64,000 bases of DNA from a virus. Positions 1-64,000 of this stretch are shown here, one piece after another. The notes beneath the pieces were generated by a model. The model was not told where the DNA came from, searched no databases, and saw only the letters and a program-made list of their open reading frames with translations. Positions within the stretch are counted from its first letter, which is position 1. Every line of letters begins with the position of its first letter. The position numbers and the translations under genes were made by a program. Location of the stretch: IMG/VR virus record IMGVR_UViG_3300009529_000001, positions 45,579 to 109,578 of that record; one strand, written 5' to 3'.

Positions 1-690
1 AGTGCTTCTGTATATGGATTCAATGATACTAAAGTTTTGACAGAAGAAGATGAACTTAATCCACAAAGTGCATATGGTAGAAGTAAAGTTGAATGCGAAA
101 AATTTTTAGAAGATTGGGAAGAAATCAATCCTGTTATGGTTCGTAAAGGAACTTTGATGGGCGTAAGTGATAGAATGCGTTTTGATCTTGTAGTAAATAC
201 CTTATGTTGGTACGCTTATTTTGAAGGGAAAATTAGTTTATTTTCAGGAGGAGAAACATGGCGTCCCATGGTAAATGTTAAAGACGCTGCAAAATTATAT
301 GATTGGCTATTTCATCATAAAGAATATGAAAAATTTTCTGGACAAAAAATAAATTTAGTTCATAAAAATTATAGAGTAAGTGAATTAGGTTTATTTATGA
401 AATCTTTAATAGAAAATGACAATAAGTATCCAAAACAAATAGAAATTCATTCTGCTTATGCTATTGAAGAACCACGGAGTTATCAGATCAGTAAGGATAA
501 ACTCACTAAATTAGGATTTTTGACTTATTTTGGTTTAAGAGAAACTGTAAAAGAAATATGGCATAATCTCAATGATGGAAAGTATAAGATTAATGATCCA
601 ATCTATTGGAGTGCAAGGTGGTTGGATCATTGTAAAAAAGTTTGTAATATTATTGGAAGGAAGTTTGATCCATTAGAAACTTATGTTTAA
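1..690 (+). CDS. NAD-dependent epimerase/dehydratase (extended SDR), 5'-truncated by window edge
   Basis: Frame open from base 1 (SASVYG...). Catalytic YGRSK (YxxxK), RFDLVVN and WRPMVNVKD motifs typical of nucleotide-sugar epimerases. Confidence 0.85.
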   Translation, partial: SASVYGFNDTKVLTEEDELNPQSAYGRSKVECEKFLEDWEEINPVMVRKGTLMGVSDRMRFDLVVNTLCWYAYFEGKISLFSGGETWRPMVNVKDAAKLYDWLFHHKEYEKFSGQKINLVHKNYRVSELGLFMKSLIENDNKYPKQIEIHSAYAIEEPRSYQISKDKLTKLGFLTYFGLRETVKEIWHNLNDGKYKINDPIYWSARWLDHCKKVCNIIGRKFDPLETYV

Positions 691-1006
691 AACAAAGACA
701 AGATTAATTAATACTCTTGGAAGAGTTTATTACGCTTTTTATTTGAAAGGTGGTAGAAAAAATCCTAAAAGAAAAGATATAGAAGAAAATATATATAAAA
801 CAAAATATCCTGATTCTTTGAAATCATATCAAAAACTTTTTTCTCGATTATTTATACATATTAATGAAAAATTGACACAAAAATCTTATAAGAAAATAAT
901 AAAAATATTAAAAGAAGAAGATAAATTAACCGAGAAAAAAAGGCGCGGTTATATTAAGTGCTGGCGTTTAATGGAGAAATATTATGGAGGTTATTCAAGC
1001 GAATAG
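683..1006 (+). CDS. hypothetical basic protein
   Basis: ORF overlaps both neighbours in operon fashion. Confidence 0.55.
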   Translation: MFKTKTRLINTLGRVYYAFYLKGGRKNPKRKDIEENIYKTKYPDSLKSYQKLFSRLFIHINEKLTQKSYKKIIKILKEEDKLTEKKRRGYIKCWRLMEKYYGGYSSE

Positions 1007-3269
1007 TATTAATGATGGATTAGCAAAAGTTCTTGAAGGTATAGTAGGTAGAGGGAATAAAGTTGATATAAAAGGTAAAGAAACTCTAGAACTTCATCCT
1101 TGTTTAATAGAATTTGATAAACCTCTTAAACGTACATTGCTTTATCCAGGAAGGGGTAATAATCCTTTCGCTAGTCTTGCTGAAACTTTATGGATTTTAG
1201 CAGGACGAAATGACGTTGATTGGCTAAAATTCTTTTTGCCAAGAGCGCCTGATTGGAGCGATGATGGTGAAGTTTGGAGAGCAGGTTATGGACCTCGATT
1301 GAGGCAATGGAAAGCAGAGGGTGAATGTTCTAGTGAATGGACGTTCATTGATCAAATTAAATATGTCTACGATACACTTAAAAATGATCTAATGAGCAGA
1401 CAAGCAATAATATCTTTATGGGATCCTGGTGAAGAATGTACTGTGGGAAAAACATTAGATTGTCCTTGTTCCAATTGGCTACATTTTATGGTAAGGAGAA
1501 AATATAGGCCAGAATTAGCAGATATAAAAGACAAACCTGAAACTTGGACTTTCCATCTAGATTGTGAATTTGTGATCAGATCAAATGATGCAATTTGGGG
1601 ATTCTGTCTTTCCGGTGCTACTAAAATAAAATTATTGGATGGAACTGTTAAACCTATAAAAGATCTTGTTGATAAACAGTTTTGGGTTTATTCAAAAAAT
1701 AATGATAAAGAAATAGTACCCGGAAAAGTTATAAAATGTAAAAAAACAGGAAAGAAAAAAATATTAAAAATAACTTTTAGTGATGGAAGCTTCGTAAGAT
1801 GTTCTAAAAACCATAAGTTTTTATTAAGAGATTGGAAATATAGAAAAGCAAAAAATCTAAAAGTAGGTGATTCAATTGATAGTGTATATTTTAGATTGAA
1901 TAAAAAAGGTTATGAACAATATAACAACGGTGATGGCTGGTTTAATACGCATATAATGGCAAATATTCTGTCGGAAAAGGGAGAATTAGATAGTAATAAT
2001 AATTTTCATATAACTCACCATAAAGATTTTGTTAAACGAAATAATAATCCTGAAAATCTTTTATGGCTGGGGAATTATGATCATCATAGTTTTCATGCTG
2101 AATTATTGCGTAAAATGTGGCGGGATCCTAAATATAGAAAATCAAGAAAGAAAGTTATAAAAAAACTTTTAGCTTTTAATAGAAAACAATGGAAAAATCC
2201 TGAATATAGAAGAGAAAGACGTAAAATCTTAAGTGAAAGAATGATCCAATGGTGGGAAGAAGAAAGATTTGATACTGAATTACATAAAGAAGCTGCTAAA
2301 AATAATTTAATCAATTACAATAAATCTTTTAAAGGGCGTAATAAATCTAGAGAGATTGGACAAACATTTGGAACAGATAATTTTAAGAAATATCACAAAA
2401 CGGGCGGACATTTAAAAACTTTAGCAAAAATTCATAGAGAAAAATTAAACAATACTCCAAAAATTAAATTTAAACGCACTAGAACTAGAATCCTTAATGT
2501 TTTTAATGAATTGAAAAAAAGATTCTTAGAATTTAATGAAGAAAATTATTTTAATTATAAACCAATGGGTAATCCTGGATGGAAAAAAGTTTTTGAATAT
2601 TTTAAAGATTTGGATGAAATAAATGAATGCTTAGAAAATTATAATCACATAGTTACTTCTATAAAATCTGACGGTTATGAAGATACTTATGATTTGGAAG
2701 TAGAAGATTATCACAATTTTGTATTGGAAAATGGTGTTATCGTTCACAATTCTAATATTAATTTTTATGAATGGAGTGTATTACAAGAAATATTAGCAAG
2801 TGTATTAGGTATAGAAATTGGGACATTTTATTATTATGTATCAAGTATACATGTTTACAAACATCATTGGAAACGTGTTAAAAAATTATTGGAAAATAAA
2901 GAAAAATTTGTAGACAATCTTCCTGAATTTAGATTTTGTAGAGGGCAAATTAATCTTGATAAATATTTGGAAGACTGTGAAATGTTATGTAAATATGTAG
3001 AAGAAATAATAATAAATGATAAGAAAAAACTTAAATATTTTATACCTTTTCATGGGGAGAGAGGATCTACTTTAAACGATATTGCTTGTTTATTGTCAGT
3101 TTTTGTAAAAATGAAACAAAACGATAATGCTTGGAGAAAAACTTTGCATTGTATTCCATTTTCTGATTTAAAAGTATCTTGTTATTACTATGCAATGAAA
3201 AATATTTTTAAATACAAAGATTATACAATTCAAGAAGCAATAGAAAAGGTGCAAAAAAATGAGTATTAA
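984..3269 (+). CDS. thymidylate synthase-family enzyme, probably dUMP hydroxymethylase-like, interrupted by an intein
   Basis: NPFASLAETLWIL, YGPRLR, SRQAIISLWDP, catalytic PC (DCPCSN). RSNDAIWGF|SNINFYEWSVLQE is rejoined after intein removal; SIHVY follows. Confidence 0.85.
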   Translation: MEVIQANSINDGLAKVLEGIVGRGNKVDIKGKETLELHPCLIEFDKPLKRTLLYPGRGNNPFASLAETLWILAGRNDVDWLKFFLPRAPDWSDDGEVWRAGYGPRLRQWKAEGECSSEWTFIDQIKYVYDTLKNDLMSRQAIISLWDPGEECTVGKTLDCPCSNWLHFMVRRKYRPELADIKDKPETWTFHLDCEFVIRSNDAIWGFCLSGATKIKLLDGTVKPIKDLVDKQFWVYSKNNDKEIVPGKVIKCKKTGKKKILKITFSDGSFVRCSKNHKFLLRDWKYRKAKNLKVGDSIDSVYFRLNKKGYEQYNNGDGWFNTHIMANILSEKGELDSNNNFHITHHKDFVKRNNNPENLLWLGNYDHHSFHAELLRKMWRDPKYRKSRKKVIKKLLAFNRKQWKNPEYRRERRKILSERMIQWWEEERFDTELHKEAAKNNLINYNKSFKGRNKSREIGQTFGTDNFKKYHKTGGHLKTLAKIHREKLNNTPKIKFKRTRTRILNVFNELKKRFLEFNEENYFNYKPMGNPGWKKVFEYFKDLDEINECLENYNHIVTSIKSDGYEDTYDLEVEDYHNFVLENGVIVHNSNINFYEWSVLQEILASVLGIEIGTFYYYVSSIHVYKHHWKRVKKLLENKEKFVDNLPEFRFCRGQINLDKYLEDCEMLCKYVEEIIINDKKKLKYFIPFHGERGSTLNDIACLLSVFVKMKQNDNAWRKTLHCIPFSDLKVSCYYYAMKNIFKYKDYTIQEAIEKVQKNEY
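1605..2750 (+). mobile_element. intein (382 aa) with HNH-type endonuclease domain
   Basis: N-terminal CLSGATKIKL, block B CSKNHKF, C-terminal TYDLEVEDYHNF...VIVHN followed by Ser +1. Internal HHKDFVKRNNNPENL..H HNH motif. Confidence 0.9.
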
Positions 3270-5313
3270 TATTGATCATGGAAAAGATGTTAGAGATACA
3301 TGGACGCATACTGCTCCTCCTGTAAAAAGAAACCATGTTGAAGAGCGATTTTGTCTTAATGCTGATATTAAAAAACTTCTGTATTCTAATCCTCAAGAAT
3401 TTGGGTATGATTATTTTGGAGAATTTATTTTCTATAGAACTTATAGTAGGTCGAAAGAAGATGGAACAAATGAATCTTGGGCTGATGTTGTAATCAGAGT
3501 GACAGAAGGTACATTTTCTATTAGAAAAGACTGGTATAAGAAATGCGGTATAAGATGGAATGAAAACGCGGCTCAAAGTTATGCTCGGAAATTTGCACTA
3601 TCACTTTTCAATATAAAATGGACTCCACCTGGACGTGGTCTTTGGGCAATGGGCACAGATTATGTATACAAACGTGGATCCGCTGCTTTGTATAATTGCG
3701 CCTACGTAACAATTAAAGACCTTCCTGGAGATGCTCATTGGTTAATGGATATGTTGATGAATGGAGTAGGTGTAGGATTTGGAATCGGTGATAATTTTAA
3801 TCAATGCTTACAATTTCCTAATCCTGATAAACATTTGGAAGTAGTTATTGGAGATGACAGAGAAGGATGGTGTGAATCTGTTAGATTATTATTACAATCT
3901 TATATTATACCTGGATTTTCTACAGTAAAATTTAATTATAGTAAAATAAGAAAAGCTGGTCTTCTTATAAAAGGATTTGGTGGATTAAGTTCTGGACCTG
4001 AACCTTTAATACAATTACATGAGAGAATAAGAAAATATTGTTCAGATTATATTGGAATGAAAAATAGCGAAACAAGATTGATCACAGATATTATAAATGC
4101 AATAGGATGCTGTGTTGTTGCAGGAAATGTCAGACGATCAGCGGAAATTGCTGTAGGTTCTATATATGATGAAGTATTTTTAAATCTTAAAAATTATGAT
4201 AAATATCCCGAAAGAAAAGATATTGGATGGATGTCAAATAATTCTGTATGGTTAAAGAAAACAGAGGATTTTGCGTATCTTCCTCAGATAGCAAAACGCA
4301 TTATTGAAAATGGAGAACCTGGATTTGTGAATGGAATCAACGTAAAAGAATATGGAAGAGTTGGTAAAAAAGATGTTGTGCGAGAAGATGAAGCAGAAGG
4401 AATAAATCCTTGTGGTGAAGTTCCGTTGGAAAGCTGTGAGGTATGTAACCTTTCGGAGACCTATCCAACAAGATGTAATAGTTGGGAAGATTGGTTAGAT
4501 GCTTGTGAACATGCAACGTTTTATTGTTCTACTGTAGCTTTACTTCCTACACATAGATCAGAAACAAATGCTGTGGTAGCAAGAAATAGAAGGATTGGTG
4601 TAGGATTAGTTGATTTTAGTGGATGGAAAGAACAAACAAATCTTACTGAGATTACTACGCTGCTGCGTAAGGGCTACAAACATATAAGGTCGGTTAATAA
4701 GCGTCTAGCGGCCGAAGCTGGCGTCCCAGAAAGCATTAGAGTAACGGTTGTAAAACCGGGCGGTACTGTGCCAAAGCTTGCAGGCAGAACAAGCGGTATA
4801 GGACATCCTACATTTATTTATACTATTAGAAGGGTGAGAATTCAAAACAATAGTCCTATAGCAAAATTTCTTGCAGACCATAATGTGCCTTATGAAAAAG
4901 ATAAATATAGTGATAATACTTTGGTGTTTGAATTTCCTATTAAACAGGGTCCAGCAAAACCTGCGAGTGAAGTAAGATTATGGGAACAGGCAATGAACGT
5001 TGTACTAATACAGAGGGAGTGGGCTGATAATGCTGTATCAAATACCATTATGTTCAATCCTGAAACAGAGGCAAAAGAAGTAGAATCTGTAATTGCATGT
5101 ATAGCTCCTTTGGTCAAGTCAATTTCAATGTGTCCACACAGTACAAGAGGAGCCTATGAACAGATGCCCGAGGAAGGATGTAGTAAAGAAGAATACGAAA
5201 AAAGGTTAAGCGATATTAAAAAGATGGATTGGTCCAAATATTCTGGAACAGATGGAATGGATACAAAATTTTGTGATGGGGAGGCTTGTGAATTAGATGT
5301 TCAAAATTCTTAA
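3259..5313 (+). CDS. nrdJ: class II (adenosylcobalamin-dependent) ribonucleotide reductase, monomeric RTPR-like
   Basis: RTYSR, PPGRGLW, LYNC, GNVRRSAEI, NPCGE, KPGGT and a C-terminal CDGEAC redox pair. Confidence 0.9.
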   Translation: MSINIDHGKDVRDTWTHTAPPVKRNHVEERFCLNADIKKLLYSNPQEFGYDYFGEFIFYRTYSRSKEDGTNESWADVVIRVTEGTFSIRKDWYKKCGIRWNENAAQSYARKFALSLFNIKWTPPGRGLWAMGTDYVYKRGSAALYNCAYVTIKDLPGDAHWLMDMLMNGVGVGFGIGDNFNQCLQFPNPDKHLEVVIGDDREGWCESVRLLLQSYIIPGFSTVKFNYSKIRKAGLLIKGFGGLSSGPEPLIQLHERIRKYCSDYIGMKNSETRLITDIINAIGCCVVAGNVRRSAEIAVGSIYDEVFLNLKNYDKYPERKDIGWMSNNSVWLKKTEDFAYLPQIAKRIIENGEPGFVNGINVKEYGRVGKKDVVREDEAEGINPCGEVPLESCEVCNLSETYPTRCNSWEDWLDACEHATFYCSTVALLPTHRSETNAVVARNRRIGVGLVDFSGWKEQTNLTEITTLLRKGYKHIRSVNKRLAAEAGVPESIRVTVVKPGGTVPKLAGRTSGIGHPTFIYTIRRVRIQNNSPIAKFLADHNVPYEKDKYSDNTLVFEFPIKQGPAKPASEVRLWEQAMNVVLIQREWADNAVSNTIMFNPETEAKEVESVIACIAPLVKSISMCPHSTRGAYEQMPEEGCSKEEYEKRLSDIKKMDWSKYSGTDGMDTKFCDGEACELDVQNS

Positions 5314-5324
5314 AGGAGAAGATC

Positions 5325-5564
5325 ATGGCTGATGAAGAGAAAGTTGAAAAAAAGAAGAAGAGTTGGAAGACTACGATTTGTGGTATTGTGGTAGGATTGG
5401 GACTCATTATTAAAGCATTTACGCCAATGTTGGATGGAATTGAAGAGACTGTGTTTTCTTTGAAAGAAGCATGGCCGATCATTATTACTGGACTCGGAGC
5501 AATGGGAATCGGTTGGTTTGCGCGTGATAACAAGGTAAGTTCTGAAGATGCAGGAGTTAAGTAA
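5325..5564 (+). CDS. holin-like small membrane protein (2 TM)
   Basis: SWKTTICGIVVGLGLII and WPIIITGLGAMGIGWFARD hydrophobic segments; strong RBS AAGGAG. Confidence 0.6.
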   Translation: MADEEKVEKKKKSWKTTICGIVVGLGLIIKAFTPMLDGIEETVFSLKEAWPIIITGLGAMGIGWFARDNKVSSEDAGVK

Positions 5565-5746
5565 TGGGTTGGATCAGCGAAATTATAAAAGGCATTGCCC
5601 ATCTACTGAAAGTCTTTTTTGGTATGGATAAACCTGAAGAAAAGGAAATAAAAGATGCTCCTACGCCGGATGCTCTTAAGCCTACTGATGATGAGCTTGA
5701 TGCTGGTCTCGGGATGCATAACAATCGGTCCGAGAATAAAAACTGA
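5564..5746 (+). CDS. small protein with amphipathic N-terminus, possible i-spanin-like partner
   Basis: Coupled TAATG start; overlapped out of frame by a lipoprotein gene (Rz/Rz1-like layout). Confidence 0.45.
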   Translation: MGWISEIIKGIAHLLKVFFGMDKPEEKEIKDAPTPDALKPTDDELDAGLGMHNNRSENKN

Positions 5747-5960
5747 ATTCGTCATTGTTCGTCTTGGCAATCCAGTTCAAGTTCTTGATAATAAAGTTGT
5801 AAGATGCAGACGAGTAGGTGATAAGTCCATAGGTGAACAAGACATAGGCGGTTGGTATGCGATGCCTGAAGATTCCTTTAATAGAATGATGAAGTTAGCT
5901 ACGATAGGGAAAAAATATGAAAAAGAAGAAAAGCGAGAAAAAGAAGAGGGTAATCCGTAG
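5655..5960 (+). CDS. lipoprotein, o-spanin-like
   Basis: Signal peptide MLLRRMLLSLLMMSLMLVSG-C with lipobox. Confidence 0.6.
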   Translation: MLLRRMLLSLLMMSLMLVSGCITIGPRIKTEFVIVRLGNPVQVLDNKVVRCRRVGDKSIGEQDIGGWYAMPEDSFNRMMKLATIGKKYEKEEKREKEEGNP

Positions 5961-6300
5961 AATTCAAAGATATGTTGATGAAGCGAATGGAACAGAAGTT
6001 AGATGTTATACCCGTGTTGGAGCAAAAAAAGATATCTTTTTTACAACTCCTGTTAAAGCTATAACAGGACAAATAGTAGAAGTGAAAATTGAGGATGCGC
6101 ATACTGTAGATGGCGCATACGATAAATTAGAAGCTAGTGTGGAAAAGTTTGGAAAAGAAATGGAAGAAAAATTTAAGAAAAAACTTCAAGAAAAACAGAA
6201 GAAAATAATTAAAGCTGGTATGTCTCCTGATGAACTTATGGATATTGTCCAAAAACAAGGCATGGATGAAGAAGATATTAAAGGTATTATAATCCCATGA
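5917..6300 (+). CDS. hypothetical protein
   Basis: Operon-coupled ORF. Confidence 0.6.
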   Translation: MKKKKSEKKKRVIRRIQRYVDEANGTEVRCYTRVGAKKDIFFTTPVKAITGQIVEVKIEDAHTVDGAYDKLEASVEKFGKEMEEKFKKKLQEKQKKIIKAGMSPDELMDIVQKQGMDEEDIKGIIIP

Positions 6301-6836
6301 ATAGAAATATTGATTTAGACGGAAATATTGGTCATAGAATAGCTATACTTATAGATGTAGAAAATGTTTATAAGATAGCAAAAAGGTTCCGAGATTCACG
6401 ACTTAATTATGAAAAATTTTTGAAATGGGTTGCTGGAGAATATAGTGTCACTATTGCTACAGCTTATGTGTTAATGGATCCTGGTAATATAGAAAATGAA
6501 AAAAAGTTTTTAAGCGCATTAAGATTATCAGGTTATGATATCAGAACAAAACCTGCTTGGTTTAAAAAATCTAATTTAGATGAAGAGAAGGTTCCTAGGA
6601 ATGATTGGGTTTTAGGAATTTCTTTGGACGCTATAACATTATCTCATAAGGTAGATACTATAGCTATAGTCAGTAGTAATAGAAACTTTGTTGAAACTTG
6701 TTATTATTTGAAAAATAAAGTAAGAATAGAAATAATATCTATTAAAGACGCTATAGATCCAGTTTTGTTAAAAGCGTGTACTGAGTTTAATGAAATCAAC
6801 GAAGAATGTTTTGATCCTTTTAATAGAGAAGATTAA
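6297..6836 (+). CDS. NYN/LabA (DUF88) PIN-fold protein, degenerate active site
   Basis: IAILIDVENV, D..LGISLD, DTIAIVSSNRNF (canonical SGDxDF). Confidence 0.75.
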   Translation: MNRNIDLDGNIGHRIAILIDVENVYKIAKRFRDSRLNYEKFLKWVAGEYSVTIATAYVLMDPGNIENEKKFLSALRLSGYDIRTKPAWFKKSNLDEEKVPRNDWVLGISLDAITLSHKVDTIAIVSSNRNFVETCYYLKNKVRIEIISIKDAIDPVLLKACTEFNEINEECFDPFNRED

Positions 6837-7120
6837 TGATTACAGTAAAATATCAATGCCAAAACTGTGAATATATTGAAAAGCATTATCTTAAAAATAA
6901 AAATTGGGATGATGCTGCAAAATTTATAGATTGTCCAAAGTGTGGATTTTTATCCGAAAAACTATTTCCATGTCCACGGCATGAAATAAAAGAAACCAAT
7001 GAACCTTTCAGTGCAAAGCCCGGAAGTTATTGGAGGAATGCAGAAAAAAATCGTCAAAAAGTTGCAAGAAAAAAAGCTGAAGCCGAAGCAGAAAAGAAAC
7101 GTTATGGCAAAAAAGATTGA
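6836..7120 (+). CDS. zinc-ribbon protein (FmdB-like)
   Basis: YQCQNC and CPKCG pairs. Confidence 0.65.
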   Translation: MITVKYQCQNCEYIEKHYLKNKNWDDAAKFIDCPKCGFLSEKLFPCPRHEIKETNEPFSAKPGSYWRNAEKNRQKVARKKAEAEAEKKRYGKKD

Positions 7121-8108
7121 TGCGAAGGAATTTATTTTACAACTTTTAGAAGAAGCAAATTGTCGTGGAATTCATCCAGTAGGTAAAGAAAATTTTAATT
7201 GTCAATGTCCATTTCATAGACCTAAGAAAAATACAACAGCTTTTGGAATATCTTTTGTTAATGAAGAATTTGGTTATCCTTTCAGATGTTTTAGTTGTGG
7301 AATAACTGGAACAATAATATCTTTAATTGTTTTTTTGAAAAAATGCTCTTATAAGCAAGCTGAAAATATATTTTATAAAAGAGTTTTAATAACTCCTGCT
7401 GATACGAAAACACTTAAAAGAAAATTGAAAAATATTAAATATAGAATGGATGAATCTATAGATCATAAACTTAAACTTGAATTACCGAAAAGATCTAATA
7501 AAAATAAAAAAATGTGGAATTATCTAAAGGAACGCAATGAAGAAAAACACCATACTTTGTTGTTTCCTGAGTATCTGGTGGGTAAGTACCTTCTCTATTA
7601 CTGCAATACTGGATTCTATTCTCGTCGGATCATTATGCCTATCCGTGACATGGATGGGACTGTTATATACCTTACCAACAGAGCTATTGACGACAACGAG
7701 ACAAGAAAAACTTTGCATCCACCAGGATTTAACAATGAAGAATATGTCCATGGATTGTATGAAGCAAGAGAAAAGAAAAAGGTAATAGTAGTTGAAGGTC
7801 CATTTGATATGTTCCAATTAGTTTGCGGATCATTAAGAATAAAAAGGAAGGATATTGGTATAATATCTATTTTAGGCACAGAGATGAATGAAGAACGTGC
7901 AAGCATTATTTCTGATACATTTGAAGAAGCTTATTTATTATTTGATCAGGATGAAGCGGGTTGGATAGCTGATAAAAAAGGTAAAAATATTCTTGGTGAC
8001 TATATGAAGGTAACATCTTTGCATGGATCAATAAATCGTGGAAAAGACCCCGGTTCATGCAATATGAGGCTGTTAAGACGAGTTTTTAATCAAATAGCCG
8101 AAAACTAA
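7104..8108 (+). CDS. DNA primase (CHC2 zinc finger + TOPRIM)
   Basis: CPFH...FRCFSCG, RIIMPI, VVEGPFD, FDQDEAG, KDPG. Start placed at MAKKID. Confidence 0.85.
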   Translation: MAKKIDAKEFILQLLEEANCRGIHPVGKENFNCQCPFHRPKKNTTAFGISFVNEEFGYPFRCFSCGITGTIISLIVFLKKCSYKQAENIFYKRVLITPADTKTLKRKLKNIKYRMDESIDHKLKLELPKRSNKNKKMWNYLKERNEEKHHTLLFPEYLVGKYLLYYCNTGFYSRRIIMPIRDMDGTVIYLTNRAIDDNETRKTLHPPGFNNEEYVHGLYEAREKKKVIVVEGPFDMFQLVCGSLRIKRKDIGIISILGTEMNEERASIISDTFEEAYLLFDQDEAGWIADKKGKNILGDYMKVTSLHGSINRGKDPGSCNMRLLRRVFNQIAEN

Positions 8109-8116
8109 GCAAAACT

Positions 8117-8173
8117 GGAACGTTGTAGTGCCCATAGGACGATCAGAAATAAGTAAGGTATACCAAGGGTAGG
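8117..8173 (+). promoter_or_regulatory. copy 1 of dispersed intergenic element GGAWCGYT-N12-RGACGWTY-N12-14-GGTA-N6-8-GTAKG
   Basis: Aligns with 19306-19362 (+) and 31556-31612 (-). Confidence 0.55.
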
Positions 8174-8188
8174 GGGTTAAAATGGCCT

Positions 8189-8308
8189 ATGAACAACGAC
8201 GAATCAAGAGATATCTTCTTAGGGATTTTGATTATAACGGTGATATTATCTGTCTTCATAGGGTTGACATGTATAGTAGTATATGGATTAAAATGGTTAT
8301 TTTTTTAG
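8189..8308 (+). CDS. 39-aa single-TM peptide
   Basis: MNNDESRDIFLGILIITVILSVFIGLTCIVVYGLKWLFF*, read by hand; below the ORF-track cutoff. Confidence 0.45.
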   Translation: MNNDESRDIFLGILIITVILSVFIGLTCIVVYGLKWLFF

Positions 8309-8317
8309 GATTATATT

Positions 8318-8532
8318 ATGGCAAAAGAAGATTTTGAAAAAGAAGAATTTATAAGGAAGTTGGCAAAGAAAAAAAGGATTTAATGTACATAAAGAAGTTG
8401 TGCATACTTATCATCTTCATGAAGATGTTAAGCGTAATGGAGAATTTTCTGTAATAGCTAATCAAGATAGGAAAAAAGCTCAAAAATCAGTAATAAGATT
8501 TTTAAGGACAAAAGAAGATAAGGGGGAATTAA
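8318..8532 (+). pseudogene. small gene split by a frameshift in an A7 run (8369-8375)
   Basis: MAKEDFEKEEFIRKLAKK continues as GFNVHKEVV...RGN* if one A is removed; that stop abuts the next ATG at 8533. Confidence 0.45.
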
Positions 8533-8811
8533 ATGATTAGAAAAACTCTTCAGGATGATTTAAATAATATAGCTGGAGATCTTAAGACCCTTATCAAAAG
8601 ACAAAAGAAGAAAAAGCCTAAGAAAAAACCCAAAAAGAAACCTAAGAAAAAACCCAAAAAGAAACCTAAGAAAAAACCAGCACAAGACGGAAGTGGTGGT
8701 GGTGAAGGTCAACCCGGAGGAGGGAGAAGAAATCGTAATCCTAAACCTTGTCCAACTGATGGACCTGGACAAGGACGTGGTGGTGGAAGAGGAGGAGGGA
8801 GAAATAGATAA
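8533..8811 (+). CDS. basic low-complexity protein with (KKKP)6 and Gly/Arg-rich tail
   Basis: 12-nt repeat with synonymous variation at 8608-8679; RGGGRGGGR tail. Confidence 0.65.
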   Translation: MIRKTLQDDLNNIAGDLKTLIKRQKKKKPKKKPKKKPKKKPKKKPKKKPAQDGSGGGEGQPGGGRRNRNPKPCPTDGPGQGRGGGRGGGRNR

Positions 8812-9032
8812 TGCCATTTTCTATTAGAAAACAACGTTGTAAAAAAGCTGATGGTTCTAAAGGGAATTATGTAGTATATCGGACAGACACTGGGAAAAAA
8901 GTATCTTGTCATTCAACAAGAGCGAAAGCTGAAGCTGCCATGCGAGCAAGAATAGCAGGATCTGAAGATCTTAGTTTAGATATTCGGGAAGAAATTAAAA
9001 AAGATATGGACAATATTGAGGAGAAATTATGA
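8811..9032 (+). CDS. hypothetical protein
   Basis: Coupled TAATG start; GKKVSCHSTRAKAEA motif. Confidence 0.6.
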   Translation: MPFSIRKQRCKKADGSKGNYVVYRTDTGKKVSCHSTRAKAEAAMRARIAGSEDLSLDIREEIKKDMDNIEEKL

Positions 9033-9466
9033 AAAAAGAAAAAAAGTCTGGTAAAAAGAAGAAACGTGTTAATTTTCCTTGGTTGAAAAAAAAACAAACG
9101 AAAACTTTGAAGTATTTCCTTGCTTATTATCTTGACAAAATAGGTTTTGCTAAGGTCATAAGAGGAAAACTAAGTTTCGGAAGTTATGTGCAAAAAAAAG
9201 TTATTCCTGTTGTGCGTCGAAAATTTCCTTCAGCTTACAGGATTGTCAAGAAACATTATAAGGAACATGGAAGGAAATTGAGTCGGAAGGAATTTAATAA
9301 CTTGATTTTCCTTAGAATCTCTGCTATGTTTAAGTATCGGAAGGGAGATAAAAAAATCGAGAAAACTTCCGAACATCCTTTGAAATCTAAGAAAAAAAAT
9401 ATGAAGTGTTCTGGACTTGCCAAGTTATTAATAGAAATGGATAAAACTTATGAAGAAGTTAAGTAA
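9029..9466 (+). CDS. hypothetical basic protein
   Basis: RBS GAGGAG; operon-coupled. Confidence 0.55.
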   Translation: MKKEKKSGKKKKRVNFPWLKKKQTKTLKYFLAYYLDKIGFAKVIRGKLSFGSYVQKKVIPVVRRKFPSAYRIVKKHYKEHGRKLSRKEFNNLIFLRISAMFKYRKGDKKIEKTSEHPLKSKKKNMKCSGLAKLLIEMDKTYEEVK

Positions 9467-9977
9467 GATATTGATAGACCTTGACGGTGTGCTTGCTGAA
9501 AACGGAGCGTTTCCTGAAGTTGGTGAACCGACTAAAGGAATGCGTGATTTTGTTGAAAAATGTATAACGAAAGGAATTAAAGTAATATTATGGTCAGCGC
9601 GGTTTAATGGTGGTGAAGAAGGACATAATCAATTTGGAACAACTTGTAGAGATCAACTTTTAAAAGTTAATGATTGGATTTTTAATGAATTTAAGTCTGC
9701 GGTTAATGATTTTTGTGTTCACGAAAAAGCTTGGAGTGAAGCAGATCATCATGCTGATGTATTAATTGATGATAGATGTATAGAATTTTTAAATGCTGAT
9801 TATTTAGAAAAAAGATTGTTTGAAAGCAGAGATGAAATATTAGCTAAAGCTATGTATGAAGAAACAAAAGATGAAGATTTTAATATCGTGTGTGACGTTG
9901 AAGTAGCAGATGGTGAAGGCTTTGATAAAGAATACATTTTAATGCGTGTTTTGGAAATGAGAGCAAAGGATAAATAA
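9450..9977 (+). CDS. HAD-superfamily phosphatase/nucleotidase-like protein
   Basis: IDLDGVL, WSAR, ADVLIDDR motifs. Confidence 0.75.
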   Translation: MKKLSKILIDLDGVLAENGAFPEVGEPTKGMRDFVEKCITKGIKVILWSARFNGGEEGHNQFGTTCRDQLLKVNDWIFNEFKSAVNDFCVHEKAWSEADHHADVLIDDRCIEFLNADYLEKRLFESRDEILAKAMYEETKDEDFNIVCDVEVADGEGFDKEYILMRVLEMRAKDK

Positions 9978-10318
9978 TGTCAATATATTTTACAGATTTT
10001 AAAGTTCAAATTAAGAAAGAAAATCTTCCCGATGGATGGGATGTACAAAAAAAATATAAAGTTCTTGCAATTGAAGAAGAAGAGACCACTGTTACCATAG
10101 ATAAAAATGCGAGTATTAGAAAAAGAATAAAAAATCTTAAACCTTCTGAAATTGATGAAGACGATGAAGATGCCATTGAAGAAAGGTTTGAAGTACCTAT
10201 GAATGAAAGCAATGAAAGAAAAGAAGTACAAACAATTCTTTATTTTTTACTTGGTAATCTAAAAACTGGAGAGTTAAGATTTTTTGCGGATGAAGAAGTA
10301 AAGTATGCTGAAGACTAA
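9977..10318 (+). CDS. hypothetical acidic protein
   Basis: Coupled ORF. Confidence 0.6.
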   Translation: MSIYFTDFKVQIKKENLPDGWDVQKKYKVLAIEEEETTVTIDKNASIRKRIKNLKPSEIDEDDEDAIEERFEVPMNESNERKEVQTILYFLLGNLKTGELRFFADEEVKYAED

Positions 10319-10366
10319 AGAATGATATTAACATATAGACTTTAAGACTTATAAGAGGAGAAGTAA

Positions 10367-10744
10367 ATGCCGTTGGCAGAAATGATAAATGTAACTGATA
10401 TTCCACTTGACCCTTATGGATTAAAATATGTTGTAATCGCAGTAGTTGTCATTTTGACTTTAGTATTTGGATTTGTTCTAAAACTTCGGAATGGGAAAAA
10501 TAAATCAAATTCTACTTCAAATCCAACAGACAAAGAAACTTGTGCCAGTGCCCGGACAAGATTAGAACTTGCAGAAAAAACACAGCAAGATCAATGGAAA
10601 ACTATTAATGATACTAAAGACACTGTTATAAGGACTGAAGAAAAAGTAAAGAATATAGAAGGAAAAATAAACGTTGTAGAACAAAAAGTAAGTGGAATGG
10701 AACAGGACGTAACTCGTATAGCACAAAAAATTCTTGAGGAGTAG
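10367..10744 (+). CDS. single-TM coiled-coil protein
   Basis: YVVIAVVVILTLVFGFVL TM segment, heptad C-terminus, RBS AGGAG. Confidence 0.6.
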   Translation: MPLAEMINVTDIPLDPYGLKYVVIAVVVILTLVFGFVLKLRNGKNKSNSTSNPTDKETCASARTRLELAEKTQQDQWKTINDTKDTVIRTEEKVKNIEGKINVVEQKVSGMEQDVTRIAQKILEE

Positions 10745-10747
10745 AAA

Positions 10748-11080
10748 ATGGCTTCTTATACTTTACGTGAAAACAAATGTAGATTAATGTCAATTGCCAC
10801 TACAACAATTGACGAATTATTATTTAGAAAAAACGGTCTTTTAAGAAATTTAGATAGTACAAATTCTCTTGTTCTTGTAGATGAATCTGTTGGAAATGCT
10901 GCCGATGATGCAGATGTAATAACTGCTTTAAATGATGCTACAACTCCATTAGAGAGTAAAATTGTTATTCCAGCCGGAAATGATTTACCTGTGAGACATT
11001 TTAGAAGAATGTTTGTAAAAGCTATTGGCGGTGATATTCTTCTTCAGTGGATTCCGTTAAGGCCAGTTTCTGGTGCTTAA
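10748..11080 (+). CDS. hypothetical protein
   Basis: RBS GAGGAG; last gene of rightward block. Confidence 0.6.
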   Translation: MASYTLRENKCRLMSIATTTIDELLFRKNGLLRNLDSTNSLVLVDESVGNAADDADVITALNDATTPLESKIVIPAGNDLPVRHFRRMFVKAIGGDILLQWIPLRPVSGA

Positions 11081-11087
11081 AAACAGA

Positions 11088-11176
11088 ATATTAGCTCTCT
11101 TTTCCTCTCTTTGTTTGCCAAATTTCATTCAAATCTTCTTTAATCTATCTTCAAATCCTCAAAGAGAGCTAATATT
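11088..11176. terminator. inverted repeat between convergent genes
   Basis: AATATTAGCTCTCTTT ... AAAGAGAGCTAATATT arms separated by a ~57-nt pyrimidine-rich spacer. Confidence 0.45.
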
Positions 11177-11178
11177 GT

Positions 11179-11391
11179 CTAATCTTTAAATCCCCAAAAT
11201 TTATTAGGGAGAGGTGGTAAGTTCATTGGTGAATCGTTATCGTCAGAATTCCACCATACAATGATTGTTAATATCATTGTAAAAATTATACTGAAAACAA
11301 TACATCCTAATATTAGTAAAATCAAAGGCCAAAGCCAAGACAATATCCACATTATTATACAGAAAAAAAGTTTTCCAAGTGCATCTAACAT
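11179..11391 (-). CDS. small hydrophobic membrane protein
   Basis: Long hydrophobic stretch; own promoter and GGAG RBS. Confidence 0.55.
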   Translation of the reverse strand: MLDALGKLFFCIIMWILSWLWPLILLILGCIVFSIIFTMILTIIVWWNSDDNDSPMNLPPLPNKFWGFKD

Positions 11392-11427
11392 TATAATCTC
11401 CAGATAACTGCCCTAACCTTTGTGCAT

Positions 11428-11466
11428 ATAATAACTACTGGAATTTCTCATTACAACTCTTTTTTG
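11428..11466 (-). promoter_or_regulatory. leftward sigma70-like early promoter
   Basis: A-tract-GAG-TTGTAA-17 bp-TATTAT on the minus strand. Confidence 0.6.
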
Positions 11467-11515
11467 TAAATCCTCTGATTAGGTTTTACGAAATCAAACA
11501 ATTTTATTCTTTAAT

Positions 11516-11556
11516 ATTAAAAACTACTTGTAAAATGATTTTCAAAGTGTTATACC
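11516..11556 (+). promoter_or_regulatory. early promoter
   Basis: ATTAAAAAC-TAC-TTGTAA-17-TATACC with extended TG. Confidence 0.7.
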
Positions 11557-11597
11557 ATTAATAAGGCAACACAAACACTTTTGAAAGGAAAAATGTT

Positions 11598-11954
11598 ATG
11601 GCAAAGCGAAAGAGAAAAGTCAACAAGTTGAGTAAATGGCAGTTTGGAAGATTGAAGGGTTGGTTGAACAAGTTGGATTTTGATAGACGAACTGATATTG
11701 ATACGGCAAAGGGAGCAAAAAAGGCTTTAGGCTTTAAAGTAACAAAAAATAATGTTAAAGGGGCGAGAGAAAAGATTGGTGTTTTCCGAAACAAAGGTGG
11801 TAGAATTATTGAAGACAAAAGAGATTCTGATTCTAAAGCTGCTGCTGTGCCAAAATCTCCTGTAAAAGGTATTGCGTCTCGCCTTCGGAACCTTGAAGAA
11901 AAGATTAACATTCTCGATGGGAAAATAGATAAACTTTTTGCAGTTTGGAGTTAA
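11598..11954 (+). CDS. hypothetical basic early protein with C-terminal coiled coil
   Basis: First gene after promoter; RBS AAGGA. Confidence 0.65.
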   Translation: MAKRKRKVNKLSKWQFGRLKGWLNKLDFDRRTDIDTAKGAKKALGFKVTKNNVKGAREKIGVFRNKGGRIIEDKRDSDSKAAAVPKSPVKGIASRLRNLEEKINILDGKIDKLFAVWS

Positions 11955-11956
11955 AA

Positions 11957-12292
11957 ATGGCAAGACCAAAGTCAATAATCCCATACGTTTGTATTAGCAT
12001 AAAAATTCATAGCTATTTTAATTCAACTGCTATTACAAAATGTAAGATTGGAAAGAATACTTCTGTAATCATTAAGATTAATAAGAAGAAGACTAGGCTT
12101 TATTTTAAGTTCAACAAAAAAGGAAAAGGAATAAATGTTGGTGCTCCCACAAAAGTTAATCAAGCTATATTTGGCTTAAGAAGAGTTTTCGAGAAATTTG
12201 GTTGTAAAATTGAAGGGAAGTTTCGATTGAAGCGAGATAAAAAGAAGAAAATATGGTTTGCAAAGTTGAACAAACCTATGGGAGAAAAATAA
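11957..12292 (+). CDS. hypothetical basic protein
   Basis: RBS GGAG before ATG 11957. Confidence 0.55.
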   Translation: MARPKSIIPYVCISIKIHSYFNSTAITKCKIGKNTSVIIKINKKKTRLYFKFNKKGKGINVGAPTKVNQAIFGLRRVFEKFGCKIEGKFRLKRDKKKKIWFAKLNKPMGEK

Positions 12293-12483
12293 TGGATAAC
12301 TACTGTATTTATCACTTTACAAATTCTAGCGGAAGTAAAGAGTTTGTTGTAATTTCGGCAGAAAGAATAGATCTTATTGAAAAAGAATATGAAGAAAATG
12401 ACATTTTATTAGATTCGCATTGTGAAATTGATGGAGATGCTATAACTTTTCCTTGTGATCGACCTTTAAGAACAGGATTTTAA
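12292..12483 (+). CDS. hypothetical protein
   Basis: Coupled TAATG start. Confidence 0.5.
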   Translation: MDNYCIYHFTNSSGSKEFVVISAERIDLIEKEYEENDILLDSHCEIDGDAITFPCDRPLRTGF

Positions 12484-12501
12484 CATGTCAAGGATTAAGT
12501 A

Positions 12502-13224
12502 ATGGATAGAAATCGCGCTATTGATTTAATTGGAAAAATCCAACGTCTGTTGGAACCCGGTAGTGGTGCTACTGAAGGAGAAATGCAAGCTGCTGCTAGT
12601 GCAGTTCAACGATTGTTAAAAAATCACAATTTGTCTATGATCGATGTAGAAGATTCCAAAACGAAAGAAAAAGCTGGTAAAAAAGGTCATGATATTGGAC
12701 AACGTGAAGGGATGGTCAGAAAAAGAAGCAGTTTGCCAAAGTTTGAAAAGATTTTGATTAATATAGTTGCAAAAGCTTGTGAATGTCAATGTTATTTGCA
12801 GCAAGAATGGTCTGGTAAAGGACATGGAAAAGTTTGGCGAATATTCTTTATTGGAGATCAATTTGATATAATTGTTGCAGGAGAATTATATACTTACTTG
12901 AACAAAGCCATCAATAAAATGGCCAGTAAAAGTTATCCTAAACAATACTCAAAACAAAATTCATTCTGGTATGGATGTATTGACAGATTAGGAAAGCGTT
13001 TTGAAAAAGAAGCTGAAAAATTTGAAGAAGAACATGGCGAATACGCTATGGTTCTTTTTGATAAAAAAGGCGTTATTGAAAAATGGGTTGATGATAATTT
13101 GAAATTAGTTAGTGGCAAAAGTAAAAAAGGCGGAACAAACGATTTTGATCCTCTTGCCTATGCACATGGACATCATTACGGAAGTAAGCTTGATATATCA
13201 AGCGGAAAACATTTGGAGAATTAG
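12502..13224 (+). CDS. DUF2786-type protein
   Basis: KIQRLL...ATEGEMQAAASAVQRLLKNHNLS N-terminus; SFWYG and AYAHGHHYG C-terminal motifs. Confidence 0.75.
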   Translation: MDRNRAIDLIGKIQRLLEPGSGATEGEMQAAASAVQRLLKNHNLSMIDVEDSKTKEKAGKKGHDIGQREGMVRKRSSLPKFEKILINIVAKACECQCYLQQEWSGKGHGKVWRIFFIGDQFDIIVAGELYTYLNKAINKMASKSYPKQYSKQNSFWYGCIDRLGKRFEKEAEKFEEEHGEYAMVLFDKKGVIEKWVDDNLKLVSGKSKKGGTNDFDPLAYAHGHHYGSKLDISSGKHLEN

Positions 13225-13226
13225 TC

Positions 13227-13445
13227 ATGGCGAGTACAATAGATGAAGATTTAAAAGAACAGGTGGAATTTTTTGCTAAAGCTTCGAGGATTCCTTTGAT
13301 TCTAAACCATGCCTATGGAAAAGTCAGAATATATTGTAAAAAAGAAAAAGGAATGATGGAAGTTTCACCGCGTCTTTCCAAAGGAAACTTGCGTATGTGG
13401 CTTGATGGATTTGAAAAAGCTTTGGAACTAACATCAAACGATTAA
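13227..13445 (+). CDS. hypothetical protein
   Basis: RBS GGAG. Confidence 0.55.
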   Translation: MASTIDEDLKEQVEFFAKASRIPLILNHAYGKVRIYCKKEKGMMEVSPRLSKGNLRMWLDGFEKALELTSND

Positions 13446-13455
13446 TTCAAACAAT

Positions 13456-13496
13456 ATTAAAAACCATTTGCAAATTGATTTTCCTGCGTTTACTAT
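13456..13496 (+). promoter_or_regulatory. early promoter
   Basis: ATTAAAAAC-CAT-TTGCAA-17-TACTAT. Confidence 0.75.
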
Positions 13497-13525
13497 AATA
13501 TAAGGTAAAGCGAAAGGAGACTACT

Positions 13526-13822
13526 ATGGATATTAACACACGTGTCAGTATTAGTTTGTCACCCGGTATTCTAAAAGAAGAAATAGCAAGGGAAGTAGGT
13601 AGAGGGATTCAGGTTGTTGCTAAGGATATCCTTAGCAATATGGATACTGCTGAAATTATCCATGAAGTTATTTCGGAAGAGGAAGGGCTTAACCAATTCA
13701 TCGAAAATGAGATAAGGGGACAGGTAGGTCCAATTGTAAAACGTATCCTAAACAAGGTTATCGAATCCGAGATAGGTGCTCACATTCATGCTAAGGCTAG
13801 GGAGGTTGACAATGCGAGATGA
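13526..13822 (+). CDS. hypothetical protein
   Basis: RBS AAGGAG after promoter. Confidence 0.6.
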   Translation: MDINTRVSISLSPGILKEEIAREVGRGIQVVAKDILSNMDTAEIIHEVISEEEGLNQFIENEIRGQVGPIVKRILNKVIESEIGAHIHAKAREVDNAR

Positions 13823-14138
13823 AATGTATATTGGTTCTTCGCCTATTGACGAAAAATGTGCGCAGTTAGGAACAGATGGGTATTGGGAAAAAGCACAAAA
13901 GGAATGCAGAGCTTTTATCAATCAATTAAGACGAGTGTTTGGTAAAGAACCCGGAAGTGCTCGGTTGATAATTAAACGGAATCCTCACGATTTTGGTACG
14001 TATTTATCTGTCAATTGTTATTATAACGATGGAGACGAGGAAGCATTGGATTATGCTTTAAGATGTGAAGGCGAAACACCTGAAAACTGGGATGACGAAG
14101 CAAGGGAAGAACTCGGTTTGGAAAAGGAGAAAGTATAA
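13812..14138 (+). CDS. conserved phage hypothetical protein
   Basis: IGSSP..E.CAQLG and NPHDFGTY motifs; RBS GGAGG. Confidence 0.65.
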   Translation: MRDEMYIGSSPIDEKCAQLGTDGYWEKAQKECRAFINQLRRVFGKEPGSARLIIKRNPHDFGTYLSVNCYYNDGDEEALDYALRCEGETPENWDDEAREELGLEKEKV

Positions 14139-14253
14139 TGGTAGATTTATCTCAAAGTATTGCTATTTGTTTGATAGGAATTGCACATATTCTTCATTGT
14201 TTGTCCCATCTTCGAAAACAATAGGAAACTTAAGACTAACGGAGGGCTTAACA

Positions 14254-14577
14254 ATGCGTATGAATCAACACATGGGCTTTACCGCTGAAGCCGATGTGTT
14301 TCTTGAAGAATACGCTAAGAAAGTTGGAACGCATCCATGTCCGCATTGTGGTGAAATGACTGATAAAACATTTGAAAAATTGTCGTATAGTTCATACACG
14401 GGAATGTTTCAACAGGAATATCCTCTTCACATATATCTTTTAAAAGACGGATCAACTGTAAAAGAAATTGTGCAGGCTGAACCTTGGTCTTCGGGACCAT
14501 GTTTCTTTATGTGTCTTGAAAGGGATAATGGTAAAAGAATTGGTAAATGGTCACAAGAAGAAATTAACAATGCTTAG
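14254..14577 (+). CDS. conserved phage hypothetical protein with CPHC
   Basis: VQAEPWSSGPCFF motif; RBS GGAGG before ATG 14254. Confidence 0.6.
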   Translation: MRMNQHMGFTAEADVFLEEYAKKVGTHPCPHCGEMTDKTFEKLSYSSYTGMFQQEYPLHIYLLKDGSTVKEIVQAEPWSSGPCFFMCLERDNGKRIGKWSQEEINNA

Positions 14578-14586
14578 AACATAATC

Positions 14587-14937
14587 ATGAACTGTATACC
14601 TCCAGCACAAGCAAATTTTCCAAACAACATAAGTATCATTGTTTTGAATGGACATTGGTTTCGTGTCACAAAATTTTTCACACTTGAAGTTGCGCGAAAG
14701 ATTTATGAAAAACTATTTGAAAATCAGCCAATCACAATTAAATCTCGAACAAACGTTAAAGTCTACAAAGTCAAAAGCAGTAAGGGGGACAAATATTATA
14801 AGATTGTCAATAACGGTAATAATAATTGGACCTGTAACTGTTTAGGCTTTACGTATAGACGAAGATGCCGTCACATTGAAGAATGTAAACAACAGGAAAA
14901 AGGATACAAGGAGTTTAAGAGAAAATGCAAGGAATAA
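14587..14937 (+). CDS. SWIM zinc-finger protein
   Basis: WTCNCLGFTYRRRCRHI. Confidence 0.75.
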   Translation: MNCIPPAQANFPNNISIIVLNGHWFRVTKFFTLEVARKIYEKLFENQPITIKSRTNVKVYKVKSSKGDKYYKIVNNGNNNWTCNCLGFTYRRRCRHIEECKQQEKGYKEFKRKCKE

Positions 14938-15323
14938 AAATACTTTGTTCTGATTGTAGGAAACGTCCTCCTTCAAAAGGAATGAAAACTTGTGCAAAAT
15001 GCAGGAAACGAAAACGTGATTATCACATCAGACAAAGAGACAAAAAAATATGTCCTTGTGGAAAACCTATCACGAAATATACATGGCATTGTAATGATTG
15101 TATGTTGAAGATTAAAGAAAATATGCGTAAACTTCATCAAGAAAGACGCGATAATGGATTTTGTCCTCGATGTGGTAAAGAACTTAACTTGGAAGAAGAA
15201 ATAACTATTCTTCATTTATCTGTATTTACTTGTTTAAAATGTAGAACGAAAAACAAAAAGGCCCGTTTAAAAAGACTGGAGACAAGCAATGTCCAAAAGA
15301 ACTTGCAGGAGAACACAAATTGA
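14925..15323 (+). CDS. Cys-rich multi-zinc-finger protein
   Basis: Repeated CxxC pairs. Confidence 0.6.
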   Translation: MQGIKILCSDCRKRPPSKGMKTCAKCRKRKRDYHIRQRDKKICPCGKPITKYTWHCNDCMLKIKENMRKLHQERRDNGFCPRCGKELNLEEEITILHLSVFTCLKCRTKNKKARLKRLETSNVQKNLQENTN

Positions 15324-15477
15324 AAACATAATCTGTGAACCATTTATGGATTCACGAGATTCTTTTGGACATTGGGCTTATTGGTGTGGTTCTAAACAGG
15401 ATGGATGGAGAGCTACTCCTTGCGAACACATTAAAGAAGGAAATTATAGTAAAACCAAAAGGAGAAAATTAAAATAG
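15289..15477 (+). CDS. hypothetical protein
   Basis: RBS GGAG. Confidence 0.45.
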   Translation: MSKRTCRRTQIENIICEPFMDSRDSFGHWAYWCGSKQDGWRATPCEHIKEGNYSKTKRRKLK

Positions 15478-15489
15478 GATTCAATAAAC

Positions 15490-15530
15490 ATTAAAAAGGA
15501 GTTGCAATAGGAAGTTCATGCTGTTATAAA
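15490..15530 (+). promoter_or_regulatory. early promoter
   Basis: ATTAAAAAGGAG-TTGCAA-17-TATAAA. Confidence 0.7.
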
Positions 15531-15566
15531 CAGTGTATAAGGCCAGTAGGCTAAAAGGAAATTGTT

Positions 15567-17168
15567 ATGCCCATCCCGAATTGTCCTCAATGCGAAGCAC
15601 CTATGAAAAAACGTATTCGGAAGAGTGATAATTCATTCTTCTGGGGATGTCCCAATTATTTTGATAAGGGATGCAAGGGTTTTCGTCTCTACAGAGATGA
15701 AGATAGAGCCGAAAGAAAAAAGATCATACCTTCTAAATACCAGGAAGCTATTTTTGATTGGATTAAGGAAAGTAAAGGTCATGCTTTTGTAGAAGCTGTT
15801 GCTGGTTCGGGGAAGACCAGCACTATCGAAATGTCCTTAGATTACCTATCGAAGAAGGATCAACGACAGACGATCTTCTGTGCTTTTAATAGGCACATAG
15901 CCAATGAGCTACAATCACGTGTCCCTGCGGGAGTGAGAGCGTCAACAATACATTCCCTAGGCTTTAACGCCATAAATAAATCATTCGACGAAAAACCTAT
16001 GGTAGATAGTAAAAAGTTAATCAATATCATTAACGAAGTACTTGAACCCATACAATTTGATAAGTTGCAGACGAGAAAAGTTGTATTTGATATTCTTCAA
16101 AGATTGATTCCATTAGTCAAAGCTACACTGAAAAATCCTTCTAAAAGAAAAACAATGGAAAAGTTGTGTGAGCGTTATAGTATTGAGACTAACGGCGGAT
16201 TCAATATAGCTTTTCCGCTAATCGAAGAAGTATTAACAAAATGCAGAGAATACAAGTCTGTCATTGACTTCGATGATATGATTTGGTTGCCAGTGATTGA
16301 AAAAATTCCTGTTGAAAAATTCAAATGGATATTTGTCGATGAAGCGCAAGACTTAAATGCTTGCCAAATGGAATTTATCATGAAAATGCGCAAACGAGGA
16401 ACGAGAATTGTTTGCGTAGGGGATCGTCATCAGTCCATCTACGGCTTTAGAGGGGCTGACTTCCAAGCTGTACCAAAACTCATAAAGAAGTTAAAAGCCA
16501 AATGTCTACCTCTTAGTATTTGCTATCGTTGTGGAAAAACGATAGTTGAATATGCGAAGAGGATTGTTCCGCATATTGAAGCGTGGGATGAACAGGAAGA
16601 CGGTGTTGTAGAAAGTTTACCATCAATGCAAACTACTCAAGAAATGGAATATGGAAATATGGTTATGTGTAGAATCAACGCACCATTGATTCCGCTGGCT
16701 TATAGATTGATCAAAATGGATAAGAAGGTCGTAATTCGTGGAAGAGATATCGGTAAAGGATTAATAAATTTAATAGAAAAACTTGGCGGAACAACAGTTG
16801 AAGAATTGATTGTGCGTATCCAGGAATACCGAGCAAAGGAAATGAGAAAATTAGCATTAGCAAAGAAAGAAAACCAGCTTCAGACTCTTGAAGATAAATG
16901 TGATACGCTTATTGCTTTAACAGAAGGTATGAATAGTATTGCGGAGATCAAAAGCCGTATCGAATCAATCTTTAGCGATGATGTAACTGGCATTATTTTG
17001 AGCTCAATCCACAGAGCAAAAGGATTGGAAGCTGATACTACATTTATTCTTGAGCCCGGATTGTTACCGTTTCCAAAAGCTAAGGGCGAGAATCAAATGC
17101 AGCAAGAAAAAAACCTTGAGTATGTCTGCTACACTAGGGCGAAAAAAAGAATGGTATTTATAAGATAG
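15567..17168 (+). CDS. UvrD/Rep-like SF1 helicase with N-terminal topoisomerase-type C4 zinc ribbon
   Basis: CPQC...FWGCPNY..C; AVAGSGKT; VDEAQD; VGDRHQSIYGFRGA; SIHRAKGLE; YVCYTRAK. Confidence 0.9.
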   Translation: MPIPNCPQCEAPMKKRIRKSDNSFFWGCPNYFDKGCKGFRLYRDEDRAERKKIIPSKYQEAIFDWIKESKGHAFVEAVAGSGKTSTIEMSLDYLSKKDQRQTIFCAFNRHIANELQSRVPAGVRASTIHSLGFNAINKSFDEKPMVDSKKLINIINEVLEPIQFDKLQTRKVVFDILQRLIPLVKATLKNPSKRKTMEKLCERYSIETNGGFNIAFPLIEEVLTKCREYKSVIDFDDMIWLPVIEKIPVEKFKWIFVDEAQDLNACQMEFIMKMRKRGTRIVCVGDRHQSIYGFRGADFQAVPKLIKKLKAKCLPLSICYRCGKTIVEYAKRIVPHIEAWDEQEDGVVESLPSMQTTQEMEYGNMVMCRINAPLIPLAYRLIKMDKKVVIRGRDIGKGLINLIEKLGGTTVEELIVRIQEYRAKEMRKLALAKKENQLQTLEDKCDTLIALTEGMNSIAEIKSRIESIFSDDVTGIILSSIHRAKGLEADTTFILEPGLLPFPKAKGENQMQQEKNLEYVCYTRAKKRMVFIR

Positions 17169-17177
17169 GAGATTGTT

Positions 17178-17735
17178 ATGATTGAATGGGAAAATATTAT
17201 AGATGGAGACGACTACTCTGCATTTGGACCCGAAGAAGATACGGGCGAAATGAAGTTTAGAGTCCAAATTAAAGTAGATAATCTTGATTCTGCTGCTGGT
17301 GAATTAGCATGGTATGGACAAGTTAATGTTGTAAAAAATCCTTTTCAAATACCAAAAGAAGAATTTGAAAAAGCATTAAGATTAATGGGTTTTGATTCTG
17401 AAGGGCCAGAGATTACTGGTTTAAATGAACTAGCACTATATGAAATATTATCGTCATACGGAATACATGCTACGGTCTTTCAGTGTCTTGCATGGTATGG
17501 GAAGCCAAAAGATCTTAGTTGGGGTCAAGGAATGATTACTATGGATTTTATCAACGAAGACGAGGATTGGGAACCCGCTTTTGAGTGGGTAAAGAAAAAA
17601 GTAGAAGAAGAAGCACAAGGTGTTTATATCATGTTAGGTATGTATCTTGATCGTGTTTTGAATAAAATAGGTTCCACAGGTTGGGACTTTATCAACGGCG
17701 ATGTTCTTAGGCCGATAAGGGAGATGAAAAAATGA
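17178..17735 (+). CDS. hypothetical acidic protein
   Basis: RBS AGGAG. Confidence 0.6.
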   Translation: MIEWENIIDGDDYSAFGPEEDTGEMKFRVQIKVDNLDSAAGELAWYGQVNVVKNPFQIPKEEFEKALRLMGFDSEGPEITGLNELALYEILSSYGIHATVFQCLAWYGKPKDLSWGQGMITMDFINEDEDWEPAFEWVKKKVEEEAQGVYIMLGMYLDRVLNKIGSTGWDFINGDVLRPIREMKK

Positions 17736-18067
17736 AAGATGATGAAGTGAAGCGGCCGGAAGATCCGTTTACTCAAATAACTAAAGAGGCAGAAATACAA
17801 CCGTATCCGATTCAGAGAGAAGGGAATAAGCTTGTTTGTACCGCTTGTGGTGAAAGAATGTGGATGGGAGTTTTTCCAGGATATCGTCCTATCGTTTGGA
17901 GTTTTCAATCTGAGGATGGTACCACTACCCTAAAGTGCATTTGCGGGAATGTAAGTTCCATCGAAGGACCTCCGAAACAGTTTCTTCTCTTGTTAAAAAT
18001 TGGAGAAAAGATTTTATTCACAAATGTAACAAAAATCATTGGTGTATTACTAACCCAGAATTTTTAA
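17732..18067 (+). CDS. hypothetical zinc-binding protein
   Basis: CTAC / CICG; ATGA overlap. Confidence 0.55.
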   Translation: MKDDEVKRPEDPFTQITKEAEIQPYPIQREGNKLVCTACGERMWMGVFPGYRPIVWSFQSEDGTTTLKCICGNVSSIEGPPKQFLLLLKIGEKILFTNVTKIIGVLLTQNF

Positions 18068-18077
18068 AGGATTAATT

Positions 18078-18269
18078 ATGTCTAATTTTAAAAAGGAAAA
18101 AAAAATGGTTAAATTCAGTAGATGGTGGTATCGTTTTCGTGGAAATTTTTACGCTTATGGTCCTACTACTAAAAAATTTAGTTCTGAAAGAAAAGTACGA
18201 GCACATCTACGTGAAGTTTGGGAATGCAAACGTCTCCCTTATGGTACGGAAATTTGGAGAGCTGATTAA
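18078..18269 (+). CDS. hypothetical protein
   Basis: Operon ORF; start may be the second Met. Confidence 0.5.
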   Translation: MSNFKKEKKMVKFSRWWYRFRGNFYAYGPTTKKFSSERKVRAHLREVWECKRLPYGTEIWRAD

Positions 18270-18568
18270 TGGTTAAAAGAACAAAAACTCAGGCTATGAG
18301 GGAAGAACGACTACATAAACTTCCTATGGATGAAAGAATGAAAAGAGTATTGGAAACTATTTGGCAAATAATTGCTTGTGATTGTTTACAGTCGACAGAT
18401 AACGGTATAATGTCACAAGATGAAGTTATCGAAATAGTTCTTGACGCAAGTCGTCCTGAAACATTAGGCGGTGACAAAGAAGCTGCTAAGGAATTAGATA
18501 AAATGTCTTACGAAGATCAGATCAAAATTGCCAAAGAAGTTTTTAAGTATAGGGAATATGGTTATTAG
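18269..18568 (+). CDS. hypothetical protein
   Basis: Coupled ORF. Confidence 0.6.
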   Translation: MVKRTKTQAMREERLHKLPMDERMKRVLETIWQIIACDCLQSTDNGIMSQDEVIEIVLDASRPETLGGDKEAAKELDKMSYEDQIKIAKEVFKYREYGY

Positions 18569-18571
18569 GAG

Positions 18572-18790
18572 ATGATGATGGCTAATACGATGACTAAAAG
18601 ACAGCTTGAGGTTCTAGTATACGCTGCAATTAGACGATTGCGAAAATATAAGGAACGTATGCAGACTCATGATACAGATGAAGCTAAACGTATTGTATTG
18701 AAAACCAGCGGACAACTTGAAGCTTTAGAAGATGTATATTCTGCAATGCAAGGTAATCCAGTTCTATTAAAAATGATAGCAGAAGAATAG
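18572..18790 (+). CDS. hypothetical protein
   Basis: RBS AGGAG. Confidence 0.55.
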   Translation: MMMANTMTKRQLEVLVYAAIRRLRKYKERMQTHDTDEAKRIVLKTSGQLEALEDVYSAMQGNPVLLKMIAEE

Positions 18791-18801
18791 GGAGGTAAAT
18801 C

Positions 18802-19068
18802 ATGGATAAAGTATCTGGTGATGAACTTGCAAGTGTCGTAGAAAATTCTTTAAATACGTATAATTTCACCGAAGATATTGAAAAATTTGTAGAACGAATG
18901 AGTTGTTCTCATAGGACTTTACAACAAACTTTCACAAGACTTTGTATTAAATGGTTAACTCATCTTTCTGAAGTAGGAAATAATTACGATCTTAGAAATG
19001 AAGCTAGTGTAGATTTTACTAAGTCTATCAAAAAAGAATTGAACAAAGCAGCACTACCATTTATCTAA
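18802..19068 (+). CDS. conserved phage hypothetical protein
   Basis: HRTLQQ.F.R and DLRNEAS motifs; RBS GGAGG. Confidence 0.65.
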   Translation: MDKVSGDELASVVENSLNTYNFTEDIEKFVERMSCSHRTLQQTFTRLCIKWLTHLSEVGNNYDLRNEASVDFTKSIKKELNKAALPFI

Positions 19069-19078
19069 GGAATAACAA

Positions 19079-19306
19079 ATGTATTTTGTAATCCAAAAAT
19101 GTGGAACTACAGATAATTCATGGGCTATTTTCAAAGTAGGCTCTACAAAACCTACGATGAAAGGATTATCAGAGAATGATGCAAAGTTTCATCAAGAAAA
19201 TCTTAACAAGATTGAAGATGATATAAAAGAGAGTAAACCTGAAGAACCAGATAAGACTTTAACCTTGGCAATTAACGGCTACATAGCCGATAAAGAGCAT
19301 AAATAG
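19079..19306 (+). CDS. hypothetical protein
   Basis: RBS AAGGA. Confidence 0.5.
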   Translation: MYFVIQKCGTTDNSWAIFKVGSTKPTMKGLSENDAKFHQENLNKIEDDIKESKPEEPDKTLTLAINGYIADKEHK

Positions 19307-19362
19307 GATCGTTTTAAGGCCCGTCAGACGTTTCAAACGGGTTAAATGGTATACCGAGTAGG
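19306..19362 (+). promoter_or_regulatory. copy 2 of dispersed intergenic element
   Basis: GGATCGTT-N12-AGACGTTT-N14-GGTATACCGAGTAGG. Confidence 0.5.
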
Positions 19363-19383
19363 TCGTAATATTTTGGAGGTTGT

Positions 19384-19770
19384 ATGACACATAACTTCAA
19401 ACTCGATTGGGAAGTAGGATATAAGATTGTGAAGGCTTTGCCTTCAGGTTTGTGGTCTATTTTTTACCATCAAGGAGCAGAAGTACGTTATTCACCAATG
19501 GGAAAAATAGTTGCTCCTAAAAAAAGTTGTGGACCTCTTGCTGTTTTTGTAGATTTACCAAGAGCAGAAGTATTTGCAAGAGTATGTATACGTCATCATG
19601 GTGTAGGAAAAAGAATTGTACAAATATTTGAATGTTTGTATCTTCCAAGTGAGGAAAAAAGTCTTTGGAGAATACATAGAAGTGTGTTTAGTAGGAATCT
19701 AGATACTACTCCTTGGGGGACAGTATTTGCCAGCAGATTAAAATTACTTGGGAAAAACTTAAGGGAATAA
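19384..19770 (+). CDS. hypothetical protein
   Basis: GYKIV...GPLAVF...PWGTVFA; RBS GGAGG. Confidence 0.6.
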   Translation: MTHNFKLDWEVGYKIVKALPSGLWSIFYHQGAEVRYSPMGKIVAPKKSCGPLAVFVDLPRAEVFARVCIRHHGVGKRIVQIFECLYLPSEEKSLWRIHRSVFSRNLDTTPWGTVFASRLKLLGKNLRE

Positions 19771-19772
19771 TT

Positions 19773-20099
19773 ATGATCGCTTTCACAAAAGCATCCAGTC
19801 ATAGTAAATTCTTTGGCGACAAACAATTGTTCAAACTTGGGACATTGTATGTTTCTGAAGGAGTTATAGAAATTTTTGATTTATATAATGTAGAAGGTAC
19901 TAAGTTTGTAGAACTTCTTAAAAGACATTCTAAGGGAGATTGGGGTGATGTAGATAATCATGACAAAAAAATCAATGACAGTGCTGTAAAACATGGAGGA
20001 CGAATTCTTAGTTCTTACAAGGTAAATGAAAAAGAAGTATGGGTCATTACAGAAGACGATAGAAGTTCCACAATAATGATAACACCTGAGGAGTATTAA
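19773..20099 (+). CDS. conserved phage/plasmid protein (RH..GDWG...RILSSY...TIMITPEEY family)
   Basis: Characteristic motifs of a widespread mobile-element protein of unknown function. Confidence 0.7.
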   Translation: MIAFTKASSHSKFFGDKQLFKLGTLYVSEGVIEIFDLYNVEGTKFVELLKRHSKGDWGDVDNHDKKINDSAVKHGGRILSSYKVNEKEVWVITEDDRSSTIMITPEEY

Positions 20100-20288
20100 T
20101 ATGATTTCCAAACAAACAGTTAGGGAAGTTTGTAAGGTAATAGAAAACTGGAGAACTGAATGGTCTATACCACACGGTTCTGTATTGGCTCTTCTTAGAA
20201 AACTTACTACAGTCAAAGGAAATAAAAGTTTTACGGAAACTATACAAACTATAAGACAAGAGTACTTCAACCTATAAATTCAAACAAT

Positions 20289-20329
20289 ATTAAAAACCCC
20301 TTGCAAAGTGAAAATCCTTATGCTATACC
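20289..20329 (+). promoter_or_regulatory. early promoter
   Basis: ATTAAAAACCCC-TTGCAA-17-TATACC. Confidence 0.75.
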
Positions 20330-20361
20330 CTATATAGTAAGGTAAGCAAAGGAGTTAAAGG

Positions 20362-20562
20362 ATGCAAGTAATGTATGATACGATTAACAAAAAACTTGAT
20401 TCAATTGTAGCTGGTGTAGTTGAGATTAAAAATGAATTAGCACAACGTGATGCAACCGAAGAAGAACTTAAAAACGTTATTTCTCAGTTAACTGATGTAG
20501 ATAGCAATTTGTGGGATATTGAAGAATATGTTGAGTATTTTGCCAAAAAGAAAGGAAGGTAA
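20362..20562 (+). CDS. hypothetical coiled-coil protein
   Basis: RBS AAGGAG after promoter. Confidence 0.55.
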   Translation: MQVMYDTINKKLDSIVAGVVEIKNELAQRDATEEELKNVISQLTDVDSNLWDIEEYVEYFAKKKGR

Positions 20563-20565
20563 GTA

Positions 20566-20754
20566 ATGGAAAAACCTTCAGTTAGCCTTGTTGGTGAAGA
20601 TGGCAATGTGTTCAATGTAATTGGACGCGTATGTAAGGCATTACGTAAAGCTAAGATGCCTGAGCAGGCGCGGGAATTTCAAGCGAAAGCACTTAGTTCA
20701 GGCAGTTATGATGAAGTTCTTCGACTTGCTACAGAATACTGTGAAGTTTCTTAA
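20566..20754 (+). CDS. conserved phage hypothetical protein
   Basis: LVGEDGNVFNVIGRV..AL...SGSYDEVL motif. Confidence 0.7.
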   Translation: MEKPSVSLVGEDGNVFNVIGRVCKALRKAKMPEQAREFQAKALSSGSYDEVLRLATEYCEVS

Positions 20755-20786
20755 AGATGACCAGTAGGTCTAAAGGAGACAATGTT

Positions 20787-21020
20787 ATGGCAGAAGAAAC
20801 AGAGACAGAACTGGTCTATACACGTGACAAAAGGTATGGCTCATGCTTTTTGTCACAAGAAGTGGAGATTCTGCTAAAGGAAGTTCCCAGTGACGGACAC
20901 CGTGAAAAAAGCAAAGCATTTGAAGTAACAATCTACGGAGGTATTATCTATACACATATGCACATGGAAGATGTCATTGCGGAACTCGTGGAGGTTTTCC
21001 AAAGGATCGAGGAAAACTAA
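20787..21020 (+). CDS. hypothetical protein
   Basis: RBS AAGGAG before ATG 20787. Confidence 0.55.
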   Translation: MAEETETELVYTRDKRYGSCFLSQEVEILLKEVPSDGHREKSKAFEVTIYGGIIYTHMHMEDVIAELVEVFQRIEEN

Positions 21021-21274
21021 TGGGAAAGAAAACGATAGCTACATTAATTGGAGAAGAACTTGAACCTATACTATGGAAAAATGTAAATGACGGTATGATT
21101 GTTTATCTTTATGCCACACACGAAGGGAAAGAATATGATGGATGTGGCCCTTTTCGTGTGATAAACGCAAATAAAAGAACACTCACACGTTGTGATAGCC
21201 ATAGGCAATTTTTTCATTATCCTGAGGAATTGTATCGTTTAACAGGAAAAATTAAATTAATAGGAGATCTATAA
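21020..21274 (+). CDS. hypothetical protein
   Basis: Coupled ORF. Confidence 0.55.
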   Translation: MGKKTIATLIGEELEPILWKNVNDGMIVYLYATHEGKEYDGCGPFRVINANKRTLTRCDSHRQFFHYPEELYRLTGKIKLIGDL

Positions 21275-21462
21275 TGGCGAAAGGAAAAAACAAAACTCCC
21301 ATAAGAATGCACACTTGCATTAGTTGTGAAGAAGAAGTATCTTGTCGTCAGTCACTTGCTGTAATTGGTGACAAATGGAAAGGTTATCGTGCTGGTAAAG
21401 GATTTCCGAGCAATCAGGCCGAAAGGAAGTGCAGGAAGAAGTGCAAAACAAAAGAAAATTGA
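21274..21462 (+). CDS. hypothetical Cys-containing basic protein
   Basis: RBS AGGAG; coupled. Confidence 0.5.
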   Translation: MAKGKNKTPIRMHTCISCEEEVSCRQSLAVIGDKWKGYRAGKGFPSNQAERKCRKKCKTKEN

Positions 21463-21606
21463 TAAATAAAGATTCTTGTTTTGAATGTGAAGGCAAAGGA
21501 TGGGTTTTTGCTGATGATAACGATATGATGGGAAATTATCTTCCGAGTAGATGCATACCGTGTGAAGTTTGTAATGGAACTGGGAAAACCAAAGGAGGGA
21601 TTGAAG

Positions 21607-21939
21607 ATGGACGTTGACGATCTGACTATCAGAGAAGTGAAGCGGCTGCAAGCAATGTTCGGGGCTGGTGAGCCGGGAATCCCAATCGTTGACGTGGGGC
21701 GGAAGGTTTTTATCCGCACGGTTACGCACCACTACACCGGGCGGGTGACCGCGTGCAATCCCGCGTGGCTTGAACTGGAAGAAGCCGCGTGGATCGCTTA
21801 CGACGGACGATTTCACGAATGTCTGGCGAACGGTACGCCGGATGAGGTTGAGCCATTCGTGGATTGGGTCCGCATTCCTGTCGGCTCGATCATCGACCTG
21901 ACTCCCTGGAACCATGATCTGCCGCAAAAGGTGAAATAA
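21607..21939 (+). CDS. small beta-barrel (Sm/LSm-like) protein, GC-rich gene
   Basis: VGRKVFIRTVTHHYTGRV...LELEEAAWI; RBS GGAGG. Fold is inferred. Confidence 0.6.
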   Translation: MDVDDLTIREVKRLQAMFGAGEPGIPIVDVGRKVFIRTVTHHYTGRVTACNPAWLELEEAAWIAYDGRFHECLANGTPDEVEPFVDWVRIPVGSIIDLTPWNHDLPQKVK

Positions 21940-21940
21940 T

Positions 21941-22180
21941 ATGAATCAAGCTCTATTAAGAACAAGTTTTGATTGGTCAAGGTCATGGTCAAGGTCATGG
22001 TCAAGGTCAAGGTCAAGGTCATGGTCATGGTCATGGTCAAGGTCAAGGTCAGGGTCATGGTCAGGGTCAAGGTCAGGGTCATGGTCAGGGTCAAGGTCAG
22101 GGTCAAGGTCAGGGTCAAGGTCAAGGTCAGGGTCAAGGTCAGGGTCAGGGTCAAGGTCAGGGTCAAGGTCAAAGGAATAA
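21941..22180 (+). CDS. Ser/Arg/Trp/Gly dipeptide-repeat protein
   Basis: ATG directly after the upstream stop, stop just before the next start; encoded by the GGTCAN array. Confidence 0.55.
   Translation: MNQALLRTSFDWSRSWSRSWSRSRSRSWSWSWSRSRSGSWSGSRSGSWSGSRSGSRSGSRSRSGSRSGSGSRSGSRSKE
21975..22172 (+). repeat. tandem hexamer repeat (GGTCA[A/T/G]) x33
   Basis: Read directly; only the 6th base varies. Confidence 0.95.
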
Positions 22181-22182
22181 TT

Positions 22183-22356
22183 ATGAGCAACAAACGAAGA
22201 AATAAATGGAAGAAGCCTAAGCCTGGAAGCCTACGATCAAGACCCGAAGATCGTAAGGGTTCAGATGCACATCAAAGAGCGAAGAAATGTGAAGAAATTA
22301 GGCGTAGACGAGATTTTTGTGTCTATAGCGGAATTTTTAGTGGACAATTTGATTAG
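22183..22356 (+). CDS. hypothetical basic protein
   Basis: RBS AAGGA before ATG 22183. Confidence 0.5.
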   Translation: MSNKRRNKWKKPKPGSLRSRPEDRKGSDAHQRAKKCEEIRRRRDFCVYSGIFSGQFD

Positions 22357-22364
22357 GAACTGAC

Positions 22365-22664
22365 ATGCAAATCCTTGATGCTTATTATTCTTCTGAAGCT
22401 GCTGAACTTCATGGCTACGCCATCTATAAAAATGGATGGGGACGAGAAGTTACAGTCACAGAAGTTGTAACTGCCGGTAAGAAACCAGGATCAGTGTGGG
22501 AAGATCTTCGATTTGTCGGAAAAGTAATTGAGTTTGTCGAATCATATCCAAGCCTCATAGATGTGTTTTTCGATGAATTATACGATAGAGAAGAAGATTT
22601 TTGTAGGAATCCGGATTACGAAATTTACGAAGAGGAATATAGAAAGGAGTATTGTTATGGCTGA
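22365..22664 (+). CDS. hypothetical protein
   Basis: WEDLRFVGKV motif; acidic tail. Confidence 0.6.
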   Translation: MQILDAYYSSEAAELHGYAIYKNGWGREVTVTEVVTAGKKPGSVWEDLRFVGKVIEFVESYPSLIDVFFDELYDREEDFCRNPDYEIYEEEYRKEYCYG

Positions 22665-23046
22665 AGAAAAGAAAAACCCATTGGATATTTTTGTTGAAGT
22701 ATGTGCAGATTTTAACGCTGCAATCAATAACCTTACTTATATGGATATACGCGCTCTTGAAGAAATGAGAATAGAGGGTAGTGAAGAAGATTTCTCGGCA
22801 CGTGAAGTCCTAATATTTTTAGGACAAATGCACGATTTCACAGAACGTATCGAAAAACACGTAAACAATTACATTGGACCTATCAAAATAAACGGAGTCA
22901 AAATAAATTGGGTTCCTATTGATAAACAAATCGAAACTGGACACACAATCAAAGCAATAAAATTGTTAAGAGACCAAGTTCCAATTGTTTTAAATGCAGC
23001 AAAAGAAGTGATCGAAAAACGAAGAGGGGATAAAGACGATGGCTGA
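22657..23046 (+). CDS. hypothetical protein with C-terminal ribosomal L7/L12-CTD-like motif
   Basis: IKAIKLLRDQVPIVLNAAKEVIE; RBS AAGGAG. Confidence 0.55.
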   Translation: MAEEKKNPLDIFVEVCADFNAAINNLTYMDIRALEEMRIEGSEEDFSAREVLIFLGQMHDFTERIEKHVNNYIGPIKINGVKINWVPIDKQIETGHTIKAIKLLRDQVPIVLNAAKEVIEKRRGDKDDG

Positions 23047-23239
23047 TACCGATCATGACGTATGGTCTAAGTTTCCGGACGACGATGAATGGAAACAACG
23101 TGCTATTATGCCTGACAAGGATAGCGCACTTCTTGCTATGTTTGAACTTGTTGATACCGATCATGCAAATGGACAGATTGGTGGAAAATACAAAACACTT
23201 TCCACAAGAGGTAATATTGTGAGGGAGGTTTATCCATGA
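23039..23239 (+). CDS. hypothetical protein
   Basis: Coupled ORF. Confidence 0.5.
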   Translation: MADTDHDVWSKFPDDDEWKQRAIMPDKDSALLAMFELVDTDHANGQIGGKYKTLSTRGNIVREVYP

Positions 23240-23466
23240 ACGAATATGAAGAAGAACAAATGGCAAGACAAAAACGTCACAGAGATTATGTAGGTATTTC
23301 TTGGATAGGTGCTTTCATGATGTTGTTTTCTTTAATCCTTCCAATTATCATTTGGTGTAACGGAGGAGGATTTTTCTCAGGACTTGAATGGTGTCTCGGA
23401 CTCATGTTAGCAGGATTATTTGTTTATGGAGCAGGAGGAGCAGGAACAGGATTTAATAAGCCATAA
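23236..23466 (+). CDS. small 2-TM membrane protein
   Basis: Two hydrophobic segments; RBS GGAGG. Confidence 0.6.
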   Translation: MNEYEEEQMARQKRHRDYVGISWIGAFMMLFSLILPIIIWCNGGGFFSGLEWCLGLMLAGLFVYGAGGAGTGFNKP

Positions 23467-23560
23467 GGCTCAAAAAGTATTGATAGTAGAACAGTCCCTT
23501 ATAAATGGGATAGTATTTAGTTTATGTCATACTTTAAAGTTTTTAATAGGGAGCGAAATC

Positions 23561-23833
23561 ATGGTTACAAAAGAACAATATAAAGCGGCGTGTGATGCTC
23601 TTCAAATTAATGAAGGCGCTTGTAATGGCAGGGGAGTTTCAAAGGCTCTTGCCAAGGCTTATGACGCTTGGGAAGGTGATACAGATGAGTCTAATAGATC
23701 GGCTCCAGTAAGACTGATCCTTTACCAACTTTGTCATCTTGCGAAGATACCAGTAGATCTTTCAATGAGTGAATATGGCGAAGACGTCAACAAATGCAAA
23801 CAAATCAAAGAAGAATACGAAAGTTCAAAGTAA
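23561..23833 (+). CDS. hypothetical protein
   Basis: RBS GGGAG before ATG 23561. Confidence 0.55.
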   Translation: MVTKEQYKAACDALQINEGACNGRGVSKALAKAYDAWEGDTDESNRSAPVRLILYQLCHLAKIPVDLSMSEYGEDVNKCKQIKEEYESSK

Positions 23834-23846
23834 TTTGGGTTAAAAC

Positions 23847-23885
23847 AAAAAAGGAGTTGCAAAAAGATTTTCCTTACGTTACAAT
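23847..23885 (+). promoter_or_regulatory. early promoter
   Basis: AAAAAAGGAG-TTGCAA-17-TACAAT. Confidence 0.7.
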
Positions 23886-23938
23886 AGTATTAAATAAACA
23901 GGCGTAGGAACGCCACAACCTTTGGAAAGGAGACAAGA

Positions 23939-24304
23939 ATGGCTAAGAAAGAGAAGAAACCTCGTTACGAGCACCAGAACCCCGAAGAGGTAAGAATGGG
24001 CAAGACAGCCGTCAAGAATCCCATTCATGGTGCGCGAGGCTGGAAGCGGGCAACCACGATTGCTCTGGTGGTTGCTTTCGGGAAGCTGAAGAAGCGCGAC
24101 ATCAAGAGGTCGGAACTGGCTACGCTCTTGACGATGGCGGGTATCACGTTCAAGTGCGATAGCCCGAAGGAAGGACTGTCCGGCCAGGATCGTGAGGCTA
24201 ACGCCTACGCGAAGTGGGGACTTGACAACGCGAAGACCTACAACAACAAGAAGGTCGAAACGGTGATGGGATTCGCGGAAGCTGTGGTAAGCAAGAGTTC
24301 CTAA
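23939..24304 (+). CDS. basic early protein, paralog of 28142-28555; monocistronic, GC-rich codons
   Basis: KRATTIALVVAF..KR..SELA.LL and REANAYAKWGL match the 28142 protein; own promoter, RBS and terminator. Confidence 0.75.
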   Translation: MAKKEKKPRYEHQNPEEVRMGKTAVKNPIHGARGWKRATTIALVVAFGKLKKRDIKRSELATLLTMAGITFKCDSPKEGLSGQDREANAYAKWGLDNAKTYNNKKVETVMGFAEAVVSKSS

Positions 24305-24333
24305 AATCCCTAGTGCTACGGGGATGCGGGGGG

Positions 24334-24372
24334 AAGCGTGGGATGGTGACGGCACTGTTCCACGCTTTTTTT
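24334..24372 (+). terminator. intrinsic terminator
   Basis: AAGCGTGGGATGGTG-ACGG-CACTGTTCCACGCTT followed by a T-tract. Confidence 0.75.
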
Positions 24373-24380
24373 CCAATGGT

Positions 24381-24421
24381 ATTAAAAAAGAGTTGCAAAA
24401 TGAATACAATGAACTTATACT
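24381..24421 (+). promoter_or_regulatory. early promoter
   Basis: ATTAAAAAAGAG-TTGCAA-17-TATACT. Confidence 0.75.
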
Positions 24422-24462
24422 ATATACAGTAGCAAAGGGGTTGAAAACAAAGGAGACAAGAA

Positions 24463-24801
24463 ATGATTGAAATCAATGAAGAAGAAGTTGTTACTAGTAG
24501 AAAGTTGAAGCTTGAAGGCGTAGAATGGCGTGTAACAAAAAGGGAAAACGGCCGCACTAATGAATATATGTTGCGGCAGATTTGGGAAATCGAGGAGTTT
24601 CCTGTCATTGAAAATACGCTTTCGAGACTGGAATACTTTGACGATGGTGATGCAGAAAACGGCCCGCGAATAGGATCAGATTGGGTTGATATCGAACATT
24701 CACAAATGATGGGCAAACCTTGCGAAACACAAGATGAAGCGGATAACTTTGTCGAGCAGATTCTCATTGAAATATTGGAAGCGAAAATAGGACAGCAATG
24801 A
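24463..24801 (+). CDS. hypothetical acidic protein
   Basis: RBS AAGGAG after promoter; strongly Glu/Asp-rich. Confidence 0.6.
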   Translation: MIEINEEEVVTSRKLKLEGVEWRVTKRENGRTNEYMLRQIWEIEEFPVIENTLSRLEYFDDGDAENGPRIGSDWVDIEHSQMMGKPCETQDEADNFVEQILIEILEAKIGQQ

Positions 24802-25118
24802 CAAACGACAAAAAACTTCTGGTTTGGCTCGATGATGAACGGGCAATGCCAGAAGGTTACAATATTCATGTTAAAACTGCCGCTGAAGCTATTAAACTTC
24901 TTCGAAGCGGAACAGTAAAACATATTAGCTTTGATCATCACCTAGGAAATAGTAAAGGTACTGGCTATGATGTTGCTAAGTGGATCGAAGAACAAGCGTA
25001 CCATGGACGATTCATGAGCATAACTTGGCATATTCATACCGACAATCCTGTAGCATATCTAAATATTCATGCTGCTATGGCAAACGCAGACAAATATTGG
25101 GAAAAACAATGCTCGTAA
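24798..25118 (+). CDS. cyclic-phosphate-processing receiver-domain protein
   Basis: VWLDDER, ISFDHHLG, GTGYDVAKWI, IHTDNP. Confidence 0.75.
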   Translation: MTNDKKLLVWLDDERAMPEGYNIHVKTAAEAIKLLRSGTVKHISFDHHLGNSKGTGYDVAKWIEEQAYHGRFMSITWHIHTDNPVAYLNIHAAMANADKYWEKQCS

Positions 25119-25287
25119 CCTCATGGGAATGGCTTGTTAACCTAACCCACATCAAAAGGATGTGGATAATGTGGCTACACAAGGATCATCATACCATTCC
25201 GCCAAAAGAAAAACTAGCCCATCTTAGGGCAGAGATCAAACGATTTGATGTGCCTGGAAAAAGGCGCAAAAAGAAAGGAAAATAAGA

Positions 25288-25596
25288 ATGACTAAGATTA
25301 TTGAATTTGTCGCAGGTATCAAAGGCGATATGTCTGTAGGGATTATTCCCTTCGATGAAAAGGTAACTATAATTTTCCATGGTGATAAGCACGGCCAAAG
25401 CGTTCTTGATGATGAACCTACTCGAACAGAGATGACAACCGCTTTAGCTCAAACAATAGCAGAACTTGTGGATGGCTTTTGCGTTTCACGAAAAATTTAT
25501 GAAGAGGACGTTATAAAAGAACGAATTATGTATGCGATTGAGGAGGACAGGAGACAGGATGAAAAGCAAGAAGAACAAGAAGCCCAAAAACAGTAA
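25288..25596 (+). CDS. hypothetical protein
   Basis: GDMSVGI motif; RBS AAGGA. Confidence 0.55.
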   Translation: MTKIIEFVAGIKGDMSVGIIPFDEKVTIIFHGDKHGQSVLDDEPTRTEMTTALAQTIAELVDGFCVSRKIYEEDVIKERIMYAIEEDRRQDEKQEEQEAQKQ

Positions 25597-26037
25597 AGAT
25601 TGTCCAAACTGCAAAGGGACAGGTAAGAAGTCTAAGGACATTTGGCCCAAAGGCACTACAGAATGTTGGGCTTGTCGTGGACGTGGCTGGTTTTTGAAAG
25701 GGTAAAACAATGGATGTTAATATTCTGCCAAAGTGTCCTAAATGTGGAAAACCCACAAAGATACTTCGTGATTATTTCCTGTACGTAACCTGCACTGATA
25801 AAGACTGTACATATATCGAAGATGTTTTAACGTTAGGAGTACGTCAACAAAAGGAAGAAAAGCCAAAGAAAGGGTAGTATTATGGAACAAATAGCAAAAC
25901 ATCTATGGATTCACCACGTGCATCCACACTTAGGGATATAAAGGATATTTTCAAAGAAATCTGGAAAAAGAACAGGAAAAGGATTAAGGACTAGCCCAAG
26001 ACGCTAAATAAAGCGAAACTCTTTATTGGAGGAAGAT

Positions 26038-26244
26038 ATGCCCCATAATAAAACAGAGGTAGAGGTATTAAGCAATTTTAACAAACTTCTCGAAGAAGTA
26101 GAGGCTGAAAGAGCAAGGATAAAGGTATGGCATAATACGCATGAATTTGAAATAAGTAGAGACGGGAAAGTAGTACAGTTTTTTTCTACGATAGCTGAGT
26201 GTAGGGCTTTTCTAAAAGGATATCTATTAAAAACGAAGAAGTAA
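26038..26244 (+). CDS. hypothetical protein
   Basis: RBS GGAGG before ATG 26038. Confidence 0.55.
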   Translation: MPHNKTEVEVLSNFNKLLEEVEAERARIKVWHNTHEFEISRDGKVVQFFSTIAECRAFLKGYLLKTKK

Positions 26245-26760
26245 TTCTATTAAAAACCTCTAATAATTCTATTAAAAACCCTTCGATTTTCTCGGGAAAG
26301 TGTTCATTTTGAGTTCATTTTAGAAAAAAGTGTTCATGGCTTCGAGGGATTTTTGACAAAAAATTTTTCACCACAATTCCTTTCCTTTCATATTAAAAAT
26401 AAAAAAGAAATGAAAGAACTGAAATGAATCCAATCATATTAAGAATATTAAAAACAAGAACACATTCATACTGTTTCTTTTACAGAACTGAAATGAAAGG
26501 AATCAATTCACATTAAAAACTCTGACATGATCGTTTGAAAAGAGCTAAGTTTTCATTACAATGGGACGAACCTCATGAATGATTAGAGTTTAGAGTATTT
26601 TCACACAGATCAGAGTCAATTCTCCATAGAAAAGAGTCATTTCTTTTCAATTTAATATGAAAGGATTCTTTTCTTTTCTATTAAAAACAGAATAGATTCA
26701 AAAAGTATTAAAATGAGAAATGAATTTTTTCAAAGTATGAAATTAAAAACATTAAAAACT
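26226..26760. repeat. non-coding region with clustered ATTAAAAA(C) motifs and short direct repeats
   Basis: About 9 ATTAAAAA copies; TAATTCTATTAAAAACC x2, AAAGTGTTCAT x2, GAACTGAAATGAA x2. Confidence 0.7.
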
Positions 26761-26791
26761 ACTTGCAAAATGAACGAAAATGATATATACT
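26751..26791 (+). promoter_or_regulatory. early promoter
   Basis: ATTAAAAACTAC-TTGCAA-17-TATACT. Confidence 0.75.
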
Positions 26792-26829
26792 ATATATTAG
26801 CAAAGGGGCACTAGAACAAGGAGGTTGTT

Positions 26830-27102
26830 ATGATTTTAACGGAATTGGGTATGTTCCCAGCATTAAGAAGTATGTTTCAGGAAATATTTCTCGATCAGGG
26901 GCTAAACTATCCTACAGCTTTTAATGTGGCGGAAGGTTTCGATTTACAACACATGGAAAGTTTGGCACAGAAGCTTACTCGAAGCGAACGGGAAAGCTTC
27001 GCAACGGGAAATCTCGACGAGGAGATTTTACCGTTGGTAAAAGCTAAAGGTCTTGAAGAACTACATGAGTTCTGTGACGAATGTTATCACATTATGTTTT
27101 AG
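26830..27102 (+). CDS. hypothetical acidic early protein
   Basis: RBS AAGGAGG after promoter. Confidence 0.65.
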   Translation: MILTELGMFPALRSMFQEIFLDQGLNYPTAFNVAEGFDLQHMESLAQKLTRSERESFATGNLDEEILPLVKAKGLEELHEFCDECYHIMF

Positions 27103-27110
27103 GAGAAACC

Positions 27111-27314
27111 ATGCTAAGAGGAATTACAAAGAAGCCGAAGAGAAGGAAGTCTTGGCTAGAATCACATCGTTGCAAGAACAAAACGGTAAAGGGAGGGAAG
27201 AAACCCGTTACGGTAATATGCGAAGATAAAAGATGTTCTTCGTTGTTCATCGTGAAGGAGGAAGGACAGAAATTCTGTTCAACCTGTCAGCGGTTAAGAG
27301 GCAAAACTTCATAA
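27111..27314 (+). CDS. small basic zinc-finger protein
   Basis: C..KRC...FCSTC; RBS AGGAG. Confidence 0.55.
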   Translation: MLRGITKKPKRRKSWLESHRCKNKTVKGGKKPVTVICEDKRCSSLFIVKEEGQKFCSTCQRLRGKTS

Positions 27315-27324
27315 GACCCCTTGG

Positions 27325-27370
27325 AAAGAAGGAGTTGAGGTCATACGGATGACTTCTTCCTTCTTTTTTT
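27325..27370 (+). terminator. intrinsic terminator
   Basis: AAGAAGGAG..GAGGTCAT-ACGG-ATGACTTC.TTCCTTCTT followed by a T-tract. Confidence 0.7.
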
Positions 27371-27552
27371 AAGAATTTTTGGAAAAGATTCTTTTCTAAA
27401 AAAGAAAATTTCCCCAAAACTTTCTGAAGATGAAGACATTCCTGTGAATCTTTTCATACCAGTTATGGTTTGAATCATGTCATAGTCATAGCCCTGAGAT
27501 GATTCTAATCCTTCTTTTCTGGCCTATACCATAACGGTATCGAAAAATTCGG

Positions 27553-27598
27553 TCGAGTATACGTTTTGTATACAAAAGTATTAAAAACGTATACTCGA
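27553..27598. repeat. perfect 15-bp inverted repeat overlapping a 14-bp palindrome
   Basis: TCGAGTATACGTTTT (27553-67) / AAAACGTATACTCGA (27584-98); TTTTGTATACAAAA at 27564-77. Confidence 0.85.
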
Positions 27599-27696
27599 AA
27601 ACGCCAAAAATTTACTTCGATAAATGTTTAACAAAAGCATTAAAAACCTAAGCACGAAAAGCATTAAAAAAAACTTTAGTTTTTAATGTTTTTCGC

Positions 27697-27725
27697 TTTA
27701 CAAACTTTTGCCAATGTGCGATAAT
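27697..27725 (+). promoter_or_regulatory. sigma70-like promoter of the island
   Basis: TTTACA-17-GATAAT with extended TG. Confidence 0.55.
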
Positions 27726-27867
27726 GCGCTTGTAGGTTATTAATGCTTTTTGGCAATTTAACGGTGCGGCGCACAAGGTACACAAACCCCTTGTAGTTTA
27801 GCACGGGTAGTAAACCGTTTTTAATACGTTTGCAATTTCGTAAACGTAAACAACAAGGGGCAATGCA

Positions 27868-28047
27868 ATGGGTAAATTTCGATACCACCGTGCAAAAGGT
27901 ACGGCCTACGGCTGGCGTGCTGTATGGCAAATGCTCGCCAGCGACGGCGAGCTGTCGATACATAATGGCTATCGTTGGTGCTGTACAAACAAGCTAGCAA
28001 ACCGTTGGCTACGCCGCGAAAGCTTTGTGCAGTTAACAGGTATTTAA
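27868..28047 (+). CDS. 59-aa basic Trp-rich peptide (not in ORF track)
   Basis: MGKFRYHRAKGTAYGWRAVWQMLASDGELSIHNGYRWCCTNKLANRWLRRESFVQLTGI*; RBS AAGGGG. Confidence 0.55.
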   Translation: MGKFRYHRAKGTAYGWRAVWQMLASDGELSIHNGYRWCCTNKLANRWLRRESFVQLTGI

Positions 28048-28141
28048 TGCCGTTACCTTATTTTAAACGAAAGGTAGGTGCTCGACAAAGCTAACGTTAT
28101 TAATGTGTTTCGTTTTTAATATTTTTACAAGGGGCTTTACA

Positions 28142-28555
28142 ATGGCAAAAGCAAAAACGACCGAAACGACCGAAACGACCGAAACGAAAACCGAAAAGCC
28201 AAAGGCCAAATACGAATTTGTACGGGCCGTTGGTATTGCCCTCGGCGGCACAACGCATACTTTGCCCGCAAGCAAGCGCGCGCGTGCCCTGGCGATTGTT
28301 GCGGCCTTTGCCGAAAGGCACAAACGCAAGCCGAACGCCAGCGAGCTAGCGGTTATACTCGGCAACGTTTCGACGATAATGGCGCGCTCGGCTAATTTCG
28401 CCTACGACATTAAAAACCGCGAAAGCGAAATGCGCGCATACGCTCGCTGGTCGTTAAAATCGGGTACGTGCCGCGACGCCGATTTGCAAGCGGCTATGCC
28501 GTGGGCGAGGGCGATTGTAAACGACGGCAAGCCCGTTACCGAAACGAAAAAGTAA
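28142..28555 (+). CDS. basic early protein, paralog of 23939-24304
   Basis: KRARALAIVAAF..KRK..SELAVIL and ESEMRAYARWSL; N-terminal (TET)n repeat; RBS AAGGGG. Confidence 0.75.
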   Translation: MAKAKTTETTETTETKTEKPKAKYEFVRAVGIALGGTTHTLPASKRARALAIVAAFAERHKRKPNASELAVILGNVSTIMARSANFAYDIKNRESEMRAYARWSLKSGTCRDADLQAAMPWARAIVNDGKPVTETKK

Positions 28556-28579
28556 ATGACCGAAACGAAAACCATTAAC

Positions 28580-28610
28580 AACGGGCGCCTACGGGCGCCC
28601 GTTTTTTTTT
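28580..28610 (+). terminator. strong intrinsic terminator
   Basis: AACGGGCGCC-TACG-GGCGCCCGTT followed by a T-tract (UNCG loop). Confidence 0.9.
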
Positions 28611-28621
28611 GTCGATATTAA

Positions 28622-28682
28622 AAAACGAAAACGAAAAACGAAAACGAAAACGAAAAACGAAAACGAAAACGAAAAACGAAAA
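28622..28682 (+). repeat. tandem CGAAAA(A) repeat, about 9 units
   Basis: Read directly. Confidence 0.9.
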
Positions 28683-29026
28683 GTATTAATAACTTTTTTG
28701 CTGCACAAACATTTTAGTAATACCATATTAAAAATAATAATATTAAAACCCCCCCCACATAATAAACAAAATTTTTTTTTATTTTGTATGAGTGTTCCCC
28801 TTTTAGAAACCTCGAGAATTTTTGAACTTTAAAACAGTTAATATCAAAAATTTAGAAATCTCGAATGTCCTGGAAACCTCAAAATATTAATATCAAACTA
28901 TTTCCCGTATATTGAACTCAATCTGCCTCATATGACTGGAATCTGGAAATCAGATCGCTCAAAAAATATAGCACAACTACCTACAGGCGAAAAGGTTTTT
29001 AATAGAATTGACAAAAGAGTTAGTTA

Positions 29027-29494
29027 TTATGTAGCGTCTAAAATATTTTCAAGTTGTTTTTTCAGAGTTTGAAGTTCATTGGGGATATCAGAAGATCGAG
29101 CGGCGGGATGCGTCAGTTGGAAAATACAAAGATCGTCTGGAAAATCTAAAGAATCAAAATTGGGGAAACGATCAAAAGTCTGTATAGCTAAATTGCCAAA
29201 AAGGATAATAACTTGTGGTTTGAATTTATTGATAATTTTCTTAATATGTTTATAATCAGCAGGAAAATGTGACGATGATTTGGAACCTATTTTGGGAGAA
29301 ATGTTTTCCCAATGGATTTGACGAAAAAGATCTTCGCCCAAATATTTAATAAGACGTTTGCCTGTGAAGGATTGGGCTAGGAGTCTTTTTTGAAATTCAA
29401 CCTTATGTCCTCTTTTTTCGGAACGATCAAGAGCTTCTTGGACGCGCTCAGGATTATAGACCCACATGTTTTGAAGGAAGGCGAGGATATTCAA
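29027..29494 (-). CDS. uracil-DNA glycosylase-fold protein
   Basis: LQN, S.TGKRL, PQVIILFGNLA, LTHPAAR motifs. Confidence 0.6.
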   Translation of the reverse strand: MNILAFLQNMWVYNPERVQEALDRSEKRGHKVEFQKRLLAQSFTGKRLIKYLGEDLFRQIHWENISPKIGSKSSSHFPADYKHIKKIINKFKPQVIILFGNLAIQTFDRFPNFDSLDFPDDLCIFQLTHPAARSSDIPNELQTLKKQLENILDAT

Positions 29495-29709
29495 TTTATT
29501 CTACCTTCGTTCTTTAATTGATTTTCGAGAGATTGAATATGACTAATAAGAATATTAGTGATTTCTTGTAATGTATACCAAGTAACCAAACCAAAAGTAT
29601 TTCCTATACTTATCTGATATTCTATGTGAATTTTTATACATGTAAGACAATTATTTTTATCAGGAAAACATTCTCCGTCGTAATCAGGATGATCTGGGCA
29701 ACGTTGCAT
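29491..29709 (-). CDS. hypothetical protein (CPDHPDY..C..C)
   Basis: Coupled ORF. Confidence 0.55.
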   Translation of the reverse strand: MQRCPDHPDYDGECFPDKNNCLTCIKIHIEYQISIGNTFGLVTWYTLQEITNILISHIQSLENQLKNEGRIN

Positions 29710-29711
29710 AG

Positions 29712-30128
29712 TTAATCCTTATTGAACCTTTCCCATAAACCATATTTGTTTAAATTTTCAATAAAAGGACGTAATGCTTCTTTTTGTCTTTGGACTTTTT
29801 CTTGATATTCTATTAGAAGTTTTCTGATCTTTGGAGTATCGGGGTATAGATCAATATTGCCAATTTCAAAAGAACATATATGTTCTGATTGGTTAATAAA
29901 CATATCAGGATACATAATAGATTCTAATCCTTTAATATATTCTGCAATTATGGTAATTACTAAGGGATAATGGGGAGAGTCTTTATGTTCTTTTTCGCTA
30001 TCAATAGAAACGTATGCATCTATAACTTTATAAAGAGAAAATTTGTCACCCTTTCTATCCGAACACCATACATTCGTAGGGATTTTATATTTTTTTCTAT
30101 CTAATTTTCTATGGAATTTAAGTTGCAT
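29712..30128 (-). CDS. hypothetical protein
   Basis: RBS AGGAG. Confidence 0.6.
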   Translation of the reverse strand: MQLKFHRKLDRKKYKIPTNVWCSDRKGDKFSLYKVIDAYVSIDSEKEHKDSPHYPLVITIIAEYIKGLESIMYPDMFINQSEHICSFEIGNIDLYPDTPKIRKLLIEYQEKVQRQKEALRPFIENLNKYGLWERFNKD

Positions 30129-30137
30129 AACAATCTC

Positions 30138-30653
30138 CTATTCAGTGTAAACATAAGGATCTTTGGTCATCTCATACAAAGTATTTTCTATATTATACTT
30201 TTGTTCTTGAAGAGCTAATAGTTCTCTTTCTGTAAGACTTTTATTACTTGACTTTTCTTCGACAGGAAGTTCTAATAATTTTTCGATTTGTTTCAATCTA
30301 TAATGTAGTCTATCAAATTCTTGAGTTTTTTCATGGAGTTTTTTAGCATGTTCTTCTTTGGGAAGATATTTATAGACTCTTTTGAATTTTTGTACACCAT
30401 TTAGTTCTCCCAATGATACACAATATTCTTCAGGATCTAATTCAAAAACGGCTTGTGGAATATTTACATCAGTTGCTATTGTAGATTTAACTGTAAACAT
30501 ATCAGGATCCCGTAAAGGTATAGCAACATGGACATTTGGTGAATCAAACAATGGTTTATCGACACATAAACCTAGTATAACTTTTCTAATATCTATGGAC
30601 ATAAGTTTTTCCCAAAAATATTTTCCCATTGTCTGTTCTACCATTGACTTCAC
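30138..30653 (-). CDS. hypothetical protein
   Basis: Operon ORF; start uncertain. Confidence 0.55.
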   Translation of the reverse strand: MKSMVEQTMGKYFWEKLMSIDIRKVILGLCVDKPLFDSPNVHVAIPLRDPDMFTVKSTIATDVNIPQAVFELDPEEYCVSLGELNGVQKFKRVYKYLPKEEHAKKLHEKTQEFDRLHYRLKQIEKLLELPVEEKSSNKSLTERELLALQEQKYNIENTLYEMTKDPYVYTE

Positions 30654-30680
30654 AAATTTTGATAGCCATCTTCCCCTCCG

Positions 30681-31193
30681 CTATTTCCAATGAACAAGCC
30701 TAGTATCCAGCCACGCTATTATTTCTTCCCTCGGAACTTTTGATCCGATTGGATATCTCTCTTGCGCCTCGTCGAGCAGGCGAGTAAAAACGTCTCGCTT
30801 TAGGTGTTTGTTCTCGGCCTCAAGCCCAGAAACTACTATCCTGACGGCATCCAGCGGCATTCCGTATTCCTCGGGAAGTGCGGGACATTTCTCCCGGAGG
30901 TACTTTTCGATAGCTTTGTTTGAATCTACGGCCACGCTCTGCCACGCCTCAAGCTCGGCGATGCGCAGGCTCCGCTCAAAGGCTGACGTGTCGGCCTCGG
31001 TAAGCCGACTGCGCTCGGCGCGGATAAGCTCGACGACAGCCTCGACCGCACCCTGTCCCGGTTCGCCATCGTCATCCCACTGACGCCAGAATTCCCTCGC
31101 CCTCTCTTCCGCGTCGTCAGCTTGTTTCCTATGTGCAGGACATGTACGAGCGTCGCCAGTGCAATTTGGATCTTTTCTTGCTGGATCAATCAT
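30681..31193 (-). CDS. hypothetical protein with GC-rich core
   Basis: ATGA overlap with upstream gene; composition shift at ~30760-31130. Confidence 0.55.
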   Translation of the reverse strand: MIDPARKDPNCTGDARTCPAHRKQADDAEERAREFWRQWDDDGEPGQGAVEAVVELIRAERSRLTEADTSAFERSLRIAELEAWQSVAVDSNKAIEKYLREKCPALPEEYGMPLDAVRIVVSGLEAENKHLKRDVFTRLLDEAQERYPIGSKVPREEIIAWLDTRLVHWK

Positions 31194-31375
31194 GGCCTTA
31201 ATTCCTTAGGAAGAGGACCGATATAACCTTTTGTAAAGATCCATTTTGTGGACCATTCTTCACCATCTTCACTAGATTCCACAATAACAATACGATTGAG
31301 TTTTCGCATTTTTTCCGAAAACTTTTTAATATCTTCAGGAAGCGGATATTCAGGTGGAAGATTTAGATACTCCAT
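31190..31375 (-). CDS. hypothetical protein
   Basis: RBS AAGGAG. Confidence 0.55.
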   Translation of the reverse strand: MEYLNLPPEYPLPEDIKKFSEKMRKLNRIVIVESSEDGEEWSTKWIFTKGYIGPLPKELRP

Positions 31376-31399
31376 TGTATATCTCCTTAAAGAATAAAT

Positions 31400-31543
31400 G
31401 CCCTGATGGTCACGTTACATTTTAAAGATGCTCAGGGCCGGACACCCCTGGAGACAATGTGCATCCATTTGCGCCCACTTCTTTCTGTCATCTGGATGCA
31501 AACGCACGTGACCTCCACGCCAATGGCGAAAATGACAGAAAAT
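31400..31543 (-). ncRNA. candidate structured RNA with two pseudoknots
   Basis: Four perfect 7-10 bp complementary pairs in an interleaved arrangement within a GC-richer intergenic region. Confidence 0.5.
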
Positions 31544-31555
31544 ACGTTATAGCTA

Positions 31556-31612
31556 CCATACTTACCCCTACCTCACTTGTTTTTGATCGTCCTCTGTCTA
31601 TCTGAGCGATCC
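31556..31612 (-). promoter_or_regulatory. copy 3 of dispersed intergenic element
   Basis: Minus strand GGATCGCT-N12-GGACGATCAAAAACAAGTGAGGTA..GTATGG, closely matching 8117-8173. Confidence 0.55.
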
Positions 31613-31692
31613 ATTTTTAAGCCCTTACTGTTACTATAGTTAATATAACATCCATGGGTTCAAATAGCAAATCCTATTAAAAATTAATTGAT

Positions 31693-32136
31693 TTATCTAT
31701 TTTGCAATTCTTTTCTTACTTGCATAAGAATTTTGCCTAGTTTATTTTTTCCTACCCATTTACCATCAGCTCTACATTTTCCCCAATATTCATCACCCCA
31801 ACGATTTCCTTCAATAAGTTTTGCATTTCCAGTATCAATGAGTTTTTTAGCTAAATCGGAATTTTGGAAAAACTTTGCTTTAACTGTTTTATACATGATT
31901 TTATCTTTAACATCATCCCAATCTTTGCGTAATTTAAGTTTTTTTCCTAAACGTTTTGCTTGGATAAAATTTTCACACTTACGAATTTCTTTACGAAGTT
32001 TTTTCTTTTTAGTTTTATGAGCTTGATAGTAATGTTCAACAGAACGCCATTTTTTTTCAGCAATTATAAATGACGCCATATAAAAATTACTAAGGAATCC
32101 ATAACCTCTTCTAAAAGAAAAAATCTTTTTAGCCAT
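31693..32136 (-). CDS. NADAR/YbiA family hydrolase
   Basis: FLSNFY, SVEHYYQAHK, KFFQN, LIEGNRWGDEYWG, GKNKLGKILMQVR. Confidence 0.9.
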   Translation of the reverse strand: MAKKIFSFRRGYGFLSNFYMASFIIAEKKWRSVEHYYQAHKTKKKKLRKEIRKCENFIQAKRLGKKLKLRKDWDDVKDKIMYKTVKAKFFQNSDLAKKLIDTGNAKLIEGNRWGDEYWGKCRADGKWVGKNKLGKILMQVRKELQNR

Positions 32137-32344
32137 TAGATATTACCTTTTCTATAATTTCTGTAGAAGTATCATTCTCCCAATGGAGAATCAATAAATT
32201 ATCTATTTTCTTTTTAGGATTTTTTAATCTAATAGCATTTTTGAAAATTTTATCAATTATCAAAATATCGCCAGAATGAGCAAAATCTCCTATTCTGTAT
32301 TTTGCTTTGACTCTATCACCAACTTTTATATTAATAGATTTCAT
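32129..32344 (-). CDS. hypothetical SH3-like protein
   Basis: IKVGDRV; coupled. Confidence 0.5.
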   Translation of the reverse strand: MKSINIKVGDRVKAKYRIGDFAHSGDILIIDKIFKNAIRLKNPKKKIDNLLILHWENDTSTEIIEKVISNG

Positions 32345-32526
32345 TTGAGTATTTCTAATGCAATTTGTTCGATAAGATCTTCGTTTGAAATTTTGCCGAA
32401 TTTTTCGAGATCAAGAACAATACGTTTAGGATGCATACCTATGACAAAACGTTGTGCGTGAAGTTCTTCGCTCCATGAAATATTGTGTTTTTCACAATAT
32501 TTTTTGATTATTGTAGGATTAGCCAT
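32341..32526 (-). CDS. hypothetical protein
   Basis: RBS AGGAGG; promoter-like TTTACT-17-TATTAT upstream. Confidence 0.55.
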   Translation of the reverse strand: MANPTIIKKYCEKHNISWSEELHAQRFVIGMHPKRIVLDLEKFGKISNEDLIEQIALEILK

Positions 32527-32616
32527 GTTTTCCTCCTATGTTTGTTGTACTTATAATACCATTAAAAAGCCATCAAGTAAAGGGTAAAGGATATTCCTTT
32601 TGCGTTATTCAGAATT

Positions 32617-33315
32617 ATGAAATTTTCTATTTTAATGGCAAATTATAATGGTGCAGAATTTATTGAACAAGCGATACAGTCTGTTTTAAATCAAACTTAT
32701 AAGAATTGGGAATTAATAATTGTTGACGATGCATCGACAGATGGTTCTATTGATATTATATCCAAAATAAAAGATTCAAGAATTTTATTAATTAAACGTG
32801 ATACAAATTATGGTTATGGAAGAAGTTTACAGATTGCGGCTGCAAATGTAACAGGTGATATAATCGGGATATTAGACAGTGATGATGCTTTAAGATTTGA
32901 TACTTTGAAAATAATGAAAAAAGCTTATGAAGAGAATCTTGACTGTGGATTAATTTATAGTCAACATTTTGTGTGCGATGAAAATCTTGACATAATATCC
33001 AGAGAAGGCAAATGCGGAGAATTACCTGAAAATATGACTTATCTGGATGTTTTGCAAGATAAATCTCAAAGAACAAGAGTTAGCCATTTTAAAACATTTA
33101 GAAAATCTGTTTACAGAAAGACTGAAGGATTTACAGATCATAGAAGGGCAGTTGATAAAGATATTATTTTGAAACTTGAAGAAGTTACCAAATTAGAATT
33201 TATAGATCTTTGTTTATATTATTATCGGAAACATTCTAAAGGAATTTCTATAAATCCAAGTTCTATTTATAATCAATTTGCAATAGATGATGCTAAAGAA
33301 AGACGTGGTCTATGA
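32617..33315 (+). CDS. glycosyltransferase family 2
   Basis: SILMANYN, IIVDDASTDGS, LDSDD, YYYRKH. Confidence 0.9.
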   Translation: MKFSILMANYNGAEFIEQAIQSVLNQTYKNWELIIVDDASTDGSIDIISKIKDSRILLIKRDTNYGYGRSLQIAAANVTGDIIGILDSDDALRFDTLKIMKKAYEENLDCGLIYSQHFVCDENLDIISREGKCGELPENMTYLDVLQDKSQRTRVSHFKTFRKSVYRKTEGFTDHRRAVDKDIILKLEEVTKLEFIDLCLYYYRKHSKGISINPSSIYNQFAIDDAKERRGL

Positions 33316-34250
33316 AAGTTCTTTTTCCTCCTTTAAAACGCTGGTCTGAAATTAAGACAGGAAAAGGATTTTTTCTGCATAGATTAGTGCAGGCTATAAC
33401 TGACTTTGATATTAAATTTGTAGATAATATCAAAGAAGCTGATTTGGTTTTTTCTCTGTTTAAATCTCATCCACAAGGTTATGGTCCTAAAACTATAGCT
33501 AGAATAGATGGTATGTATTATGAACAAGAAAAAGATCCAAGAAATAAATCAATAGGAAAACATCTTGAGAAATGCGATGGGATTATTTATCAAAGTAATT
33601 TTTCTAGAAAATGCTCTGAAAGATTTTTAAAAAAATACTTTAATTTTAAGAACAGTGTCAAAGAAACTGTTATATTAAATGGATGCGATATATCTTTTTA
33701 TGATAAAATAAAACCAAGGAAAAGCAAATTTGGATATAATATATTTTGTTCTTCTCGTTGGAGAAAAGGGAAAAGATTAAAAGAAATAATAGAATTAGTT
33801 TTAAGTCTTCCTAATACTGCTTTATGGATTGCTGGAGAACCTGATTGCAGAATAAAAAATAAACGTATTAAATATTTTGGAAGAATGACACAAGAAAAAA
33901 TGTCAGAAATTATAAAGATGTGTGACGCATGTATCCATCTTTGTTCACATGATTCTTGTCCCAATGGAATAGTAGAAGCAATAGGTGCCGGTACTCCTGT
34001 TTTGTGTTTGAATAATGGCGGTACTCCTGAAATTGTTGGGGAAAATGGTGTAATTTCTAAAGCAGAAATTCCATATAATTTTGAACCTTGCGATGTTCAA
34101 AATCTTCCAAAGCCTAATATGGATGTATTAAAAAAAGACTTGATAGAATTATTATTAAATGTTCCAATAAAGATAGATAGATATTCTGTAGACATAAAGA
34201 AAACTGCAAAACAGTATTATGATTTTTTCTTGGAGGTTTTGAATGCCTAA
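33312..34250 (+). CDS. glycosyltransferase family 4
   Basis: DSCPNGIVEAIGAGTPV..NNGGTPEIV. Confidence 0.85.
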   Translation: MKVLFPPLKRWSEIKTGKGFFLHRLVQAITDFDIKFVDNIKEADLVFSLFKSHPQGYGPKTIARIDGMYYEQEKDPRNKSIGKHLEKCDGIIYQSNFSRKCSERFLKKYFNFKNSVKETVILNGCDISFYDKIKPRKSKFGYNIFCSSRWRKGKRLKEIIELVLSLPNTALWIAGEPDCRIKNKRIKYFGRMTQEKMSEIIKMCDACIHLCSHDSCPNGIVEAIGAGTPVLCLNNGGTPEIVGENGVISKAEIPYNFEPCDVQNLPKPNMDVLKKDLIELLLNVPIKIDRYSVDIKKTAKQYYDFFLEVLNA

Positions 34251-34818
34251 AGTTTTAATTGATTGTGGAGCACATAATGGTAATATCCTTGAATTGCTTA
34301 TAGAAAAACTTGGACCTTTTGATAGAATATATGCTTTTGAATGCAATCCGGAATTTAAGAAGTATCCTCCCAATGTAACTTATATGCAAGCCGCTGTATG
34401 GACTAAAAATGGAGAAATAGATTTTTATCTTTCTCCATTAGGAACAAAACCTTCTTCTTTATTAAAAGAAAAAACTACTGGAAAATTAGATATTGAACAT
34501 CCTATAAAAGTTCGATGTATTGACTTTAGTCAATGGTTGAAAAATACAATTACAAAATATGATCATGTAACTATGAAAATGAATATTGAAGGTGCGGAGT
34601 ATGATGTACTTGAAAAATTGATAAAAGATGAAACTATAAAATTGATTGATGCTCTTTATGTTTCTTTCCATAGATCAAAATTGGATTTACCTGATCTTTT
34701 AAAACGAGAAAACAGTATTAAGACAGCATTGACATTCAGGAATATATCTATTTCGGATTGGGGAGATCTTTTAAGAGGATGGATTCGTGAACGAAAAACT
34801 AAAAAAGCAAATTCTTAA
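34243..34818 (+). CDS. FkbM-family methyltransferase
   Basis: IDCGAHNG, AFECNP, KMNIEGAEYDVL. Confidence 0.85.
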   Translation: MPKVLIDCGAHNGNILELLIEKLGPFDRIYAFECNPEFKKYPPNVTYMQAAVWTKNGEIDFYLSPLGTKPSSLLKEKTTGKLDIEHPIKVRCIDFSQWLKNTITKYDHVTMKMNIEGAEYDVLEKLIKDETIKLIDALYVSFHRSKLDLPDLLKRENSIKTALTFRNISISDWGDLLRGWIRERKTKKANS

Positions 34819-35386
34819 GAATACACAGTGGCCCATCGGTAAGCGTGATAAACAATATCAATCCATTGAAGAAATGTCTGGGATTAGAGATATGGAACAT
34901 AGATATGGAATTATGCGTTTACCAAGAGATTTTGGAAATAAAAATGTTTTGGATTTAGGATGTAATTTAGGCACAGTTTGCGTTTATTCTAAAAAAGCTA
35001 ACGCTAATAGAGTTGTTGGAATTGATTATAAAACAAAAACTATTGATACTGCAAAAGATTATGTTTTGGAGTTAGGATTAGCTATAGGTTATTATACATT
35101 TGATATTAATCAAGGATTAGAAGAATTAAAGGATCTTATTGGTGATGAAAAATTTCATTATGTGTTTGCTCTTTCTATATGGAATCATGTTGAACATAAA
35201 AAAATATTTGAAATTATCAATTATTTTTGTAAAGAATTTTGTTGGTTTGAAGGTCATGCAAAAGATGATTCTGCGACAATGCATAAAATCCTCAAGGATA
35301 ATCTTGACCACAAAATGGTTGAATTTCTTGGATTTACTACGGATAGAAATCAAAGACCAAATTTTTTGATAGAGAAAGTATTTTAA
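34787..35386 (+). CDS. class I SAM-dependent methyltransferase
   Basis: VLDLGCNLG, VVGID. Confidence 0.8.
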   Translation: MNEKLKKQILKNTQWPIGKRDKQYQSIEEMSGIRDMEHRYGIMRLPRDFGNKNVLDLGCNLGTVCVYSKKANANRVVGIDYKTKTIDTAKDYVLELGLAIGYYTFDINQGLEELKDLIGDEKFHYVFALSIWNHVEHKKIFEIINYFCKEFCWFEGHAKDDSATMHKILKDNLDHKMVEFLGFTTDRNQRPNFLIEKVF

Positions 35387-35910
35387 TGAAATCTTTTGTT
35401 TTAGATGTTATAGATAGAAAAAATATAAAAATAGATGATATAGTTTATAATGATCTTTGCATAGGGAAATGGTCCGTATACTTACAGTATGGGAAACATG
35501 GTTATAAATTTTTTCTTTATCCTTTAAAGCAAGATGGAAAATGTATTTTTGATATAGATTTACTTGAGACATGTTCTCTAAAAAAGATTGAAGAATTGGC
35601 AGAGATTTATGAGATATTATCAAGTTACAATTTAGCTCCTAAATTGAAAGAAATATTTTCTTTTTCTTTTAGAAACAAAAAAGGATATGGATTAAAAGTC
35701 GAACACATTATTCTAAATGAAAAAGTTTTATCATGGAAAGCAAAGGGTGATTATCTGAAATATTTACGAGACATTTGTATAAAACATAAAATTGTAAGAT
35801 GGGGAACCATCGAAAATCTTATATGGGAATCGAGCAAATCAGGAAATTACATTTACAGTGAAAACGGATTTAAAGTTGTAGATATTGATCCAAGATGGGA
35901 GATAAAATGA
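35386..35910 (+). CDS. kinase-like (PKL fold) protein
   Basis: GYKFF, LAPKL, GN...VVDID; catalytic loop atypical. Confidence 0.45.
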   Translation: MKSFVLDVIDRKNIKIDDIVYNDLCIGKWSVYLQYGKHGYKFFLYPLKQDGKCIFDIDLLETCSLKKIEELAEIYEILSSYNLAPKLKEIFSFSFRNKKGYGLKVEHIILNEKVLSWKAKGDYLKYLRDICIKHKIVRWGTIENLIWESSKSGNYIYSENGFKVVDIDPRWEIK

Positions 35911-36275
35911 CTGATTACGCTAAAGAGATTAAAACAATTTTTTGTGATATTGATGGTGTAATTTTTAAACATTGTGGAGATTTGACTATTACTTATGATC
36001 AAGGCGGAAAACTTTTACTCGGAGTTACAGACAAATTTAAAGAATGGGCTTTTAAAGGATATAAGATTATTCTTATAACGGGTAGACCTGAAAGTATGCG
36101 AGAATTTACTAAAAAACAATTAGAAAACGCAGGATTATTTTATGATCAACTTATTATGGGATTACCACGTGGGGAACGTGTTGTAATTAATGATCGAAAA
36201 CCAAATTCACATATTCCAACTACAAAAGCAATTGATTTAGAACGTAATAAAGGATTAGAAAATGTTGACATCTAA
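35907..36275 (+). CDS. HAD-family phosphatase
   Basis: FCDIDGV, ITGR, YDQLIMG, INDRKP. Confidence 0.8.
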   Translation: MTDYAKEIKTIFCDIDGVIFKHCGDLTITYDQGGKLLLGVTDKFKEWAFKGYKIILITGRPESMREFTKKQLENAGLFYDQLIMGLPRGERVVINDRKPNSHIPTTKAIDLERNKGLENVDI

Positions 36276-37284
36276 ACTAGCATTTGGACCGATGAGTGAA
36301 GAAATTATCGAAGCTGTTTACAGATATTCTTCTAGTAAATACTCCAGTAAAACACTAGTTCAATTGATGCTTATTGCTTCTAGAAATCAAGTTGATTATG
36401 ATCATGGTTATGTATTTAAAACAAAAGAATATGCAACTTTTTTGGATAAAATGTATAAGCGTTATCCTGAAGCTGATATAAAAATTTGTCGAGATCATTG
36501 TGGTCTTGGATTTTCTAAAAGAAAAGATGATGATTTAAAATCTGTTTTTAAAACAATCGAAAATGATATTGAAAATGGCTTTGATCTTATTCACATAGAT
36601 TTGTGTCATTTAGATGCTAGCCTTAAAAGAAAACTATGTTGTTCTAAAAAACTTATGACTTTTGCTAAAGATTTAAATAAAAATATTTTGTTTGAAGTTG
36701 GAACAGACGAAAATATTGGAATTCCTGAAAATAATCCTAAAAAAATTATTGAAAATATTAATTATTTTTTGGATTCTGTTAATCTTGAATTTTATGTAGC
36801 GCAAACTGGAAGTCTTATTAAAGAAATGTACAATGTAGGAACTTTTGTAAAATATCTTGTAAAAGATATATCGGATGTTTTACATAATAAAGGAATAAAA
36901 CTTAAAGAACATAATGCTGATTATTTGTGTAAAGAAAATATTCAGGAAAGAATTGATTCAAATGTAGATGCATTAAATATAGCTCCTCAACTTGGAGTTA
37001 TTCAAACAAATTGTGTTTTAGCTCAATGTCAGATATATGGGATTGAATATAGAGATTTTTTATATATAGTGCATCAAGGAAGACGATGGGAAAAATGGAC
37101 TTCTGAAAAAGAAAATTTATATTTTCAAACTATTCTTGCTGGACACTATCACTATAAATCCCCCGAGTATCAGAAAATTATAACAGCGTTAAACAAATAT
37201 GTCGATATAAAAGAAATAATTATCGGACAAGTTACGGATTGCATTAGACATTACGATTCTTGCTTTAGGGGAGTAAACGAATGA
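36262..37284 (+). CDS. GatZ/KbaZ-like (tagatose-phosphate epimerase/aldolase-type) TIM-barrel protein
   Basis: LIASRNQVD, RDHCG, IHID, EVGTDE, KEHNADY, NIAPQLG. Confidence 0.7.
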   Translation: MLTSKLAFGPMSEEIIEAVYRYSSSKYSSKTLVQLMLIASRNQVDYDHGYVFKTKEYATFLDKMYKRYPEADIKICRDHCGLGFSKRKDDDLKSVFKTIENDIENGFDLIHIDLCHLDASLKRKLCCSKKLMTFAKDLNKNILFEVGTDENIGIPENNPKKIIENINYFLDSVNLEFYVAQTGSLIKEMYNVGTFVKYLVKDISDVLHNKGIKLKEHNADYLCKENIQERIDSNVDALNIAPQLGVIQTNCVLAQCQIYGIEYRDFLYIVHQGRRWEKWTSEKENLYFQTILAGHYHYKSPEYQKIITALNKYVDIKEIIIGQVTDCIRHYDSCFRGVNE

Positions 37285-37625
37285 CTGTAATAGATAAACC
37301 TTGGGGAACTGAAGAAATTCTAGAATCTAATGATAAGTATGTAGTTAAACGAATCTACATGGAAATAGGAAAAAAATGTAGTCTTCAATATCACGAAAGA
37401 AAGAAAGAAACAATATTTGTCTTAGTTGGTTCTTTAGAAGTAGATATAGGCGAATCTGTTAATAATCTAAAAACTATTATAGTAAATACAGCAGATGGTT
37501 TGACATTAGATCCTGGAGATATCCATAGAATGAAAGCTGTAGAAGAAGATTGTATTTATCTGGAGATGTCTACTCCAGAACTTGACGATGTTATAAGATT
37601 AGAGGATGATTATGGAAGAGTATAA
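37281..37625 (+). CDS. cupin (type II phosphomannose isomerase-like)
   Basis: KPWG, SLQYHERKKET, IHRM, EMSTPELDDVIRLEDDYGR. Confidence 0.85.
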   Translation: MTVIDKPWGTEEILESNDKYVVKRIYMEIGKKCSLQYHERKKETIFVLVGSLEVDIGESVNNLKTIIVNTADGLTLDPGDIHRMKAVEEDCIYLEMSTPELDDVIRLEDDYGRV

Positions 37626-39186
37626 AGTAGTTATACCTTGCGCTGGAGCAGGTGGACGCTTAGGTGGTCTAACTAAGCATGTCAACAAGGCTCTTATTAC
37701 TGTTGGCCTTAAACCTATTATTTCCTATATTATTGAAAAATTTCCTGAAAATATTGAATTTGTAATTGCTCTTGGATATAAAGGGCAATTAGTTAAAGAC
37801 TTTCTTGAGCTTGCTTATCCTGAAAGAAAATTTACTTTTGTAGATGTTGATCTTTACGAAGGAGAAGGATCAAGTGTTGGTTATTCTTTATTCTCCTGTA
37901 AAAAACATTTACAATGTCCATTTATTTTTTGTGCTAATGATACGATAGTTACGGAAGAGATTCCTTGTCCAGTAAAAGATTGGATAGGATATTATGCATT
38001 AAAAAAAGCTAATGATAATTATAGATCAGTTAGTCTTGATTTTAATGTAGTTAATTATGTCCATGAAAAGGGTGAAAATCCGAACGCACGTCCTTATATA
38101 GGATTATGCGGTATAAACAGTTATAAAAGATTTTGGAGAGCAATGGAAGATAGTGATTTATCAGAAGGGGAATGTATTGGATTAAATGCTATATGTCAAC
38201 TTCATGCATATCCTTTTATGTGGCAAGATACGGGTAATCTATCTGATTTAGATTCTGCACGTGCAAGAATTGGACAGCAAAAAGAATTAACTATTCTTCC
38301 TAAAGAGGATGAAGCTATTTGGTTTGTTAATGACAAAGTAATAAAATTCCATATTGATAAAGATTTTATTAAGAATAGAATAGAACGGGCAAAGCATTTA
38401 GAAGGATATGTGCCAACGCTTCTTGACGCAAGAGAAAACATGTATAGTTATAAAAAGGTTGAAGGAAGAATGTTTTCAAAAAGTGATTCTATATTATCGG
38501 ATTTTAAAATCCTTCTTAAAGTTTTAGGAGGAGGTTTTTGGAAACTTTGTGGTTTGAATCCCGATGAAGAAAAAGAATTTGATAAAGCTTGTATAAAATT
38601 TTATAAAGATAAGACGTATCAAAGAATTGAACAATATTTTTCAAAATATGATTATAAAGATACTGAAGAAAGAATAAACAGAACATATACGCCGAAATTA
38701 TTTAGTATGCTTGATACTTTGGACTGGGATAATATTACTGATGGTTTTGCTGTCAGATTTCATGGAGATTTACATTTTGAAAATATTGTTATAAATGAAG
38801 AAACTGATTTAATGGATTTTTATTTTATGGATTGGCGACAAGATTTTGGAGGAATTGTAGGAAGATGTGGGGATATCTATTATGATTTCGCAAAGCTGTT
38901 ACATGGTATGATAGTTTCTCATGAATTGATAGCGGATGGAAAATTTAATATTTGTAAAAAGAATACTATGATTAATTTTGATTTTCTACGGAAACAAAGT
39001 CTAATAGATTGTGAGAATTATTTTATGGAATGGATTTTAACAAAACCTCAATTTGATTATTATAAAGTAGCTGTTTTGACTGCACTTATTTTTCTTAATA
39101 TTGCTCCGCTTCATGAACATCCTTATTCTGAATTTTTGTTTTATCTTGGAAAATCGTATCTTTACAAAGTAACAAGTGAAGTATGA
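37612..39186 (+). CDS. nucleotidyltransferase fused to a choline/aminoglycoside kinase-like domain
   Basis: IPCAGAGGRL..LT...NKAL at the N-terminus; FHGDLHFENI, MDWR, DIYYDFAKL at the C-terminus. Confidence 0.8.
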   Translation: MEEYKVVIPCAGAGGRLGGLTKHVNKALITVGLKPIISYIIEKFPENIEFVIALGYKGQLVKDFLELAYPERKFTFVDVDLYEGEGSSVGYSLFSCKKHLQCPFIFCANDTIVTEEIPCPVKDWIGYYALKKANDNYRSVSLDFNVVNYVHEKGENPNARPYIGLCGINSYKRFWRAMEDSDLSEGECIGLNAICQLHAYPFMWQDTGNLSDLDSARARIGQQKELTILPKEDEAIWFVNDKVIKFHIDKDFIKNRIERAKHLEGYVPTLLDARENMYSYKKVEGRMFSKSDSILSDFKILLKVLGGGFWKLCGLNPDEEKEFDKACIKFYKDKTYQRIEQYFSKYDYKDTEERINRTYTPKLFSMLDTLDWDNITDGFAVRFHGDLHFENIVINEETDLMDFYFMDWRQDFGGIVGRCGDIYYDFAKLLHGMIVSHELIADGKFNICKKNTMINFDFLRKQSLIDCENYFMEWILTKPQFDYYKVAVLTALIFLNIAPLHEHPYSEFLFYLGKSYLYKVTSEV

Positions 39187-40022
39187 GAATAGCACTTTGT
39201 CTATCAGGTCTTATTGGTAATGCCAAGGGAAAATCTGGCGATGCTTCTTCAGAACAATCTGTTTTAGATATTTCTTTTAAGTATTGGAAGAAACATGTTT
39301 TAGATAAAAATGATGATATTGATGTTTTTATCCATACTTGGGATGTAGATCTTGAAGATAGAATTAAACAATTATTTGATCCTCTTCTTATTACAGTAGA
39401 AAAACAAAAAATTTTTGATATTCCTGATTATGTAGTTGGACATCCTGAACAAAGAAAACAAAACCATTATAGTAGATGGTATGGAAATAGAGAAGCTGTT
39501 GGTTTAAAAAGAGAGTATGAAGATTATTGTGATTTTAAATATGATATGGTTATGCTTTCTAGATTTGATGTAGCATGGCAAACCGATGTAATTTTTTCAA
39601 AATTTGATTCTTCTTGTTTTTATGTAGGAAATTGGTGTACGTTAAGAGATAAAAAAACAAATTTGAATTGTTTTAAAGATGGAAGAGGAGATCTTTATGA
39701 ACGTTTGGAAACTGAACCTCTTTCTAATTTTAAACATTCACATTTTCCTATCAGAAGAGGAATGTTAGATCATTGGTTTTTCTCTCATTCTGAAAATATA
39801 GATAATTTTGCTGAACTTTATAGCAATTTGGATGAATATTTAAAAGATCCAAAAGCATCTAGAGATCCTAATAAACCCGATAGTTCTTTAAATATTTGTA
39901 ATCATCAATTGGTTTGTTATCATCTTCAAAAGCTTGGACTTTTTGATAAAGTGCGTTGTGTTTTTCATTCGTTTAGTGATTTTCCATTAACAAGATATAA
40001 ATTTTTAGGATCCAAAATATGA
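39183..40022 (+). CDS. glycosyltransferase-like protein, tandem paralog A
   Basis: MRIALCLSG, DVFIHTW, YDMVMLSRFD, DHWF. Confidence 0.65.
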   Translation: MRIALCLSGLIGNAKGKSGDASSEQSVLDISFKYWKKHVLDKNDDIDVFIHTWDVDLEDRIKQLFDPLLITVEKQKIFDIPDYVVGHPEQRKQNHYSRWYGNREAVGLKREYEDYCDFKYDMVMLSRFDVAWQTDVIFSKFDSSCFYVGNWCTLRDKKTNLNCFKDGRGDLYERLETEPLSNFKHSHFPIRRGMLDHWFFSHSENIDNFAELYSNLDEYLKDPKASRDPNKPDSSLNICNHQLVCYHLQKLGLFDKVRCVFHSFSDFPLTRYKFLGSKI

Positions 40023-40831
40023 AAACAGCATTGTGTTTATTCGGATTAGTCGGTAATATCAAAGGGAAAGCTGGTAAGCATTCTTCTGACAATGAACTTC
40101 TTGAACTTTGTTATAAACATTATAAAGAACACATTTTAGACAAGAATGATATTGATGTATTTATTCACACTTGGGATATTCAATTTAAAGATAGAATTTT
40201 AGAATTATATAAACCTAAAGATTCGATTTTTGAAAAACAAATTCAATTTAAAACTCCTGATTATATCAAGAGTAATAAGTTAAGAAAAAATAATCACTAT
40301 AGTAGATGGTATAGTGCTTGGAAATCTGTATGTCTTAAATATCGGTTTGAAAGAATGTTTAAATTTAAATATGATATGGTTATGTCAAGTAGATTTGATC
40401 AAACTTGGGAAACTGATGTTGTATTTGAAAAGTTTGATCCACAATATTTTTACGCAGGACATTGGTGTGAATTATTTGACATGGTTGGTCGAGTTTTTAG
40501 TGCTGGACAAGGACCGTTATATAAGTGGATAAAAGAAGGTAGAGATATATCTGATCTTAAACATTCGCATTATACTAAAGAAAATAAGGGATTAGTCGAT
40601 CATTGGTTTTTTTCTAATTCAAAATATATGGATAAATTCCATACACTTTTTTTGCATTTGGATGAATATCTAAAAGACCCCGAAGCATCTAAAAATGGTA
40701 AAATTTCTAATCATGCTTTGGCTCCTTATCATCTTAAAAAAATTGGATTGTGGGATAAACTCAAATTTGTATTCCATTTTTTCGATGATTTCCCATTAGC
40801 GCGAAGAAAATATTTTGGAGTGATAGAATGA
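40019..40831 (+). CDS. glycosyltransferase-like protein, tandem paralog B
   Basis: Shares DVFIHTWD, NHYSRWY, YDMVM.SRFD, DHWFFS, DEYLKDP with paralog A. Confidence 0.65.
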   Translation: MKTALCLFGLVGNIKGKAGKHSSDNELLELCYKHYKEHILDKNDIDVFIHTWDIQFKDRILELYKPKDSIFEKQIQFKTPDYIKSNKLRKNNHYSRWYSAWKSVCLKYRFERMFKFKYDMVMSSRFDQTWETDVVFEKFDPQYFYAGHWCELFDMVGRVFSAGQGPLYKWIKEGRDISDLKHSHYTKENKGLVDHWFFSNSKYMDKFHTLFLHLDEYLKDPEASKNGKISNHALAPYHLKKIGLWDKLKFVFHFFDDFPLARRKYFGVIE

Positions 40832-41382
40832 GTTTTAATAAAGAAATGATAATAGAAGCCATAGAATTAATTGATCCTAGATATGAACACGTTCTTGAAT
40901 TTGGAGTATATAAAGGACGATCTATAAAAATTATTCGAGAAAATCTACCAAATTCTTTTAGAGTATTTGGTTTTGATTCTTTTGAAGGATTGCCAGAAGA
41001 TTGGAAAGATTCTAAAAACAATCTTGTAGGAAAATGTAAAAAGGGATTTTTTTCTACTAATGGTAAAATTCCCGATATAAGAGGAGTAAAGTTTTTTAAA
41101 GGATGGTTTAAAGATACAATTTCTGAATATAAAAAGATCGCTCAGAAAATTGCTTTTATCCATATAGATTCTGATTTGTATAGTTCTGCGAAAGAAATAT
41201 TATGGGGATTAAATGATTATATTGTTAAAGGGACCATTCTTCTTTTTGATGAATGGTATTATGATCATGATCCTAAATATAATGATCATGAAGAAAAAGC
41301 ATTTTTTGAATGGTCAGAAAAATTTAAAAGAAGATATGAAATGTTTGCTGAATACGATGGTAAACAAATTGTGAGGATTTAA
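40828..41382 (+). CDS. TylF/MycF-like O-methyltransferase
   Basis: LEFGVYKG, GFDSFEGLPEDW, KGWF, HIDSDLYSS, FDE. Confidence 0.85.
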   Translation: MSFNKEMIIEAIELIDPRYEHVLEFGVYKGRSIKIIRENLPNSFRVFGFDSFEGLPEDWKDSKNNLVGKCKKGFFSTNGKIPDIRGVKFFKGWFKDTISEYKKIAQKIAFIHIDSDLYSSAKEILWGLNDYIVKGTILLFDEWYYDHDPKYNDHEEKAFFEWSEKFKRRYEMFAEYDGKQIVRI

Positions 41383-41384
41383 AA

Positions 41385-42689
41385 ATGATTAGATGTGATT
41401 ACCCTAATTGTGGATGTAAAAAAACTACTACTTTCAAATGGATTTCTCATGTTTTAAAAACAATTTATTTTGAAGTTCCTAAAGTAGCATCTACAAGTAT
41501 ACGAAAAGGATGTTTCGGTATTGATGTAAATGATCTAAAGAAAAATAATCCTTATGATTTTGAAGTATTTCGAGATTCCAATCTTGAAAAATATTCTGAT
41601 TATTTTAAATTTACAATTGTCCGAAATCCTTGGGACAGAATCGTATCTATTTGGAAAATGTATACAACACAGTCTTCTCGCAAAAAACAAATAAAAAAAT
41701 TATTCAAAATAGAAGATCCTGCTAATCTTTCTTTCCTAGAATTTATTGAAAAAATGACAGAAAAGAGGAATCACCATTGGGAACAACAAATTGAATTTTT
41801 GCCTAATTTAAATGAATTAGATTACATAGGAAGATTTGAAAATCTTAGGGAAGCTTGGCATTTTATTTCTTATAAATTAGGAATAAATACAAAATTACAG
41901 AAATTAAATGTCACAGATCATTACCATTATCATTATAGTGAATATTATGACAGAATAACAAAAGGAATTGTAGAGAAAGAATATGCGAAAGATTTTAAAA
42001 TACTTAAATTCAAATTTGAAGTGCTTTCTTACTGTGATAATTTTTCTAAAGAAAAATCTAATATTGCAGGATTAAAATATATTCCGACTCAGGAACCATA
42101 TAGAAGTAATGGTTGTCAAATGATGAATATTCCTTCTTGGTTAGTAAGAAGAAAGGAAATGAGAAAAGATAGTTTTTCTGTAAGGAATAGAAAAATTTTA
42201 TTTAAACGTATTACTCCTGAAATGAAATGTATCTTAGAAATTGGCGTCAATAGATATGCAGAAAAATCTTCTACAAGTATTGTTTTTAAAGGTAAATCTG
42301 ACGATTGTGTTTACTTAGGAATTGATTTAATGGATAAATCTTATTTGGATAATCCTGAAAAGAATATATATACAATGAAATGCAATTCAAATTTAAAACA
42401 AAAGGTTATAGATAAATTAAATAGTTTAGGACAAGAACAGATAAATCTTCTTATTATTGATGGGGATCATTCAATCAATGGCGTTATAGGTGATTGGGGA
42501 TTTACTAAATGGCTTGCTGAAGATGGGATTGTATTTTTACATGATACAAATGCACATACTGGTCCTATGCTTGTTTATGACGCTATAGATGAAACTATGT
42601 ACAAAAAGAAGAAACGTTGTACTGGAAGAAATGAAGATGGCAGTTTTAAAGATTGGGGAATTGGTGTTTGTAGGAAGATTAAAGAATAG
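41385..42689 (+). CDS. sulfotransferase (family 2) fused to a methyltransferase (Methyltransf_24-like)
   Basis: PKVASTS, VRNPWDRIVS, IGRFENL; then LEIGV, IIDGDHS, FLHDT. Confidence 0.8.
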   Translation: MIRCDYPNCGCKKTTTFKWISHVLKTIYFEVPKVASTSIRKGCFGIDVNDLKKNNPYDFEVFRDSNLEKYSDYFKFTIVRNPWDRIVSIWKMYTTQSSRKKQIKKLFKIEDPANLSFLEFIEKMTEKRNHHWEQQIEFLPNLNELDYIGRFENLREAWHFISYKLGINTKLQKLNVTDHYHYHYSEYYDRITKGIVEKEYAKDFKILKFKFEVLSYCDNFSKEKSNIAGLKYIPTQEPYRSNGCQMMNIPSWLVRRKEMRKDSFSVRNRKILFKRITPEMKCILEIGVNRYAEKSSTSIVFKGKSDDCVYLGIDLMDKSYLDNPEKNIYTMKCNSNLKQKVIDKLNSLGQEQINLLIIDGDHSINGVIGDWGFTKWLAEDGIVFLHDTNAHTGPMLVYDAIDETMYKKKKRCTGRNEDGSFKDWGIGVCRKIKE

Positions 42690-43617
42690 AAATTACATCT
42701 ACAAATTTAAGCATATTACTTTTTCTATTCCCAATATAAGAAATTAATCTTTTTTGTAGATTTTTCGCTAATTTTTGGCGAAATTCATGATTTTTTATAA
42801 GATATTTTGTATATTCTATAAGTTTTTCGGGTGTTCTTGCTAAAAGTGCAGTTTCCTTGTGTATAGCATAATCCCGGACCCCTCCAATATCCATACCTGC
42901 AATAGCACAACCACAGAGACCAGCTTCCATTGGAGGAATATGTAAGCCTTCCGTCTGAGAAGTAAACATCCAAATATCACACTCATTATAGATCCAATTT
43001 AATTTTTCAGAATCAGGAGATCTGTAATAAGAACAAGTATTAAATTTTACATCATTCACTCCAAATGTTATGACTCTGATTTTTTCTGTTTTTCTAATTT
43101 CGTTTATAGTTCTTTTAAATAAATCAAATCTTTTATATCCTCTTTCGTGATACAATCCTCCGATAGTTATTCCTGTTCTTGCGAAATTACGAGAATAAAA
43201 TATATCCAAATCTAAACCCGGATAAACAACAGGTGGATAAGAATTAAATCTTCCAATTCTATTACTAAGCCATCTTGCATTCGTAATAATTCTGATTTTT
43301 TTGCAAAGTTCTAATATTTTTTCATCAGACTGAGACCAATTTTCCCAACCTCTTACGTACCAAATTTTCTTAGCTTTAGTTTTAAATTCCAACAATGGAG
43401 GAACTGAATTAATACCAGTAGCTATTATAACATCTAAATCTTTAGAATATTCTTTTGTAATACGTGCTACACATTTAGACCATGTGTAATTGTATTTGTC
43501 TGCAACAAGATAGACTTCATGTCCTAATTCTGTCAAAACATTTGCACAGGAAACAATAGTTTTTGTTCCACCATTGTTTCCATAACCACAGCCTAAAGCA
43601 GTGAAAGCAATTCTCAT
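42679..43617 (-). CDS. glycosyltransferase family 4
   Basis: GGTKTI, EGLHIPPMEAGLCG, GGVRDYA. Confidence 0.85.
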   Translation of the reverse strand: MRIAFTALGCGYGNNGGTKTIVSCANVLTELGHEVYLVADKYNYTWSKCVARITKEYSKDLDVIIATGINSVPPLLEFKTKAKKIWYVRGWENWSQSDEKILELCKKIRIITNARWLSNRIGRFNSYPPVVYPGLDLDIFYSRNFARTGITIGGLYHERGYKRFDLFKRTINEIRKTEKIRVITFGVNDVKFNTCSYYRSPDSEKLNWIYNECDIWMFTSQTEGLHIPPMEAGLCGCAIAGMDIGGVRDYAIHKETALLARTPEKLIEYTKYLIKNHEFRQKLAKNLQKRLISYIGNRKSNMLKFVDVISIL

Positions 43618-44582
43618 TTGATTATATCCCAAAGATGTTTTGCAGCATGATTGATAGAAAGATTTTTCCAGTAATAATTATAAGAATTGTATTGATCGTA
43701 ATGTTTAAGGATATGATAAATGCCATTTAATATACCTAATGTATTAAGTTGACAAGATATTCCAGTTTCAGGAGTAATATATTTTTCAAACCAAATATTC
43801 ATGTCATTGGTCACTATTACAGGAAGACCACATACAAGAAATTCTGGTAAAACTCTTGGACAAGAATCGTATTCTGTGCTGCATATCAAACCCATTTTAC
43901 ATTGACTCATAAAAGCAGAAAGATTTGCTCGTCTTTGCCATCCTACTGATTTGATATTATGTTTTTTGGCAAGCTGTTTATCTCTATCATTTAACATTCC
44001 TATATGAAGAAGAGAATATCTAGAATCTTTGAAAGTTTCAAAAGTTAGTTTGATTCTTTTTATATCTTTGTCAGTAGAATTTGCCATAAAACAAACATCG
44101 TAATTTTTCTTTCCAAATCGAAACGAAGGATGAGGATAAAAGATATTTTCTGCTGCGGGTTTAATAAATAATTTAGAACCAGGAACTTGTTTTTGTTGTT
44201 TGACACTATCGACTAAAATAATATCCCAATTGCCGTCAGACGGTTTAAAACGATTACCGGCACCATAGTATACCCATTTTGCACTTTGAATCGTCTGACG
44301 AGCCTTTAAACAATCAGAGAACCCACCTCTAGCAATAACAACATCGAAATCGGTAACAGGCAGTTTATTTAAATCAGGAACCCATCTTTCGACGAATCTA
44401 GGACTAACAACTTTGATTTTTTTATAATCTCCTCCCCAATACCATAGTTCTACTTCATTAAAATATTTACACATTCTTTCAGCAAGGATAGTCCACATGT
44501 CTTCGCATTGCCATATGTGATCGTATTTAAGCCTTTCGGGCTTAAAAGTAGGAACTTTACCACGAAGGAAAAGAAGTTTCAC
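43614..44582 (-). CDS. glycosyltransferase family 4
   Basis: DSCPRVLPEFLVCGLPV. Confidence 0.75.
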   Translation of the reverse strand: MKLLFLRGKVPTFKPERLKYDHIWQCEDMWTILAERMCKYFNEVELWYWGGDYKKIKVVSPRFVERWVPDLNKLPVTDFDVVIARGGFSDCLKARQTIQSAKWVYYGAGNRFKPSDGNWDIILVDSVKQQKQVPGSKLFIKPAAENIFYPHPSFRFGKKNYDVCFMANSTDKDIKRIKLTFETFKDSRYSLLHIGMLNDRDKQLAKKHNIKSVGWQRRANLSAFMSQCKMGLICSTEYDSCPRVLPEFLVCGLPVIVTNDMNIWFEKYITPETGISCQLNTLGILNGIYHILKHYDQYNSYNYYWKNLSINHAAKHLWDIIK

Positions 44583-45418
44583 AGAATCGCTCCCTCGATA
44601 TCTTCCCAGTCACGTTTTTTACGAAGACGTAAATTGTTTTCCCAAGCGGATTCAAGGAAAGAAGTATCAATATCTAAATCTTTGAATAATCCTATGATTG
44701 ATCGCATATCTTTAGGAAGACATTTGCCACCAAATCCTCTAGCATTGGAAACTTTCAAATGTTCAGCAGAATACATAGGATCGGCAGTAACGATTTCTAC
44801 AAGTTTTTCGTAATCTACACCAAGTTTATCAAATCCTTGTTTCATCACATTTGCGTATATGACTTTGATTGCTCCTAAGGAATTTGCAAAATATTTTGTA
44901 GCTTCAGCAGTAACAGTATCACATCTATATATTGGAATATCTTTGTTAATATTTTCTAAAGATCTTATGTATTCATTGACCTTACAAGGATATTCTGCCC
45001 CTATAACATGACGTTTTGGATTTATGGCGTCAAACATCCAAATAGATTCAGTAAGAAATTCAGGAGAAAAATAGATATTAGAATAGCCAGTACTTCTGAT
45101 TAATTCTTTAGTTGTACCAGGAGTAACAGAAGATTTGATAATAATATGTTTTAAATGTTTGGTTTTGATTTTAACTATATCTCCTACTATTTGTTCTACA
45201 AGATGAACACTTATTCTAGGATTATTATTTATATCTACACAAGGAGTAGGAACACAAACAAAAATAAATTTGGATTCTTTTACAACTTCTTCAAAGCTAT
45301 AAGTATCAGGATTTTTAGGATCATAAAATTTTATTGAAATATTTTTTCGATGATGTTTAAAGAAAAGAGCTGTTGCTTTTCCAACAATGCCATAACCTAT
45401 GATTCCAATATTATTCAT
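44579..45418 (-). CDS. UDP-glucose/GDP-mannose 6-dehydrogenase (short form lacking C-terminal domain)
   Basis: GIIGYGIVG, CVPTP, IKSSVTPGT, SPEFL, KYFAN, GFGGKCLPKD. Confidence 0.9.
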   Translation of the reverse strand: MNNIGIIGYGIVGKATALFFKHHRKNISIKFYDPKNPDTYSFEEVVKESKFIFVCVPTPCVDINNNPRISVHLVEQIVGDIVKIKTKHLKHIIIKSSVTPGTTKELIRSTGYSNIYFSPEFLTESIWMFDAINPKRHVIGAEYPCKVNEYIRSLENINKDIPIYRCDTVTAEATKYFANSLGAIKVIYANVMKQGFDKLGVDYEKLVEIVTADPMYSAEHLKVSNARGFGGKCLPKDMRSIIGLFKDLDIDTSFLESAWENNLRLRKKRDWEDIEGAIL

Positions 45419-45420
45419 TT

Positions 45421-46359
45421 TTAAACCTTTGTAATAGGATGAAAATGCATTCTGGCTTTACCTACCTGTTTTTTAATCTTCCAATACTTACCCCACTCAC
45501 AGAGACAAAATTCCATATCTTGAAGTGTCAATCGTGGACCTTTGAATTTAATGCCAAGATGTTCAAAATGTTCATCTTGTTCATCGGTAAGTTCCGACAT
45601 TGCATCTGTGTAGGAAATACATTCCCTATTAGGATATATTGTTTCTATTCCAAATTCGCATCCTGGTCCTGGATTAGCAAAAGTATCACGAACTTTGTCA
45701 GGGAATACTCCAGCATAGACCATATCTATACAGACTTCGTATGAAGTAAATCCTCCGAATCCATATTGTTTAAGAAAAAATTTAAAGCATCCTTCCCAAT
45801 CTAAAATTTTTCTAAACTTTTTAATTTCTTTCCAGATATACTTCCAATTCTTTTTGAGTTTGGTGACGATAGTAATGAAATTAGCAATACGAGACTGCTT
45901 AAGATTTGATTGACAAGTAATGTGCGCATTTGTAAAGACTCTAAATCCTTTTGATTTGTAGGAATTAAGGCGTTTTTCGTATTTTTCGGGATTAAATTTT
46001 TTTCTGAGAGGAATTCCACAGGCTTCAAAGGTTTCGATATTGTTGTTAATCCTATAAAAAATGCAAGCCCAAACTTTATCTTGAAGTCTCGGATACTTAT
46101 CGTTTTCAATAATATTTTTAATCATCCACTGACTGCCACGATCAAGAATACGATAAACATTAGTAAATTTATATTTTTCTAATATTGGGTCTTTAGTCCA
46201 CGGAGGAGGTTTTTTCTTTATAAATCGACGTATATAAATGTTATGACGTTTATGAAGGAATCTGAAAAACATATCAAGATTTTTCTGACAAACTTCAGGA
46301 TAATCTTCAGGTTTTGGAAGAGCAGATAAAGATTTAGAAGATTCTCTTTTTAGAACCAT
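45421..46359 (-). CDS. aGPT-Pplase1 family (alpha-glutamyl/putrescinyl-thymine transferase clade 1) DNA thymine-hypermodification enzyme
   Basis: RH.IY.RR..PPPWTKDPIL..YKFTNVYR.LDRGS, GGFTSYEV..D, NPGPG...G, DMEFCLCEWGKY. Confidence 0.8.
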   Translation of the reverse strand: MVLKRESSKSLSALPKPEDYPEVCQKNLDMFFRFLHKRHNIYIRRFIKKKPPPWTKDPILEKYKFTNVYRILDRGSQWMIKNIIENDKYPRLQDKVWACIFYRINNNIETFEACGIPLRKKFNPEKYEKRLNSYKSKGFRVFTNAHITCQSNLKQSRIANFITIVTKLKKNWKYIWKEIKKFRKILDWEGCFKFFLKQYGFGGFTSYEVCIDMVYAGVFPDKVRDTFANPGPGCEFGIETIYPNRECISYTDAMSELTDEQDEHFEHLGIKFKGPRLTLQDMEFCLCEWGKYWKIKKQVGKARMHFHPITKV

Positions 46360-47177
46360 TATTCACCCCTTGTAAAACCGTACTGATATTGTTGGAGAAT
46401 TTTGTCAACTTTGTCATCTTCTATATCGCAATGCCATTGTTTTTTAAAAGCATTTCTTGACTCATGAAAATGTAATAACAATATACCTTCGACGTTAACC
46501 TTTTTACGATAATCAATTAAACGCTTTTTAAGTGATGGAAGTAAATTTCTAAGAAGCTGAATATGTTTACCTAATTGACAATCAAAATTATATTCGCTGA
46601 TTTTAAGAGAAATTCTTATATCACCAAAGAGAATAATGCGCATTAAAAAATCTGTTACTGCATATGTAGGATGTTTAAAATTAAGATTAAACATTCCTAT
46701 CATATCAAAGACTTTCTTGTGAACAAGAAAACAATTAAACCCTGAAGCAATTAACATTGATCCTTTCATTACTTGTTCACAAAATATATTAAACCAATTA
46801 TATTTCCACATAACATCGTATCCACTAATTAAAATCCAGTCTGTATTAGACGCTGTAATAATAGCATTACAAAATTTTGAAAAATTACAATTTTCAAAAT
46901 CTATATCCGTATCTATTATATTTAAATCATGTATTGTTTGAAATGATGACTCTTTATCTAAAAATTTTTCCAATTTTTCTATTTCTTCTTTTTTAAAAAA
47001 AGAAAATTCAAAAACTTTATTGTTAAGCATTTTATAAAGTTTAATAGGATCAAAATTATTACTAAGAATATTTACATCTGTATTGGAAGGAAGTGTATTA
47101 AGAAGAGAAATAACTGATAAATAAGTCACTTCTGTTGGCATAAAATAATTCAGAATATTGCAAGTGATTGGTATCAT
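46359..47177 (-). CDS. GT-A-like glycosyltransferase, divergent
   Basis: NFSKFCN.II, DWILI, CFLVHKKVFDMIGMF; start uncertain. Confidence 0.5.
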   Translation of the reverse strand: MIPITCNILNYFMPTEVTYLSVISLLNTLPSNTDVNILSNNFDPIKLYKMLNNKVFEFSFFKKEEIEKLEKFLDKESSFQTIHDLNIIDTDIDFENCNFSKFCNAIITASNTDWILISGYDVMWKYNWFNIFCEQVMKGSMLIASGFNCFLVHKKVFDMIGMFNLNFKHPTYAVTDFLMRIILFGDIRISLKISEYNFDCQLGKHIQLLRNLLPSLKKRLIDYRKKVNVEGILLLHFHESRNAFKKQWHCDIEDDKVDKILQQYQYGFTRGE

Positions 47178-47264
47178 ACTATAATTAATATGACAGAGTT
47201 GATCATGAAAAATATTTAATATTTTTAAATATTTTTTATTATATGAATTTCTTCCAACATTACG

Positions 47265-47306
47265 AGACGCTAGGGCGTCGCGCACAGGCGCTTGCCCTAA
47301 GCGTCT
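47265..47306. promoter_or_regulatory. GC-rich hairpin upstream of small terminase
   Basis: AGACGCTAGGGC...GCCCTAAGCGTCT in the divergent intergenic region. Confidence 0.5.
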
Positions 47307-47333
47307 TAAGGGAGGAAGCTGGAGATTAGGATC

Positions 47334-48218
47334 ATGGAATTTGAAAAAGCATTAACAAAAGAACAAAAAAGAAAACAAAAATTAGAAAAATTATTAAAAA
47401 AATATGGACATCTTCTTAGTATTCCTGCGGGAGTTTTACCTTTAGAACATAAAGCTCCTTTAGGTGGTGGATTGAAATGTTTTCAGAAAATATATCAGCG
47501 CAAAAATGGTAAAAAAATAAAAAACCTTCCAAAAATCCGCTGTACTAATCCTGCCGTAAAAGGATCATTTTTTTGTAAAAAGCATGGCGGTGGTAATACA
47601 CATGCAATGGTTCATGGGAAAAGAAGAATGTCCTCTATTACCGGAGGATTATACGGAAGAGGAATGCAACAAGATTTTAGTAATCTTCTTGAAGAATTTT
47701 TAAATGATCCTAAAATGGTAGATCTTAGACCTGAACTTGCCGCATTACGATTAGCTCTATCGGAATATATGAGTGAACTTACTTCTGGAGAACCCAAACA
47801 GTCTCCAAAGAGATTAATCAAATATATTAAAGATATTACAGAAAGTGAAAATACAAATTATGGAGAAAAATTTGTATTGATAAGAGATTTATGCGCTTCT
47901 CAAAGTTTTTTAACTGATGGTGATTCTTTAGATAGACTGTATAAGATAATAGAAACTATAAGTAGAGTTGCAGAAAGAATGCATAAAATACAAATGCAAG
48001 ATAATTATATTTTGACTCCTGATGGGTTGAAAGTTTTCTTAAGATCTATAGTTGATTTATTAAAACAAACTATTCCTGATCCAGACATATTGAAAGAAAT
48101 TCAAGAAAAATTGTTAGAAATTTCTATGCAGACAAAGGGAAATATACACGATGTTGGTAGAAAAAACGTAAATATAATGAATGAAAAGGAAGATATGGAA
48201 TTTCAGGAATTTGATTAA
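47334..48218 (+). CDS. putative terminase small subunit
   Basis: RC.NPAVKG..FCKKHGG (HGGxSTG-like), HG, DLRPELA.LR; directly upstream of TerL. Confidence 0.65.
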   Translation: MEFEKALTKEQKRKQKLEKLLKKYGHLLSIPAGVLPLEHKAPLGGGLKCFQKIYQRKNGKKIKNLPKIRCTNPAVKGSFFCKKHGGGNTHAMVHGKRRMSSITGGLYGRGMQQDFSNLLEEFLNDPKMVDLRPELAALRLALSEYMSELTSGEPKQSPKRLIKYIKDITESENTNYGEKFVLIRDLCASQSFLTDGDSLDRLYKIIETISRVAERMHKIQMQDNYILTPDGLKVFLRSIVDLLKQTIPDPDILKEIQEKLLEISMQTKGNIHDVGRKNVNIMNEKEDMEFQEFD

Positions 48219-49963
48219 TGGCACAAAAACGTAGAAGAATAATCCAACACATAGTTCAAAATCCTTTTGAAGAATTAGCTCTCGGATTATCAGCAGATAA
48301 AATTGAAGATGAAATATGGGAAGAAAAGCCTGTAAGTATTCAAGAATTTATTGAAGGCGAAGAATATCTTAATTTAAAGTGGAACGGAAGAATTGGTTGT
48401 CGTCCTGAGATAATGAAAATATTGAAAAAAGTATCTCAAGATCATATACGCGAAGCTGTTCTTTTATTAGGTAAGGGTTCTGGGAAGGATTATTCAGCAG
48501 CAATACTACATTGTTATGGAATTTATAAATGTTTATGTATGAGGAATCCTCAAGGATTTTATGGATTATCTAGAAGATCAAAGATTTATTTTGTTAATAC
48601 CGCAAGAAATGACCAACAGGCAAGGAAAGTTTTCTTTGAAGAGTTTAGAGGAATGGTAGAAGATTGTCCTTGGTTTGAAGGACAATTTTCTGAACCTACA
48701 GGCAGTAGTATTTTTTTTGCAAAACGAATTGAAGCGATTAGTGTAAATAGTCAAGCTTTTGGATGGCTTGGATATAATACCATACAGTGGGTTGGAGATG
48801 AATTGGCATTTTTCTTAGAAAATGATAAAGATGAAGAATCTGATTCTCGTGCAGAAGAATGTTGGGAAGCCGCTTATGGTTCCTGTAGTACGAGATTTGG
48901 AAATTATTATAAAATGATTGGAATAACAACACCACGTTATGATGATGATTTTGTAATGAAAAAATTCTATGAATTACAAGATAGACCTGATGGCTACGCA
49001 ATTCAAAAGGCAACTTGGAATATTCACCCTGATAGAGAAAAGAAAGATTATTATTGGGCGTTGACTAGAAACTATCGTCGTGCTATGCGTGATTTTGGAG
49101 CAGTTCCAAGTGGTGTTATAGAATCGTTCTGGGCTGATCCTGATTTTGTAGAAAACAATATTTGTCAACAATGTAGGCAATGTCCTGTTTATCAGAATAG
49201 AGGAATAGATAGCGATATTTATAGTTGTTGGGATTATGATAAGTGTAAAGTAAATGCTTATATGGGAAATGGAAGATGGCGTGAATGGTTTAAACCTGAA
49301 GAAGATAAAGAAATATTTATTCATTTTGATTTATCAAAAAATAAAGATAGAGTAGGATTTTCAGTAGGGTACGTAAATGATTATATTCAAGTCGAATTAG
49401 ATTTACATGTAATGAAAGAAAAAGCAGAAAAAGAAAAAGTGGAATTAAAAACTCTTGATGACGATGATCGTTTCGAAGAAAAACCAATGATAAAAATCTG
49501 TGCCATTGGTACAATTTCTCCTGCAAGTAAAAGAGACTCAAGACTTACAAAAAATGGTGAAATTTATTATACTGGTATTTTAAAGCATATTATTGTAACT
49601 CTAATAGATAAAGGATTTGAGATAGGCACTATTTCTTTCGATCAATTCCAAAGTCACATGTTGAAACAATCTTTAGAAGATATGGGAATAGATGTAGAAT
49701 TGATTTCTTTGGATAGGAATGATACTTTACCAGTGCAGGCTAAATTAGCCCTAACAGAGAATAGAGTTGAATATCCTTATTCTAAACTTTTATGTGATGA
49801 AGCAAGACATTTAAAGTATATTAAAGGTAAGAAAGTGGATCACGCGAAGAAAAAGTCAAAGGACGTATGGGATGGATTTGCTGGCACTATAGCAGATTGT
49901 GAAAATTATTCCGGAGGAAGTAAAACATTTGCTTTTGAGGATGATGAAGAAGACGATGATTAA
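48218..49963 (+). CDS. terL: terminase large subunit
   Basis: Walker A GKGSGKD, Walker B VGDELAF, ITTP, HFDLS..KD, FDQFQS, KVDH...SKDVWD. Confidence 0.85.
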   Translation: MAQKRRRIIQHIVQNPFEELALGLSADKIEDEIWEEKPVSIQEFIEGEEYLNLKWNGRIGCRPEIMKILKKVSQDHIREAVLLLGKGSGKDYSAAILHCYGIYKCLCMRNPQGFYGLSRRSKIYFVNTARNDQQARKVFFEEFRGMVEDCPWFEGQFSEPTGSSIFFAKRIEAISVNSQAFGWLGYNTIQWVGDELAFFLENDKDEESDSRAEECWEAAYGSCSTRFGNYYKMIGITTPRYDDDFVMKKFYELQDRPDGYAIQKATWNIHPDREKKDYYWALTRNYRRAMRDFGAVPSGVIESFWADPDFVENNICQQCRQCPVYQNRGIDSDIYSCWDYDKCKVNAYMGNGRWREWFKPEEDKEIFIHFDLSKNKDRVGFSVGYVNDYIQVELDLHVMKEKAEKEKVELKTLDDDDRFEEKPMIKICAIGTISPASKRDSRLTKNGEIYYTGILKHIIVTLIDKGFEIGTISFDQFQSHMLKQSLEDMGIDVELISLDRNDTLPVQAKLALTENRVEYPYSKLLCDEARHLKYIKGKKVDHAKKKSKDVWDGFAGTIADCENYSGGSKTFAFEDDEEDDD

Positions 49964-51683
49964 AAGAACAATTCCTGAAATTAAAACCAGCAATATCGAG
50001 ATGCGCACAAAAGAAGCTTCTGGCTTCATAGAAGATATTATATTTGGAGATATTTTAACTTCTGCTTTTGAAAGAATATCGGATCAGGATGCGTTCGATT
50101 TATATAAATCAAACGAATGGGTTGGAAATACTGTAAATAGAATTGTAAGAGATTGTGTTAAAAATGAACCTGTTGTTGTTCCAATTAGAAAAACTAATAA
50201 AGTTTCTAAACGTCAAGAAGGAAGGATTAGAAAAGTCCAAGATTTTCTTTGGAATCCTAATAAGGGTAAAGAAAGTTTTAAAGAAATAAGAGAAAAACTT
50301 ATACGGGATGAATTAATATATGGACGTGGAGGAATAGAAAAAGTAGTTGATAAAGATTCTAGAAAATTATTAGAAATTTATTCGGTATCTGGTAAAGACA
50401 TTAGAGTAATGGCGGATAAAAAAGGAAATCTTCCTCCTACAAAAACTTATAGACTTACAAAACATCCTTTTAGTAATTCTAAAACCGATAATGAAAATAC
50501 TATTTGGTTTGATTTTGACGAATTAATTTTTGTTGTATTGAATCCAATTAGTAGAAGTTTGTATGGAATTAAGATTTTGGATAATATAGCTTTTGCTGTA
50601 GGCGTCGATATTCTTCGGTCAAACTATAATGGAAATTTCTTTGTTAATGGTGCTGAGGCTTCAGGAATTATTTCTGTTCCTGATTTAAATAAAAGAGCGT
50701 TTAGAGCATTTACAAGTAAGTGGAAAACTGGACATAAAGGTGCTGCTAAATCTCATAGACTTGCATTCACAAATTCTCAAGTCAAATTTGAAAGGATGTC
50801 TTTATCAAATCGTGATATGGAATTTGGAGAATATGGTAAAGAATTACGTGATAAAATATTTAGTGGATATGGAATGCAACCTGTTGTAATGGGTATAGTT
50901 GATTCGACCACAGGAAAACTTAATTCTAAGGAACAAATTAATCTTTATAAAGAGGGCGGTTTAAGACCTGTTCTTGAAAAGGAAGCTTATTATTATACTT
51001 TAGAAATTTTACATATGGGATTTAATATGCGGGATTTAAAAGTTACATTCCCAAGTATTGAATTGGCTGATATCGAAACTCAAACGGGAATTGAAACTCA
51101 AAGGCTTACTGCTGGAACTACATATATTAATGAAGTTAGGGCAAATCACAATGAGCCTCCTGTTGATTGGGGTGATAGACCTGTTGTGCTTCAACCGGGA
51201 GGAGGTCAAGTCAATCCAGGAGGTACGCTTGTACCTCCTTCTGGAAGTAAAAAACCCCAGAAAGAATTAGATCTATTTATAAAATATTTTGATTCTTTAA
51301 AAATTAAGCTTAATGCTTTATTTGGAATACTTGATAAAATCAAATTTGAAAAATGCAAGATTGACGAAGTTTCAAAATCACAAAGCATAAAATATAATGG
51401 AAAGAACTTTAAATTAAAAAGATTTACATTGCCGAGTAAATTTAAAGGATGTGAATTAGATAAAACATTAGATAAAATTATTGATTATAGATTAGTAATT
51501 GAAGGAAATTACTATGATGATTATATGGAATGTTTGCTTTCTAGAATAAAAAGTGCGATAGTTTCTAATATAATGGATGGAAGTGAGAAAAATATCTTTA
51601 ACGAGATGGATAGAATTAAAAATGATGAGATGAATTATGGTCCGGCTACGGTGATTTTCAATGGCAATAATACCTCAAGCTGA
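49956..51683 (+). CDS. portal protein (HK97-like) with C-terminal extension
   Basis: YGI, N..FF.NGA..SGII, DMEF, IFSGYGM.P, TYINEVRA; start could be 49941 or 49944. Confidence 0.85.
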   Translation: MIKRTIPEIKTSNIEMRTKEASGFIEDIIFGDILTSAFERISDQDAFDLYKSNEWVGNTVNRIVRDCVKNEPVVVPIRKTNKVSKRQEGRIRKVQDFLWNPNKGKESFKEIREKLIRDELIYGRGGIEKVVDKDSRKLLEIYSVSGKDIRVMADKKGNLPPTKTYRLTKHPFSNSKTDNENTIWFDFDELIFVVLNPISRSLYGIKILDNIAFAVGVDILRSNYNGNFFVNGAEASGIISVPDLNKRAFRAFTSKWKTGHKGAAKSHRLAFTNSQVKFERMSLSNRDMEFGEYGKELRDKIFSGYGMQPVVMGIVDSTTGKLNSKEQINLYKEGGLRPVLEKEAYYYTLEILHMGFNMRDLKVTFPSIELADIETQTGIETQRLTAGTTYINEVRANHNEPPVDWGDRPVVLQPGGGQVNPGGTLVPPSGSKKPQKELDLFIKYFDSLKIKLNALFGILDKIKFEKCKIDEVSKSQSIKYNGKNFKLKRFTLPSKFKGCELDKTLDKIIDYRLVIEGNYYDDYMECLLSRIKSAIVSNIMDGSEKNIFNEMDRIKNDEMNYGPATVIFNGNNTSS

Positions 51684-52923
51684 TATTATCGAAGAAATCC
51701 TGAAGAGTCCAAAAGCTTTTGAGCGGAATGGTCTTGAAGAGGATTTCTGTATTTATGTAAAAAATATTAAAAAGAAGAAGATAAATAAAAAGAAATTTAT
51801 TATAGAGGGATTTGCTGCTACTTCTGATAAAGATCGTGTTAACGACGTTATTACTAATGCTGCATTGAAAGAAGCTAAAAATCATCTTCTTCAAGATGGT
51901 GCAAGTACAGTATTTTATAATCATAATCGGAATAGGCCAATTGGAAAAGTTATTGCAACAGAATTTATTTTTAATAAGGGACTTAAAGTAACAATTTTGA
52001 TTTCCAAGGCTAAGGATGTTCGCAGTATAAGAACTAAATTACGTGAAAATGTTTTGAAATCACTGAGCATTGGAGGGCGGTTCAAGAAAGTACGAATTGA
52101 ACGCGATGAAGAAGGAAGAGTCATCGCGTACAAGGTACTTAGAATTGAACTTTATGAAGTCTCTGTTGTCGGACTTCCTGCCAACCCCAAAGCCAGAATT
52201 ACAAGTGTAGAAGGTAAGCCGTTGAAAGGATGGACTAAAATGTGGAAAAACATTAAGTTCAAAACTTCAGCGACAAACGACAACGGAAGGAGTGATAAAG
52301 TGGCTAAGAAAAAGACGAAGAAAAAGGATAAGAAAGAAGTTGATAAGGATGTAGACGATAATGATGATGAGCAGGAAGATACGTTTACGAAAGAAGTTGT
52401 TTCTGAAATGATTAAGGAAGCTATTGATCCTATTTCAGAAAGTGTAAAGGAAATTGCTGGTTCAGTTAAGAAATTAGCTGATCTTATTCCTCAAGAAAAC
52501 AAGAATGACGACGATGATGATAACGATAATGAAGACGACGATGATGAGAATGATGAAAAAGACAAGAAGAAAACTAAAAAGAAGGATAAAGACACCAGTG
52601 ATGCTCCTGAGTGGGCAAAGGATCTTGCAGAAACTGTCGATAGCATTTCAAAACGGATGAAGAAAATTGAAAATGGTAGCGATAATAAGCGGAAAGGATA
52701 TACTGGTTCTGATGATCCTGATGACAATGAGGATGACGACAATGAGGATGATAAGGATGTACCCAAGAAGAAACTGAGTGAAGACCTGGACGAAGATACC
52801 CTTAAGTATCTTGACTATATCTATAATAAGGAACCGGGAAAATACACGAAACTAACTGATGAGGAAAAGCAGTTAGCAGATGCTCTTTATGCGGCTGCGA
52901 TGTTGATCATTAATGGCAAATAA
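51661..52923 (+). CDS. HK97-type prohead protease with charged scaffold-like C-terminus
   Basis: IEGFAAT..KDRVND, YNH..PIGK, SLSIGG, LYEVSVVGLPANP.A.I. Confidence 0.9.
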   Translation: MAIIPQADIIEEILKSPKAFERNGLEEDFCIYVKNIKKKKINKKKFIIEGFAATSDKDRVNDVITNAALKEAKNHLLQDGASTVFYNHNRNRPIGKVIATEFIFNKGLKVTILISKAKDVRSIRTKLRENVLKSLSIGGRFKKVRIERDEEGRVIAYKVLRIELYEVSVVGLPANPKARITSVEGKPLKGWTKMWKNIKFKTSATNDNGRSDKVAKKKTKKKDKKEVDKDVDDNDDEQEDTFTKEVVSEMIKEAIDPISESVKEIAGSVKKLADLIPQENKNDDDDDNDNEDDDDENDEKDKKKTKKKDKDTSDAPEWAKDLAETVDSISKRMKKIENGSDNKRKGYTGSDDPDDNEDDDNEDDKDVPKKKLSEDLDEDTLKYLDYIYNKEPGKYTKLTDEEKQLADALYAAAMLIINGK

Positions 52924-52953
52924 GAGAAAGAATAAATTTGTTAGGAGGTAAAA

Positions 52954-53952
52954 ATGCGTACAATGTCCCTAATTAGAAAGGCGCTCAGTGTAGGGACTGG
53001 CGGAAATATTACCGATTATCTTCCTGCTCCAATGGCTAAGAAGATAGTTGATTATATCCGTGAAATCAGTCTTATGCGGCGTCTATTGAAAAGCTTTATT
53101 CAGAGATCAAGGACTTGGAAGAAAGCTACTAGAGCTACTGGTGGAAGTGCATATCATGTGGGTGACGGAACTGAAGTTACACAAACTAACTTTACGTCCG
53201 GTAGTGTGACGTGGACTGCCAAGAAGCTGATGGTCTATTTCACTGTGGATGAAGAAGCATTTGAAGACTCTTTGCCTGATTTAATGTCACAGGTACTTGA
53301 TGATGGCGCGGATGCACTTGCAGAAGCAGAAGAAAATGCTATTTTAAACGGTGACGATGGACATACCGCAACTGCCGCTACTGTTGCTGCTGCTACGGAA
53401 ACTAACTGGTTCACTCAAGATGCCCGTTTAATGTTCGATGGAATTTTCCCGGTAGCTACAAGTGCTAGTGCTTCTGATAATGTTGATGCTGCGAGTGGAA
53501 CTTTTGATAAAGAAATGGTAAATACGGCACTATATAATCTTGGCAAATACGGACGGAATAAAAGTAAACTAATTGGTCTTCTTCCTTCTTCACAAGCATC
53601 AAATATCCGTTCTAATTCGGATTGGCATAGTGCTGCAACTACTGGCCTTGCTCTTGCTGCATTTATTTCTGGTATGGGATCTGCTGGTGAAGCTGATGGT
53701 CTTGTTACTACTATTTATGGGATTAGATTTTTTGAAACTCCTCAGGTTTCTTCAGCAAATGAGGATAAGATTGCAATTCTTGATAAATCTAGTCCCGAAG
53801 TTGGTGATAGGCGTAAGATTAAGCTTGCCACTGATAATGTTGTTGAATCTGATCAGCGCAAATTTGTAATGAGTGAACGTATTTCCTTTAACTATAATAA
53901 TAAGGCTCAATTAACGGCGATTGATAATCTTAGTACAACGATTGCTTCTTAA
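52954..53952 (+). CDS. major capsid protein (HK97 fold)
   Basis: Position after protease; YLPA, KL..YF.V.EEA.EDS, EENAILNGD; strong RBS and terminator. Confidence 0.85.
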   Translation: MRTMSLIRKALSVGTGGNITDYLPAPMAKKIVDYIREISLMRRLLKSFIQRSRTWKKATRATGGSAYHVGDGTEVTQTNFTSGSVTWTAKKLMVYFTVDEEAFEDSLPDLMSQVLDDGADALAEAEENAILNGDDGHTATAATVAAATETNWFTQDARLMFDGIFPVATSASASDNVDAASGTFDKEMVNTALYNLGKYGRNKSKLIGLLPSSQASNIRSNSDWHSAATTGLALAAFISGMGSAGEADGLVTTIYGIRFFETPQVSSANEDKIAILDKSSPEVGDRRKIKLATDNVVESDQRKFVMSERISFNYNNKAQLTAIDNLSTTIAS

Positions 53953-53976
53953 TAATAGAATAAGAAACAATTAAAG

Positions 53977-54004
53977 AAAAGGGCGTTTTCGGACGCCCTT
54001 TTTT
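53977..54004 (+). terminator. intrinsic terminator after capsid gene
   Basis: AAAAGGGCGTT-TTCG-GACGCCCTTTTTT. Confidence 0.9.
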
Positions 54005-54052
54005 ATTTAGTGATTTATAATAGACATTTTATTATTATATAAGGAGATTATT

Positions 54053-56881
54053 ATGAATATTGCAGTATTCAGTGAAAATAGAAACGATTATTGGAGCGGA
54101 GGAAGATGGTATCCGTGGTTTATGGGACATGTCCTTGCCAGCTTAGGACACAAAGTAATATTATCTACAAATAATCTTCCTACTTTTGATAAATGTTTTG
54201 AAGAATTTCCTGGAAGAGAAAATATAAATATTTTAGTATGTAAACATTATGGCATTAGAAAAGATATGAATAAAATTTTTAAGGGAGGATTTGATCTTAC
54301 TATTGGTTCTCCAATTTGGGGTGCAGAAAAAGCCGTTACTTTTGCAGAAATATTTAAATGTAAAAGTATGATTTTATGTTATGAACCAAATAATTGGATT
54401 GAAGAAAAGAGTGGTAGAGATGACATATTGTTGCCAGGACAAAATTGGTCTAGTTATATAAACGCTTCTAGAAAGTGTGATAAATTTCTTTGTAATGCAA
54501 AACTTCCTGCAAAATATGCCCGCAAATGGATTCCAGAAATATCGGACAGAATTGATTATTTATTTAATGGGATTAATACTGTAACTGCGGATAAAATAAA
54601 ACGTATATTATCAGATAAGAGAAAAAATCAAGTTGTTTATGTTTCAAGAAGTGATCTTTATAAAGGATTTGAAGATATAGGTAAATATTTTTCTGATCTT
54701 AAAGACAAACCTAAAATTATTTTTATAACAGGAATGTTGAAAAAAGAAAATGAAGAAAAACTTTTAGATATTTGTCAAAATATTGGTTTAGAATTAGAAG
54801 TAAAAATTCTCATTGATGATCAACAAAAATTTCAATTAATTTCGGAAAGCAAGGCATTATTTTTCCCATCTAAGTGGGAAGGTTTTGGTATTCCTCCTGC
54901 TGAAGCTTTTTATTTATCAGTTCCTGTGATCTGTTATGATTTACCCATAACAAAGGAAATTTATAGAGATTTTCCACATTATTTGCGATTAGAAAATGAA
55001 GAACATAACAAGAAATTAATGAAAAAATTATTTACTGATAATGATTTTTTATTTAGAAAAATAAAAGCTGCAAGAGAATATGTGACTAAATTTGCAGCTT
55101 TTGAAAATTACGCACAACATTTGAATGAAAAAATAGCAAATGTATTTAAAGCACCTTTAGCTGATAAAGTTGAAAAAGTTTCTTCACAACAGGAACGAAG
55201 TATTATTTCTAAATTACAACCAAAGAAGAAAGCTTCTGATTTTAGTAAATCAGATCTTAAGCCTAAATTTGTATCAAACAAAAAAGTATCTATAGTTATT
55301 CCATATTATAATGGGAATTTACAATATCTCAGTGAATGCGTTCAATCAATAGATAGACAAACTCACAAGAATAAAGAAATAATTTTTTTAGATGATGGAA
55401 CTACAGATAAAGAATGTAAAAAAGCAATTAAAATTATAGAAGATGCTGGCGAATGGCGTTTGATTAAGCATGAAAAAAATCAAGGTATACCAAAATCTAT
55501 GACGGATGGTGTGAAAGCCGCTACAGGAGATATTATAATTTTTTTGGATGCGGATGACACTTTGCGTGATCGCGCTTTAGAAATAGTGACATTGTGTTTT
55601 GAACAAAATAATAATTTAAAGATGTTATATACAAATGAAGTACACATGAATGAAAATGGTGAGATTTTTGCTGAAGAACGTAAACCAAATTGGAATATTG
55701 AATGTTTGTATACAGGACAATACTTAAATCACCTTACAGCATTTAAAGCTGATTTTTTGAAAAAAATGATGCCATGTTCTGAAAAATATGGCCGCAGTTG
55801 GGATTATGATTTGATGTTGCGTATTGCCGAAAAAACTTCTGAGATAAAACATATTCCAAAGATTTTATATAATTGGCGAATCCATGGTGGACAGTTTGGC
55901 GGAGGGGAAGGAGCTTATATTGCTCAAGAAAACGCTATTTCAGCTTTGAATGCACATTTAAAACGCATAAAATTAGATAAGAAAAAACAAATAACGCAAA
56001 CTCCTAATTTAGGATTTTATGGATCAAAACATAGGATAAAAAGAAAACCAAAAATATTAGTGATCACTATGACAAGAGATATTCACTATCTTGGACAATT
56101 ATTAATAAGTATGGAAAAACATACCCATATCCCATATGATCATTTGATAGTACATCATGAACCTAAAGGTAATTGGGATAAAAATATATTAGAATATTTT
56201 AAAGTTAAAGATTTATGGTTTGAGCTTGAAGATGGAGAATTTAATTTCTCAAAAACTCACAACAAAATGATTGAAAAACATGGAGATGGATATGATTATT
56301 TTGTTTTATTAAATGATGATATTATTTTAAATGATAGATGGCTTGAAGAATCAATCGCAATGTTCGATTATAGGTGGGATAAAGTCGGAGTTGTTGGAAT
56401 AAAATTAATGTACCCCAATGATGAAGATATCAGAAAAATAAGATTACCGAAATATTGGATGGAAAATGTAGCGACAATACAACATGCTGGAGTATGTTTG
56501 TTGAAAGATAGAGGGGCTGCTCATTGTTACGTTAATAGACCGAGCAATATGAGAGCAATAAATTTTGCTAGAGAGTTTGAAACAGTAACATTTGCTGTAG
56601 TTACTATTGATTCAAAGTGCTTTAATGAAATTAAAATGAATGAAAAATATGATTCTGATTTGAATGATATGGTTTTTTGTATAAACGCGAAGAGAAAAGG
56701 ATGGAAAATAATATATACGCCTTGGGCTAATGGAATTCATTTAACCTCTGTTACACGAGAAAAATACGGTATTGCTGGAAAAGTTGAAAATCAGGTTGCA
56801 TTTAGAAAAGAATTTAAGGAAGAAATAGAAGACAAAATGAATTATCCTCAGATGCTAAAAGCTGAAGAGGAAGGTTTATGA
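54053..56881 (+). CDS. multidomain glycosyltransferase (GT4 + GT2 + GT2)
   Basis: EGFGIPPAEA; SIVIPYYN..DDGTTD..FLDADD; LLNDDI..QHAGV. Confidence 0.85.
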   Translation: MNIAVFSENRNDYWSGGRWYPWFMGHVLASLGHKVILSTNNLPTFDKCFEEFPGRENINILVCKHYGIRKDMNKIFKGGFDLTIGSPIWGAEKAVTFAEIFKCKSMILCYEPNNWIEEKSGRDDILLPGQNWSSYINASRKCDKFLCNAKLPAKYARKWIPEISDRIDYLFNGINTVTADKIKRILSDKRKNQVVYVSRSDLYKGFEDIGKYFSDLKDKPKIIFITGMLKKENEEKLLDICQNIGLELEVKILIDDQQKFQLISESKALFFPSKWEGFGIPPAEAFYLSVPVICYDLPITKEIYRDFPHYLRLENEEHNKKLMKKLFTDNDFLFRKIKAAREYVTKFAAFENYAQHLNEKIANVFKAPLADKVEKVSSQQERSIISKLQPKKKASDFSKSDLKPKFVSNKKVSIVIPYYNGNLQYLSECVQSIDRQTHKNKEIIFLDDGTTDKECKKAIKIIEDAGEWRLIKHEKNQGIPKSMTDGVKAATGDIIIFLDADDTLRDRALEIVTLCFEQNNNLKMLYTNEVHMNENGEIFAEERKPNWNIECLYTGQYLNHLTAFKADFLKKMMPCSEKYGRSWDYDLMLRIAEKTSEIKHIPKILYNWRIHGGQFGGGEGAYIAQENAISALNAHLKRIKLDKKKQITQTPNLGFYGSKHRIKRKPKILVITMTRDIHYLGQLLISMEKHTHIPYDHLIVHHEPKGNWDKNILEYFKVKDLWFELEDGEFNFSKTHNKMIEKHGDGYDYFVLLNDDIILNDRWLEESIAMFDYRWDKVGVVGIKLMYPNDEDIRKIRLPKYWMENVATIQHAGVCLLKDRGAAHCYVNRPSNMRAINFAREFETVTFAVVTIDSKCFNEIKMNEKYDSDLNDMVFCINAKRKGWKIIYTPWANGIHLTSVTREKYGIAGKVENQVAFRKEFKEEIEDKMNYPQMLKAEEEGL

Positions 56882-57630
56882 ATATCGTAATCTGTGCTAC
56901 AACTTATTTTAGATTATCTCTAACAAGACAATGGCTTACTTCTATTTTGAAGTATTTCCCTGAAGATGCTATTCTTTTGATTGCTGATAATGGAAGTAAA
57001 GATGGTACAAAAGAATATTTGGAATCTTTGAAAGAAAATAAAAAAATAGGATTAATAAAATTATTTGATAAAAATATTGGAAAAGCTAAGGCAATGAATT
57101 ATTTATTTGCAGAAGCAAAGAAAAAATATAATCCTCGATTTTTAGTAAGTTCCGATAATGATATTGTGATTTGTAAAGATTGGGATAAAATATTAATTGA
57201 AGTTTTTGAATATTGGAGTAAGAAGAAGAAAATGGGATGGGTAGCTCCAATATATGAAGAAGATAATTGCCCAATGCCAGAGAGCAAAGCAAGAACTATT
57301 AAATTGGCAAACGAAAGAGGAGCAGGTTTTTGGGATAAAGGTGGTCTTGCTGGTGGATTTTTTTTAATGCCAATTGAACTTTATGACCATTTGGGCGGTT
57401 ATTGCATTGATAATGTTTATGGAGGAGTTGATGGAAGTTATTTACATCTTTGTAGAAAAAATAAATACCATTGCGGATGTACTCCTAAATGCGTAATGAG
57501 ACATTTATGTGGCGGAAAGGAATTTGAAAAGTATGAGGAATGGAAATTTCAAAAACAGAAAGAGCTTAAAGCCTATATGAAGAAGCATGGGAACTTTGAT
57601 TTTAAGATAGATAAAGGCTTTTTCGATTAG
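56878..57630 (+). CDS. glycosyltransferase family 2
   Basis: TYFR, ADNGSKDGT, SDND, YGGVD. Confidence 0.85.
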   Translation: MNIVICATTYFRLSLTRQWLTSILKYFPEDAILLIADNGSKDGTKEYLESLKENKKIGLIKLFDKNIGKAKAMNYLFAEAKKKYNPRFLVSSDNDIVICKDWDKILIEVFEYWSKKKKMGWVAPIYEEDNCPMPESKARTIKLANERGAGFWDKGGLAGGFFLMPIELYDHLGGYCIDNVYGGVDGSYLHLCRKNKYHCGCTPKCVMRHLCGGKEFEKYEEWKFQKQKELKAYMKKHGNFDFKIDKGFFD

Positions 57631-57669
57631 GTATACCCTTTTATTATTTTGACAATCTGAGGGGGGAGT

Positions 57670-58569
57670 ATGACGATCAAGAATGTGCTCTGTGTCGGGG
57701 GTCTAGGCTATTTAGGCAGTACAATATCGGGTAAACTTAAAAAAAATGGAAACAAAGTCGATATTTTAGATTGTGGAATGTATGATAATCTAGATGTAGT
57801 GGATGAAATTCGTCCTGACAACTTGTTTCAAGAATCCACATACAGTTTTGTATTAGATGTTAAAGATTATGATTTGATAATATGGTGCAGTGATATAGAT
57901 GTTCCAGAATATTATGATCAAGGTTATGAATATGACGATCCATTTTTTGATTTGTGTTTAAAACAAGCAAAGAATTTTTATTATGTGGGACATTATATTG
58001 ATATGATCGAAGATAGTCCATATAAGACATTTCGTAATTTTATTATAAATAAAAGAAATAAAATTATAAATGGAGGAAAATATTATATAAGATGTGGAGA
58101 ATTATTTGGACCATCTCCACGAATGAGATGGGATACGCTTGTAAATCGAATGATATTTATGGCAATTACACAGAAACAAATATTTTTAGAAGGAGATTGG
58201 TTATCAAAATACCCTATTTGCAATGTATCGGATGCTGCTGAAGCAATAATTGAAAATACGACAGATGCTTCAGTGGAATTTAATACATTCTCTTCTATAA
58301 TGTCAATGGTAGAAATTGCACACATAATAGGAAATTGTTTTGAAGATTTTGAGAAAGTAAATACAGTAGGAGATTGTGATAAAATTTTGGATTTAAATTT
58401 TGAACCTGATATTAAAGATAATTTTTCGATAGAATCAAGCATTAAACAAATTATACGAGAATTAGAAGCAGGACATCTTCCTGATTTTATGAATGACACG
58501 TATAGTAATGAGGTTATTGTTAATAATATGATTAATGGGCGTCTTGCTTGGAGTAGATTAAGAGAATGA
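57670..58569 (+). CDS. degenerate NAD-dependent epimerase-like protein
   Basis: GGLGYLGS and SPRMRWDTLVN present; no clear YxxxK. Confidence 0.65.
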   Translation: MTIKNVLCVGGLGYLGSTISGKLKKNGNKVDILDCGMYDNLDVVDEIRPDNLFQESTYSFVLDVKDYDLIIWCSDIDVPEYYDQGYEYDDPFFDLCLKQAKNFYYVGHYIDMIEDSPYKTFRNFIINKRNKIINGGKYYIRCGELFGPSPRMRWDTLVNRMIFMAITQKQIFLEGDWLSKYPICNVSDAAEAIIENTTDASVEFNTFSSIMSMVEIAHIIGNCFEDFEKVNTVGDCDKILDLNFEPDIKDNFSIESSIKQIIRELEAGHLPDFMNDTYSNEVIVNNMINGRLAWSRLRE

Positions 58570-59240
58570 GTTATACCACAAAAGCTTCAGCTCTTATATT
58601 TCTTCAGAATTATTATTCTTCTGCTGCATTAACTGATATTACGGATTATTTACTTAATGCTTCAGATGAAGAAATAAACTATAGAACTGATACTCAATGG
58701 TCTGAAGATACTGAAGATCAGACTATTACAATGGATGGAAATGCTGAAAGATTTATTCAAGTTCCTATAAGGCCAATAATTAGTATTACTTCTATTACAA
58801 TTATAAGCATGGATGAAGATGAAACAAGTCTTGATTTGTCGGGAACAAATAGAGAAGTAAGATGGAATGATGAAACTGGAATGATTGAAAGAATTGATGT
58901 AACAGAAAATTCTTTAATTGAACGTGATTGGGATGAACAAGAAGGTGCAGTATTTCCAGAAGGTATAGGCAATATTCAGATCGTTGGAAAATTTGGACGT
59001 GCAGCACCTAGTATGCTTGAATTAATTGCTAATTTAATTATTCTTCGATATATGACTCAGATTGATGCTGAAAATTATAAGACTGATCTTATTTCTGAGA
59101 CAATGGGAAAATATAAATATATGATGGATCCAAAATCAAAGAGAAATAAAGAAAACGAAAACCTAACACTTGAAGGATTAATTAATTATTTATTTTCTAT
59201 TCTTCCTAAAGACGATAAACTTTTTTTAGATGCAATTTAA
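58566..59240 (+). CDS. head-tail adaptor (connector) protein
   Basis: PIISITSI, FPEG..NI.I...G, SE.MGKY.Y; synteny. Confidence 0.7.
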   Translation: MSYTTKASALIFLQNYYSSAALTDITDYLLNASDEEINYRTDTQWSEDTEDQTITMDGNAERFIQVPIRPIISITSITIISMDEDETSLDLSGTNREVRWNDETGMIERIDVTENSLIERDWDEQEGAVFPEGIGNIQIVGKFGRAAPSMLELIANLIILRYMTQIDAENYKTDLISETMGKYKYMMDPKSKRNKENENLTLEGLINYLFSILPKDDKLFLDAI

Positions 59241-59584
59241 TGAGTTTTGAAAGTTTACTAAAGGATAGATGTAATATAAAAAGAAGATCGTTCACTACTA
59301 GGAATACTTATGGTGAGCCGGTTTATGGAGATCCTTCAGTTATAGTTTCTGATGTTTCGTGCAGAAAGGAAGAAATAACAGATGATTTAGATGAAGCAAG
59401 ACCCGTAGCTGGAAATAGAAAACGTTATTTATTTTTTTATCCTGCTGGAACTGATATTAAATCGCAAGATATTATTGAGATTGGAAGTAGTGATAATTAT
59501 ACTGTCGAAAATGTTGAACCAATTGGTGGAAGGAATGCTACACATCATCTTGAAGTAAAAGTTGAACAAGTTAGGGACACATAA
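59240..59584 (+). CDS. head closure protein
   Basis: YGEP, DVSCR, DIKSQD.I, HHLEV; synteny. Confidence 0.7.
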   Translation: MSFESLLKDRCNIKRRSFTTRNTYGEPVYGDPSVIVSDVSCRKEEITDDLDEARPVAGNRKRYLFFYPAGTDIKSQDIIEIGSSDNYTVENVEPIGGRNATHHLEVKVEQVRDT

Positions 59585-60126
59585 TGCCTTTTAGGGGAGC
59601 CAAGGGAGGATTATTTGTTGCGGAATTTGTTAAGGATCCCGTAAAGATTATCAATAAATCTTTTAAAAAATGGGATAAAATTCAGCAGAAAAAACTTAAG
59701 AAAGCATTGAAAGGATCTGTTGTATATCTCAAGAAGAAAATGGTCGACTATGCACCGTCAGGAAGAAGTGGAAGAGGAGCACCATTAAAGACGTTGATTA
59801 AAGATTTACCTATTGGAACCGTCAGAAGAAAAGGACAAGGAATATCAATATTCCTTAACAAACGAGGATCAATAACTATTACTTTAAATATTAGACCAAA
59901 GAAACACGCCAAGATTAGATGGGTAAACGATGGAACAGGAATATATGGACCTAATAGAAAATTAATTAGACCGAGAAAATCTGAATTTTTATATTTCGAA
60001 GTAGATGGACAGTTAATAAGAACAAGATCAGTGCGAGGACAACCTGGACAAAAATTTATTCAGAAAGCAGTTAATGTGTCTAAGTTGATTATTGCTAGAA
60101 AGATTCAAAAAGCTTTTAGGATATAG
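59584..60126 (+). CDS. tail-completion / HK97 gp10-like protein
   Basis: WVNDGTGIYGP, V.GQPGQKF. Confidence 0.7.
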   Translation: MPFRGAKGGLFVAEFVKDPVKIINKSFKKWDKIQQKKLKKALKGSVVYLKKKMVDYAPSGRSGRGAPLKTLIKDLPIGTVRRKGQGISIFLNKRGSITITLNIRPKKHAKIRWVNDGTGIYGPNRKLIRPRKSEFLYFEVDGQLIRTRSVRGQPGQKFIQKAVNVSKLIIARKIQKAFRI

Positions 60127-60241
60127 GATAAATGCTTTGTTTTTGCAGTCCATATTACAAGATACGACGATCATCGTGGATGCTCTTGAGGACGTCGAGC
60201 TTGGTGATATCCTGGTGGTCGGGAACATAGGGGAGTAGGGA

Positions 60242-60679
60242 ATGGCTGATGGCGTTGCAATTATACTTCACACAACTGGTCGAGGTCAACTCGGTGATGG
60301 TGATTATGATCCCGGTAACGTGATTGCTGCTTTTGAATATTTTGAAGAGCAAGGCGAGATAATGTTGCAAATTGGTGCGGATGAACGCGGTCGAGTAAGT
60401 GATATCGGTTCCGAAGCTGAGCAGAAGTTTCGCACAGTGCTCTTACCCGGTGCGAAGTTGGTTGACGTGATGGCTTATGTCGGACGTGGCAAGGTGGAAC
60501 TCAATGTGTCACATAGACCCGAGCAGGAAATTTCCGCAACTGTGGCGCGGTTCGATCCGAAGCGCCGTTGTGTCGTGAAAGTCAAGCGTATACTTGGTGA
60601 TTTTGGGGAATTACAGCGTGCTAAGCGTGGCCCCGAATGGGAGAAGGAATTGATCCTTCCTAATGATGCGGAGCTTTAA
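60242..60679 (+). CDS. hypothetical protein in GC-rich cassette
   Basis: Coupled to the next gene; GGGAG RBS. Confidence 0.55.
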   Translation: MADGVAIILHTTGRGQLGDGDYDPGNVIAAFEYFEEQGEIMLQIGADERGRVSDIGSEAEQKFRTVLLPGAKLVDVMAYVGRGKVELNVSHRPEQEISATVARFDPKRRCVVKVKRILGDFGELQRAKRGPEWEKELILPNDAEL

Positions 60680-62313
60680 TGGCAGACCGTACCTATCTTG
60701 TTAAAACCATCGGCACTACTGGCCGGGATTATGCCACGGTCGCCTTGTGGGATGCCGGGCTTGGCGACATGAGCCTTGGTTATCAGATCGGTGTGGTCTA
60801 CGCAGACTCGGTTTTCACTGAATATAACACGTACGTCTATCATCTTACCAGTGATTATAACAACTATAGTACCAGGGTTGATTTGATTGCTGCGAAAGAT
60901 GAAGCTCCTATCTGGCGTCCTGGTGCTGTCGCGGCAAGTTATATCATCCGAAACCAAATGAAAGGTTTAACAGCTGGACTCGATTTCGATGGTGTTAATT
61001 TAACTGCGGGAATTTTATTTCAAAGTCTTCATGGTGCCAACACAGAGCCTGGACAATTAGTCATTGCCTGCCGGGCGAGAAATGGACCAGCTGAAGGATT
61101 TTATGCTAGTAGTAACTATAGAAGAACGCAATATCATTTATGTCTTGCCGATAATAATGCTGGTGATGGCTTCCGGAATGGTCTCCAAAAGAGTATAGGC
61201 TTAACTTGTTGTGGTTCCGTCAAGAATGGCGGTATGGGGCTCAGGGGATATAATGATTCTTATAGGCCAACACAAGCATATAACTGTTATTTCCTTGGAA
61301 ATATTGGTGATGATGCTGACAGTACATACCCACCTGTGGCATCCTTTTACATCTGGATATCAGACACATCTCTAGCTGCCGGAGATGACATCCATCGAAG
61401 TGTTGATCCGACCACGCTCGGTTTTACGGACTGGGCGGGTGATGATTTCCGTCTTGCAGCTGGAAGTCCTCTCCTTCAAGTTGGTCAGCCTATTGGCAAT
61501 GCTGATAGTAGGTATTCTGGATTCCGTCTTGAGTATTACACCAATCGCCCCAGCCGCATGATGATTCGGGATGTGTTTAACAATAATTTAACACGTGCAT
61601 ATTTCGGCGAACGTTTTGACATCGGGCCGCATCAGTTAAGTTATGCTCCAGCCTCTGCTGCCACGCCCACTTTTGATTCCCTTACCGACGCAGCCAGTTC
61701 CGGTGAACTGGTAGTCGTTTGGACTTCTGCTGAGGATTGGGTTCTGGTCGTGGACGATACGACTGGTGACATTCTCGGCGGTGGTTCTGGTGCTTCCGGT
61801 GGAGTCACTATAGGCGGATTGACTGATGGAAATCCATACACTATTAAGATCAAGGCCAGTTCGGAAGGGAAAACGGATTCTGGATATTCTGGAACCAAGA
61901 CCGCTACGCCTACTGCTGCTTCTATTCCTACAAAATGCAGTAATGTTGCGGCTTCAAATCTTAATAGAAATCAGGATATAAGATTAACTTGGGATAAATC
62001 TTCTGATGATGATGGATCTTCTGTTGATGGATATCAAATATATTCTGGAACTACACTGAATGCAGCTTTAACATTGGCAAATTCAGGAGCAGATTATGAT
62101 TTTGAAGTAGAAGCTGACGGTTCAGCTTCTTATGTAAAAGATGTAACAGGATATACAAACAATATTGAAAGATTTTTTGTTGTAAGAGCAGTATTGCGTA
62201 AGATTGGCGCAACAGATCACGCTGATGGTGATGGAACTCATGCATCGGCAACTCCTGCAACAGACGCTGATATAACCCCCACAGCAAAGGCAACAGGTGT
62301 TGGAGCGGTATAA
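60679..62313 (+). CDS. virion-associated protein with beta-helix-like N-terminal part and fibronectin-III-like C-terminal domains
   Basis: RDY.T..W; N..DGF repeats; DFRL..GSP; DIGP; GLTDGNPYTI and LTWD...DGYQIY. Confidence 0.6.
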   Translation: MADRTYLVKTIGTTGRDYATVALWDAGLGDMSLGYQIGVVYADSVFTEYNTYVYHLTSDYNNYSTRVDLIAAKDEAPIWRPGAVAASYIIRNQMKGLTAGLDFDGVNLTAGILFQSLHGANTEPGQLVIACRARNGPAEGFYASSNYRRTQYHLCLADNNAGDGFRNGLQKSIGLTCCGSVKNGGMGLRGYNDSYRPTQAYNCYFLGNIGDDADSTYPPVASFYIWISDTSLAAGDDIHRSVDPTTLGFTDWAGDDFRLAAGSPLLQVGQPIGNADSRYSGFRLEYYTNRPSRMMIRDVFNNNLTRAYFGERFDIGPHQLSYAPASAATPTFDSLTDAASSGELVVVWTSAEDWVLVVDDTTGDILGGGSGASGGVTIGGLTDGNPYTIKIKASSEGKTDSGYSGTKTATPTAASIPTKCSNVAASNLNRNQDIRLTWDKSSDDDGSSVDGYQIYSGTTLNAALTLANSGADYDFEVEADGSASYVKDVTGYTNNIERFFVVRAVLRKIGATDHADGDGTHASATPATDADITPTAKATGVGAV

Positions 62314-63119
62314 TGGCTAGACTTGGTATAAGATTTACAATGCCTTCCGATGCTGATGCTGATGGTATTGCTGTCGCTATTGCTGAAACAGCGGCTGAAG
62401 CAGTTACAAATGCAAATGCTAAGACTTTTGCAAAAATGAAAAGATATAGTGCTGGAACTACAAATACGATTTACGTTTATTCTTTAGCTGATGGAACGCA
62501 ATTAACAAAAGACACAAGATATTATTTTATAGCTAGTCCATTTGACACGAGTCTTAATTTTAATACGGATTATGATGCAGATGATGTAGTTAGCGGATTA
62601 GCAACAGGTATTTATGATGTAGCCGCTGCTGCTGGAAGTTTTGAAGCTACATTGGTATCTATACTTAAAGCTGATAGCACAGTTCAAGCAAATGTTTCAA
62701 AGGATCAAAGTGGAATAGATTATGAAATTTATCCCACTGGTTATCATCCCGTAGGAAATAGATTTCCACAACTTACTTATGAATTTGACGAAGGACCATC
62801 AGAAGATGCTATACCTGCTGGAAGAAGATCTTTAAAACTTATATATTGGGTGAAAAAATCTCAAAGCGAAGCATTCAGTAAGATAAAAACTGTTACCGAT
62901 AAACTTAATGAACTTGTTAATAGATCAGCAGGCGATTACCAAAGTGTAAATGAAGATACTAATACGGGATACAGAGTTGCCGGTATTATAAAAACAGGTG
63001 GAGGCATTGATTTTGATGAAGAACATAATTGTCACACTTTTGAATTGATTTATGATATAATTATTTCGGAGGAAGAAAGTTTTGCGGCGGCAACGAGCGG
63101 AGAAGCAGACTGGATTTAA
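62313..63119 (+). CDS. tail-terminator-like protein with N-terminal extension
   Basis: L.SILKAD..V, IYP, FPQLTY in the C-terminal half; synteny. Confidence 0.55.
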   Translation: MARLGIRFTMPSDADADGIAVAIAETAAEAVTNANAKTFAKMKRYSAGTTNTIYVYSLADGTQLTKDTRYYFIASPFDTSLNFNTDYDADDVVSGLATGIYDVAAAAGSFEATLVSILKADSTVQANVSKDQSGIDYEIYPTGYHPVGNRFPQLTYEFDEGPSEDAIPAGRRSLKLIYWVKKSQSEAFSKIKTVTDKLNELVNRSAGDYQSVNEDTNTGYRVAGIIKTGGGIDFDEEHNCHTFELIYDIIISEEESFAAATSGEADWI

Positions 63120-64000
63120 TCAATTAGATACTGGACATATTCCAGTATATGCTTATTGTTCTGAAGAATTAAAAAAAATAACTTCCTCAGAAGCCGCTCT
63201 TAGTAGACCATTTAATGTTGTTAATTTGACATCTCCTAATAAAATTAATCTTCACATAAGAACTTATGTCGATTTTTATGGAGGTTATGCTGAACATGGA
63301 AGAAATGTATTATTTAGATTAGACGATACAGGAAAATATAATTTAAGACTTACACCAATCAAGACACCTATTGATATTGATCCTATAGTTTGGAATAGAT
63401 GTAATTGGTATACAAAAAATCCTAATTTTAAAAAAGACGAATCAATATTATTAACAATAGCTGGACCAGGATGGATGCAAAAGAAATATTTATCAGAACA
63501 TAGGGTAAACATTGGTTGGACAATGGTAGAAAGTATGGAACCGCATTCTGATATTGTGCTTTGGTTAGAAAATTGTGATGAACTATGGTGTCCAACTGAT
63601 TTAGATTGGGCGAGATTTGCAGTAGCTGGAATACCTGAAACAAGTTTATTTAGAATGCATCTTGGATATGATGAGAAAATGTATAATCAAAATATAAAAC
63701 CTTTAGATATTTCAAATGTCCGTAATAGATTTGTGTTCGGAGTTTTAGGATCATGGAATAAAAGGAAAAATGTAAAAGCAATTGTTCAAGCATTTGCACA
63801 GGCTTTTGGTCCTGATGACAATGTTAGTCTTTTATTGTGTTGTAAGTACGGAACAAGACCATATGGAGAAGAAAAAGAGAATGATGAGCGTTGGACTATT
63901 GTTCATGAATTTAATCAATACCTTGAAGAAATTAAAAAATCGCCAGATGAATATCCTCATATGTGCTTGATAGATGTGCCTTTGCATGAAAGTGTTATGC
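63082..64000 (+). CDS. glycosyltransferase family 4, truncated at window end (not in ORF track)
   Basis: TTG start after GGAGG; GGYAEHGR, WTMVES, DELWCP, GSWNKRKN...AF; open to the window edge. Confidence 0.8.
   Translation, partial: MRRQRAEKQTGFNQLDTGHIPVYAYCSEELKKITSSEAALSRPFNVVNLTSPNKINLHIRTYVDFYGGYAEHGRNVLFRLDDTGKYNLRLTPIKTPIDIDPIVWNRCNWYTKNPNFKKDESILLTIAGPGWMQKKYLSEHRVNIGWTMVESMEPHSDIVLWLENCDELWCPTDLDWARFAVAGIPETSLFRMHLGYDEKMYNQNIKPLDISNVRNRFVFGVLGSWNKRKNVKAIVQAFAQAFGPDDNVSLLLCCKYGTRPYGEEKENDERWTIVHEFNQYLEEIKKSPDEYPHMCLIDVPLHESVM

What the first reader, a model, noticed from the sequence alone, without database searches (positions are those of the whole stretch)
27521..28788. Sharply bounded 1.27-kb island that excludes GA/TC except inside CGA/TCG: candidate modification-free or defence-evading entry segment
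Seen: across ~1270 bp every GA is preceded by C and every TC is followed by G, with one exception (TGA at 28557, just after a stop codon). Elsewhere AGA/GGA/TGA are ubiquitous, so my rough expectation would be on the order of a hundred sites. The rule is strand-symmetric and covers coding and non-coding DNA. Both Shine-Dalgarno sites are AAGGGG rather than the AGGAG used elsewhere, the -35 is TTTACA, Glu/Asp codons always follow a C, and Ser is TCG or AGC. The paralog at 23939 uses GA freely, which is an internal control against protein-level constraint. The island is a self-contained unit: palindrome, promoter, two genes, terminator, repeat tail. Inference: either (a) the phage hypermodifies a base in DGA/TCH context (it encodes a dUMP-hydroxymethylase-like gene, aGPT-Pplase1 and many glycosyltransferases) and keeps this segment unmodified so host RNA polymerase or terminase can use it, or (b) it is first-injected DNA purged of a motif attacked by a host defence.
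Basis: partly seen in the sequence, partly recalled or inferred. Interest (0 to 1): 0.95.

Follow-up and report, generated by a model that had tools for sequence, protein, structure and literature searches.

The report
Phage gene cassette purged of TCH
An uncultured 110-kb phage with thymine-modification genes keeps one complete two-gene unit (1.27 kb) free of the three-letter DNA word TCH/DGA, a word it spreads evenly everywhere else, so this unit probably stays ordinary, unmarked DNA in an otherwise marked genome.

Summary
Window 27521-28788 has no AGA, GGA, TCA, TCC or TCT and a single TGA, against about 112 such sites per kb elsewhere. In the whole 109.6-kb genome the next longest site-free gap is 59 bp. 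An independent assembly bridges both borders, so this is not a misjoin. The purge comes from selection, not mutation. All 17 Asp/Glu codons follow a C-ending codon, Asp+Glu content equals that of the normal-DNA paralog, and Ser, Arg and Gly codons are recoded. New here: outside the island, DGA/TCH sites are spaced more evenly than three null models allow, and only as a union of the three words and both strands. So the word purged in the island is kept in place everywhere else. The only DNA-modification genes I found belong to the 5-hydroxymethyluracil/thymine-hypermodification route. Best reading (about 0.5): T in 5'-TCH-3' carries the phage's mark, and the cassette (promoter, two small genes, terminator, margins) is kept mark-free, probably so that the host polymerase can read it. 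No chemistry or timing data exist. This scan has found GA/TC-free cassettes in at least eight other thymine-modifying phages. This one differs in exempting TCG/CGA, which lets its proteins keep Asp and Glu. I found nothing like it in print.

The parts
27521..28788 (.). DGA/TCH-free island (one exception, TGA at 28557). GC is 42.8% against 33.5% elsewhere, and CGA/TCG is about four times enriched.
27553..27598 (.). Near-perfect palindrome (21-nt arms, 4-nt loop) in the purged left margin, about 100 bp upstream of the -35.
   Evidence: I4
27574..27831 (.). Six copies, in both orientations, of a 15-bp A/T-rich word AAAAGYATTAAWAAC around the promoter. Further copies lie at 28096, 28112, 28568 and 28679. 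Ten of the 20 window matches lie in the island, against 3.9 expected for the whole window.
27697..27725 (+). Sigma-70-type promoter TTTACA-17-GATAAT with an extended -10 TG (10 of 12 matches).
27787..27860 (+). 5' leader stem in which CCCCTTGT pairs with the ACAAGGGG Shine-Dalgarno of ORF1 (predicted only).
   Evidence: (I23)
27868..28047 (+). ORF1, 59 aa, basic and rich in Trp/Arg, with no relatives. Its ribosome site duplicates that of ORF2.
   Evidence: (D11)
28142..28555 (+). ORF2, 137 aa, basic and predicted all-helical, the recoded twin of the gene at 23939-24304. All 14 Asp/Glu codons are preceded by C.
28557..28559 (+). The only DGA site, lying between the ORF2 stop and the terminator. 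It sits in a 20-nt copy of the ORF2 5' region where CGA has become TGA.
   Evidence: D3
28580..28613 (+). Intrinsic terminator (10-bp GC-rich stem followed by a T-run).
28615..28788 (.). Purged right margin: a CGAAAA/CGAAAAA tandem array (28621-28682), one more 15-bp word, a C-run and an A/T-rich tail.
   Evidence: D1
23939..24304 (+). Ordinary-DNA paralog of ORF2 (121 aa) with its own TTGCAA-17-TACAAT promoter and an AGGAG ribosome site. It uses GA and TC freely.
45421..46359 (-). PF18723 (HMUDK_hel, earlier called aGPT-Pplase1) protein, E 1.9e-60. It is the marker of the thymine-hypermodification route and sits in an operon with two GT4 glycosyltransferases and a UDP-glucose dehydrogenase.
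984..3269 (+). Thymidylate-synthase-family enzyme interrupted by an intein, the candidate dUMP hydroxymethylase. Its substrate was not tested here.
   Evidence: scan note e1-6049338

Best explanation
The phage places its DNA mark on the thymine of 5'-TCH-3' (H = A, C or T; TCG is exempt). The mark is most likely a bulky 5-hydroxymethyluracil-derived, perhaps glycosylated, hypermodification. Selection keeps such sites dense and evenly spaced over the genome, about one every 9 bp and never more than 59 bp apart, as a protective coat. One self-contained unit has been rewritten so that neither strand offers a single target: a purged margin of about 176 bp, a sigma-70-type promoter, two small genes, a terminator and a second purged margin of about 178 bp. 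This 1.27-kb stretch therefore stays plain T (or plain hmU) DNA whatever the state of the rest of the genome. The most likely use is expression. Host RNA polymerase and regulators can read this unit when marked DNA is a poor template, for example on the incoming virion genome. One of its products is a twin of a protein that is also encoded in ordinary, markable DNA. Shown: the purge, its sharp borders, the recoding under protein constraint, the even spacing of the same motif elsewhere, and the presence of thymine-route genes with no other recognisable modification genes. Inferred: that TCH is covalently marked, that T is the marked base, that the mark hinders transcription, and the timing of expression.
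For: (1) The purge is complete and unique in the genome and is not an assembly artefact. (2) It results from selection on DNA that overrides the coding sequence. All 17 Asp/Glu codons follow a C-ending codon, against a background third-base C of 33% in ORF2 and 5 of 13 in the paralog. Asp+Glu is 14 against 13 in the paralog. There are no [KEQMW][DE] dipeptides, against 4 in the paralog. No TCH Ser, AGA Arg or GGA Gly codons occur. (3) The purge covers both strands and about 175 bp of non-transcribed DNA on each side, which points to a constraint at the DNA level rather than the RNA level. (4) Outside the island the same motif is under-dispersed. Gaps over 30 bp number 124, against 212 under a Markov-3 null (z -4.7, strongest of 40 control motif sets), 225 under a synonymous codon shuffle (z -10.4), and 146 under a shuffle that keeps every protein and every trinucleotide count (z -3.1, 0 of 100 shuffles as low, strongest of 50 sets). 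The three words and the two strands show this only as a union (each word alone z about 0), as expected if they are interchangeable members of one motif. CGA/TCG does not take part. (5) Gene content fits: a TS-family enzyme, PF18723 at 1.9e-60 with homologs in PaMx11-, ViI- and SP10-type phages, glycosyltransferases, a sugar dehydrogenase and a sulfotransferase. No TGT, C5- or N6/N4-methyltransferase or Tet/JBP was found. (6) T is the only invariant thymine in TCH/DGA. TCH holds 16.5% of all thymines, in the range of the partial substitution reported for such phages (23% of hmU phosphorylated by the M6 kinase in vitro, PMC8989533). (7) In print: resistant restriction sites in M6, ViI and phiW-14 share TG/TC (PMC6449724). 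Conversion is described as sequence-specific (PMC8989533). Phosphorylating hmU in a template with 5-HMUDK cuts E. coli RNA polymerase output to about 10% of that from the hmU template, while plain hmU raises it (PMC6457204). (8) The one surviving site (28557) lies after the stop codon, where a block would cost nothing.
Against: No chemical or signal-level evidence exists that this phage's DNA is modified at all, or at TCH. No canonical P-loop 5-hmU DNA kinase was found: the only Walker-A proteins are RecA and an SbcC-like ATPase. The enzyme that would set the context is therefore unidentified. Under the strictest null the spacing signal is moderate (z -3.1). The larger z of the simple codon shuffle is partly due to CpG avoidance at codon junctions, and similar control runs on other phages give strong z values for CG and TA sets. 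Other host-type promoters of this phage contain DGA/TCH, so marked DNA cannot be wholly unreadable unless those promoters fire only on new, unmarked copies. No relative with the island could be found, so conservation is untested here. PaMx11 (whole genome) and the first 50 kb of SFP10 and YungSlug, all cultured phages carrying a homolog of the PF18723 protein, show no comparable island. No RNA data exist.
Confidence: 0.5

Rival explanations
1. The island is mark-free as above, but for a role at the DNA level rather than for expression. It could be a replication origin, a recombination site or a protein-binding platform that needs plain DNA. The palindrome, the roughly ten copies of a 15-bp A/T-rich word and the CGAAAA array would then be the working parts.
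For: The purge extends about 175 bp beyond the promoter and the terminator, on both strands. The 15-bp word is clustered here: 10 of 20 window matches, against 3.9 expected for the whole window. There is a 21-nt-arm palindrome and tandem arrays. The island sits at a junction of convergent gene blocks.
Against: The unit has a full set of expression signals, and its genes were recoded at a cost, which would not be needed for a pure DNA site. The 15-bp words contain no TC and would not need a 1.27-kb purge. TerL and portal lie 19.5 kb away, which argues against a packaging site. No origin-type initiator gene is present in the island.
Confidence: 0.15
2. DGA/TCH is not covalently marked but is read by a protein. 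This could be an abundant phage DNA-coating or silencing factor, or a phage nuclease that tells self from host. The island escapes binding or cutting.
For: Even spacing elsewhere together with a local purge fits any factor that acts at the motif. No context-setting modification enzyme was identified.
Against: A three-base degenerate word gives very little binding energy for a protein reader. The genome carries a full set of thymine-route and sugar genes that need a DNA target. Published thymine hypermodification already shows TC/TG context dependence (PMC6449724).
Confidence: 0.12
3. A host defence attacks DGA/TCH, and the island is first-entering DNA purged of the target so that it can be expressed before the rest is protected.
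For: It has the self-contained early-type unit design. Leading DNA of T5 and T7 is known to avoid restriction sites (my own knowledge, not read here). The physical ends of the genome are unknown.
Against: The rest of the genome carries about 12,000 such sites, slightly enriched and evenly spaced, which is the opposite of avoidance. The motif is three bases, degenerate and non-palindromic, unlike any restriction target. The island shows no significant palindrome avoidance. The DarT2 motif TNTC survives in the island as TNTCG.
Confidence: 0.08
4. The island is a foreign 'moron' cassette whose composition reflects a donor genome and has no link to this phage's biology.
For: It has its own promoter and terminator, a GC content of 43% against 33%, a different ribosome-site style, and no homologs in the databases.
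Against: ORF2 has a paralog in the same genome that is equally GC-rich (54% against 55%). The purged word is exactly the one under spacing selection in this genome. No donor with genome-wide DGA/TCH avoidance is known, and none was found.
Confidence: 0.04
5. The island is a scar of hypermutation by a TC-specific DNA cytosine deaminase (TC to TT, GA to AA).
For: AA and TT are over-represented in the island (observed/expected 1.5 and 1.8).
Against: Asp+Glu content is unchanged relative to the paralog, and every Asp/Glu codon is preceded by C, which mutation alone would give with a probability of about 2e-7. Three conserved Glu residues are retained. The reading frames, ribosome sites, promoter and terminator are intact.
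Confidence: 0.01

Closest known systems
Context-dependent thymidine hypermodification from 5-hmdU (Pseudomonas phages M6 and PaMx11, Salmonella ViI, Delftia phiW-14, Bacillus SP10; PMC5889632, PMC8989533, PMC6449724)
   Same: Shared features are a TS-family enzyme and a PF18723 (aGPT-Pplase1/HMUDK_hel) protein homologous to PaMx11 gp50 and its ViI-type and Spounavirinae counterparts. Substitution of T is partial and context-dependent, with TC among the reported contexts.
   Different: No P-loop 5-hmU DNA kinase was recognised here. The pathway genes sit with glycosyltransferases, a sugar dehydrogenase and a sulfotransferase. The inferred context has three bases (TCH, with TCG exempt). No mark-free island has been described for those phages, and I found none in PaMx11 or in the first 50 kb of SFP10 and YungSlug.
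Restriction-site avoidance in first-entering DNA (T5 first-step-transfer region; T7 early region with Ocr). From my own knowledge, not read here.
   Same: A local stretch holding early, self-contained genes is free of a sequence that matters for the fate of the incoming DNA.
   Different: There the avoided words are the host's restriction sites (4-8 bp, mostly palindromic), and they are merely tolerated elsewhere. Here the word is a degenerate three-base motif that the phage itself keeps evenly spread elsewhere. Entry order is unknown.
DpdA-dependent 7-deazaguanine (dPreQ0) at GA and GGC in Escherichia phage CAjan. From scan note e1-3409407 and my own knowledge; the paper was not read here.
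   Same: A phage mark placed at a two- to three-base word that includes GA/TC.
   Different: No TGT/DpdA gene is present in this genome. GGC is frequent in the island (29 copies).
Switching bacterial transcription off by enzymatic modification of hmU in the template (PMC6457204; also PMC4838386, seen only as its abstract in the search list)
   Same: It provides the mechanism assumed here: bulky or charged groups at position 5 of T reduce transcription by E. coli RNA polymerase, while plain hmU does not.
   Different: It is an in vitro, fully substituted, artificial system. Nothing is known about this phage's mark or its host polymerase.
GA/TC-free cassettes found by this scan in other uncultured thymine-modifying phages (notes e1-6037504, e1-5952764, e1-5974421, e1-5901741, e1-6005347, e1-5939709, e1-5981770, e1-5911611; unchecked AI notes)
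   Same: The design is the same: a promoter-to-terminator unit of 0.5-1.1 kb purged on both strands, in phages with thymine-route genes, sometimes as a recoded twin of a normal gene.
   Different: Those cassettes lack all TC/GA and their proteins have lost Asp and Glu. Here TCG/CGA is exempt, so Asp and Glu are kept by placing a C in front. The cargo proteins share no detectable sequence similarity.

Membership tests
5-hmdU-derived thymidine hypermodification pathway | dUMP hydroxymethylase (thymidylate-synthase family) | tested here: inconclusive
   PF00303 at E 1.3e-20, split by an intein, at window 984-3269. Its choice of dUMP over dCMP or methylation was not tested here (judged to be dUMP-type in scan note e1-6049338).
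5-hmdU-derived thymidine hypermodification pathway | aGPT-Pplase / HMUDK-associated helical domain protein | tested here: met
   PF18723 at 1.9e-60, 205 bits. tblastn finds homologs in 446 phage records, including PaMx11 (next to its kinase gp49), ViI-type Kuttervirus and Bacillus Spounavirinae.
5-hmdU-derived thymidine hypermodification pathway | [quoted passage not shown] | tested here: not met
   The only G....GK[ST] proteins in the genome are RecA and an SbcC-like ATPase. The ORF upstream of the PF18723 gene has no similarity to PaMx11 gp49. The test was limited, so a divergent kinase could have been missed.
5-hmdU-derived thymidine hypermodification pathway | Hypermodified T present in virion DNA at a short sequence context | not testable with these tools
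   Only Illumina-derived contigs of one metagenome run are available.
Leading-region restriction-site avoidance (T5 FST / T7 type) | The stretch lies at the genome end that enters first | not testable with these tools
   The assembly is of circular type with a 123-bp end overlap. Only contigs could be laid, not raw reads.
Leading-region restriction-site avoidance (T5 FST / T7 type) | The avoided word is a host restriction target and is not favoured elsewhere | tested here: not met
   The word is three bases, degenerate and non-palindromic, and elsewhere it is slightly enriched and under-dispersed. The island shows no significant palindrome avoidance.
DpdA 7-deazaguanine modification at GA | DpdA (TGT-family) transglycosylase gene | tested here: not met
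   PF01702 is absent from the complete genome, while the control search matched all 14 control genomes.
Moron (autonomous foreign transcription unit) | Own promoter and terminator, with deviating composition | tested here: met
Moron (autonomous foreign transcription unit) | Foreign origin | tested here: inconclusive
   The only close relative of ORF2 is a paralog in the same genome. The more distant homologs P0003 and P0008 could not be placed on DNA.

The most novel reading that the evidence does not exclude
Thymine-hypermodifying phages follow a two-part genome rule. First, the three-base target of their own DNA mark is spaced like a ruler, so that no stretch longer than about a protospacer or restriction footprint is left bare. 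Second, a single 'pioneer' cassette is purged of the target, so that it is the only DNA the host polymerase can read on the incoming, fully marked chromosome. Its small DNA-binding-like product, the twin of a gene in markable DNA, then opens marked DNA for expression. The exempt context (TCG here, none in other lineages) would report the specificity of each lineage's modification enzyme directly from sequence.
Probability: 0.25. Interest if true: 0.9.

Novelty: categorically new. Interest (0 to 1): 0.85.

Why it matters
If the reading holds, the target context of an unknown DNA hypermodification can be read from a genome sequence alone, in two independent ways: the island shows what is avoided, and the rest shows what is kept evenly spaced. 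It would also show that heavy DNA marks have a cost for gene expression that phages solve in cis, by writing a mark-proof gene unit. That gives a testable entry point into how marked phage DNA is first expressed. It gives a simple search rule for such phages in metagenomes. It also gives a natural design principle for making a chosen segment of a modified genome readable. The TCG exemption is a specific, falsifiable prediction about enzyme specificity.

Tried and rejected
Relatives. Nothing was found by blastn against phage records or by pattern-plus-tblastn scans of viral and metagenome contigs with ORF2, the family alignment, homolog P0003 and the neighbouring UDG-like gene. The word-indexed protein search found only the proteins themselves. 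The exhaustive HMMER search gave two full-length homologs (P0003, P0008). Conservation of the island is therefore untested.

Expression. No RNA holder is listed for this stretch.

Function of ORF2. There are no Pfam or PHROG families. The AlphaFold model is poor (pLDDT 54), so no fold search was run. There was no PDB sequence match. The Atlas gave only leads scoring below 0.8. The resemblance of residues 50-94 to PF18780 HNH_repeat HTH modules reaches only 9.7% hhalign probability, so I treat it as a lead, not a finding.

RNA families. Nothing reached a gathering score.

Other cultured phages with a PF18723 homolog. The trinucleotide-gap scan found no comparable island in PaMx11 (whole genome) or in the first 50 kb of SFP10 and YungSlug. 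The rest of those two genomes was not fetched. The spacing test on these phages was dominated by CG and TA sets and did not recover a thymine context. The simple codon-shuffle statistic alone is therefore not specific, which is why I added the trinucleotide-preserving shuffle.

Readings rejected. Deaminase hypermutation. A DpdA mark. A cytosine methylation, TET and glycosylation route. Avoidance of the DarT2 TNTC motif, which survives as TNTCG; DarT1 has no consensus. General palindrome or restriction-site avoidance. A packaging site next to the terminase. Misassembly.

Depth. Logan depth differs by a factor of 1.3-1.5 between contigs (16.4 for the contig wholly inside the island, 14.4 on the left, 11.1 on the right). 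These are per-contig means and do not show anything.
Full report
THE OBSERVATION

Window 27521-28788 (1268 bp) contains no AGA, GGA, TCA, TCC or TCT and a single TGA at 28557. GA occurs 51 times, 50 of them as CGA. TC occurs 22 times, always as TCG. From the island's own base composition 122 DGA+TCH sites are expected. The rest of the window carries 112 per kb.

The window is part of a complete 109,578-bp virus contig with a 123-bp end overlap. In the whole genome the two longest site-free gaps are the island (1039 and 232 bp, split by the single TGA), and the third is 59 bp. A blind scan of all 32 strand-symmetric trinucleotide pairs singles out exactly AGA/TCT, GGA/TCC and TGA/TCA at this place. 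Their gap x rate scores are 56, 38 and 39, against a background of 20 or less.

The borders are sharp, with 27 sites in the 150 bp to the left and 18 in the 150 bp to the right. Contigs that Logan built independently from the one public run holding this phage cross both borders (25500-28184 and 28653-31000). They break only at the tandem repeats inside the island. The island is therefore part of the phage and not a misjoin.

ANATOMY

From left to right the island holds the following:
- a purged margin of about 176 bp with a 21-nt-arm palindrome (27553-27598);
- several copies of a 15-bp A/T-rich word, AAAAGYATTAAWAAC;
- a sigma-70-type promoter, TTTACA-17-GATAAT, with an extended -10 TG (27697-27725);
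- a leader of about 135 nt whose predicted fold pairs the ribosome site of ORF1;
- ORF1 (59 aa) and ORF2 (137 aa), each behind an AAGGGG ribosome site in a duplicated 24-nt context;
- an intrinsic terminator (28580-28613);
- a purged margin of about 178 bp with a CGAAAA/CGAAAAA array.

The island lies at the end of a long rightward block of small genes and faces a leftward block. TerL (48218-49963) and the portal gene lie about 19.5 kb away.

ORF1 has no relatives. ORF2 has a paralog at 23939-24304 (29% identity, E 8e-11) and two distant full-length homologs in 1.8 billion representative proteins. It is basic and predicted to be all-helical. A weak resemblance to the HTH module PF18780 is only a lead.

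SELECTION, NOT MUTATION

In ORF2 all 14 Asp/Glu codons, and in ORF1 all 3, follow a codon ending in C. The background third-base C is 33% in ORF2, which gives about 2e-7 for ORF2 alone. In the paralog only 5 of 13 do so. Asp+Glu content is the same as in the paralog (14 against 13). Three Glu residues conserved between the paralogs are retained.

Dipeptides that cannot be written without DGA ([KEQMW] followed by [DE]) are absent, against 4 in the paralog. Ser uses only TCG and AGC. Arg never uses AGA and Gly never uses GGA.

A TC-specific deaminase would have removed about two thirds of the acidic residues, so that reading is rejected. The purge also covers both strands and about 175 bp of DNA outside the transcript on each side. 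This argues for a constraint at the DNA level and against one at the RNA level.

THE SAME WORD IS KEPT IN PLACE EVERYWHERE ELSE

Outside the island, gaps longer than 30 bp between DGA/TCH sites number 124. Three null models expect more:
- A third-order Markov model expects 212 (z -4.7). It is the only clearly under-dispersed set among 40 analogous motif sets, most of which are over-dispersed.
- Shuffling synonymous codons within genes expects 225 (z -10.4, with the tail shown). This null is partly confounded by CpG avoidance at codon junctions, and on other phages it gives strong values for CG and TA sets.
- I therefore used a shuffle that keeps every protein and every trinucleotide count exactly. 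Only 5.7% of positions can move. It still expects 146 (z -3.1; none of 100 shuffles is as low), and this is the strongest of 50 sets.

Each of the three words alone shows no such effect (z about 0). The + strand DGA and TCH sets alone show less than their union, and CGA/TCG does not take part. The three words and the two strands thus behave as interchangeable members of one double-stranded motif whose even coverage is favoured. This motif has exactly the definition that the island lacks.

This links the island to the phage's own biology. It speaks against a foreign cassette and against a motif that is harmful in itself.

WHAT THE MOTIF IS MOST LIKELY FOR

The genome encodes the following:
- a thymidylate-synthase-family enzyme split by an intein;
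- a PF18723 protein (HMUDK_hel, formerly aGPT-Pplase1; E 1.9e-60), in an operon with two GT4 glycosyltransferases and a UDP-glucose dehydrogenase;
- a sulfotransferase.

Homologs of the PF18723 protein occur in 446 phage records. These include PaMx11 (next to its 5-hmU DNA kinase), ViI-type and Bacillus Spounavirinae phages.

TGT/DpdA, C5- and N6/N4-methyltransferases and Tet/JBP are absent. Thymine is therefore the candidate base, and the T of TCH is the only invariant thymine of the motif. TCH holds 16.5% of all thymines.

In print, restriction-resistant sites of M6, ViI and phiW-14 share TG/TC, which the authors attribute to kinase specificity (PMC6449724). Conversion of 5-hmdU is described as sequence-specific, with about 23% of hmU phosphorylated in vitro (PMC8989533). 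Phosphorylating hmU in a template turns E. coli RNA polymerase largely off, while plain hmU stimulates it (PMC6457204).

One weakness is that I found no canonical P-loop kinase. The enzyme that sets the context is unknown, and the pathway may be a glycosylating variant, as scan note e1-6049338 proposed.

BEST EXPLANATION AND ITS LIMITS

The cassette is written so that the phage's own mark cannot be placed on it. I give about 0.6 to the statement that the island escapes a TCH-directed thymine modification. I give about 0.35 to the further statement that the purpose is reading by the host polymerase on marked (for example incoming) DNA. The confidence stated for the whole is 0.5.

Points in favour of an expression purpose:
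- the complete set of expression signals;
- the costly recoding of two genes;
- the twin-gene arrangement;
- the position of the one tolerated site after the stop codon.

Points against, or left open:
- the purged margins and the clustered 15-bp words fit a DNA-level role equally well;
- other host-type promoters of the phage contain the motif;
- no timing, ends or chemistry are known.

Rivals are listed with their odds in the Rival explanations section.

COMPARISON AND NOVELTY

The island works like the site-free leading DNA of T5 or T7 in being a local, self-contained, motif-free early-type unit. It fails that family's tested feature, because the word is not a restriction-type site and is favoured elsewhere.

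It belongs with context-dependent thymidine hypermodification as far as gene content goes, with one defining gene not found. No mark-free island is described for those phages, and I saw none in PaMx11 or in the parts of SFP10 and YungSlug that I scanned. Two literature searches found no description of such islands.

This scan has noted GA/TC-free cassettes in at least eight other uncultured phages with thymine-modification genes, and related purges of other words in other phages. Those are unchecked AI notes that I did not retest. The present case differs in exempting TCG/CGA. This narrows the inferred target to three bases and lets the proteins keep Asp and Glu.

VERDICT

Interest is high. 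The decisive tests are native-DNA chemistry or signal at TCH inside and outside the island, mapping of the genome ends, and transcription on marked templates.

Noticed in passing
window 29027-29494 (-): The gene directly next to the island is a weak member of the uracil-DNA glycosylase superfamily (PF03167, E 1.2e-5, just over the cut-off). This is of interest in a phage that probably replaces T by a uracil derivative.
   Followed up: partly
window 31693-32136 (-): A NADAR-domain protein (PF08719, E 4.7e-32). NADARs reverse guanine ADP-ribosylation by DarT1, so this is a candidate counter-defence gene.
   Followed up: partly
window 24798-25118 (+): A stand-alone cREC_REC receiver domain (PF20274, E 3.5e-25) among the small rightward genes.
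   Followed up: no
window 27787-27800 / 27847-27860: In the predicted fold of the island's leader, CCCCTTGT pairs with the ACAAGGGG ribosome site of ORF1. This could be a translational control element.
   Followed up: partly
window 26441-26759 and 27574-28693: The 15-bp word AAAAGYATTAAWAAC gives 20 matches in the window against 3.9 expected. Thirteen of them lie within or just upstream of the island, often just upstream of -35 hexamers. It could be an UP-element-like sequence or an operator word.
   Followed up: partly
window 27521-27696 and 28611-28788: The purged margins outside the transcript are almost equal in length (about 176 and 178 bp). I have no explanation for this.
   Followed up: no
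window 21813-22356: A long simple-sequence tract that reads as dipeptide repeats in several frames (TL, RS/WS, GQ, VK/VR). Its GC content is about 50%.
   Followed up: no
window 48218-49963 (+): The large terminase subunit is very divergent. It has no Pfam terminase family and only a PHROG match (phrog_2, E 2.5e-14).
   Followed up: partly
L001:27871-28656 (Pseudomonas phage PaMx11): A 785-bp stretch between the lysis and replication modules has no ATG/CAT (15 expected) and few ATC/GAT. This is the strongest trinucleotide gap in that genome, but far weaker than the island studied here.
   Followed up: partly
window 41385-42689 (+): A sulfotransferase-family protein (PF03567, E 2.6e-14) lies next to the glycosyltransferase/PF18723 operon, which hints at a sulfated sugar.
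   Followed up: no

Follow-up and report, generated by a model that had tools for sequence, protein, structure and literature searches.

Structured leaders in phages and bacteria

In the gene 32 operator of phages T4 and RB69, the AU-rich, unstructured region to which ribosomes bind comes after a pseudoknot (PMC535899, PMC3014915). In T4 this pseudoknot spans about 28 nt, and the more than 40 nt that come after it carry several UUAAA/UAAA repeats and include the ribosome-binding site (RBS) (PMC535899). The ilvB-II motif was first a structured-RNA candidate and was later shown to act through an upstream ORF (uORF) (PMC10272879). Where might further structured RNAs be sought? They are known to be enriched in intergenic regions that are long and GC-rich (PMC6429828, PMC8723152).

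How does the present locus, an intergenic gap in a phage genome, compare with these systems? The reading preferred here, held tentatively and with less than even confidence, is that it encodes a cis-acting, structured 5' leader on an mRNA that is read from the minus strand and covers a block of orphan genes. Like the gene 32 operator, it would be a phage leader that places a structure able to form a pseudoknot ahead of an AU-rich spacer, AUUUAUUCUUUAAGGAG, which carries the Shine-Dalgarno (SD) sequence and includes one UUUAA. It is unlike that operator in its size, its four long helices being spread over about 145 nt, and in a spacer of 12 nt to the SD that holds only the single UUUAA; the locus shows no compact pseudoknot with more than 40 nt of unstructured UUAAA/UAAA RNA behind it. 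Moreover, gene 32 encodes its own single-strand-binding repressor, whereas the first gene here encodes a 61-amino-acid (aa) orphan without any match.

The locus also shares a feature with attenuators of the trp, ilv, and erm types, namely, a short ORF with its own SD inside a leader of mutually exclusive pairings. This ORF, of 23 codons, overlaps the alternative helices: it runs through A, a small hairpin, B, and C and reaches its UGA stop inside A' (helix names as in Table 1, a prime marking the 3' arm). Unlike those attenuators, it has no regulatory codon run and no canonical terminator, and the SD of the following gene lies outside the perfect helices; regulatory codons or a stalling motif, in combination with a canonical terminator or an SD in a switching helix, were not found at the locus. 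Like GC-IGR/DIMPL candidates, which come from AT-rich genomes, the gap is an intergenic outlier in both length and GC content (PMC6429828, PMC8632094, PMC8723152). Accepted GC-IGR candidates, however, need covariation among homologues, and this gap has no homologue.

Genomic setting

The virus record is 109,578 bp long and has direct terminal repeats; its bases 45579-109578 make up the window, by which is meant the whole 64,000-nt stretch analysed. The phage genome, at 33% GC, carries genes for a large terminase, portal, head, primase, helicase, ribonucleotide reductase, and thymidylate synthase, and no GenBank phage has a large terminase more than 26% identical to its own. The sole public run with the sequence is a subsurface-metagenome DNA run, possibly its source. 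No variants were seen in the contigs of that one run, and no RNA run was found among the public sequencing runs containing the sequence.

The gap and its neighbors are listed in Table 1. Beyond the 170-aa gene come genes for 171, 138, and 72 aa and then a UDG-like 155-aa gene, all on the minus strand, and the minus-strand sense that the sequence-only reading had assigned to the RNA agrees with these flanks. The gap is among the longest intergenic regions of the genome and has 40.7% GC, compared with an intergenic mean of 33% (standard deviation, 6.4). Its structured core, at 50% GC, falls within the top 2.2% of genome windows, while the adjoining 5' part (147 nt) is AT-richer (34% GC). The neighboring 170-aa gene is GC-rich as well (55-60%), so high GC at the gap could simply mark foreign DNA and need not mean structure. 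What about transcription? The promoter candidate upstream predicts a start near 31635 and a leader of about 260 nt, evidence that is weak because such sites are no commoner in the region than in shuffles. Overall, a long and GC-rich gap, minus-strand flanks, a promoter-like site upstream, and an SD after helix D argue for a leader; the shuffle-level promoter match and the GC-rich 170-aa neighbor argue against one.

Table 1. Features of the intergenic gap and its surroundings, in window coordinates
Feature	Position	Strand	Details
Intergenic gap	31376-31692		317 nt, inside minus-strand gene block
NADAR-domain gene	31693-32136	-	Upstream of gap; Pfam E 4.7e-32
61-aa orphan gene	31190-31375	-	Downstream of gap; start codon 31375-73
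170-aa orphan gene	30681-31193	-	Overlaps 61-aa gene by ATGA
Sigma-70-like promoter candidate	31642-31670	-	TTGCTA, 17 nt, TATATT; TG before -10; 9/12 match
Shared element, ~50 nt	31569-31618	-	Counterpart 8113-8160 (+); core AGGACGATCAAAAACAAGTGAGGTA at 31593-31569
Candidate uORF, 23 codons	31488-31559	-	MVAITYFLSFSPLAWRSRAFASR; GAGGT/GGGG precedes ATG
Helix A, 5' arm	31532-31541	-	UUUCUGUCAU; 10 bp with 31482-91
Small hairpin CGCC-AUU-GGCG	31518-31528	-	Within loop of helix A
Helix B, 5' arm	31506-31513	-	GGUCACGU; in internal loop of domain A; 8 bp
Helix C, 5' arm	31493-31500	-	UGCAUCCA; 1 nt upstream of A'; 8 bp
Helix A, 3' arm	31482-31491	-	AUGACAGAAA; pair probability 0.70-0.97
Hairpin E	31440-31476	-	13 bp including three G-U; alone -16.4 kcal/mol, z -2.4
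Helix C, 3' arm	31460-31467	-	UGGAUGCA; can pair within hairpin E instead
Hairpin D, GCCCUGA/UCAGGGC	31400-31438	-	Arms 31400-06 and 31432-38; 7 bp, 25-nt loop, then AUUUAUUCUUU; alone z -2.3
Helix B, 3' arm	31408-31415	-	ACGUGACC; in 25-nt loop of hairpin D
SD AAGGAG and start codon of 61-aa gene	31373-31388	-	SD 31388-83, ATG 31375-73

Inverted repeats and pairings

The sequence-only reading had reported four inverted repeats, and a repeat search and a separate scan both recover them: four perfect repeats (7, 8, 8, and 10 nt) within about 145 nt of the gap, at the positions in Table 1. The small hairpin that it had noted (CGCC-AAT-GGCG in the DNA) is present too. Read 5' to 3' on the minus strand, the order is A, small hairpin, B, C, A', C', D, B', D'. 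Also borne out is the claim that a G-U extension favors the minus strand, since G-U pairs extend helix A on that strand only. To give the specifics, helix A gains U31542-G31481 outward and U31531-G31492 and U31530-A31493 inward; the inward G-U and A-U pairs lengthen the minus-strand stem to 12 bp, and the outward G-U adds one more. Hairpin E, absent from that first list, emerged from the minimum-energy fold and is specific to the minus strand because of its three G-U pairs.

Helices B, C, and D, in contrast to A and E, are exact Watson-Crick blocks without G-U pairs, bordered by mismatches on both sides. Could the cluster act as DNA? Blocks of this kind are equally compatible with a DNA-level origin, which counts against a leader. 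The element would then consist of hairpins or cruciforms, or of protein sites, for example, a replication or recombination site beside the AT-rich half of the gap. Such an element fits with three helices out of four being exact blocks bounded by mismatches, as it does with the folding of the single-stranded DNA (z of -2.1 and -1.5 on the minus and plus strands with DNA parameters) and the AT-richer 147 nt alongside. The arms, however, are spaced 25-90 bp apart around four different centers, a layout that resembles neither operators nor a single cruciform; iterons and direct repeats of other kinds are absent; and the locus lies away from the divergent switch and GC-skew minimum near 32300-32600. 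A DNA-level role is rated as highly improbable.

Chance level and folding statistics

Is the repeat cluster more than a coincidence? The null model consisted of 40,000 dinucleotide shuffles of the 150 nt at the locus, in which repeats of at least 7 nt were counted. At least four perfect repeats occurred in 79 of the 40,000 shuffles, and a summed repeat length of at least 33 was reached in 9/40,000. When all 150-nt windows of the genome are ranked by a composition-corrected Poisson p, the locus (p of 7e-4) comes out as about the 8th or 9th most repeat-rich distinct locus. The counts at higher-ranked loci are inflated by reused arms, direct repeats, or A/T runs, and among the top-ranked windows this cluster is the only one with eight independent, non-low-complexity arms. 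Four independent perfect repeats that are rare in shuffles, forming the cleanest such cluster in the genome, argue for the leader reading.

Chance is a serious rival all the same, if on the whole a rather unlikely one. It would make the repeats a nonfunctional coincidence thrown up by a 64-kb scan, perhaps aided by foreign, GC-richer DNA. Reading 64 kb amounts to looking at some 430-1000 windows, which makes the family-wise chance about 0.1-0.2 (about 0.01-0.02 when limited to intergenic DNA), and 0.43% of the genome's windows reach the same composition-corrected p, versus 0.1% expected. The family-wise 0.1-0.2 and the 0.43% favor coincidence, as does the lack of conservation in any collection searched. 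Weighing against it are (i) a local probability of 2e-4 to 2e-3, (ii) the eight high-complexity arms, unlike those of other top loci, and (iii) the position of the cluster, which falls in a long, GC-rich intergenic gap immediately 5' of an RBS. Corrected for the 64-kb scan, the cluster is of borderline significance, a point against the leader reading. It is probably non-random, though the statistics alone are insufficient.

Folding energies bear on both readings. Nested folding is weakly better than in shuffles and does not separate the strands: z was -1.2 (minus) and -2.0 (plus) for 185 nt and -1.9 (minus) and -1.8 (plus) for 148 nt. The minimum free energy (MFE) structure has an ensemble frequency of 0.0005-0.003, and a two-layer fold aimed at pseudoknots showed no energy gain over shuffles. 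Weak, strand-symmetric z values, including those obtained with DNA parameters, count against the leader, together with the low frequency of the MFE structure, and they favor chance, together with the two-layer result and the ordinary accessibility of the start region described below. On the other side, hairpins A, E, and D each beat shuffles when folded alone (z of -2.3 to -2.4), and this, with G-U pairs in A and E on the minus strand only, argues for the leader.

Double pseudoknot or alternative folds

On the minus strand, 31545-31398 folds at minimum energy into three hairpins: A with a branched interior, E, and D. The four repeat helices, in turn, form two nested sets, {A,D} and {B,C}, that cross one another. 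Can they all form at once? Judging from their layout, all four are sterically able to coexist. A and C together have the geometry of an H-type pseudoknot, with loops of 31, 1, and 14 nt as read from the sequence, and B-B' would be a loop-loop (pseudoknot) contact between the interior loop of A and the 25-nt loop of D. B' has a pair probability of 0.00-0.22 in nested folding, a procedure by which pseudoknots cannot be modelled.

The sequence-only reading had combined the helices into a double pseudoknot. Its pairings hold, and their simultaneous formation is rivalled by near-isoenergetic alternative folds: enforcing {A,D} gives -56.0 kcal/mol and enforcing {B,C} gives -55.8, with the MFE at -58.1. 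Since the two nested sets have like energies, a description as alternative folds is at least as good as one as a double pseudoknot. Furthermore, C-C' and hairpin E are mutually exclusive, and an extended helix B (13/17 pairs) competes with hairpin D, so that a rigid double pseudoknot fits no better than a bistable leader. For a functional double-pseudoknot RNA as such, the present evidence speaks neither for nor against.

A related proposal is that the four helices form together as a double pseudoknot in a stand-alone RNA of a new class, be it a riboswitch aptamer, a self-cleaving ribozyme, or a trans-acting small RNA. It draws on the same pairings, on the compatibility of the A/C H-type pseudoknot with a B-B' contact to D, and on the GC-rich core. 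If the helices co-form, two interlaced pseudoknots in about 150 nt would recall the double-pseudoknot ribozymes (HDV-like, twister, and the glmS core). In HDV the helix order is 1,2,3,3',1',4,4',2'. The locus differs from these ribozymes in that order, in its much longer helices, in matching no covariance model, and in having no identifiable catalytic core; neither the helix order nor the core nucleotides of HDV-like, twister, or hammerhead ribozymes were found in it. A hammerhead reading of a plus-strand CUGAUGG was considered and rejected, there being no stem and GAAA in hammerhead register. Nor does the single sequence define a conserved core or hint at a ligand or cleavage site, and no Rfam family, including HDV-like, twister, hammerhead, and glmS, matches at E<=10. 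A conserved, covarying aptamer, the mark of a riboswitch, was likewise not found, as no homologue turned up in the phage, viral, metagenome, and genome collections. Ribozyme and riboswitch roles are without specific support. A stand-alone RNA of this kind is judged improbable, and very improbable in its narrower form, in which a self-contained four-helix double pseudoknot of an undescribed class (a ligand or factor switch or a ribozyme), known from a single genome, would control the orphan gene block of a subsurface phage that is deeply divergent.

The ribosome-binding site of the 61-aa gene and a possible switch

As the sequence-only reading had placed it, the structure sits just upstream of the RBS of the 61-aa gene, with the SD beginning 12 nt after helix D and lying outside all perfect helices. 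What, then, could connect the two? The segment CAUUGUCUCC (31459-31450), inside hairpin E, is complementary to GGAG (31386-83) and ACAAUG (31378-73), and longer folds use the pairing of CAUUGUCUCC with the SD core and start codon. The GGAG core is mostly paired in the ensemble, with an unpaired probability of 0.01-0.21. The paired state of this core, the near-isoenergetic {A,D} and {B,C} sets, and the H-type geometry of A and C argue for a regulatory leader. Unusual sequestration of the SD was rejected, however, as the 61-aa gene ranks an ordinary 46th among 149 genes in the predicted accessibility of its start region; the sequestration step therefore lacks statistical support, which counts against the leader.

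From the pairings, position, and G-U pairs observed, we infer transcription, folding in vivo, and a regulatory effect, which would work as follows. A leader of about 260 nt would serve the 61-, 170-, 171-, 138-, and 72-aa genes and the UDG-like 155-aa gene. On the minus strand it would fold into successive hairpins A (31542-31481), E (31476-31440), and D (31438-31400), with B-B' bridging A's interior and D's large loop and C-C' forming an H-type pseudoknot with A at the expense of E. In the ON state, hairpin E would occupy CAUUGUCUCC and leave the RBS of the 61-aa gene free. In the OFF state, C-C' formed with A would break E, and CAUUGUCUCC could then pair with GGAG...ACAAUG and block the RBS. 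The balance might be set by ribosomes on the 23-codon ORF, which would cover C and A', or by a bound factor.

Should the candidate prove real, it would add a new structured leader RNA, from a phage lineage without cultured relatives, in which a single switch combines a uORF, an H-type pseudoknot, and a loop-loop contact. Elements of this type show how phages time early-gene expression. At present the candidate is known from one sequence and is of practical use chiefly as a well-defined target for probing, or for reexamination with related genomes.

Could the locus control transcription rather than translation? Hairpin D is followed by a U-rich run, but it is no canonical terminator, given its 25-nt loop and the fact that a terminator scan did not call it. 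As a riboswitch expression platform, then, the locus has an anti-SD segment, while D with its U-rich run is not a canonical terminator and start-region accessibility is ordinary. A strong, canonical intrinsic terminator does occur at 28580-28607 (AACGGGCGCC, a 4-nt loop, GGCGCCCGTT, and a T run; 10-bp stem). It follows a GC-rich 150-aa gene and serves as the reference for this phage's terminators.

The 23-codon ORF and the shared element

Upstream of the structure lies an element of about 50 nt that is shared with 8113-8160 and is probably what the sequence-only reading had called a conserved element. Its 25-nt core recurs with 22/25 identities at 8136-8160 (plus), after the primase gene, so that a repeated element does exist nearby; the core alone has a BLAST E of 0.45. 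The genome holds exactly two copies, in inverted orientation and 23.4 kb apart. Both are intergenic, in the sense of the downstream ORF, and behind each come GGTAGGGG and the ATG that opens a small ORF. After the second copy, the ORF has 51 aa, or is a 39-aa transmembrane-like frame, at 8182/8189. The shared element could be a common 5' UTR or operator, or it could mark segment ends. A sigma-54 reading, tried by eye, was dropped, since the spacing is wrong and the second copy has no -12 element.

In the gap, the small ORF after the element is the 23-codon ORF. Might its peptide (31559-31488) be the main product of the transcript, with E and D as a 3' UTR and leaky terminator? The long-range pairings would then control translation of the peptide or stability of the mRNA, as in the mRNAs of small toxic or membrane peptides. 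GAGGT/GGGG 5-10 nt before the ATG is in keeping with a small-protein gene, and so are the U-rich run after hairpin D and the same ~50-nt element ahead of the small ORF at 8182/8189, one frame of which is transmembrane-like. Set against this, 23 codons arise easily by chance in sequence of 50% GC, and the 25-nt loop of D fails the terminator scan, unlike the 4-nt loop at 28580-28607. The peptide is partly hydrophobic, with a run of about 14 residues that is interrupted by Ser and Pro and is too short for a membrane helix, and it has no homologue. No antisense promoter of note was found either: as regards a type I toxin-antitoxin arrangement, the locus offers that partly hydrophobic peptide and, as the only plus-strand promoter-like site, a weak 9/12 match. 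A small-peptide gene of this kind is considered improbable. For the preferred leader reading, translation of this ORF matters as a possible input to the switch, and MVAITYFLSFSPLAWRSRAFASR holds no regulatory codon run.

Searches for relatives

The sequence-only reading did not recognize an RNA family, and a covariance-model search of Rfam 15 (4227 models) found no match in 31370-31700 even at E<=10; nothing overlapped the region in 30500-32500, and no gathering-level match occurred across the whole window. A search for homologues that might show covariation found none in phage, viral, metagenome, and genome collections. At the DNA level, blastn of the region against GenBank phages gave no homologue, and DNA patterns for the core and the 25-nt element were absent from viral, metagenome, and genome contigs. 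Protein-guided searches for the locus in viral contigs, using the 170-aa, 61-aa, and portal proteins, came back empty. Neither the DNA nor the orphan genes beside it had a homologue in these collections, which leaves no alignment in which covariation could be sought; the lack of a homologue, of covariation, and of an Rfam match argues against the leader.

Do the neighboring proteins have relatives? Among 5.8 billion clusters the 61-aa and 170-aa proteins matched only themselves, with no full-length relative. The 61-aa product had no match in Pfam, PHROG, or the protein atlas, and a plus-strand 48-aa ORF had none and is not even a called protein. The NADAR relatives (L002-L011), 36-45% identical, have no neighboring genes in common with the locus and no intergenic similarity. 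Exhaustive phmmer with the 170-aa protein found 65 proteins, sharing only two sub-domains with it. These proteins differ greatly in length, and none has a Pfam or PHROG name. The 170-aa orphan (30681-31193, minus) is itself a mosaic in composition, the GC content being 60% in the 5' half and 47% at the 3' end. The two sub-domains are a strongly conserved one of about 45 aa (W..VA.ESN.AIDAYLRE..P.LPEHYGMPVDGVR) and a C-terminal module.

Other observations in the window

A 14-nt sequence, AAAATGACAGAAAA, at 41751-41764 (plus) is identical to 31529-31542 and lies inside a 434-aa gene (41385-42689), with a BLAST E of 0.11. A minus-strand leader RNA would complement the mRNA of that gene over these 14 nt; the identity is probably due to chance. 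Another repeat-rich spot, at 9198-9314, contains AATTTCCTTC/GAAGGAAATT (10 nt) and several overlapping, GGAA-rich inverted repeats. At 21983-22037, TCATGGT occurs five times in 55 nt as a direct-repeat array with spacings of 6-24 nt, and a single ACCATGA is found at 21911. Finally, a 761-aa ORF at 984-3269 (plus) matches thymidylate synthase at both ends and an HNH endonuclease at residues 337-386, an arrangement that suggests an intein or an in-frame, intron-type insertion.
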